Shown: piece by piece, positions 1-50,714 of the stretch
Layout: each line of letters begins with the position of its first letter
Position numbering within the stretch: the stretch's first letter is position 1
Assembly: GCA_001938485.1 (NCBI GenBank)
Contig: MQRK01233174.1
Span: 1 to 50,714 of the forward strand
DNA from: Girardia tigrina
Taxonomy: Eukaryota
Length of the DNA stretch: 50,714 bases
Reading direction: 5' to 3'
The notes under the pieces: model-generated
The model's database searches: none
The model's input: the letters and a program-made list of their open reading frames with translations, nothing else
What the model was told of the DNA's origin: nothing
Translations under genes and position numbers: made by a program

Positions 1-165
1 TTTAAAACAATATTGCCGAAGAAAGTTTTCAAAAATATCCTTTCGTTCGGTAACAAAAAATTAATCATAGTCAAATACTGATATAAACGTTTTAATATTT
101 GGGCACCGAATAACATAAGAAAATTGCGCTTAAATTGTCACTAGACTTTTTATTAACTTGTTTTT
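1..165 (+). mobile_element. DINE-1/HINE-like repeat, 3' part (cut by window edge)
   Basis: Near-identical to 5268-5430 and 21547-21675. Confidence 0.7.
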
Positions 166-2788
166 ATATATTTTTGAATTATTTAAGGTGTGATATTTTT
201 AATAAAATTACGGTGAAATATTCAATAAAATTTTATTTGGATATTTTGACGCTTTTATTGAATATTAATAATAATATAAGAATTATTGTTCCTTTATAAA
301 TTTTTGTTTCATTTATTTATTTTTGGCATTATAGATTTTAACATTACATAATAAATTTCATTCATAAAATTCTGTTTCATTTATTTAATTGCTACATTAT
401 GATTTACAAAAGCTTTAGTGTAGACTTTGGAAAATCATTTAAGCGGGTAGTCAATGCGAGTCAATCAATAATGGATTTAACGATTGAAGGTTGAATCCGA
501 CTCGCCTCTGAGTATAGGGATTTTTTCCTGAACTTTGATGCGTAGTTGAGACGACGTTGGATCAATGTATATAATAATATTTTAATTTAGCCATATAAGG
601 ATAAACTCAAATTGATAGTTTCGAGAAACATTTTATATTTATCTAATTATCATATCTTAAACCATTTTGTATTTCATAAGGCGTTAATAGAATTATCGTG
701 TTCTGTATTTCTTAAGTAGCATTATTTTATCGTGTTTTGTAAATTGAAGATATTGAAAAATCTATCTTGTTCTGTAACTTTTTCAAGTTAATAAATTGTG
801 TGCTGTAAATTTGAATAGTAGCAACAAGATCCGTTCTTATCTTTGTACGAATGGACTCAGCTAAAAATATATCAAATTACCTTAAATGGTGCCTTTATAT
901 GGTGCATTGTACATTTTATGTTTCATTATATTCTCATTAGAAGGTTTTGATTTCTTATCTTACAAATACAATTAATATTGAGACTATAAAAGATTGATTA
1001 ACTTGGGTATCGTTTTTAGAGTTTCAGCGATGTATTTACCCAAATGACAAAATAAGTTGATTGAATTTGATTATTAACTAATTATAGTTTGATTGGTATT
1101 TGTATTTTGAAATAGGTATCGATAATAACATGACTTAAGTAAATCTGATTACGATATTGGTTTAACCCGACGTATCAACCGACGGTTACTAAATGCTCGA
1201 AATATGCCAAAGGTAATAATGTAAATCTCTTCATAAAAACTTTTTTCGAATTTCAGGCCTGATCAATAATGATAAGATATTAGTAGTAATGTAATTTATA
1301 TAATTTAATAATTAATATGCGTAACCGTCCAAATAAGATAATAATTAATAATCCTTTCATAACCCAAGCCGTATCTTTCTTTTTACAAGCGAAGATATCG
1401 TAGATAACAATATATTAGTGTAATTATACTATAAATGTAAATATACTATAAATCTGTGAAAGAATGTCTAATATATGCAGGTAAAATAAATATTGATAAA
1501 TTTATATCGACACTTAATAGATCATTAAGAAATGTTTATGTATATATTATTGAAAGCAGGAAGTCCTGGTGAGGGCGTTGCGGGTCCTCCCCGGCGATCA
1601 CGTTGGATGGTCGTCGACTGTCATCATCCTAGATTCCTCCTCTCAAAGGGTAATAATAAAATAATAGATGGCGTAATATATTGATATAACGTATTGGTGT
1701 AGAGTACCTAAAATGTAAATTATAAAACAGCTAGGTTATAATTTTATGATATATTCAAGATAATTCCAATAATAGATCGTAAATTTCGTAGTGTATGTCT
1801 TAAGCACGATGTATGGTGGGTTATAATGGTGCACCATTCATTTGTCTTAAGCATGAAATTGAAAGGTTGTAAATATGATGTATTAAAATACATACCACTT
1901 GTACCCTTTTGCATCTGACCGGGGACTACTCGTGTAAGAATGAACCCAAAGGTAACTTAAAACCTGGCACTACTCTTAGATGTCAGATGGATAGTTGTAT
2001 CGAGTACCGTACTTCAGATAATTTTTCAAGGGTGGTTACCTAAAACCTGGGGGCTCAGAGTCTTGTAAAAGGGTCTGAGACTCAAAAATGTCAATAAAGA
2101 ATGAGGTGGACTCGACATTTGACAAACGTTTCAACAAAGCCTTTCAAAAATGAGAAGTTAGTGAAAAATCTTTAAATAAATTTACAGCAATCATACCAAT
2201 AGACTAAGTAATTTTATATAATAATTAAATTTGTTTATTCATTATTCAATTGTTCTAAATGATATTCATAAGTTCAGAATAATAAAAAATGCTTGGTTAA
2301 AATTCTTTAAACAATCGATATAAAAGAAAAGCTAAGAAACGATTTGATATTTTGTATAATTTCCCTCACCACTTGCGTCTATCTATATCTTTACCAACTC
2401 TAATTTTTCATCAATTAAATTCAATGTAATCTCACGAAAAAAACAAAAAATCACAATTTCAAAAATCTCATTACAAAAACCACAAAGAAACCAAAAAACA
2501 ATTCTTTTTTCACTGAAATATTTATTCGTAATTTGTTTAAATTACACTTAATAAAATGAAACATTTTAATTTAATGGCTTTAATCGATTTCAATTTATTT
2601 CAAATTCATATTTGACGATTTTTTCTTTCTATCTTTCTCTTTCTCGATTAATTTTTTTCTAGTTTTTTCTTGATTTTCATCCAGCAATTTCCACAAAAAC
2701 ATCAACTTTTTTCTAATTAAATAAAAACGTATTTTTTTTCTCTCCAAACAAAAATTTCTTTTTTCGATTTTCATCTCAAACTTCCACC

Positions 2789-2924
2789 ATGGAAATGACC
2801 TCATCCATCAAAGAATCACCGGAATTCGCATCGATTTGCTCGTTTATCGAATTATTTGGCGAGCAATTGAATGTGGCGCTGTCTCACAACCAGTTGGCGA
2901 AGTTCCTCGAGGTAACGGACGCCG
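2789..2924 (+). CDS. RSF1: RSF1 exon 1
   Basis: ATG at 2789; donor gtgagt at 2925; 61-nt intron ending tccag at 2985. Confidence 0.9.
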
Positions 2925-5900
2925 GTGAGTCGCTGTGTCACATAATCGCTCCCATTCACCGGAGATTCGCTCTGTCTTTCTCCAGGGAACGTGCCGAAGG
3001 TGTGGATCGACGTACACCGGCGACTGCTGACTCGCGCCAAGTACCACTGCTCGAGTGACAAGTGGCAGGCGGCGCTCAGGAAGTGTCTGTGCAGCGCGCT
3101 CGGCGCCCACTCGGACCTGCTGGCGGCCATCAGCGGGGCCGACTACTTCAGTGTGAGCGCACTCGATCGCGCCAGGATCCTCATCTCGCTCTTCGACTGC
3201 CAGTTCGACAGGAACAACAAGTTCAAGGAGAAGATCAATCTGAGACTGGTGGGCGATCTGCGGTCGCTGCCGTTCGGGAGCGATATTCACGGGTGCGTCT
3301 ATTGGCTGTTTGTGGACAGCGATGTGAGCGTGCTCATGTACCGCGAGAACGCCGAGGAGGAGTCGTTCAAGGTGGGCGTTAGGTGGCAGCGATTGATGAG
3401 CTCAATTGAGATTTATATTGATAGTTTTTTAATTATTAAAAATGAAATTGAAAATATTTTAAATTAAATTCAGATTTTTAAAAATTTCATATTAAATTTA
3501 GAATTTTTAATTTTAAAATAAAAAGTTTGATGAAAAAGATTTTCAAAATAAAATTGACATTCTTTATTTTCAATTGAGAATTTTTATTTATTAAATTAAG
3601 AATTTTTTAAGACATTTTAAAATTGATTTTTTTAAAAACTTTTTCTAATTAATTTGAGAATTTTTTATATTAAATTGAGAATAAAATTGATATTTTTTTA
3701 TATTAAATTGAGAATAAAATTGATATTTTTTTATATTAAATTAAATTGAGAATTTTCCAAATTAAATTAATATTTTTTCATTTTCAATTGAGAATTTCAA
3801 ATTAAATTGAGAATTTTTGGAACGAATGTTTTTCTACCCCCCATATATTATATATATAGATTATAATTTCGTTTAGAATGGATGAATAAAATTGTTAATT
3901 AATTAATAAAAAATGAAATAATTAATTGAAATTCAATCAAATCAAATTTAATTAAATCAGTGAATTCAACATTAATAATTTATTTAATAAAATAAATAAT
4001 AAATTAAATAATTTATTCATTCAATAATTAATTTATTCTTTACTTTATTTACTTTTTATTCATTTATGTAATAATTGATTTATTGATTCACTAATTTATT
4101 TATTCAATGAATTAAATTAATTAATTAAAATAAATTAAATTAATTATTATTAATTTATTAAATAAGGTAATTAAATAAATAATTAATGATAAAAAATAAA
4201 TTAATTATTAAATTAAATTAATAAAAAAAATAAATAATTAATTAAAAATTATTTAATTTAAATTTATTTATTCAATGAATTAAATTAATTAATTAAAATA
4301 AATTTAATTAATTATTATTAATTTATTAAATAAATAATTAATCTTAAAGAATATTATCTTCACAGATTACATAATATGTGGGGGGCAGTATAACAGTAGT
4401 ACCATTTTCCAAATTAAATTGAGAATTTTCCAAATTAAATTGAGAATTAAATTGATATTTTTTTCGTTAAATTGAGAATTTTCTAAATTAAATTGAGAAT
4501 TTTTTATATTAAATTAAGAATTAAATTGATATTTTTATATTAAGTTGAGAATTTTCCAAATTAAATTTATATTTTTTCATTTTCAATTGAGAATTTCATA
4601 TTAAATTTAGAATTTTGTGTATTAAATTGAGAATTAAATTAATATTTATTGAATTAAATTGAGAATTTTCCAAACTAAATTGATATTTTTTTCATATTAA
4701 ATTAATTTTAATTGTCAATTTTTAATTATTAAAAAAATTAAATGTCCGTCAAACGTAAAAAATTTAATGAATTTAAGCAATGCAAAATTATTAAATCCAA
4801 ATATTAAATTTTTTCTTTCTATATTATATATATGTTTTTTTAATATTTTTGAATTAATATTAAAAATTCTGCATTTGATATGAAAAAATATCATTTTTAA
4901 TATGAAAAATTATTGATTTAATATGAAAAATTATTGATTTAATATGAAAAAAAATCTTTTTAGCGCAATTTCCATACTGACAATTGCGATTATTAATTGG
5001 TTATTTCTGTGTGGATGTGTGTCCGCAGCTTTAAGTCGTATCTCCTCCTCAACGAAGCAATATCGAGGGCTANNNNNNNNNNNNNNNNNNNNNNNNNNNN
5101 NNNNNNNNNNNNNNNNNNNNNNNNNNNNNNNNNNNNNNNNNNNNNNNNNNNNNNNNNNNNNNNNNNNNNNNNNNNNNNNNNNNNNNNNNNNNNNNNNNNN
5201 NNNNNNNNNNNNNNNNNNNNNNNNNNNNNNNNNNNNNNNNNNNNNNNNNNNTCGATTCCTGCAATAATTTAGAACAATATTGCCGAAGAAAGTTTTCAAA
5301 AATATCCTTTCGTTCGGTCACAAAAAATTAATCGTAGTCAAATACTGATATAAACGTTTTAATATTTGGGTACCGAATAACATAAGAAAATTGCGCTTAA
5401 ATTGTCACTAGACTTTTTATTAACTTGTTTTTAATTAATTTCATAATTTTCATATATGAAATAGATAATTTTTCATTTTAATTGGTGAATTTTCCATATT
5501 ACAATTGATAATTTTTCATATAGTTAGTGAATTCGGCAATTACACTATTCAGCAAACTGTTACCGAATTCGGCCTATCATTTATACATTTTAACTTTTTT
5601 TAATTTAATTTATTAATTTTATTTAATTAATTAGAGATTAAGATTATTAACAACATCAATATGAGTTTTGCAACATTTATTAATATCACAAGCGCACTCA
5701 CTATTTGATATCTCTCTTGATCAATTTATTTCTGAGTTCAAACTAATTATTTTCTATAAATGAAAATCTGTTAATAAAAATTATTAATTATAAAGAATTT
5801 AATTGGTTAAAATTAAATCTAAACATTTTTAAAAAAGTACATAATTAATATATTAAAATTTTAAATTGCATTAAAAATTAAATATTACATGTAAAAATTA

Positions 5901-8900
5901 TTTTAAATCTTTGTACTTTAAAATTAAATAATTTTTAATTAGTGGGAATCAAAGAAAATACCAATCATCCATCTGTGTAGGAGAGGCACAATCCGAATCA
6001 ACATACAACATGTACAATATCAACACACAATTCAAAGAATTCCTCACAAATATAATTGTGAAATAATTGTATAAAACGATTTACGTTTACAGAAAATAAT
6101 TCATATAATAACAGAAAATCAATTATAAATGGCATCAAAATTACTGTAAAATATCGCTTCCATAATAAAATCTGTATAACTGCATCCGTAAACGCATCAT
6201 TTTTGAGATCATATTTTTACACAATTTCTTATTTTATAAGCACTTTATTTATGAGAGATTTTAATTTTTGTCAACATTAAGCAAAAGCCGGTATCAAAAC
6301 CGGTAGAACTTTGCCGGAGCCGAAGCTGGTACATCCCTAATTAGAATGATAATTAACTATTTTAAATTTGAATTTGAAAATATTCTTTATAAATTTATTT
6401 GATTTAAAATATTATTTTAGTAGAAAAATGAGTTGATCAAATCACATAACAGATAAAACGATATTTTTAAAAAATAATAATTTTATTTGAATTTTATTAT
6501 TATTTGTAAAAATTTATTGTTCAAATTTTAAATTCAATTAAGGAAAAAAATTAATTAAAAAATTAAATGCATTTTCAAAAATAGTAAAAACATTATAAAA
6601 TATTTTTTTTCAAAATCCGCAAAATTAAAAACAGCATATAATATTTCATTTGAAAAACAAAATTATAAAAAAAAACATTTTAAAAGGCCTAAAATAAACA
6701 AAAAAAATAAAAATTAAATATACAATAAACAATAATTTTCATAAATATTTTATTAAAATTAAATATTATTTTGATTTGATTGCAATTTTAAATAAATGGA
6801 AAATTATTGAAATATGGAGATCGGCGAATTGATTATTAAAATAAAAAAAAATAGTTGGAAATTTTATTTGAAAATTGTTTATAATAAATGCATAAATTGA
6901 GTGAAAATGATTTCTGAAATCGATGTTACAAACACCTCACAATTGCATTTGACAAAACTAGTTTCCTTTAATTCCTCAAACCTTTTAATCGACACTGTTG
7001 CTGCCCGAATACAGTCCACATTAAGACAAATAACTTAACCAAGTTCAATCAATCTTTAACCACGTTTTTTGTTTTTGATTATTCAAAGTTATTTTTGTTT
7101 TTTATGTTCACAATTGGTTGATATTCGAAGTTGATAGTCGATCTTTACCTAATTACGCGGGAACAACGAGATTATGAACGCCGGTTTGATTAAATATCTC
7201 GGACTAAAAAATATAAAATTGAATATTACATTTACGGGTATTTAATTACTTCAATTGAAATTTTTTCATATTAAATGGAAGTATTTCCATATTTCATGGA
7301 TCATTTCAAACCATTATTTGTGTCGATGAATTTCTTATTTAATTTTTATGCAATTTTAATTTAAAATTCCAGTTTTAAATTCTTATTTTTGAAAACAATC
7401 AAATGTAATTTATCAGATCAAATTTTAATGTTTCAGACAGAGTTTATCAAGGTAACATATGTTTATGGTTATCGAATAATATATCTGGGTATTTTTAAAG
7501 ATGAGAAATTATCATGTAGCTTGAAAAGTTCTCGGAATCTTAATGTTATAACTTTCATAATGCTTACCAAACTCAACAAAAATATTACCATTTGAATCAG
7601 CGCATTTTTGCCGACGTGATTACAAGTTGATTTATTTTGTCACCAAAAAATTTCGACGACTTACATGAATCCTATTTTGCATGGTCCTGACGTGCGAAGC
7701 TTCTTCCGACGTGAATGTTTGTGAATCTCTTTTGAAAACTCATTTACCACAAGGTTTTTTCGATAGAGTTGTGGCTTTTCGCCTTTGGAAACTACATAGG
7801 CTGTCGATGGTCGTGTAATCTTTGCTCCGAAAGCCTCGGGTTACCGTACAAGATCCACTTATCGTCACAACAATTAGATTCCAAAACGGGTCATTTTGGT
7901 TACACAAAAAAAACCTCAAAACATGAAAAAATTTGTTGATCGTTCAAATCGTGTGACACTAAATTTTCGAACATTTTCACATTTTCAATGCGTTTCAAAC
8001 CATCTGCAACAACAATGCAACTGATTTATAATTCTTTCACAATTCCACGAACTGTTTATAATCGGTCAGCTTCCAAAAGAGTCTTCGTTCGTCTGGATAC
8101 TGGTCGGTAAACCACTACGGGTGCATCTTTGAGGATAAAGAAAGTTCTTTCTCTAACACTATTGGATTCCCATTTTTAGTTAATTTATCGAGTTGTCTCG
8201 TCTGTGATCGTTATAATTTGAAGTTAAAATAAAATATTTATTTGTACAAAAATATTTTTCGATTTCTCAACTGCAAAACATTTATTTTTAACTAAAAACG
8301 TGAATAAAAACTCAATAAAAATTCAATTGGCGCAGATCGTGGCCGAGTCAATTGAGGGTCTGCATAAATTGCGAACCGAACTGATGGATGTTGATTGTGA
8401 CAACGTGATTCTGTCCAAACTTTATCTCGAAACAAGTCCATCCGATGAGATCGATAACTCGAGAAATCAATCACCGGTGCTCGATAATGTCTCGAACGCA
8501 AATGAGAAAGCAACAAATAATGTCGAACCAATTAAAAAGGAGGACAATGAGCTGTGAGTCGCTTTGTCTGATGAATTATCCAATTGAATTTATATTATTT
8601 ATTCTATTTCTTCAAACGATTACTCAACTTTTATTTAATTTGATTTGGAAATTTTTCATGTTTATCTATTTTAATATTTTCTTAATTCACGAAGAATCTT
8701 TTTTCAATCTTTCATTTTTCCAATATGTTTATTTTATTTTTTATAAATAAAATTACAATAGAATTAATTTATCATGATTTTCTAATAGCTTTTAACAATA
8801 TTTTTTATTTCTAATCACGATTAGTCAATGAATAGAAGCGAATAATCGTCTAATTAATCTGACACCAAATTATTTTTATAAAATAAATAGTTGTATGATA

Positions 8901-11557
8901 ATAATAAAAAATGCATAACTTACTGATATGAATATGAAACAAGGCCTTTCTATTATTAACTTATTAACAGTCTCTATTAAATTTTAAGATGATTTGGAAA
9001 ATATTGTCCATCTTTTAGTCGGTCTTAAGTAATAGTTTCCTAAATTATTGAGTAGAGAATTCATTTTATTTTCGAGTCAATATGGCACCAATATGTTGAA
9101 TAAATTAAAATATTAGGTTGGTCGAAAAATAATGGCGGTTTTTGAGCTTTATACTTTGTTTATCTACTTTGATATGTATATAAGTTTAAATGCATTAGTG
9201 TTAGATATTATTTGAAATCTTATGCCTAGCTGTATATTCCTATAGCCATTATTAACATATTGCTGTTATTTTTTTTAGAATATTTATGGTGCTAAATTAT
9301 AAATGGAAAAAATTAAAATTCGAGCAATTTTCTTATACGAATTTAAACTGGGTCGTAAAGCAGCAGAAATGGCTCGCAATATCAATAAAGCGTTTGGCAA
9401 GGGAACAGCTTCTGAGCGCACAGTGCAACGATGGTTCCGAAAATTTTCTGATGGNNNNNNNNNNNNNNNNNNNNNNNNNNNNNNNNNNNNNNNNNNNNNN
9501 NNNNNNNNNNNNNNNNNNNNNNNNNNNNNNNNNNNNNNNNNNNNNNNNNNNNNNNNNNNNNNNNNNNNNNNNNNNNNNNNNNNNNNNNNNNNNNNNNNNN
9601 NNNNNNNNNNNNNNNNNNNNNNNNNNNNNNNNNNNNNNNNNNNNNNNNNNNNNNNNNNNNNNNNNNNNNNNNNNNNNNNNNNNNNNNNNNNNNNNNNNNN
9701 NNNNNNNNNNNNNNNNNNNNNNNNNNNNNNNNNNNNNNNNNNNNNNNNNNNNNNNNNNNNNNNNNNNNNNNNNNNNNNNNNNNNNNNNNNNNNNNNNNNN
9801 NNNNNNNNNNNNNNNNNNNNNNNNNNNNNNNNNNNNNNNNNNNNNNNNNNNNNNNNNNNNNNNNNNNNNNNNNNNNNNNNNNNNNNNNNNNNNNNNNNNN
9901 NNNNNNNNNNNNNNNNNNNNNNNNNNNNNNNNNNNNNNNNNNNNNNNNNNNNNNNNNNNNNNNNNNNNNNNNNNNNNNNNNNNNNNNNNNNNNNNNNNNN
10001 NNNNNNNNNNNNNNNNNNNNNNNNNNNNNNNNNNNNNNNNNNNNNNNNNNNNNNNNNNNNNNNNNNNNNNNNNNNNNNNNNNNNNNNNNNNNNNNNNNNN
10101 NNNNNNNNNNNNNNNNNNNNNNNNNNNNNNNNNNNNNNNNNNNNNNNNNNNNNNNNNNGTCCCATCCTTCTTCATGATAACGCTAGACCTCATATTTCAA
10201 AAGTGACTCTTCAAAAGCTTAATGAGTTGGGCTATGAAATCCTGCTTCATCCACCATATTCACCAGACCTCTCGCCACCGGACTTCTACTTTTTCAGGCA
10301 TTTGTACAACTTCCTACGTGAAAAAATTTTCAAAAACCAAAATGATGCTCAAAATGCCTTCCAAGAATTGGTCACTTCGAGAACCGATGCATTTTATGCT
10401 GATGGAATAAAACAACTTGTTTCTCGTATTAACTTATTTCTCGCAAAAATGTATTGATGCCAAAGGTTCATACTTTGATTAATAAACTTTTGTTTCTGTG
10501 AATTTGCACGTCTTTGAAGTTTGTGTCCCAAAACCGCCATTATTTTTCGACCAACCTAATATTATGAAATGTACATTGTTGTTTTGTCAAGAAAGGTTGG
10601 AATTACCTCATCTGGAAACACTTCGATCAGACTCTGTAAAACGTCTTTCAATTCATCGATTTGAGTTTCTCATAACCAAGTCAACATTTGTAACGCGAGC
10701 GGATTGAGATGGTTACCAAAACATTTTTAACATGTTTTTGTTGTTGCGAGTGGAGCTCAGTCGCAGTCATAATGAAATTCATCACCGTTTTCAATATGTC
10801 CTTTCGTTTTGAACTGATCTCATATAACAAATTCCCCGTGGAATAATCCGGTGTCGTGTCAAAAGATTTGTTGCACGAGGAGCAGATGAACGCGTGCGGC
10901 ACATGAACCCAATTATAGTGCTATTTTAATATAGAGAATTTACTGATTCCTTTGCCGGATGAGATGTGATATTTACAGTTTTCCACCGGACAACGATGTA
11001 CGATGTAGACTTTACATTTCTTTTCACTATAAAACACCTGATCATGGGAGATTCAATTATTTTATGAGTTTTGATCTAATGCCCCTTGAGATTTGCTTTG
11101 ATTTTTGACGTCAGTTCAGCAAATGCTGCACGAATACAAGTTCGCTCTCGAGTTGAGGATCTCGATGTAACACGCGATGTGTTTACTATCTGGGTCCATT
11201 TTGGCTTTAGAAATTCAACAAACGAAAATATTTAACAAGGGAAAACTTGAAATTCAAAAGTTTATTCTATTTACAAAAATTTTCAAAAAGTCACTGTTGC
11301 CACGCAACATATTATTTAAACAAACAACTTCTGGATTTTTCCAGATAACAATTTCCTTTTTTTACAAAAAACAAATTCTTTACAATTTACGATATATATA
11401 ATAAAAAAATGAAGATTTATGTTAATTAATTGAGCCCCCTTGCAAAATTGAACATTTAATTTTTGTTTTAATGTGCACTTGTATGTTGCACAAATTCGGT
11501 GACATCTCGTATAATTCCTAAATTTTAAGAATTTGATTAATATTATTTGTTGATTTT

Positions 11558-11612
<55 letters not shown>

Positions 11613-11662
11613 NNNNNNNNNNNNNNNNNNNNNNNNNNNNNNNNNNNNNNNNNNNNNNNNNN

Positions 11663-11707
<45 letters not shown>

Positions 11708-14700
11708 CCAATCAATCTGGAACATACATGTTGTTCCAAAAGGCGCATATCATCGTTTTTACACAAAACAAAAAGATAAACACTTGTTGAATATAACCGA
11801 TAATAAATACATAAATTGTCTACCTCTTGCAACAATACAAACGTAAATTCTCTTATGAAGGTTTCATTGGTGATATTTTACACTTAGTTTTTATTATATA
11901 CATCAAATATTATTAAGAAGCATAACCTCTTCATCAAATCTATCTGTTACGAATTTAGTTCAAAAAGTTATGCACACATCTTACTGAGAAATGTATTTTG
12001 CAATTGACTAAAAGGAACACCCTCATGGTAGTCAAATAAAGTCTGTAGAAAATATAAATAATTTTCTCTTGTGACATTATAAGTATTGAAAAAGGGATTT
12101 CCAACTCACTTATGTTAGCCCAATTTAGGGTTCTATTTCGGTCTAGATTGTTTTATGTTGATGTTCAAATGAAAGTTAAAGATATTGAAGAATTCATCAC
12201 GTGATATCGTATCTATTCACCAATCACGAATCTTTTGCACAAGATTCACTTTGTACGGATGAAATTTGTGGCTCATAAGAATATTAAATACTGATTGTTA
12301 GGTTCAATACTAAAATTTTATTAATATAATACAACATATTAATCGAACCAATTTTCGATGAATAATTTTTCTTTTGCACAAACCTTTTATACATAAAGAT
12401 AATGTAATATAAATATGAATATTTAATGCTTTGTTTCTTTACTTTTTGGAATTTACAAAATTAATTTTATAACTTTTCTATTATTAAAATTTTACCCTTT
12501 AAAGATTTTGTTAAAACTCTTAATTCATTTTTAACAAAATCTTCATATCAGAAAATATTTCAATTATAAAGTTTCTATTTAATTGTTAAACATATTTTAA
12601 AATCTTAAACTAATCTTTTAATTTTGATTTTATATTCTTATAAAATTTGCATTTTAAAATTAATGTTTAAATAATAAAATTCTCATTTTAAATTCTAATT
12701 TAAAATCTTTTTAAACCTAAAATTTTCTAATATTTATAAAACATATTTTTAATATTAAAATTCAAAAATTTATGTGAGCTCCCCAAAGTCCAAGAACTGA
12801 TGATTTGCTAAAGGTTAAATCTTGGACATTTTTACTAATTTAACTGTAAATTGAGCAACATTTGCCACAACCATAACAAATATTTTTTACATTTGCTGCA
12901 CTATTTTTCTTTCACTTCACTGGGAAGCGTTTGTTCAAGTGGTAATCAGTGGTTTGACCTAATGATTGGACTTGTTTTAGGTGATAATACTTGATTTCTT
13001 CATCCACAGAGCCATCTGTTACTTCATTTCTTTTGAACATAAAACCAATTTAACTCTTTTGTACTGTTAGTTTCTTGCTAACAGTTATAAAAATAATGAA
13101 AAAAAATGAAGATAATTATTAAATAGTTGAGCCCCCTTGCTAAGCTGAACATCTAATTTTTGTTTTAATGTGTACTTGTATGTTGCGCAACTTCTGTGAC
13201 ATCGCATACTTCCTAAATAATAAGAATTCGATTAAGAGTTTTCATTAATCACCATATTATTTGTTGATTTTTGACAGTTATCGAATTATAATTATATTTT
13301 AATTATTACACTTTCCTGTTTATACAATTCTAGCCCAAAAGTCACCGGACTCCTGATTTTTTTAAATAAATGAGTATAAAATATGAACCAATTGCACAAT
13401 TTGATAAAAATAAAAATTACTATATAATATCAACCCAGTTTAATAATAATTTAAAAATAAAAACTTGAAAACTCTAAATAATAAAAAATATATTTCATTT
13501 TGAATTTTAGTTATTCGAAATTGTAAAATGACTGGAAGAAAATTATAACAAATTACGAAGGCAACCATTTCAAATTTACATGAAAAAAACTTTAATGAGT
13601 AAAATTGCTGAGATGCTTCAAATTTCTAAATCTGCGTACTATGATAATATAAGAAAGATAAAATCAAAAAATAAGATTGAAAAATCGGAAGAACGGGAAG
13701 TCTAAAAATTTGATAAGCGTTACTTAATTGAACAAAAGCTGCTAGATTTCCTGGTCGCATTTGTAACTCAGGAACCAGTTGGCTAGGCACTCCTGCAATA
13801 AATGTTCTTACCATCATTTGTTCTCTAACTTGCTCTGAACCTTTGAAGTTTTCTGTTATTCTTTGAATTTCACCCGCAAATTCATCAAATGAGCCCATCA
13901 TTTTAGTGTAAAAAAACTGGATTTGTTCCAAATAAGGATCAGCTTTATCATACCGTTTCTGGAGTAGAGCCGCTACATTAGCATATTTTCTATCTTTCTC
14001 CTTGAACGTGTTCATAATCACTTCAAAAATCCGCATGTCCAGTAATGCTAATAAATTGTTTAGTTTATCATTTTCGTGTACCTTTGTCAAAGTTATAACA
14101 ATGTCGAATTTTTTCAACCACAGAAAAATGAGTTTGCTGACAAAAATTTTCTAAACAATGATTTACTGAAGACATAATTTAAATGACAGACAAAATCGCT
14201 ACCATCGATAAAATAAATGAATAATGTTAAATTAGATATTAGGTTGTTCGATATGAAACGGGTCAAAATTAAAGTAAAATGTAAATCGATTTTTTTTAAA
14301 TAATAACATTTTATTTTTAATCAAAATATCCCCCCATGTTGTCAACANNNNNNNNNNNNNNNNNNNNNNNNNNNNNNNNNNNNNNNNNNNNNNNNNNNNN
14401 NNNNNNNNNNNNNNNNNNNNNNNNNNNNNNNNNNNNNNNNNNNNNNNNNNNNNNNNNNNNNNNNNNNNNNNNNNNNNNNNNNNNNNNNNNNNNNNNNNNN
14501 NNNNNNNNNNNNNNNNNNNNNNNNNNNNNNNNNNNNNNNNNNNNNNNNNNNNNNNNNNNNNNNNNNNNNNNNNNNNNNNNNNNNNNNNNNNNNNNNNNNN
14601 NNNNNNNNNNNNNNNNNNNNNNNNNNNNNNNNNNNNNNNNNNNNNNNNNNNNNNNNNNNNNNNNNNNNNNNNNNNNNNNNNNNNNNNNNNNNNNNNNNNN

Positions 14701-17700
14701 NNNNNNNNNNNNNNNNNNNNNNNNNNNNNNNNNNNNNNNNNNNNNNNNNNNNNNNNNNNNNNNNNNNNNNNNNNNNNNNNNNNNNNNNNNNNNNNNNNNN
14801 NNNNNNNNNNNNNNNNNNNNNNNNNNNNNNNNNNNNNNNNNNNNNNNNNNNNNNNNNNNNNNNNNNNNNNNNNNNNNNNNNNNNNNNNNNNNNNNNNNNN
14901 NNNNNNNNNNNNNNNNNNNNNNNNNNNNNNNNNNNNNNNNNNNNNNNNNNNNNNNNNNNNNNNNNNNNNNNNNNNNNNNNNNNNNNNNNNNNNNNNNNNN
15001 NNNNNNNNNNNNNNNNNNNNNNNNNNNNNNNNNNNNNNNNNNNNNNNNNNNNNNNNNNNNNNNNNNNNNNNNNNNNNNNNNNNNNNNNNNNNNNNNNNNN
15101 NNNNNNNNNNNNNNNNNNNNNNNNNNNNNNNNNNNNNNNNNNNNNNNNNNNNNNNNNNNNNNNNNNNNNNNNNNNNNNNNNNNNNNNNNNNNNNNNNNNN
15201 NNNNNNNNNNNNNNNNNNNNNNNNNNNNNNNNNNNNNNNNNNNNNNNNNNNNNNNNNNNNNNNNNNNNNNNNNNNNNNNNNNNNNNNNNNNCTGATTTCC
15301 ATTGCGCTGTTTGATTGTTTGTTGACAAGAAACTATTCAATATATTTGAAATTAAATAATTGATTTTTAAAGAGGAATAATATATCTGCCAAGAAATACC
15401 TTATTTATTTTCATACGATAGTTCAAAGTTAAGTTATACGCGATTGAAATGTAAGGTGTGAAGTTTGACCCGTTTCATATCGAACAACCTAATATAAATC
15501 AAGTCTAAGTCTAGGAATAATAAACACAATTCCACGGCAGATCCTCGTCGCCAAAATGTTTTGTTATATTTTAAATTTTGGGACCTGTTCCACACAAACA
15601 AACTAACATAATTAATACATAATACAAAGAACACAACAAAAAGAATTTTATTTTAAATTATTAAGATGTGGAACCTCAAAATTTCAATATTTTTGCATGA
15701 AATTTTGAGACGTTGTTTTCTCACTCACTTGTCACTATTTAATGATTGGGAATTTAAATTTGAAAATAATCATGCCAAAAAACTTTTTGGTTTACAAGCT
15801 TTTATAATTTGTCATATGTTTGCGGTTCTGTATCTGTTTCACCCACTTCCCACATTAAAAGACTTGGATTGTAGTGATTTGTAATGATTTGTTGTATATA
15901 AATTTATTCAACTGAATAAAAGCTTGTAAGTAATAATAATAATTATTATTTGGTAATTTGATAGAGTTTTAATTTCATTTATGAAAATAAACGAAAAGAT
16001 TGCTATGTAATACAGTGTATAAATTTGTAGATAACCGTAAGTGGTTTTTTGAAAAAAAATAAAAAAATTATTTTTTTTCAAAAATTTTCAAGAAAAAGTG
16101 TATTGTGACCTAGAATACATCAGTCCTGAAAGTTTCATGTCGCTAGGTGAACGGAAAGTGGGTAAATTTTCGATCGCAAGATTTGATGCATCCAGATAGA
16201 CAAACAAACAAATGAAACGTAATAAAAGCTTGTAAAACAGTATTTTCGCTCTACCCTAGTATACATGCATGTACTGTATAATTGCTTTGCACTGTTGTAT
16301 ATTAATTAAATTGTTTATTATTGAATATAATTTTCGTGTGATTGTTTTAAAATGCATTTTTTTCTGAACAATGGTAAATGCGTACGACCAAACATTGTTA
16401 TTTTTTCATTAAGTACAATATTTTCAGTTTGTAATAGTTCGCAAAATTAATTTTTATTTGACTTTGCTACCAGGATAAGGGTTCACAATTTAATGACTTA
16501 ATCGAATTTTAAGTAATGAATTTTTTTACTCTGATTTCAATTTTTTAAAACTTTGTAAATTTAGTCCATTAATAAATTGAACGAAAATTTCTTGACCATT
16601 AAAAGATTAATATGAATTTACTTATTTTTCTTTTAACTATTTACTTACGATTTATTTCAGCTCTAATTGTGTGAAAAAAGAAAATTCGGAAATATCTCCT
16701 GAGATTTGTACGAAAAGTGAGAATCTTACTAATGATCCAATTTATGAAAGCAAAGTAAACGATCAAATTGATAACGAAATTGTCAAAACGGAAGATAATA
16801 TTCCAATTCTTGATAATGTTGATCAGATGAAGTCAGAAAAAGAAAGTGAAAGCAATAAAGAAGTAGAAAATAATTGCAAAACACCTGAAAAAGTAAAGAA
16901 AAAAGTTGGACGAAAACCCAAAGATAGTTCTCCAGTTATTTTAGACGAATCACTTGTAAATACAGGATTAAGAAGAAGTGAACGTAAAAGAAAACCAGTT
17001 AATTTGTTTACAATAGCCTACACTGACTCTTGCAAAAAAATCAAATCTGATGCTCAAAAAACCGAAATAAATGAAAGAACAAAAATAAAGTCAGATAAAG
17101 TTCACAAAAAAGTCAAAGAAAAAAGGAAAAAGGGGCGACCTAGAAAATCATCAGATCTTTTAAATTATACCCCTGTTAAAGAGAAAAAGAAAACCAAAAA
17201 GAACAAAGCAAAACATAAGAAAGGCAGGGGACATAAAAAACATATAAGTAAACATCCATGGGAAAATGCTGAGAGTAGTGATGAATATAATGATTTAGAT
17301 GATGATGACGATGTTTATTCTAATGAGGAGTCTGAAAAGTCAATCAACATTAAAGATTTATGGGATGATAAACCAGAAAGTGATTTTGATGTGGGTAATA
17401 TATCATGTAGTAGCGACGAAGAAACATCCAAAGCCCGTGGTAGAAATTATTTTCGACAGAAAAGTATCAAGAAAAAGGAACAAGAAATCGATGATAAACC
17501 GTGTCAAATATGTCTAAAAAATAATATTCCAGAAATGATTTTGTTATGTGATGAATGTGATCTCGGGCACCATGCAATGTGTTTGAGGCCATCATTGATG
17601 ATCATTCCAGAAGGCGATTGGTTTTGTCCTAAATGTCAGCATAAAAGGTTGCTAAACAAATTAACAGAAAAGATAGCTGAACTCGAAAAGTCAATGGTAA

Positions 17701-20700
17701 AAAATAATGCTAAAATAAGAATGCAGGAACGTTTGAACTTTGTCAATATAAGCATGTCAAATATTCTGTCTAAAAATCAAGAAAGAAAACGAAGTCGAAA
17801 ATTATCTTGTGAATCAGAAATCGGCTCACAAAGTGAGTGTAACTCTTCTCAATCTTTGTCTTCAAGCTCAGGTACATGTGATTCTTCAGATAATTCATCA
17901 GAATCCGATTCACGACCTCATGCTCGTTACAAGTTCCGAGAGAATAGTAGAAAGGATAACACGAAATATAATTTCGAAGAAATCGATAAAATATTTGATG
18001 ATGCATTAGAACATGATGAAAAATATAAGCTAATGAAGAAAGAACATGAAAATCGTGAGCAACAAACTGAAGATTCTCACGAAGAAGAATCCGAACCTGA
18101 ATATGATTATAGTGGAATTGAACCTCGAAAGAAGTCGTCAGGCAAAGATATGGCTAATATAATTGACGAAGAAAAACCACCAACCAAGAGTTATTCTAGA
18201 AAAAAGCGATCAAAATATGACAGTGATAATGACGAATTTGAAGATGATACAAAAGATGTCGATTTTAAAATATCTGATCAATCTGATTCTGAATTTGATG
18301 ACGACGAGTGCATCGAAGAAGGTACCAATTGTTCTGATGATGATTGGATTTCAAGTAAAAAGCGAAGTACAAGAAGGAGCATGAAAAAAAAGAAAAAGAA
18401 TCGTCATAAATCTGAACATTTAGGATTTTTTTCTAGACCCAAACGGTGAGTAAGTCTATTGATTAATTTTTATTTATCATATTATCACTCGACTATCTTG
18501 TTTTTCAAAATTATGCACAACAAAACTATTATTCATTGCGTAGAAGCCAAGGGCATCCTTTCTCGTTAACTCTGTAGTATATCATTTTATATAATGTTTC
18601 ATAAAGTACGATGTTTTTAATTTAGCTGCATTTTTGTTTGAAGACTGATAGTACTGTTCCTATCATTTTCATAATTCATTATCACTCTGATCAGAAAACC
18701 ATTTATCGCTTTTAAATTTAGTAGTCACGGAGCTGTTCAATATCGAGCATTGTATTCTTATTGTGAAAATTTAATTACAAAATTGTAGAGTGCTAAGTAG
18801 ATATTGTCCATCAAATTTGTTCGATCTTTTGACGTGATAATGCCATTTCCCACAACAGTTTCAAGCTTGGTACAGCAATTCGATTCATCTTAATTACAAC
18901 CGGAAAATCACTGATTGAAGTATTTAAAAAAATCATCGAAAAAAACGTCGAAATTATAACAATATAACAAATCAAAGACAAAAATAAAAATAGCTAAAGT
19001 AAAAATTCGAAAATGAAAACACAAAAATAAAATTTTTTTATTAATAATAAATAAATCCTGCCTATTAACCCTAATGGAGCCGAAACTATTTCATTTAGAA
19101 AAAAATGAATTTTTGATATTAATTCTGGTTTATTATATCTAAATAACTTGTTCTACATTAAAAAATATTTTTTGTTTCATACGGTCTCATGACTCATGAC
19201 TCATATATACAAAGACTATTGCACCTAATGCCGCCTGTTGCTGAGTCGTCAAATTGATGTAAAAAATATTTGAGCAGTGTTCTTTTAAAAGGACGGTGGC
19301 CCCATTTGGGTTAAGAACATTTAAAGAATTCTTATTTGAATTTTTATTACAATCACATTTAGAGTCATTATGACTCTCAGAATGTCTTTCATCGTTTGCC
19401 GTCGTTCTAATTGGTTTTCTTATTTCTGTTTTTAATCATGATTATTCGAACAATTTTTCTAAGTTATTTTTTAAAATATTTAACCTCTAAAAATATTAAT
19501 TAAAAAATAATAATTTTTACAATTTCTCAATAAATCCCAAAGTAATAAAAATGTCTTCAAATTATTAAAAATGCATTTAGTTTAAACTTTACTAAAAATA
19601 TTAAACTTAATTTTAATTGTGAAATTAAAAATATGAACTTATAAAATGATTATTTTAATTATGTTCGAATAGTCAATCCTTTAAATTTATTGAAAAAAAT
19701 ACCAATTTCCATCTGGGTGGGAGATTCACCATTCTAAATTCAATATACTTAAATCAAAATACATCATCCATACATTTACACATTCAAACAATTTAAAATA
19801 TTCCTCACACTGCCAATTCTAAAATGTAATGTGCTGGATCTCTATTATCTCTATCAATTAGAAAGTCGGTCAGCTGTTCATTAAAAATTCTATATTTTGT
19901 TTTTCTTTTTACATTTTCACCATTAGATTTTCATCTTTACTATTATGTTGATGCAAAAGAAATGTCGTTTTTAATGTATTTAATATTCATTGTTTGAAAT
20001 ATTTAGAAAATCATTAATACAGTAGAACCTGGCTATTCCGGCATGGCAGGGGATTTCAAAATATGACGGAATAAAGAGACTCAGAACAAATACCGTGATT
20101 GAAAAAGGGGGATTTTCGGACCTGCCGGATTAGACAGGTTCAACTGTAAATTTAAATTTACTTTAAAGCTTAAACTTTTCTCTATATTTTGATACCAAGT
20201 ATGACACTGTTGTTAATTTAAGGTGTATTTATTTTATTTTAGAAATGTTAGAAAAGAAGGAAATGAGAACAATTTTATTCTACGATTTCAAACTAGATCG
20301 AGAAGCGAAAGAAACGGCTCGGAATATTAACAATGTATTTTGTCGACATACCACTAATCTACGAGCAGTACAACGTTGGTTTTCTAAGTTTCATAGTGGC
20401 AACGAGATCCTTGAAGATGAAGAACACGGTAGTCGACCAGCACAAGTTGACGACGACCATTTGAAGAAGTTAATCAATGCCGACCCGCATAAAAATTCAC
20501 GGGAAGTCGCTCAAGAACTCAACGTTCGCCAATCAACAGTTGCTCGCCATCTGAAGAAAATCATGAAAGTGAAAAAGATGGATAAGTGGTTGCCGCACGA
20601 ATTAAATGAAAATCAAAAAATCGTCGTTTTAACGTGTCTTCTGCTTTTGCGTAATCAAAGCGACCCGTTTCTGGATCGAATTGTAACGTACGATGAAAAA

Positions 20701-23700
20701 TGGATCCTATACGACAACCGGCGACGTTCAGCTCAGTGGTTGGATTTCAATGAGACTCCAAAGCCTTTCACAAAGCCAAAATTATACCAAAAAAATTCAT
20801 GGTAAATATTTGGTGGTCCGCACATGGTTTAATTCATTACAGCTTCCTAAACAAGGCGAAACAACAACAAATTGACAAAATGCAACAAGAACTACAAAAA
20901 AACGGCCGGCATAACTCAAAAGAAAGGGGCTAATTCTTATGCATAACAACGCTCGTCCAAATGTTGCAAGAAAGACCATACTGAAGTTAAACGAACTGGG
21001 ATATGAAACTTTGCCTCATCCACCGTACTCACCAGACCTTTCTCCTTCAGACTGTCACCTTTTCAAACATTTCAGCCAGTTCCTTCGCGAAAAATGCTTC
21101 AGAAACCAAGGAGATGCTGAAAGAGCCTTGGGCGACTTCATCGCCTCCAGATCTCCAGAATTTTAGGAACCTGGAATAAAAAAATTTGTTACCCGTCGGC
21201 AATAGTGTGCTCAATGTAATGGTTTTTATTTTGACTAATAAAGTTAATTCTAAAGAAAGTTATGTTCATTTAAAGTTGACGGTTAAAAAACGATATTTCT
21301 TTTGCATCAACCTAATATATCTTGATTTTTGGCCAACTTTTTTAATATATTCTGATCCAAATGAAACAAACGTCCTTGGAGTCGTGCTATTGGAAATGTC
21401 AGCTAAAATGCATTTAAAGCAGCTTTTTTGAATGTACATATGTTTTTTAGCGCAATTTCCATACTGACAATTGCGATTATTAATTGGTTATTTCTGTGTG
21501 GATGGATGGATGGATGTGTGTCCGCAGCTTTAAGTCGTATCTCCTCAATCCTTTCGTTCGGTCACAAAAAATTAATCATAGTCAAATACTGATATAAACG
21601 TTTTAATATTTGGGCACTGAATAACATAAGGAAATTGCACTTAAATTGTCACTAGACTTTTTATTAAGTTGTTTTACGTTTTAACGTGCTACGGTTGCGC
21701 CTTCCTGTGGAAATCAGTAATTATATGCGGTATTTCATTCATCTCAGAAGCCAAAAATCGCGTATCAGTGTCCGATATCCCACTCCGTTTACCTTTAGTA
21801 ACGTACCATTATTATCTTTGAAAAATTGTCCAATGACTATACGAGCATACACCATACCAAACAGTAACTTTTCGCAATTTAAAGGCAAGAATGTTTCGCA
21901 TGTTAAGATTGTATTAAACGCGATGAGACTTAGCAGCTGGCATTAATTTTTGTACCAATTGAATTTTTTATGGAAAAGCATACAAATCGACCTTGAGAAT
22001 TTCCTCAAAGTCGATGAATGCGTACCAAACTGCTGAGCACCGCGACGATATAAAATAAAACATCGGGTACCACAAAAATGTACCATTTATTTTGCTTTTT
22101 GTGGGTTCTATTGTGCGTTCTTGAGAAAATGATCCGATGTGCAGGATGACGAGCTTTTCAACCTTAGGGGTGTAAGTGCTAGTTAAAATTTATTATCGAG
22201 AATAGTGTATATCAGGTGTGACCAACGAGATTTATCACACTTACAAAATATAGGGTTGACTAAAAACATTTTTGAAACATCAGAATCAAAAATAGATTTT
22301 TATAATACTTACGTCACAAGAAAAATTTTCGAATTTGATAAATCTGGCATTAAAGTTAAAAGCGCTTTTGGTTCAACTTACACCTGCAAATCGTTCGAAA
22401 ATGAAAATGACTAAACACAAAACAAGGTCAAACATAACTGACGCTAACATTCACGTCCAATTACGATATGCAAATACTAAAATAGAAATCGATTTGCAAG
22501 GGCTAAGTTTAAGAATTGAGGAACAAATATCGTACTAGTAAAATAAATATGTTTTAATGACTTCATTTTTTATATTTATATATTTCTTTACTGTGTGCGT
22601 TAATTATTATTAAATTATCTGTGTTAATGTGTAGGAATAATAATAATAATAACTTATTGTGTTTCATTTTCTCACTCCAAAAATATCTATATCTTACAAT
22701 ATTGTAATTTTAAATGTGGCCCGCGGAGATATGATGATTTTCAAAAGTGGCCCCTAAGATCATTTAATTTGGCCACCTCTGGTGTATATATACCTCCCTA
22801 ACTTGAACACCTCACTAAGTTGAACATTTTTTTGTAACGGAAGGGTAATTCTCTTGTGTATAAATTATTTAGAAATTTCCAGTTAATTGTTAAAGTAAAA
22901 TATGTCTCAACAACAGTTTCTTTAATTTTTTATGTAATTAATATATAGGTTTAATATATAATTAATATATGGGCCTTTTCAATTTAATTTACAAGTAAAA
23001 CATCATTTCGTTCAAGAAGAGCTCTTCTATCAAAGAAAAACATAAACCTAGGTAACAAAGTTCCTCCAGTTTTAAATACCATCAAGAATGTGACAATGTG
23101 ACAATTTATGAAACAACCTTAAGTTAAGGAGTCGCATGTACTTAAAAAAACCACATAACTGGACACTTCAAGTTTATTGAATCCACTGACAAAAACGAAA
23201 AGAGCGGATCGGCCTAATTGCAGTAGAGTTTTAAGTTCTATGGAACAAAACATTGAACTTCACGATCAAGCCTTTTTATGAAAAACTAACAACACATCTC
23301 AAGCTTTGCAGAAAAAGACAAAACTTCGGTTCATTAAATGAACTATTTGACTTGATCAGCTTAGATGACATTACAATCAATTGATGACACAATCATTACT
23401 TGTTTATTTAAGCAGAGTTCAAACTCATTTTTTTCTTGAGACCTGACGATGACGGTTATACCTTCAAAATAAATTGTCGTAAAAAATAAAACTTATTGTC
23501 CAAATGGAGTCCTTTTTTCATTAAATTATTGATTTTTGTAATTAATAAATCTCATTCATTCATTAGTAAGGTGCTTTTAAAATTATTAAAACGTCTGTGA
23601 TTTTTGGGCATTATTTTAAGTATTAATAAGTCTCTTAGTTCAGTAGATATTTTATATTTGTTTAAAAATGAGTTTAAGAAGCTGTGAACTTCAGTTTCGT

Positions 23701-24679
23701 TTTTTTTTGTTATTAGAATATGCATTTTTTCGATGAGTGTCTTGATAAGGTGAAGTTTTCTATATTTTAAAAAGTAAAATAATAGTCACCAAAGTACCGT
23801 AGTTCTTTATTAGTTACTGACTGCATTAGTTATTTGCAGTTTATTTGTAATTCTCTCATAATTTTTTTCCAATTAACATAGTTTTTACACCAATTAAAAT
23901 CGTCTTGATAACTAGGGTTTTATTGTGCAACTAAATAGAGTAAACCAATATATTCTAATACTTACTGAAGTACCAACTGAGCTAAGAATTGCAAAAATTT
24001 TCTCCCCTAAAAATTAAAAAAATTCTTAAAAATTGATTGTTGTGAAATTAATGTGAAGAGAAAGCATAATTTGATAATTTGAAACAGAAATGCAACGAGA
24101 AATATAAATTATCGAAACATGCTTGGCGAAGAAGACGAGGATGATTCTGAATTAAATGAACAATCCCCGGAATATGAGTCGAGCGAGGATGATACCAAAC
24201 CTCCACCTGTTGTGTCTAGAAAAAAAGATCGACAGACCGGTCGATTGAAAAAACGAATAATATCAGATTCTGAATACGAAGAAGAGAATTCCAAATCCGA
24301 ATCGATTGCCGATTCTGGCTCAACAGAAAAATTAGAAACTGTCAAGAGAAAACAAAAATTCAAACCCGATCTCAACAGTGACTCTGACAGTGGAACACAA
24401 ACTCAATCTAAAATACCAAAAATCGATAATGACGATTCTATATCGAACGATTGTCCTGTAACTGGTAATCCTCCAGTCGCTCCAGTCATTACCAGTTTTC
24501 CTCCATTGAAACCCTCTATAAATTATCCTCCATTAGGTATCTTAAACCCGATGAGAGCCAAAGGAGATGAAGATAACGATATCGAAAACGAAGTAGAATC
24601 TGAAACAGAATGTGATTTGACGATTTGTCTGAACAATCAAGATTTGAGTAATAATCAGAATATTGCACCGAAACCGTAG
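2789..24679 (+). CDS. RSF1: Remodeling and spacing factor 1 (ISWI partner); join(2789..2924,2986..3371,8336..8553,16661..18445,24088..24679), 3117 nt, about 1038 aa
   Basis: N-terminus PEFASICSFIELFG...FDCQFDRNNKFKEKIN...LRSLPFGSDIHGCVYW matches the RSF1 DDT/WHIM pattern. PHD CQIC..LLCDECDLGHHAMCLRP..IPEGDWFCPKC. All four introns are GT-AG with consistent phases (1,0,2,2). Kozak-like CCACCATGG; stop TAG at 24677-24679. Confidence 0.92.
2986..3371 (+). CDS. RSF1: RSF1 exon 2 (DDT end, WHIM motifs)
   Basis: In frame with ORF 2991; donor AAG|gtgggc at 3372. Confidence 0.9.
3500..4710. repeat. Degenerate AT-rich minisatellite (ATTAAATTGAGAATTTT-type units)
   Basis: Motif recurs many times on both sides of the 3819-4403 insertion. 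Confidence 0.75.
3819..4403. mobile_element. MITE-like insertion with imperfect ~32-bp terminal inverted repeats
   Basis: ggaacgaatgtttttctaccccccatatatta versus taatatgtggggggcagtataacagtagtacc; interrupts the minisatellite; internal ~70-bp direct repeat. Confidence 0.55.
4957..5430 (+). mobile_element. DINE-1/HINE-like (Helentron-associated) non-autonomous element, gap in middle
   Basis: Subterminal IR agcgcaattt...aaattgcgct, short internal IR, GTGT/GGAT microsatellite, T-run flanks; 3 copies in the window. Confidence 0.7.
7600..8130 (-). mobile_element. Highly decayed PIF/Harbinger-like transposase remnant
   Basis: Minus-strand peptide TRGF...QTFTSEEASHVRTMQNRIHV resembles the DRGF...EE..R..R.HVER motif; many stops. 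Confidence 0.35.
8336..8553 (+). CDS. RSF1: RSF1 exon 3
   Basis: Acceptor gcag at 8335; IVAESIEGLHKLRTEL continues the WHIM region; donor gtgagt at 8554 (phase 2). Confidence 0.8.
9113..10559 (+). mobile_element. mariner (DD34D) element; transposase from 9303, centre in gap
   Basis: TIRs ttaggttggtcgaaaaataatggcggtttt / aaaaccgccattatttttcgaccaacctaa; TA TSD; HDNARPH and YSPDLSPPD motifs. Confidence 0.95.
10565..11199 (-). pseudogene. ATMIN/ASCIZ-like C2H2 zinc-finger pseudogene nested antisense in RSF1 intron 3
   Basis: From ATG 11199: YSCSIC*TDVK/IKANLKGH*IKTH, then CPVENCKYHISSGKGISKFSILK*HYNWVHVPHAFICSSCNKSF and a downstream ETQI. Three stops and two compensating frameshifts. Confidence 0.6.
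11560..11704. repeat. (TA)n microsatellite spanning a gap
   Basis: Directly visible. Confidence 0.95.
13700..14205 (-). mobile_element. LTR-retrotransposon gag (capsid-like) remnant with PBS-like TGGTAGCGA
   Basis: WLKKFD...LLALLD...LQKRY...TFIAGVP..L gag-like pattern; TGG-starting motif just upstream of ATG near 14176; frameshift. Confidence 0.55.
14239..15492 (-). mobile_element. mariner element, mostly in gap (CDS about 15302 to 14317)
   Basis: TIRs ttaggttgttcgatatgaaacgggtcaaa at both ends; TA TSD; about 1.25 kb; C-terminus VDNMGGYFD*. Confidence 0.9.
15770..16238. mobile_element. Second DINE-1/HINE-like family
   Basis: IR ttacaagcttttat (15792) and ataaaagcttgtaa (about 15916 and 16222); CAAA/GATA microsatellite; small hairpin at 15774-15790. 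Confidence 0.45.
16661..18445 (+). CDS. RSF1: RSF1 exon 4 (AT-hook-like KKGRPRK, PHD finger, acidic and basic tracts)
   Basis: Acceptor tttatttcag at 16660; 592-aa open frame; donor gtgagt at 18446. Confidence 0.92.
19069..19310. mobile_element. piggyBac-type MITE
   Basis: TTAA|CCCTAATGGAGCC ... GGCCCCATTTGGG|TTAA. Confidence 0.75.
19943..21315 (+). mobile_element. Full-length defective mariner (DD34D); transposase pseudogene about 20245-21240
   Basis: TIRs ttatgttgatgcaaaagaaat / atttcttttgcatcaacctaa; TA TSD; WLPHEL, TYDEKW, HNNARP (catalytic D to N), YSPDLSPSD; frameshifts and stops. Confidence 0.95.
20020..20146. mobile_element. pogo/Tigger-like MITE nested in the mariner 5' UTR
   Basis: TA|CAGTAGAACCTGGCTATTCCGGCA ... 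TGCCGGATTAGACAGGTTCAACTG|TA. Confidence 0.8.
21444..21675 (+). mobile_element. Internally deleted copy of the DINE-1/HINE-like element
   Basis: Both ends match 4957-5430; (GGAT)3 expansion; 5' and 3' halves joined near 21547. Confidence 0.75.
22213..22781 (+). mobile_element. Non-autonomous hAT (Buster/SPIN-like) element
   Basis: Perfect 8-bp TSD GTGTATAT (22205-22212 and 22782-22789); TIRs CAGGTGTGACCAA / TTGGCCACCTCTG; hATC remnant FGSTYTC..SKMK..RSNITD. Confidence 0.9.
24088..24679 (+). CDS. RSF1: RSF1 terminal exon 5
   Basis: Acceptor aacag at 24087; splicing gives RPKRNATRNINYRNM in frame with ORF 24119; TAG stop. Confidence 0.82.
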
Positions 24680-25003
24680 CAATATATTTCTATATCCGAA
24701 TCGATGAAAATTTGCGGACGACCTTTGTTTTACCAAACCATTTGTCACCTATGTGTTCTATTTCGCAAGTGATTTTCTCTATCTATTCTTCTTTCTCGGA
24801 CTTCATTTTCCATTTTTATTCGAATGGGTTGTTTGATTGTCCAAATCGGATCCGATGCATTTCACCGACGACACATTTTTATATTTTTATTTATTATATT
24901 TGTAATGAAATATCTTCAACTCTCATTTTAATTGTGACAGTTATTTTCAATGTCTTTTTTTATTGAAATGTGTACATTCTGTCTAGAATATCGATTTTTT
25001 TGT

Positions 25004-25009
25004 AATAAA
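25004..25009 (+). promoter_or_regulatory. Probable RSF1 polyadenylation signal AATAAA
   Basis: AATAAA about 325 nt after the stop, following a T-rich 3' UTR. Confidence 0.5.
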
Positions 25010-25120
25010 TATTGTTATTTATTAGATTATTTACTGTTTCGGAGGTAATTTTCAGATAGTCAAAAATTGATTAAAATTAAAAAAGAAACGTGTCACTAAA
25101 ATTTTGCGAAAAAAATTTAA

Positions 25121-27520
25121 CTCTTTCGCGACGGGTGTCGTGTATATTACGACGGTCACTTGGTGCAACACAGTTAGGGTTTCAGGAGACTCTGATTTAA
25201 TAGACTCGTCAAGTTCGATTGCAATTCGGTCAGACTTTAAACTTCGGTCGAGTTCGATTTAAAAATCAATTATTAAAACATTCTTTTTGTGACAATATAA
25301 AAAGATTCTTCAGCATTTGTTGGGCTTGGTTTAATAGTTAATTTTGCATTTTTTAGTTTTCTATTAAATCCGTTCTTTGTTTGGTGCAGTTGAATAATGG
25401 GAATTTCGTTTTCCCAGCTGCTCCAGTTGTCCGCATAAGGTGTAGATATAGGAGAATAAGCCTGTTTTAACATATTGTCTAGTTCCTCTTTCAACGTCAA
25501 TTATCATTGGAGGTACTAGAATTAGGTTCTTCAACGATGCTTTGAAATGGAAAATCTTTGTTGTTATCAAAAGTGCCTTAGACATTCCAATAATTCTTCT
25601 AAATTCTTGTTCTTTCGACAATTTAATCGGAATTGAATTGTAGTTAAAATAGAGACTCATGAAAGCACCATTTATTTCTATTTTTCCAGCATAAATGTTA
25701 TTGCTAATCGTCCAGTAGAAATGTTAGCATTATCTCTGCTAAGGACGTCCACTGTTATATTTTTTTTGTTGAGTTTGAAAATGACTCTGGAATTGATCGC
25801 AGAAATTTCTAGTTAATTGTAGAAAGCTACTAATGGTCATCGACGAGTTCCAATTTTAGTTGTCTTTATGCATTGAATAGATCAAGTCTAGTCCACATTT
25901 ATTTTTAATGTAGTATTTGATGGAGTCTGATTTTTTCCTACCAGTTGATTCTTGAGATGTTCCACAATGCAAAGTCGGTAGCACATAAATAATCTTTGAT
26001 TTCGCTTGATAGAAGACAAGTCTCATTTCTTTATTTTGTACAAACGTTAAATCGTAAAGATTCATTTTGGATTAAACTTGTGTTAGTACTTATCTTCTAT
26101 TCGGTTTGATTGCTCCAACGATTGACCTTGATTTCTCTGCAAGTTTCTAAACTAGGTGAATAGTGAAGAAAATCTCTGTACAGACATATCCATTTTTAGA
26201 TATTGAATCATCAGGGATATAATAATATATTCACCAATGCTCATTGTTGTTATTCTTGATTCATCATTACCAAGATAAGGAATGAGATATATTCAATACT
26301 TTTTACTTCAACTAGTATCATATTATAAGGAAACAATCTATTCGTTCTACAAACTCTGAAAATACCAATAAACTATTTCCCTATATTAAAATTTACAGAA
26401 ACAGTTTTATCAAACTATATATTGTTTGATGAACCTATTTCCGTTGTAACTTATAAGTAACGAAATGAATAACGAATTTAACTAAATGAACGAATTTAAT
26501 CTGAAATAATAAATTTACGTACAGTTGCCCATTTGTTTCATTACCATAAAGAAATAGAGTCTTAAAATATAGTCGACCAATATCGCAGGAATAATTTAAT
26601 TTTTCTTGTCACAAAATCGTCAGTAACTGTCAACGATGTCAGCAATGTCAAAATATAATTGTCAGTAATGTCAGAAAAGACAACCAAATTAATAGTAAGT
26701 TAAATTAATTGTCGGATAAATTCATCGTTGGTTAATTATTGTGATCGATTTCATTATTAAATTTTGAAATTCAAAATTTTTGAATTTTTATTTTGATTTA
26801 TAATTGCCTATCGCAATTTATGTATAATAATTTATTATTTAATATTGGGGAAAAAGATAATGCGAGGGAAAATATAACCCACTTCTTTCTTCAATTTTCT
26901 TTCTTTTTTCAATTTAATGTGACTCTACTTTCCTCTTTTTGTTTGACTTCTTTCCATACACATAAGATACAAAAAATAAAAATACAAAAATTAATAAAGC
27001 AACAAGGTTTACTCTAGCGACATGAAAAGAGTAAAAATAATTTCATCAACGAAAACCACACAGACAGTGAAAGATATGTGACAACAACAAAAAGAAAGAG
27101 AGGTCGGCATCACACACATATAGTGAAAGACAAACATATTGATATTCATACAAACAGAGAGCGTTCACACTACACATATATTTGATATCAAACTTGTCTG
27201 GCTTGTTATTGATAAATTGAAAAATCGGAAGCAAGCATTTAAGGGGAATAATTTCTCGTCAGTAATAAAATCCGCATCGGGTGTGTAGATTTTCTGAAAA
27301 CTGTTTACTATCCTGTTAGGAATCATGGACATCAGCAAATATTTGAAGTATTTCTATCTTTGGCATCTGATAGTCATCTTCTCGAACAGTAAATACTTCT
27401 TTATTTGACGTAAATGATCTCTTAACATCGTTTTCTGAAACATCTCACACCTATATACATTTAATCAAAGGAGATCATATGTGAAATTTGTCTTGTTTAT
27501 GGCTGCTTTGATGAATAGAA
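25121..27520 (-). mobile_element. Decayed, interrupted piggyBac (PGBD4-like) transposon
   Basis: Terminus TTAA|CTCTTTCGCGACG; fragments YTPDADFITDEKLFP, QFINNKPDKFDIK, KKSDSIKYYIKNKCGLD. Far boundary uncertain. Confidence 0.75.
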
Positions 27521-28329
27521 ATCCAATTAAATTCATGGACGTCAATGCAAAAGTGCTAATCACCCTGATGACGCGCATAGTCGATGGTACATTCCTTGAT
27601 AAAACGAAGGAGTCCAGCATGGTGCTTTTACACATTCCACAGATAACCAATCATCATCCAAGTTCTTAGTGTTACAGTTGGAATGTTTTCCTCGGTGTCA
27701 TATGGGCACTTAAAATCTATAAGTGTTCTGTTCCGGAAGTATTATTTGCATATCTACATGGTCCTATGACGAAACATATGTACACACATTATATATAGGT
27801 ATCTCACAATCTAAATGCTACGTGATCTGCTCCACCAAGAAGTACAGGACCTCAATATTTTTGCATTTTTTGAACTTTTCGCTGTATGCACACTGTCAGT
27901 TTATGTGGTAATCCCCTTATTATGACAGCGCCAACAATAGTGCTCTCTATGTGGATAACATTGTAATGATTCGTTACCTCTACAAATTCTTTATTAATGG
28001 AGGCTGCATTCATTATCTTCAAATTAGTTAATTTAATAAAAAGTCAACGATATCTCCGTACTGTTTTATTTAAGTAATTTGATTTAAACAACCATTTAAT
28101 AAAATTTAACATCAACTGCATATTTACATAATTAAAATAATTACATTTTTTGGAATTCAAATTGTTTTTTTAATTTTGAGAAAACCTAGATATTTTAATT
28201 TCAAATATTTCCAATTCTGATTTGATTTTTTTATTTGATTTAGAGAATTTCTTGTTTCGAATATTTCCCATTTGGATTTCATTTAGAGAATTTCTTATTT
28301 CGAATATTTCCGATTTAGATTTTTGTCAA

Positions 28330-30202
28330 GTTGTTAGTTGTTTGAATACGAAATATTGATTGAGTATATAAAATACATATAACACAATGCAACACAGCCC
28401 CCCGATCTGGAGATTCAAACGTATATGAAAAAAATTATAAATAGATAAAAAAATAATTAAGATTTTGTTATTAAGTTTAATCTTATGAACTAATTAATCT
28501 GTTTTTACCTTTGCTGGTTTTTATGCTTTTCCATTTACGTGGATGTGAAGGTGCTTGTCTAAATTCTGTGAAATGTGTAGTTTTTTCATTATCTGATGAA
28601 AGTTTTTCAGAATTTTTAAATTAGTAATCCGAGTTGTGAATTGATTTATCATAATTATTTTTATTTGAAGGTATTTCCTCACTGATATTGTAGTTGTGTG
28701 GAGATAATAAATCTAATGTGATTGATTTTGGTATATTATTCTGTGTGTTGTCATCAGTAATGAAGAAAGCTGGTTTGACGTTATTCAAATGAACTATTTC
28801 TTTTAAATCGTTTTTTAGAATTTTTGCGTTGTGTATAGATCTCGATGATTTTAAATAGACCGATATATGTTGGTTGTACTCCATGTGCTGAATGATTTTT
28901 TAACCAAAGAAATTTGGCTTAAAAGAGTGTTTTGGGGATAAAATCTTTAAAATTGTTTAATATTCTGCAAAAATTATCTTTCTGTAATTTTTCAATTTTT
29001 TTTCGCGTGCTGTAAGTATTGTTTGATCAGATGGAGTTGAGTTGCAGTTTGTTAATTCGGCTATGAAACGTATTTGTGAACCGAAAAGAGCTTGACTTGG
29101 TATGGTTGATGCGGAGGTGTTAGGCGTATTGCGCCAACCTAAAAGTACGTATGGCATTGAATTTAGCCAACCTGAATTGCCGTCTGCCAAAATTTTTAAA
29201 GATGCTTTGAAAGTTCGGTGGAATCTTTCTAAAGCGCCGTTTGATTGAGGATGATATGCTGAAGTGTGTATATGTGTTGTTTCAAATCGCATGTTCAGTG
29301 ATTTGAAAATTTCCGCCTCGAATTGCCTTCCTCGATCTGATATTAGATATTTTGGAGCTCCGTATTTGCAAATCAAAGTTGAAAGGAATGTCTGTGATAT
29401 TTTTTCTGCGTCTATTTGTTTTAAAAGAGCTGCCTCTGGCCATCTGGTAGATCTATCGAGCATGGTTAGGATGTATTGATAACCTCTATCTGGTAGCAGT
29501 GGGCCGACTAAATCGATGTGTTAATGTTTCAAAGCGTGAACTAGTAGGAAAGTGATATAGTGGAGGGTTGATTTTCTTAAATGTTTTAAATTTCTGGCAC
29601 TGAATGCATTGTGCTATCCATAGTTTGACGACTTTTCTCATGTTTGGCCATATGACTCTTGTCTGGAGTAATTTGTATGTGTTGGAACTGCCAGGGTGAT
29701 GTAAACTATGAATGTGGTCGAAAGCTTCTTTGCGTAATTATTTTCCAAGGATTGGACGAAGTGTACCAGCTAAGTTAGTATCATAAGCAATTCCTTCAAT
29801 ATATGAGATATCGTTAAAGTGAGTAAGATCTTCAGCTGATGGCTTAAATTCTGACAATTTTTCGGTTGTGAATATAGGTCGAAACATAACTGTGGCTACT
29901 GAGCGAGATAAAAAAATCAGCGGTTTCTTTATTTTTACCTGGTAAATAGGATAAATCAAAAGAAAATTCTGAAAGATAAGAAATCTGTCGTTCTTGTCGT
30001 GGAGACGGATTTTTCATAATCATCATATTAACTAAAGGTTTATGGTCAGTTCTAATTTTGAATCTTATGGAGATTAAAAAATGTTTGAAATGTTTTACTG
30101 CTAAAAAAATTGCTAAAAGTTCTCTGTCTAAAGTTGAGTATCGTTGTTCTGTTGCTGAAAATTTTGTTGAAAAGAATTCTATAGGTTGGTGTTCGCCGTT
30201 AA
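28330..30202 (-). mobile_element. Ty3/Gypsy pol remnant (RNase H, integrase) with PPT and start of 3' LTR
   Basis: EQRYSTLDRELLAI..TDHKPL; SDRGRQF..SAYHPQSNGALERFHR; PPT GGGGGGC|TG at 28403-28395. Confidence 0.9.
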
Positions 30203-30429
30203 CTAGTTGATAGAGTACAGCGCTTGCGGCTGTAGTAGATGCGTCTGTCGTGAAATATAATGTATTATCTTTATTTGGAAAACTGAGTGTTTTAATGTTT
30301 TGTAAGATATTTTTGTAATATATTTTTTTGATATTTTTTTATATATTTTTGTAAGAATCGCAGTTGTAAGTGCAAAGTTAAAATTGTTGCACGTGATCTT
30401 GTAATTGTTGGAAATAAGATTCCTCAACA

Positions 30430-31274
30430 CTCAAACGAAGGAAACTTAAGCTACGCTCTGGCAAGACGAGCTGTTAGAGAAATGAAACGAAGGCTCGAGA
30501 ATACTCTTGCTACACCAGGTGTAGCACAAGCTTCAGTCACTTCAACTCTCGCTGATTATGTTTTGCACGCATTACCAAAGAAAACTACTTTATCAAGAGC
30601 ACTAAGGAAATACAGACAAAAATAGAACGCCCACGGAGACACAGCACTGCCTTCGATTCCAAACGATCGCAATTTTGAGATGCCAGAACGCTTTAGTCAC
30701 TTTGTGCAGTTTGATTCGGGTCCTGGTGTTGATCGTATTATTATACTTGAATGTCACGAGCTCATCGACGGCTTGGCGCGTGAGTCTGTGTGGTTATCAG
30801 ATGTTACATTCAAGACGGTGCCAGACTTATTTTTCCAGCTTTACACTATTCATTTTCAATTGTGAAAATTTTCAATTGTCAATCCAGCTGCGTTATACTG
30901 CCTTTTTCCAAATAAAACACGTGCCACGTACGACCGATTACTCCAGGAAGTAGTGCGTCTCATTCCGTGGGCAGCACCAAGAATTATTCTCAACGATTTT
31001 GAAATGGCAGTAATGGGTGAATTTCAAGAAAATTTTCCTGATGCTCGTACTTCAGGCTGCTATTTCCATCTTTCCCAAAGCGTAATACGAAAGGTATATG
31101 AGTTTGGACTGAAAGTGGAATATGAAACTAAAGAAGATATACGAATCGCTGTTCGTTGTCTTGCCGCCCTATCTCATGTACCAGTAAAGGACGTTAAAGA
31201 GGCCTTCGAACTATTATCAGACTCGTTGCCAGCAATTAATAACATTGATGAGGTGCTGACATACTTCGAGCATA
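30430..31274 (+). mobile_element. Mutator/MULE transposase remnant
   Basis: WLSDVTFKTVPDLFFQLYTIH, DFEMA, GCYFHLSQSVIRK; stops and frameshift. Confidence 0.88.
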
Positions 31275-31722
31275 ATGGGTGCGCAGGCAAAATCTGGACA
31301 AATTTTAAACCACCATTGTGAAAAGAGGAAATAAAATTTCCAGAAGCTGTTTATATTTTATTGAAGGACAAGATGTAAAGAACAAAAAATGTTTACAGAA
31401 TAATTGAAAGTGGTCCGTCTCTATACACAGCACGAAGGCGTTTCTTAATCCCTTTGGAGTCCTTCCGCAACGTGGACTGATCCATTGTTTTCAACATTTT
31501 CTTAATCCGTTGCTGTAGTTGAGGGATTGTTTGAGCCTCTCAGCCTCCCTCATATACTTTCGCCTTTAGAGCGTCCTAAAAGTTTTCGATGGGGTGGCAG
31601 TGTCGGACGATGGGACGATTACACTCCTTGTCAACTAAAGGGATGTTGAGATGATGGAGAAGTTTGAGAGTGCTGTTGGCATAATGTGCAGAAGCCAGGT
31701 CCGACCAGAAGAGAATTTCCGG
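31275..31722 (-). mobile_element. IS630-Tc1-mariner DD37E-type transposase 3' fragment
   Basis: FWSDLASAHYA...HPIENF*DALKAKVYEGG; 37 residues between D and E. Confidence 0.8.
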
Positions 31723-32625
31723 TGATTTAAAATTGAGTTTGTTGTTAAACAAAACCTAGGTAAATCAATTATTAATTATGAAATGAATACTTCAAACAAT
31801 CGCTAATGCCTGTGTTGAATCGAACATAAGGTTGTCCAAGCAGCAGTAGGAAACATTCGAGGACCTGCAGGAGATGAAACATCCACAACTATGATGATGC
31901 GATCTACGACTCAGAAGAAACCATGGAGACGCTACAAAAAGGGCCAATCTTTGATGATTATGATTCCGACTCGGTCTTTGGAGTTGATCATGGTTTGTGG
32001 TAGTGTCTTGAAAAAAGTATTGAGGATCCATGTTGGCAGAGAGATCACTTTTTATGTTGTACTTTTTTTGGATTACTGACTCCATATCAGTTGTTTCCTG
32101 ATGATGGTACTGTGTTATACGACAAAGGCACTTTACTGAGAATTACCAACCTCACTCTAGTGTGTTCACTGAGATGGTACCGGTATGTATTGCGGAAGTA
32201 GGGACCTTTTATGAATGTTGGATCTCTCGTGCCATTACATAATACTTCTCGGTTCAATATTTGATACTAATACCTGCTCAGTCCCGACTACTGAGTAGGA
32301 TAAACGATTGCAATCGTGGGCCTCCCTTTGTACTGGCGTAGATCTCAACGAACCAGTGAACCCTGCTTCATTTCCCAAACAGTCAGAAGTGCCGAAATGC
32401 AATTAAACTATTCCAAGAAGAACTTTCTTTTTGTAATAAAATTTAGTTTACATTTGACTTTTAAATTCCGAATTATTAAAGCATTTACTAATCGAATAAA
32501 AAGATATAAAATGCACATTTATTTCATAAAACATTAAAAACATTACAATAAATTTAAGTACGAATTCTTTATAAAAGTTAAAGTTAATAAAAACATTTAT
32601 ATATTCAGTGGAAATGAAATAATTT

Positions 32626-33057
32626 TTAAAAATTACGAAGCTGTTTCTTAACATCAGTTAAAGCACCATATCTAACGCCCATCATTGTTTTTTGAACTAA
32701 CTTCCCATCTAATTGTCGGTCTACTTGAATTAAAGATTGGTTTGAACCACTTGGTCCAATTGGTCCGATAAATCGACCACCCGGTTTTAATTGTTTAAGA
32801 ATCTGTTTATTCAATGTTAATCTATTTTATATACAATCACATACTTCTTCAGGAAGAACTGAAGCTGCAGCTCCAACATGAATAGCGTCGTAAGGAGCAC
32901 AAGGAGAATAACCTAAACGACCATTGGCTTTATAGAACTGTAAAACTTTAGAATCCATAAGTGCGGCTATTGACTTATCTTTTTTACAATTTTCAATAGA
33001 CATATTAACCAATTCGTCGATATGATCAATGCCAATTGCTTTCCCTTTCGGTGCAAC
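32626..33057 (-). CDS. PCMT1: Protein-L-isoaspartate O-methyltransferase, last two exons only: complement(join(32626..32802,32845..33057))
   Basis: VAPKGKAIGIDHIDELV...APYDAIHVGAAA...QLKPGGRFIGPIGP..GVRYGALTD; 42-nt GT-AG intron; AATAAA on minus strand at about 32518-32523; 5' exons not found in the window. Confidence 0.88.
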
Positions 33058-33769
33058 CTGATCAAAAAAGTTTAAAGGATAAACATTTTAGATGAATAAA
33101 ATGAATTTCTATGTAAATACTTTTGCATGAATTTCTTTAGGAAAGGAATGAAGACCTTAACAGAAATACATTTTGACTATTACTGATCAATAATTTCTTA
33201 GAAATACCAAAATTCTTCCGAATAATACAACGTATAAATAACTATGGAAGATTCCAAAATATTTTGTAAATCTTCTTCTATTAATAATTTTACTCTTTAA
33301 AATATGATCTTTTTATTATTAAATTTTTCGTTTTTATTACGTTTCCTATTTCTGTGTTCCTTATTCTTTAAGTTTTGGGGTATTTATACCCGTTTTGATT
33401 ATATAAAAAAATAGTTAAATAAAAATTAAAATTAGTTTAATGTAAAAAAAAATTTAACTTAAATAAAACTTAATTTAAATTTAGTAATTTTAAAATTTTT
33501 AATGATTATGCAAATTTGTTTTTCTGGGTTCAATTGCCCATTTATTTAAATTGACAAATTTTCTAAATTAATCCCAGCATAATTGCTAATGGATTAAGAC
33601 ATAATTGCCCGTTTTTATTTTATAAAATATCTGAGCATAATTGCCCAATTCATTTTTTATCCTGTCTCATAAAAAATCACGTAAGATTTTTTTTATTTTT
33701 TATATTATATTTATTTTTTTATATTGTTATATTTTATATATATATTTTTTTAAATTTTTTAACATAAAA

Positions 33770-34400
33770 TAATAATATTAATAATAATGATTGTAATAAA
33801 AATAACGTTAATAATAATAGTAATTTTAATAATAACATTATAATGGTAATAAAAATATAATAAGAATAACAATAATTATAATAACACAATAATAATATTT
33901 ACATTAATAAAATAATAATAATATAATTATAATAATTATTGTACCGAATTTAGTAAAATAATAATAAAATAATAATAATAATAAAAGTAATAAATAATAA
34001 TGATTAGTAAAAAAATAATAAATTAATTATTTTCGGAGCCTTTAACGGCTTTTTCTAACCGACACAGGCGTGCCCCCTTAATAAACGGGCCCCTACGAGG
34101 GAGGAAAAACTCGTTGAAAAGGAGCTAAATAAAATAATAATAATTGTTTCATATTAATTTTAATAAAATATAATAGTAATAAAAATATAATAATAATGAG
34201 TAAATAAAAATAATAGTATTAATAAATTGATAATATTAATGGTAATAGTAATTTAAAAAAATAAAAATGAATAAATAATCAAAATAATAACAGTAAATCT
34301 AATTATAATAAAAAAAAATATAATAATGATAGTAATAATTATAAAATAAATAATAATAATAATACTAAAATAATATTACAAATTATTCAATAATAATATT
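33770..34400. repeat. Degenerate (AAT)n low-complexity tract
   Basis: Directly visible. Confidence 0.8.
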
Positions 34401-34418
34401 TATATATTTTACATAAAA

Positions 34419-34968
34419 GGGAGCATCGATTAAGGACGTCCTATAAAAAATAAGCATATTTTGACCCCTCCCCCCTCTTGTCCCTTTATGTCCCCTTTTG
34501 AAACACCCCCCCCCGGGGGACATCCCCGCGAAAACATATTTCCCTTATATTCAGAAGAATGTATAGAACATTGAATTTCTAGCTTTAAAGATTAGCTTGT
34601 ATATAATTTTATTTTGGCTTTAATTTAAGTCACATATTAAAAAATCGAATAAAAAAATCAAATACTGTTAAAATAACGAAAATGTATATAATTCCTATAG
34701 AAAAAATAAATGACTTAATTATTATAAAAGAATTGGGAAAATAGAATTCAGATAACAGGGGTTTTCAGTATTACATCAATCTCTAACAGAAAATCTTACA
34801 AAAATGAAAAGATAAACGATAACTGAAATTTAACTTTAGATTTTAATGAAAGGCGCTGCTGGGGGATGTCCCCTTAACAATTGGACCCCCTCCCTATTGT
34901 CCCCAAATGTCCCCCTTGTGGTGACCCCCTCCCCCCCTTAGAAGGGGATGTCTTTAATGGATGCTCCC
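34419..34968. mobile_element. MITE with ~24-bp TIRs and C-run-rich subterminal blocks
   Basis: GGGAGCATCGATTAAGGACGTCCC ... GGGATGTCTTTAATGGATGCTCCC. Confidence 0.75.
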
Positions 34969-36024
34969 ATATCTCTAATAACCACCCTGCGTCCCTGAGC
35001 ACTGATCTCAAACAAAAGGGTAGTTACAAAGAGATTGAGCACCACATTTTATTTTTAAATGTTTATTATTTTATATTTTTTTATCTATTTTATTTTTTAG
35101 GAGGGTAATGAATTTATTTATTTTTAAAATTTTTTTAAATATATTTGGTATCAGGACCTTAAAAAATTTGAGTGAACGCTTTTATAATAACAATCATGTT
35201 TAACCAGAGCCTCATTCATGCAAAATATTAAAGCGGGACAACAGTCAGTAGTAAAAGTAAACTATCGAATTGCTAAAAAAATCTCAATGCAGAAAACCTT
35301 AATTAGGCAGCAAAATTATGAAAGTCTTGAAAAAGCTCTAGATGAATGTGTTAGAAAGAAAGTTTTTTAATCCATTTAACCTTAGTAACTAATTATTATA
35401 TCTAGATTTGAAAATTTATCGTGAGAAATTCAAGAAGTAATCAAGTCAAGGGTATCTACGTCTCAATCAGTTAAACCACTATATCTATAGCCTTCACATA
35501 ATCGATATGTAACAAGTATCAATTTTTGTAAGAGAAGTTGTAAACAATATTACTATTATAGAAGAACGTTCTGCATTATTTTAATAAAAAGACAAAAAAT
35601 AATTTGACATTTTAGAAACACTTCAATGTTTTTATTGAAGTATTACACACTTATCTGGAATCGCAATAGTCGGCGTACTATCAATGATAGCTCTTATTGG
35701 AGTTGCGCGGGATTTACAAAAATAAATGTTCCTTCACAAAAAAATAAAAAATTTATTTTTACAATTTTTATTAAAAATTATTATTAAATTATAATATATT
35801 TTTATATTTTTTTATAATATGTAAATTAAATCCTCTAATTGTACAAATTACCTAAAATTTAAAAGTGAATTAAAAGATTAAAGGATACATGTGTTCGTAG
35901 ATGGGTATAAAATATTAAAAAATCACATTATTAAATAATAATTTAATTAATTATTATTTCAATAACATTAAGATTCAATGGCAATTTATTTGTAAAAAAA
36001 TGAATAACAAACGCCATTTAAAAA

Positions 36025-36767
36025 GTTTTTTATTTGTCAAAACATGTTTCGCCATTACAGCATCATCAGTTGTGAAGTAAATTTCAAATTACAAGTCATT
36101 TATATGGCACATTGACTATTACACAATTAATCTTTTTTTTTAATTAATATTAAAAGATTTTAATATGATTGGATAATTCACTTTGAACATTTAAGCATGG
36201 TTTTAAATGCTTTATTAGTAATGCCTCAGTGACTATCCTCTCATGATGTGTCAAAATTTTTTTTCAAAACTGTAAATTCAGTTTCATAGTTAACTTTATC
36301 TCTATTTCTGTGATCTAGAATCGAGATATTCCTACTCAATTGGGTGTGTTCAGCTATTCTAGTGCGGAGATGACGATTTTTTCTCCAATGTACAAGGATT
36401 CACACTTGTGACATTTAAATTGATATACTAGATTAGCTTGGACACCCGATGGAGTTTTTGATTTATTTGAGAAATATCTCGATAGTTTATTAGTTATAAA
36501 GATCACCCGCAAATTAAAACCCCAAGGAACCTTTTTCATTAGGCCTTTCCTCAAATCAGACGCACCTTCAGAAAATGGTAATTTTAAATTTATTGTTTTT
36601 ATTACATTACTACTACTATCATTATTTATAATTTTTTCATTTTTATTATTAGATTTTTCGCGAATTGAGTCAATTGTATTTTTTATCAAATTATTTAAAT
36701 AATTTTTATTGTACCCATTATTTTCTAACCTAATTTTAAGATCAACAATACCCTTATCTACACCACG
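36025..36767 (-). mobile_element. 5'-truncated Penelope-like retroelement (RT tail, GIY-YIG endonuclease, 3' UTR)
   Basis: LENNGYNKNYL...NLVYQFKCHKCESLYIGE; frameshifts; hammerhead motif and AATAAA downstream. Confidence 0.85.
36037..36073 (-). ncRNA. Minimal type I hammerhead ribozyme
   Basis: Minus strand reads CAA-CTGATGA-T-GCT-GTAAT-GGC-GAAA-CATGT-T-TTG: intact core, short stem II, palindromic ACATGT helix III, CAA/TTG stem I. Confidence 0.75.
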
Positions 36768-37199
36768 ATTAAATAATTTGATGTCGTTTACATTTCAAAC
36801 CTTTCAATTCATTTTTATTGGGTTCCTATGTTTATTCACCATTCAACTGTATTATGATATTGCTAAAATGTATTGATATAAATAATCGATTTTAAGGACG
36901 TAACGGGAACACATAATATATTCTTTGATCGTGCATTAAACACGAAACAAGGTTTTCCAGTGTTTTCGACTCACATCCTCGTCAACAGTGTCGTGAAAAA
37001 AGACGAGCAAATGATCATGAGCGGCTTGAATGATGAAGATACCAAGAATAACCAGAATCTGGCCAAAGATGAGAGATTATTCGATAGGATCGTCCGAAGT
37101 ATTGCACCGAGTATTTACGGTCACGAGAATATAAAACGGGCAATCGCTCTTGATCTTTTCGGTGGAGTGTCAAAGAGTGAGTGGAATTTAGTTCAGTAA

Positions 37200-37319
<120 letters not shown>

Positions 37320-37961
37320 TAACTTACACCGCGTTGCGTCTTTTGTACCGGTAAAGGGGCTAGTGTAGTCGGTCTCACGGCTTACGTTACCAGAAATACC
37401 ACCACAAAAGAATGGACTTTGGAAGCCGGGGCTATCGTGCTTGCCGATAGAGGTGTTTGTATGACGTTTGTTTGTTTGACGGTATCGATGTGACTGTTCG
37501 GTATTTGGAGTTAATGATTCGATTGTCTGAAGCTCATGCTAAATTTCATTTACGGGAACATGTAAATAATGACGATATCAATATGGCCATTCGGATTTCT
37601 CTGGAATCTTTCATTTCCACAGAGAAATACAGTGTTATGAAGCAGCTAGAAAATGTAATAGTTATTCAATTCTTCTGAATCGCTTTTTGGGAAATAATTC
37701 AAGTTATGATCTTCTTGTATTCAAATAATCATTTACAAATAATCGCGAATTGATGGAATAAGAATATTTAATGTTGCTTGAATCTAAAATTTGCCAAATT
37801 TTAATAATATTTAATTCTCATGAATTTTAAATATTTCATTTTGTACCTCGATTTGATACTTGTAAATCGAATTTTAAATTTAGCATTATGTAAATATCGA
37901 TCAATGCAATGACAATTGACTAATTCCATATATGTAGTGAAAACAATATCGATTCTAATAA

Positions 37962-38173
37962 CCCTCCAGTGCTAACATTCCGTCTCTCAGACCGGACCCC
38001 ACTTTTCTCATCAAATCATCACAACACCTAAATAGTTTAAGTACTGCTATGTTCTTTTTTACCAAAAAAGTACTACATGAATACAAAGTCTGAATAAAAT
38101 AGCATTCTCTGAATTCGGTATTACTGACGGATGTTTGTACTAATGTTACGAAAATCGTGTTAGTACTGAAGGG
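37962..38173. mobile_element. piggyBac-type MITE in the last MCM2 intron
   Basis: ATAA|CCCTCCAGTGCTAACA ... TGTTAGTACTGAAGGG|TTAA. Confidence 0.7.
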
Positions 38174-38342
38174 TTAATGATGCAATCATGATGCTGTCTA
38201 GTAGATCAGTAATGCGCAAACTATGTTGCTGTACGACCCTATATTCTGTATAAAATTTTGTCGCGACCCCTTGGTAAAAAATTGACCTTTTCCAATCAAC
38301 GGTGTAGTAACAGGGAAATAAAACACAAACTTTTTAAGAAAG

Positions 38343-38602
38343 GTTTTATTTATGCATATAGTGATATGTTTACAGTGTTGGATATACATCATCGCGTAAA
38401 AGTTTGGAATACTGTATCATCAGTAGCTTTGTAATGTAACTGTATTGATATAAAAAACAAAAACTAACAAAAATCATGTGAATTAAACAAAATAATGTAA
38501 ATGCCAATGTTAACTATGCATATATATGATACAGTATTCGAAATTTTTACGCGATGCTGTATATCCAGCATTGTAAACATATCACTATATGCATAAATAA
38601 AA
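38343..38602. repeat. ~78-bp inverted repeat with ~105-bp spacer
   Basis: gttttatttatgcatatagtgatatgtttaca...actgtatcat is the near reverse complement of atgatacagt...tgtaaacatatcactatatgcataaataaaac. Confidence 0.9.
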
Positions 38603-38682
38603 CTGTTCTTATATCAGTTACAATATCAGTTAGTCAAAAATCTCAGTATTTTTAAGGGTGGCTGGTGAATTATGATCACGGT

Positions 38683-38753
38683 TATATATATATATATATA
38701 TATNNNNNNNNNNNNNNNNNNNNNNNNNNNNNNNNNNNNNNNNNNNNNNNNNN

Positions 38754-38800
<47 letters not shown>
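38683..38800. repeat. (TA)n microsatellite spanning a gap
   Basis: Directly visible. Confidence 0.95.
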
Positions 38801-38803
<3 letters not shown>

Positions 38804-39167
38804 GTTCTATTGTGTAATTGAAATTAATTGTAATTAGTGAAGTAAATGTAATTAGAAGTAATTGAAAAATAATATTTTACTTAATAATCCATTTTAGAAA
38901 TTCCATAATTATTTGAATTACAAAAAGAATGGTCAGGAATTATTGATGTTTGTGTTAAATCAATTGCTCCATGACAAGTTGGCTGTTTAAAGAGCGCGTT
39001 CTGGAACAACAACTGTTCAAATTCCTGAAAAAACGCTATTGGAAAAGGCTATACGAATGAAAATCAAATCGATCAAGAGCTTTCTGGACAGTGATTTTTT
39101 GAGACAACTTGGTTTTTATTATGATGCTGGAAAGAACATCATAGGTTACAACTTTATAACCGGATCG

Positions 39168-39768
39168 TAGATTTAGATGTTTATAGATTTAGATGCTTAT
39201 AGATTTAGATGATTATAGATTTAGATGCTTATAGATTTAGATGCTTATAGATTTAGATTTGTGTAATAAATGTTCAATTTTTAACTTTTCTTAATGTTTT
39301 GAGAAAATCACGAGTCAGAAGACGGTCAATATGATTAATCGTGAGTTAGAAACTTTAGGCTTATATTATAGATTTAGATGCTTATAGATTTAGATGCTTA
39401 TAGATTTAGATGTTTATAGATTTAGATGCTTATAGATTTAGATGCTTATAGATTTAGATGTTTATAGATTTAGATGCTTATAGATTTAGATGCTTATAGA
39501 TTTAGATGCTTATAGATTTAGATGCTTATAAATTTAGATGCTTATAGATTTAAATACTTGTGTTTAAATGTGTTCTTCCAAACAAATAGTTTTTATTTCA
39601 GGTATAAGGTCAAGAAATACTTAATTCCTAAATTTAATGAATGTGTCACATTTTAAATGGGGACGTATAAGGATCTTTTGAAGTCACCAAGTATAAATTT
39701 AAACAAATATTATATATATGCTTATAGATTAAGATGCTTATAGATTTAGATTTGTGCAATAAATGTTT
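39168..39768 (+). repeat. 16-bp minisatellite (TAGATTTAGATGCTTA)n with one ~121-bp unit
   Basis: Arrays at about 39168-39258, 39369-39552 and 39718-39750. Confidence 0.93.
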
Positions 39769-39988
39769 AATTATAAAAATATTTTAAATTTTATTTAAAA
39801 TTTTCTAAATTTAATTAAAAAATTCTTATTTTAATTTGAAGCAATTCGCTATTCTTCCGTGCTATATGTGACAGATAAATGAAGCTCGATGTCACAACCC
39901 GCCAGAAAGACACCTTATTCGAACAACTAATACTATTATCGCCCAGACCACAGAATCGGCCGATATCGGCACACTCAAGCATCAGTAC

Positions 39989-40346
39989 ATCTGCACTTCG
40001 TTCCTCGGTCCCGCTCGCTTGTCGAGACAGAAATAATAGTCCGAGAACTCTTTCGAGCAATTCTTCTTCATTTTCCTGAAAAACTCGATGCCACAGGCCG
40101 TCACCTCTTTACCCTCGCGAATGCACTCCGCGGGGTCATGGAACGACTCTTGATAGCACAGCATGAATTCCTTAAAACGCGGTNAAATTTCCGATCGCGT
40201 CGCACAATTCGCCATACTTTGCATTTCTCGTCGCAATACTTGCCTAGATACAGCGAGCCTGCCAACAGCGGACCCCCAGTCAAGTGCAGCTCGGGCACTT
40301 CCAGTTCTTCCAGTGACGGTAGTTTCGCTTCTTGATCAACAGACAT
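39989..40346 (-). pseudogene. NDUFA8: NDUFA8 (complex I 19-kDa CX9C subunit) 5' fragment: exons 40346..40218 and 40170..39989; later exons not found
   Basis: LPSLEELEVPEL...YLGKYCDEKCK|EFMLC...DPAECIREGKEVTACGIEFFRKMKKNC..EF.DY..CLD; 47-nt GT-AG intron; frame undisrupted. Confidence 0.8.
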
Positions 40347-40763
40347 GTTCAATTAATGTGCTGTTTATATACGTTAATTTAAACAAATGACACATTTGAC
40401 TGGCTTAAAAGTGAGAATTTTTTATTAATATTTCTTTTATTAATTATTTGTTTTAGAAGAAATTTTGCTTTTTTAAAACTGTTATCAATTCAATTTAATT
40501 ATAATTATCTTGTGTAATCATACGAAATTATATAATAATTAAATATTGTTACTTAACTGCCAAGTTAAAAAAACAAACAAATCTTTTAATCCACGTTTTA
40601 CTCCATTATAATTGTAATTAATTCTCATTTAGTGATGGATAAAAGTGTTCGGGCAGTTTTGTACAGAACTTTTTTTAATATAAAAATATAATTTATTGAA
40701 ACTTTATTTAATAGTAAATTCTAAAATAAAATTGATAAAACGGTATTGTTCCGCTCGATTCTC

Positions 40764-41310
40764 AGATGCTTATTGATTTAGATGCTTATAGATTTAGAGG
40801 CTTATAGATTTAGATGCATATAGATTTAGATTTGTGCAATAAATGTTCAATTTTTAACTTTTCTTATGTTTTGAGAAAATCACGAGTCAGAAGACGGTCA
40901 ATATGATGAATCGCGAGTTAGAAACTTTAGGCTTATATTATAGATTTAGATTTGTGTAATAAATGTTCAATTTTTAACTTTTCTTAATGTTTTGAGAAAA
41001 TCACGAGTCAGAAGACTGTCAATATGATGAATCGTGAGTTAGAAACTTTAGGCTTATATTATAGATTTAGATGCTTATAGATTTAGATTTGTGTAATAAA
41101 TGTTCAATTTTTAACTTTTCTTAATGTTTTGAGAAAATCACGAGTCAGAAGACGGTCAATATGATGAATCCGTGAGTTAGAAACTTTAGGCTTATATTAT
41201 AGATTTAGATTTGTGTAATAAATGTTCAATTTTTAACTTTTCTTAATGTTTTGAGAAAATCACGAGTCAGAAGACTGTCAATATGATGAATCGTGAGTAA
41301 GAAACTTTAG
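40764..41310 (+). repeat. 16-bp units plus four tandem ~121-bp units
   Basis: AATAAATGTTCAAT recurs at 40838, 40958, 41095 and 41217. Confidence 0.93.
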
Positions 41311-41603
41311 GAGTTAGTTTTCTCGGGCTCAGAGAGCGTTCCGACAAGTTAGACCCTTACATCTTTCTTCTTTGCGAGGCTGACCTCAACATAGTAATAC
41401 TATATGTGAAATCCTTATTTATCTATTCTTATTTCAGCGTTTACCATTTGGGAAATATAGTAAAATCAGATAAGGGTATGAAAAAATTTGGTAATTTAAA
41501 ATAAGATAACGTTCACAATAGAAAATATTAAATAACAGTACAGTAGAAACAGCGATTGGAAGAAAAAAAATAATGCAGGATACCTTGTTTATTATGCTGT
41601 GGC

Positions 41604-42252
41604 TGTATATATAAAATATTGTTATTTTTTATTCTTTTCGTAATTTTTTTATTTTTATTTTTGTGGATTTCTTAAATAATACGATGTTATTATTTACAAT
41701 GTATATTATGTATTTATTTAAAAAGATATTATATTTAAATTAAATATATATTTATAAGTTAGGTTAGCGCTTTTCTTATTTTTATATTCTTGTTTTTACG
41801 CGTATTTCTATCTACGCGTCCGTATAGCAAGCCCAAGCATTTCTACTATCTTCTATCTGTGACTGCTACGCATTTCTGTAATTGTTACTTGTGTACGCAT
41901 TATTGCTACACATTTCGGTTGCGTATAAAAGAACCGATACAATAAGAATTTCTTGGTCAATTAAACCAATATTTCAGATAAAATTCCGTTTAACGTCGGA
42001 CAGAGTAAATCAGATTTCCGAAGAAGAATTAATTTATTGCCCAGTTGTTGTTAATTCAATTATTTTTATCTCGCGGAGAATAATTAAACTATTTAAGTAA
42101 GAAGGAAGAATTAATTTATTGTCCCAGTCGTTGTTAATTCAATTATTTTTATCACGGGGAGAATAATTAAACTATTTTCGTAAGAAGTTCCCCTTGTTAT
42201 TGTATTTTAAAGGATTCTATAATTTTGCAATCGGTGAGCATCGATTATAACA
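41604..42252 (+). mobile_element. LTR copy (duplicate of the 3' LTR together with its flank)
   Basis: TG...CA; homologous to 48910-49482; extra ~83-bp internal duplication; preceded by a PPT remnant; no PBS follows. Confidence 0.85.
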
Positions 42253-43057
42253 TCTGTATATTTATGACTATTTGTGACTATCTTAAATTCATACATTACA
42301 TACGTAGGTTATTTCTTTATATATAAATTTTCTTAAAGAAAAGTTTTGTAATTTGTGAATATTTAAATATATTTTATTACAAGAATCGTGTTGTCTTTCT
42401 TGGTTAATTAAAATATTAATTACAAAATCAGTTATTCTAATATCAACACGCACTAAAATCTATTAAATACAAACTCAATTAATTACAAATAGCTAGAAAA
42501 TCTAATTTAATTTTAAATTGTATATTCCTTTGTTGATCTCGAAAGCGGGTTGAAGACACAATTATTTAAATCGAACCCCTTCATTTCAACAATTAATTTC
42601 GACGTATCAACCGTCATCATCATTTAATATTTATTTAAAATTTATAATATACAATCATAATTAAATAAAATTAATTTTTTAATCTTTATAAATTGCATTT
42701 CTTTCTTCATTGACAATTTGGACGCTAATTTTCTGTACCCGTTTTCTATTTGTATGATAACTGGTAAGGTTAAAACTAACAAGAAGCAAAACCGTCCCGT
42801 AACGAAAGAAATTGTTATTGGTACGTACTAGGTATCAATCCAGGAAACAATATAACTTTATGCTCATGAAAAACAGTGATAATCAGAAAGAGTTACCTGT
42901 TAACAAAATCATTAAATAATTTGATGTCGTTTACATTTCAAAACTTTCAATTCATTTTTATTGGGTTCTATGTTTATTCATCATTCAACTGTATTAATGA
43001 TATTGCTATAAATAATGATACTGATAAAAAGTATTGATATAACCAATCCATTTTAAG

Positions 43058-43179
43058 GAAGTAAGGGGAACATATTATATATTCTTTGATCGTGCATTAA
43101 ACACGAAACAAGGTTTTCCAGTGTTTTCGACTCACATCCTCGTCAACAGTGTGGTGAAAAAAGATGAGCAAATGATCAT
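43058..43179 (+). pseudogene. MCM2: Second MCM2 exon fragment fused to Gypsy gag
   Basis: Near-identical to 36897-37018 (FDRALNTKQGFPVFSTHILVNSVVKKDEQMI). Confidence 0.9.
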
Positions 43180-46100
43180 TATCAAGAAAGATAATATAAA
43201 TACAATTAATAAATTAATTAAAACACTCAGAAGTGTAATAGTTGTCGACACAGAATTAACAAAGCATTACACACGATCATTCAGAAATCGCACGCAAAGA
43301 TGAAATGAAAATATTGTAGAATACATATTCGCATTAAGAGAATTAGCCGATAAGGCATTTGGGGAAAATACCTAAGTTGACAATTTAATACTTGATCAAT
43401 TTCAATGTGATGTGCACGAGCATATAAAAAATGCTTTAGCAATAGTCGATTTTGTTAATCTGAATGATTTAGTACAATATGCTAGGCGTATTTAAGCCAG
43501 CTATGTGAGTAGGGAAAAGCCGAACCTGGAATTGCACGCTTTTAACCCCTCACAAAATAATAAAAAATATAATAGTGATAGAAATTCACCAAAAGATACA
43601 GTAAACCAACGAGGGTTTAATGTACGACGTGGATTTGTTCGAGGAAACAAATCTACGAACGACTATCAGAATGATAGCTATAAAAACAACTATCAGAACG
43701 ATAATAAAAATAATAATAAAAGAAATAATGATAAGTACAAGGGTAATAATTATAGAGAAAACAGTAGAAACAATTATCAAAATAATAATAGAAGTTATCA
43801 AGAAAATAATAATAGTAGAAGTGATAATAGTCATTACAAAAATAATAACAATAATTCGAGAACCTTTCGAGGACGAGGAAATAACAGAGGAAACATTAGG
43901 GGTAGAATTTTTAACAATGACACAAGCAGGAATAATTATCAAAATAATGATCGAGGAGATCAGAAAAATAATTATGAGCAAAGGACTTATCAAAGCCCTC
44001 AATGAGAAAAGGTAAATAATGAAGGTGAGATACAATGTTACATTTGCAAAAAATATGGGCATACTAGCAGATCTTGTCACAAAAATAAAGATAATTTTGC
44101 ACAGAATAAGCCAATTTATGGCATTGAACGAGATGAATTTGAAAAATTAAAAGAAGACATTAAGAAATTAAAAATGAATAAATCCAGAAATGATAATGTT
44201 AGAAATGATAATAGGGATGTTAGAAAGAAACATATTTGACAATTTGAGAGATAAAGTAGATGTCTATGAGCATATGGATAAACAATCAAGAATGTTACCC
44301 AAACGACCAAACAGCCCATATGGTCTATATGAAGGATCAAAGGAAACACTAAAACAAATTAAAAACGACCAGATCTTCTCATTTAGTCGAAATAGTGAAT
44401 GTGGAGTAATCGGTACATCGGATAATTATAGTTGTTTATTATGGAATAGACTGACAGCAATGATTACGGTCAATAAGAAAAGAATTATTGCATTAATAGA
44501 TACAGAAATGAGATACAAAAATGAGAATCAACAATCTCACAGATGAACAAAAAATGAGGATGAGGAAACCTCAATCAAATTTGATATCGATGTCGAACCA
44601 TCATTTAGAAATGAAAGGACTAATAACTCTAATAATAAAAGTCGGAGATAGAATAATAAAAAATGATTTTAATGTAATTGAAGATTTCGGACATGAATGT
44701 TTGTTGGGAATCGATTTCTTGAGAAAATTACATGGATAAGCATTAGATTTGCGAACATGTCAATTACTGAACATCAAAAATAATTTACGAATTCCAAAGT
44801 ATGGACAAGTTCGAGTGACAAAGAATATCAAAATACCACCATGGAGTGAGATATTCTTGTACGAAAATGCGATTTTGGAAGAACATACAAACGAAGATTT
44901 TATTTATTTCAAAAAATGGAAAAGAACCAAATTTGGAAATCGCTGCATGTATAGTCAGATCAAAAGATAGGAGAATACCTATCATAATGACAAACTTCGA
45001 TCACAAAAAGAAAGTATTGTGAACAGGCATGTTGTTGGGTCAAGTAGAAAAAGCAAAAAAAGAAATAGATGTAATTGAGCAAGAAAAGGAAGGTATCAAT
45101 ACTTATAAAGCCATACTCAAAGATAATGACAATCTCAACGAAAATCAAAAAGAGAACTTGAATATATCTTGTATGAGTTTAATGATATCATGGCAGCGCA
45201 TGAATTTATCTTGGGAATTGTGACAATGGTAGAACATGCAATCATTACATCTACTGATCAACCAATCACTCAAAGAGCATATCCAATGCCTCCAAAAATA
45301 AAAGATGAGATCAAAAGACAAATCAAACAATTACAAAAAGAAAATATAGTACGAAAAAGTACAGCACCATGGTCATCACCAATTATATCAGTTAAAAAGA
45401 AAAATGACGAAATTCGAATGTGCATCGATTATCGTGCACTCAATTCGGTAACAAAAAGGGATACATATCCATTACCAAGGCTGCAGGAAATGTTTGACAA
45501 GTTGGGAGGATGTAAATATTTTACGAAATTAGACGCAAATAAAGGATTCTATCAGATCAAAATCAGAGATCAAGATATTGAAAAAACCGTGTTTGCAGAT
45601 GGGGCAGGATTATACGAATTCTGTAAAATACCATTTGGTTGAACCAACGCTCCAGCAACCTTTCAACGAATGATGAATATAGTATTGATGGATACACCAT
45701 ATGCTATAGTATATATGGACGATATACTAATTGTGTCAAAAACATGAACAGAACATAAAAAGAATGTAAGAGATGTGTTCAGAAAACTTAGAAATGCTGG
45801 TATAAGAATTAAACCGACAAAATGTTGCTTCGGAGTGTCGGAAGTTTTATTTTTATGGCATCATATTTCAGCAAAAGGAGTTATGCCAGATCCAGAAAAA
45901 GTTATCCAAGTAAAAGATTTTCCAGTCCCAAAAACAATCGACAAGTATAAAGTTTCCTAGGATTAGCAGGTTATTAGAGATGATCCCAAAAGGATTATTC
46001 GAAAATTGCAATCCCACTAACTAATCTAAGAAAAATACCAAAAGATGTACCAAAAAAAGATATTAATAAATATTTTAAATGGATGAATGAATGCCAAAAA

Positions 46101-48119
46101 GCGTTTGAAAAATTGAAGGAAAATTTGATAAGTTTTCCAGTATTAAGATATCTAGATTTTACAAAACCATTCATCCTGATGACAAACACCAGTGGAGGAG
46201 CCCTAGGAGCAGTTTTGGGGCAAGAAAATGAAAACGGAAAAGATTATGTAATATCATATGTGAGTCGTGTGCTAAAAGGTGCAGAGACCAGATATTCTAC
46301 AATAGAACTAGAATGTTTAGCTATTGCTTTTGCAGTACAACATTTTAGACAATATTTATATGGCGCTGAAATTATATTGAAAATAGATCACAAGCCATTG
46401 GAAAGTTTGATGAAAAATAAGAATGCCTCCAGCAGATTGATTGGATGGGCAATGAAGTTGTAAGATATGGAAGTCAAAATTAAATACCGGAAAGGAAAGG
46501 CTAACGCAAATGCAGATGCCTTATCGAGAATTCCAATGGAAGAAATTCAAATAGTCTTATTCACCATTAATCAAAATGATTGAAATTGCTAATCTAAATA
46601 CAGAGATGAAAATAAATATTCAAGAATTACAAGATACATATATTCATCTTAAAGAATTAAGAGAAACTGACTGAAAATAAAGTAAAACAGTACAAAATTT
46701 GTAATGGTGTTTTAAAGTATATTGATAACGAAAAAGAATTGATAGTGATTCCAGAAAATCATGAAGAAAATATCATGATGCAGTACCATGATGGAGCATT
46801 AGGCGGACATTTATAATTTCGTAAAACTATGAGTCGAATTAAAGAAAAATATTATTGGGAAGACATGAGAAAAGATATCACAGAATGGATCAATTCATGT
46901 CAAATAAGTGCTACGATGAAAAATATAGGAGCAAGGACGAAAGTTCCTTTATGCCCTATGCCAGTAACCACTGCACCAATGGAAAGATGTGTAATGGATG
47001 TAATTGGACCCTTACCAGAATCGGTAAGTGGGAATAAATTTATATTATTGTTTATGGATTATTTTACCAAATTTGCCTAAGCATTTGCGATGACAAATCA
47101 GAAGGCTGAAACTATTGCCGAAATATTTGTTTAAAAGATTATTTTCAAATACGGCCCGCCAAGAAAAATTCTAACAGACAGAGGTACAAATTTCTTGAGT
47201 GATACAATTAAAAGAGTAAACGATTTATTCGGTATATTAAAATTAAATACTACAGGATTTCACCCACAAACAGACGGATTAGTGGAAAGATTCAACGGAA
47301 AATTATTGAATCGATTATCAATACCCGTACATCTAAAACAAGCAGATTGGGATATGTTTATTTCATCAGCCTTGTATTTATACATAACAATACAATATCC
47401 GAAACAACAGGATACAAACTGTCATATCTAATGTATCTCAGAGATATCAGTTTGCCGATAGATTTGGTTTCGTACAGCCAACATCTCAGTTAATGGATGA
47501 ACCAGATTATGTCACAATAATGACAGAGAGATTGGCTACAATTTACAAGAAAGTCAGATTACAAATCAAATATTCTCAGGAGTAATATAAAGAACAATAT
47601 GACAAAAATGCGAAACCTCATGATTTTAAAGTTGGAGATAAAGTTAGAATATGGATGCCAACCACGAAAAAAGGATTTTCACTCAAATTATCAAGGCCTT
47701 ATAAAGAACCTTATGAGGTAAGAGTCACTCCCACAAATTTATTCATTATTAAGAATAAAAATAGTGATCCAATTGTAGTACATGTCAATATATGTAAAAA
47801 AGCAGAGATTTAACCAACCAAGAGGTGTAATTTACGATCAAATACACAGTCAGAAATTTGTGTAAGTGAATTAGAAAATCAATTCGAAGAGAACCGGAGC
47901 AAACTACCACCAGAACCAGTAAAACATAGATCCTCAAACCGAGTTAGAACTGCGTCAATTTTGATCCCAAATACTCAAGGGAAAGAAAGTGTAACGTTTC
48001 TACACGAGGATAATGTTTCAAATACAGAATATTTCCCAAATGAAGATACAGCCAAACAATTCTTTCATTTTTACAATGAATTAGCTTCGATGCAGGGAGA
48101 ATATCCTGTACAAGCAACT

Positions 48120-48520
48120 ATCGTGGATAATAATAATATTGCATTTCAATATGCTAAAGGGAATATTCAAAATGTGGATTTATTCAGAAAAGTTAAATTA
48201 TATCGACCTGATTTATTTCTGACAAAAAAATGATCAAGGAAATACTCCGATACAAGAAGCAATTCAACGAGGAAAATTTCACAAAGTGATGAAATTATTA
48301 CCTGCAAGATCAGAAGATCTTCATAAATTAGCAAACTTACAGTCCGAAAATGGACAAACTGCTTTAATGATGGCAATATTTCATAGGGCACCTTTTAATA
48401 CAGCAATAAAAATATTAATCGCATATTCAGATTTGAATATAAATGATAATGATTGGAGGATAGCATATCATTATAGTGTGGAGAAAGGGAACCGCAGAAT
48501 ACAAGATATTTTGGATGAAA
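48120..48520 (+). pseudogene. Ankyrin-repeat coding region (about 4 repeats) inside the Gypsy element, one +1 frameshift
   Basis: DNNNIAFQYAKGN; NDQGNTPIQEAIQRGKFHKVMKLL; SENGQTALMMA; DLNINDNDWRIAYHYSVEKGNRRIQDIL. Confidence 0.8.
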
Positions 48521-48909
48521 TAGAAAACAAGAAAATTAATAAATCAGAAGAACGACTCAATTTGATCAGAGAAAGAATCTCCAGATATCAGCAGGATGAA
48601 AAATTGGCAAGAATAAATAACATACCTCAAAATAATAGAACATTTGTTTTATCATCTGAAAAAAGGAAAAGAAGTGTATATTGATAATGAACCGAAAAAT
48701 TGTTCAATAATCCGAAGTTACCGTGAAAGGAAACCAAATGCGAAATCGGGAAGACGAAATGATAAAATTAGACAGAAGGAGGAGGCCAAAAAGGACATAT
48801 TACAAGAAATTAAACCAAGTTCAAAAACTAAAACCGATGAGTTGTACAAAAAGACAGATAGAAGAAGTGTACCAACACTCGAATTGACCCCTCCCACAAA
48901 TGTTGGGGC

Positions 48910-49482
48910 TGTAAATATAAAAAATTGTTATTTTTTATTCTTTTCGTAATTTTATTTTATTTTTATTTTTTATTTGTGTGGATTTCCTAAATAATATGAT
49001 GTTATTATTTACAATGTATATTATATATTTATTTAAAAAGATATTATATTTAAATTAAATATATATTTATAAGTTAGGTTAACGCATTTCTTATTTTTCT
49101 ATTCTTGTTTTTACGCGTATTTCTAACTACGCGTCTGTACAGCAAGCGCACGCATTTCTAGTATCTTCTATCTGTGACTGCTACGTAGTTCTGTAATTGT
49201 TACTTGTGTACGCATTATTGCTACGCATTTCGGTTGCGAATAAAAGAACCGATACAATAAGAATTTCTTGATCAATTAAACCAATATTTCAGATAAAATT
49301 CCGTTTAACGTCGGACAGAGTAAATCAGATTTCCGAAGAAGAATTAAATTATTGCCCAGTCGTTGTTAATTCAATTATTTTTATCTCGGGGAGAATAATT
49401 AAACTATTTTCGTAAGAAGTTCCCCCTGCTATTGTATTTTAAAGGATTCTATATTTCCAATCGGTGAGCATCGATTATAACA
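48910..49482 (+). mobile_element. 3' LTR of the Gypsy element
   Basis: GGGGC|TGTAAAT ... ATAACA; same GGGGC|TG junction as the other Gypsy at 28396. Confidence 0.8.
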
Positions 49483-50714
49483 TCTGTATATTTATTATGA
49501 CATAAAATTCAAATATTTAAAATTAATATCAATATTAATATTTCCATTTTAATAAAATAATTATACCTATTTATCATACAAAATCATTTGATAGTCTGCA
49601 AACGAAGCTTTGTGACTATCCTAAATTCATACATGACATACGTAGGTTATTTCTTTATATATAAATTTTCTTAAAGAAGTTTTGTAATTTGTGAATATTT
49701 AAATATATTTTATTACAAGAATCGTGTTGTCTTTCTTGGTTAATTAAAATATTAATTACAAAATCAGTTATTCTAATATCAACACACACAAATCTATTAA
49801 ATACAAACTCAATTAATTACAAATAGCTAGAAGATCTAATTTAATTTTAAATTGTATATTCCTTTGTTGATCTCGAAAGCGGGTTGAAGACACAATTATT
49901 TAAATCGAACCCCTTCATTTCAACAATTAATTTCGACGTATCAACCGTCATCATCATTTAATATTTATTTAAAATGTATAATTCACAATCATAATTAAAT
50001 AAATTTAATTTTTTAATCTTTATAAATTGTACTTCTTTCTTCATTGACAATTTGGACGCTAATTTTTTGTACCCGTTTTCTATTTGTATGATAACTGGTA
50101 CGGTTAAATCTAACAAGAAGCAAAACCGTCCCATAACGAAAGAAATTGTTGTTGGTATAGGCGTACTAGGTCTATATCAATCCAGGAAGCAATATAACTT
50201 TATGCTCATGAAAAACAGTGATAATCAGAAAGAAAGTTACCTGTTAACAAAATCATTAAATAATTTGATGTCGTTTACATTTCAAAACTTTCAATTCATT
50301 TTTATTGGGTTCCTATGTTTATTCATTCAACTGTAATAATGATATTGCTATAAATAATGATACTTGTAAAAATAGTTGATCCCGTGATAATGATGGATCA
50401 ACTATTTTTACTTACAAATAAATAAAAGTAAGTAAATAAAATAAAGTTAAACCACTAGTAAAAGTTTAATATCGAAAAAAACCCAAGTAAAAAAAAAAAC
50501 AAAAAAAAATTCACCTTTGTATAATAATAAATTTATTAGGATAAAAAAACTCCAACAGGCAAACACGGTAAGTCAGTCATTATTTTAATTGTTTAATCCA
50601 TATCAGTTTATTGATTTCCTAATTAGTTCTTTCATTTAATAAAGTCATTTGATAATTATCAACCATTTTCTTATGCAATTGTAACTTCTCTTCGGTTGTC
50701 ATTTTTCTGGATAC

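Follow-up and report, generated by a model that had tools for sequence, protein, structure and literature searches.

The element and its setting

The window, by which we mean the whole 50,714-nt contig MQRK01233174.1 of Girardia tigrina that was analysed, is AT-rich, animal-like DNA. Between 41594 and 50380 it contains two long direct repeats framing the remnants of a retrotransposon polyprotein, including an ankyrin (ANK) module. The features recognised there are given below (strand in brackets; P numbers denote peptide or protein sequences).

41594-43038 (+): 5' long direct repeat, LTR-like and some 1.44 kb long, containing an 83-bp duplication; LTR ends approximate; 96.7% identical to 48900-50380
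42911-43179 (+): piece of a host MCM-like gene (intron end plus partial exon), adjoining mid-gag; 88% identical to 36768-37018
43181-44236 (+): gag remnant with an Asn/Arg-rich region and one CCHC knuckle (44036-44077); 4 in-frame stops; tblastn matches to P0159, P0165 and P0166 (E 6e-10 to 5e-9)
44451-44904 (+): aspartic protease remnant, split across frames; tblastn match over 44524-44904, N-terminal part recognised by eye
45139-45939 (+): reverse transcriptase (RT), YMDD at 45712, 2 stops; RVT_1 E 2.5e-10
45912-46547 (+): RNase H, 4 stops; RT_RNaseH_2 E 2.5e-35
46688-47810 (+): integrase (H2C2, core and C-terminal domain) with stops and frame changes; Integrase_H2C2 E 8.6e-10
47811-47813 (+): in-frame TAA, a decay mutation of the window copy; three relatives are open here
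47814-48120 (+): R-x-N-L-R-like motif and linker of about 95 aa; 63/96 identical to P0002
48120-48534 (+): ankyrin module, a degenerate N-terminal repeat plus three canonical ones, with a frame break at about 48219-48230; Ank_2; collinear with P0007, P0164 and P0159
48535-48886 (+): capping helix and charged tail, with a frame break at about 48660-48668; stops where P0002 enters a hydrophobic segment
48900-50380 (+): 3' long direct repeat, LTR-like, entered by the tail frame and lacking a preceding polypurine tract (PPT)

Gag comes first and the order PR-RT-RH-IN follows, between long direct terminal repeats (41594-43038 and 48900-50380) that are 96.7% identical. With high confidence, the element is a decayed, internally reduced Ty3/Gypsy retrotransposon whose clade encodes modular polyproteins in a single ORF, arranged much as in Burro. 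Gag and pol together contain at least 15 stops (15 in the five stretches counted) and several frame changes; thus the copy is dead and unable to make any of the products proposed below. Its internal region is about 5.7 kb long.

The copy is also rearranged, and its ends look rearranged. The repeats align over 1352 columns at 96.7% identity (K2P 0.033), no coding remnants were found within either of them, and the region upstream of the 5' repeat yields only one marginal 15-aa match. TG...CA ends, a TSD, a PBS or a PPT were not identified at the element ends, nor were tRNA genes within the window. The first-pass annotation, made from the letters of the window, had the charged tail running up to the PPT; this does not hold, since 15-nt windows starting at 48870-48895 contain 5-9 purines and no polypurine tract is seen before the 3' repeat. 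The long repeats may be a tandem rearrangement, or include an assembly error, rather than being simple LTRs. Between 41594-43020 and 48900-50366 there are 22 transitions and 21 transversions, which is unusually even. An imperfect inverted repeat, C-rich/G-rich, was noticed by eye at 48887-48909 (+), across the start of the 3' repeat at the expected PPT site.

The 5' portion of gag is absent, and the MCM-like piece stands directly before mid-gag. Its counterpart, 36768-37018, lies in a decayed MCM P-loop domain locus. This MCM-like gene (36768-37660, +) is itself decayed, has an apparent intron and matches the MCM P-loop at E 1.8e-42; we take it to resemble MCM2. Each long repeat has a copy of the first 110 bp of the gene at its 3' end, and 250 bp of the gene are found again before gag. 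Downstream, the gag knuckle is separated from the protease by only about 460 nt, compared with 1,018-1,797 aa in 10 of 13 env-bearing relatives (those including a knuckle), and thus the window copy lacks env; an env profile finds nothing anywhere in the window. A candidate remnant of the env-protease junction at 44178-44495 is not significant, as 78 of 991 shuffles score as high. The missing env may reflect either a deletion in this copy or an env-less lineage.

Elsewhere in the window, an NDUFA8-like host gene with a short intron occupies 39982-40352 (-) and is GC-rich relative to its surroundings. Its exon best matches 8b9z and 8esw, presumably from Drosophila, at 62.5 bits, followed by the next group at about 50. 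On either side of the gene (39159-39790 and 40748-41347) lie a 16-bp tandem repeat and another repeat measuring about 121-137 bp. Exons of a PHD-finger chromatin protein (PHD E 1.9e-9), which we presume to be RSF1-like, are found at 2717-3467, 16611-18449 and 24083-24679 (+), split by transposon debris. Further mobile remnants are scattered over 9303-10457, 13626-14150, 20167-20805, 28957-30338, 30332-31321 and 36354-36794; they include a mariner-like element (HTH_48), a second Gypsy RH/IN on the minus strand and a MULE, together with a GIY-YIG/Penelope-like piece and a gag-like piece recognised by eye only.

The ankyrin module and its close relatives

The unbroken ORF 48223-48681 matches Pfam Ank_2 at E 1.3e-8 (35.7 bits against a cut-off of 27.3), and also matches Ank_4 and Ank; the ankyrin call is therefore independent of joining frames. 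On the read-through peptide P0001, in which X marks both breaks, the Ank_2 match improves to E 1.7e-12. The domain is real and far beyond chance, and the HMM matches bear out the ankyrin assignment of the first-pass annotation. Its frame analysis is likewise sound in the main: the VVHVN tail of the integrase, TAA 47811, the KRCNLRS motif (47820-47840) and ORF 47961 lie in one common frame, and the frame shifts at the A7 run 48224-48230. Two details required correction. VVHVN begins at 47775 (47775-47789), 47781 being its H codon, and the joining of two ORFs at the A7 run overlooked the further break at about 48660-48668 inside the tail.

Canonical ankyrin motifs begin at 48238, 48352 and 48454. 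The structural model of the ANK region of P0002, a close relative, has stacked helix-turn-helix repeats (VIA Z 14.0, rmsd 2.5, 127 aligned) and comprises a degenerate first repeat, three canonical ones and a capping helix (pLDDT 85.5). The 'about four repeats' counted at first thus correspond to three canonical repeats and one degenerate N-terminal helical repeat. Behind them, D, E, K and R make up 47% of the residues of the tail at 48668-48886. Chromo has no match in the window tail or in P0002-P0004. Two lipocalin matches of the linker (E 0.07 and 0.0015) fall below the cut-off and were treated as noise.

A search with P0001 gave three matches among 1092 candidates, all JGI records: P0002 (586 aa; 74% identical to P0001), P0003 (77%) and P0004 (45%). 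In each, the integrase C-terminal domain is followed by the linker and ANK in one stop-free frame; the P0003 sequence stops within the first canonical repeat. The first-pass annotation had proposed a Pol-ANK product of the active ancestor, by fusion or readthrough. Integrase and ANK share one frame in 3/3 close relatives and the codon at 47811 is open in all three; thus ANK is a family-level polyprotein fusion, neither a readthrough product nor a one-off insertion. The linker is confined to the close family and has no match in distant clade members. Between the window and P0002, ANK repeats 2-3 are kept at 44/52 positions versus 63/96 for the linker, whereas the ANK N-cap (20/31) is not better kept than the linker.

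The match of P0002 to the window ends at 48886. Beyond it, P0002 runs on with a hydrophobic segment (residues 506-524) and a further 60 or so residues, for which the window offers no significant match. Since P0002 continues in this way, the window copy has probably lost a C-terminal part, and the charged tail, at first taken for the end of the product, is probably not the natural one. Such a loss would also explain the absent PPT. The last 63 aa of P0002 score 1.2 bits against the profile of the FN3-like membrane tail described below, a value reached by 358 of 996 shuffles; for the close family, only its position points to a tail of this kind. A search of 2075 candidates of 638-2000 aa for a full-length member of the close family gave no match, which is weak evidence, and two scans of prokaryotic genome contigs for the DNA of the relatives likewise gave nothing.

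The wider clade and the placement of the module

Wider relatives were collected by phmmer with the integrase tail and by an integrase search of proteins of 1570-4997 aa (best 120 of 199 matches). Among the 120 integrase matches listed, 18 polyproteins at least 50% identical form a distinct set, and relatives reach 4,057 aa. In the RT tree, built from 52 of 128 available rows, the window sequence joins this clade at 98/97 on a long branch (1.42); its outgroups were drawn from the two protein searches, and named reference elements were left out. In the integrase tree of 29 hand-picked rows, the window joins the clade at 97/95. Both trees place it near the clade base. Thirteen of the 18 polyproteins carry Monjiviricetes_fusion between gag and protease, and three carry Ank_2, which is found in 0/102 of the other matches listed. 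One clade polyprotein, P0028, bears the label of a hypothetical protein from a Flavobacteriaceae MAG and is most likely eukaryotic contamination.

At least two hydrophobic segments follow the integrase in 19 of 25 rows. The ectodomain between them in P0158 is predicted with a confident fold (pLDDT 89) and resembles tandem FN3 domains, such as those of Tie2 and neogenin (E from 1.5e-7, with TMq of only 0.3-0.5). A signal, a tandem FN3-like ectodomain and a transmembrane anchor end most clade polyproteins, e.g. P0157-P0164. P0158 also has an additional, similar FN3-like domain near its N-terminus. The order in P0159 is gag, Ubl, env, ANK and pol, its ubiquitin/SUMO-like domain being matched at E 4.4e-5; P0157 shows this domain weakly. 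Two to three or more aspartic-protease-like domains are present in P0007, P0008, P0012, P0154-P0156, P0160 and P0162-P0164, some of the extra ones sitting after the integrase.

Distant members of the clade have a related ANK module as well, at two positions of the polyprotein. In P0007 and P0164 it lies after the integrase, 350-500 aa behind it and past extra protease-like domains; in P0159 it lies between env and the protease/RT. A profile of these three modules matches that of the window at E 1e-18, collinear from position 9, and the first two ANK motifs are 38 residues apart in all five modules examined, the canonical spacing being 33. The modules differ in length, with about four repeats in the window versus about seven in P0007, P0164 and P0159. 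Independent captures of ANK may nevertheless have occurred, given that identity between the window and these distant modules is only 22-28% and that a profile of the N-cap only gave no significant match (E 0.17-0.5). ANK bearers are found at three places in the RT and integrase trees, and a single clade of them is rejected (AU p 7e-77), the group having been defined for this test by Pfam labels after a quick tree had been viewed.

Known systems and the proposed role of the module

Whether the family had been described was left open by the first-pass annotation. For Gypsy elements in general, ANK is already known from Burro/GYPSM1. Burro1/GYPSM1 and Burro-2 to -4 are giant Gypsy-like LTR elements of Schmidtea mediterranea (cited in PMC6431247). 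According to PMC6431247, Burro1/GYPSM1 contains ankyrin repeats, an env in frame that is related to the fusion proteins of mononegaviruses, and BIR, BCL2-like, MATH and Ubl domains; the ORF is of about 4,900 aa, the element exceeds 30 kb and its study is called difficult. The window element shares with Burro the Gypsy PR-RT-RH-IN order, one long polyprotein and ankyrin repeats, and its clade adds the in-frame env between gag and protease (13/18) and the ubiquitin/SUMO-like domain. It differs in size, with an internal region of 5.7 kb versus up to 25 kb in Burro, and the window copy has no env and only one knuckle. Burro's dUTPase, BIR, BCL2 and MATH are absent from the Pfam rows of the clade members scanned; likewise, no BIR, BCL2-like, MATH, Ubl or dUTPase was seen in the window pieces scanned. 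The comparison is with the published description of Burro rather than with a named Burro sequence, and size and env are unlike those of Burro; thus we call the element Burro-like and not a Burro.

Three features appear to be new here: a compact family that joins integrase and ANK, a module that is shuffled between positions, and the FN3-like membrane tail, which is unmentioned in the available part of PMC6431247. A literature search by title and abstract, with Repbase, Dfam and GyDB outside its scope, found no ANK directly behind a Gypsy integrase; by title and abstract start, it found neither an FN3-like membrane tail of a Gypsy polyprotein nor a link between the ankyrins of retrotransposons and those of the planarian secretory cell nidovirus (PSCNV). 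Other LTR elements are known to have captured accessory ORFs, namely the ORF3s of bdelloids (PMC5408684) and AlkB in orchids (PMC9289625). As in these, accessory domains of the window's clade are gained, lost and shared modularly; there, however, they are separate ORFs, and ankyrin is unmentioned in the available parts of both papers.

Ankyrin folds are generic, and searches of the PDB, NCBIfam and Atlas for an ANK donor returned generic ankyrins only, the PDB matches being of this kind by sequence and by fold. IkB-alpha and Bcl-3 are low among the PDB sequence matches, at 45-51 bits versus 86 for Kidins220. The top BFVD match of the P0002 model is the polyprotein of PSCNV (E 1.5e-4, TMq 0.70, rmsd 2.6 A; 142 columns, 22% identity), one of two BFVD matches at E <=0.001, with the next close behind at E 2.6e-4. 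The PSCNV polyprotein has three divergent ankyrin repeats near a transmembrane segment, closest to planarian Rel homology domain proteins and proposed to mimic IkB (PMC6211748). In this arrangement the two polyproteins are alike. PSCNV is, however, an RNA virus, identity is only 22% and the comparison is by structure alone; we regard the resemblance as a weak lead. A nidovirus ANK link, if confirmed by sequence, would bear on that virus's source of the domain.

On balance, we slightly favour a mechanism in which ANK is a host modulator. Since the module need not touch the integrase, an accessory for host interaction is likelier than a tether for integration. The protease of the element would cut ANK away from the integrase, and a downstream internal signal segment would leave it on the cytosolic side, either free or tethered to a membrane. 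As an accessory that binds proteins there, it would manipulate a pathway of the host, innate-immune or apoptosis signalling being the most plausible, with ANK as an IkB-like decoy; between lineages it would be gained, lost and moved by recombination. A role against host defence is plausible. To our knowledge, few LTR retrotransposons have accessory domains for host interaction. Should ANK be a mobile immune or apoptosis modulator, these elements would resemble complex viruses with swappable accessory genes, and the three-to-four-repeat domain of an intact relative would be a far easier handle than the 4,900-aa Burro polyprotein. In a bolder and, taken as a whole, unlikely scenario, a widespread, env-bearing, retrovirus-like clade would shuffle one ANK module of shared ancestry with that of PSCNV, a retroelement and an RNA virus with hosts in common would have exchanged an IkB-like decoy, and an undescribed FN3-like surface protein would stand behind the integrase.

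Among the alternatives to a host modulator, integration-site tethering, which the first-pass annotation had raised, survives best, and we consider it rather unlikely. Here ANK would remain on the integrase and steer integration via chromatin or a nuclear protein, as a chromodomain does. In the window, P0002, P0003 and P0004, only about 95 aa indeed separate the integrase C-terminal domain from the in-frame ANK, and chromodomains, which target integration (PMC9289625), fill the same slot in P0108 and P0143. Chromoviruses therefore offer a likeness in having an additional in-frame binding domain at the integrase C-terminus. The domain is a different one, however; P0108 and P0143, with Chromo after the integrase, fall outside the window's clade, and the ANK module is not fixed to the integrase, a related one preceding protease and RT in P0159, which weakens the proposal. 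The distance from the integrase in P0007 and P0164, with protease-like domains in between, also argues against tethering, and the hydrophobic segment of P0002 would bind an uncut integrase to the membrane.

That same neighbourhood of membrane segments would fit a structural particle adaptor, linking Pol or the core to the membrane-anchored FN3-like protein or env during assembly or budding. In every long case ANK adjoins a segment that enters the membrane: the signal, which follows ANK in P0007, P0164 and P0002, or the env anchor, which precedes it in P0159. A core assembly part should, however, be less dispensable: Ank_2 is missing in 15 of 18 clade members, most of which have env or the tail, and P0161, the sister of P0159 in both trees, has no ANK match. 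We find such an adaptor decidedly improbable. The patchy distribution could instead mean that ANK is a captured host fragment, a functionless passenger in an insertion-tolerant polyprotein, and its shortening from about seven to about four repeats would agree with this. Against it stand the open frame and intact fold maintained across relatives only 22-50% identical, and the better conservation of the repeats relative to the linker; we hold a passenger to be more doubtful still. Programmed readthrough at 47811 or a one-off insertion in this copy, suggested by the window sequence itself only, is rejected with near certainty by the three open, ANK-bearing relatives, readthrough being unneeded in a copy full of other stops.

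Additional domains in frame behind the integrase were also encountered in other Gypsy proteins of the searches. P0112 and P0178 have a rhabdovirus-type glycoprotein domain at this place, and P0023 a long, unassigned membrane protein.
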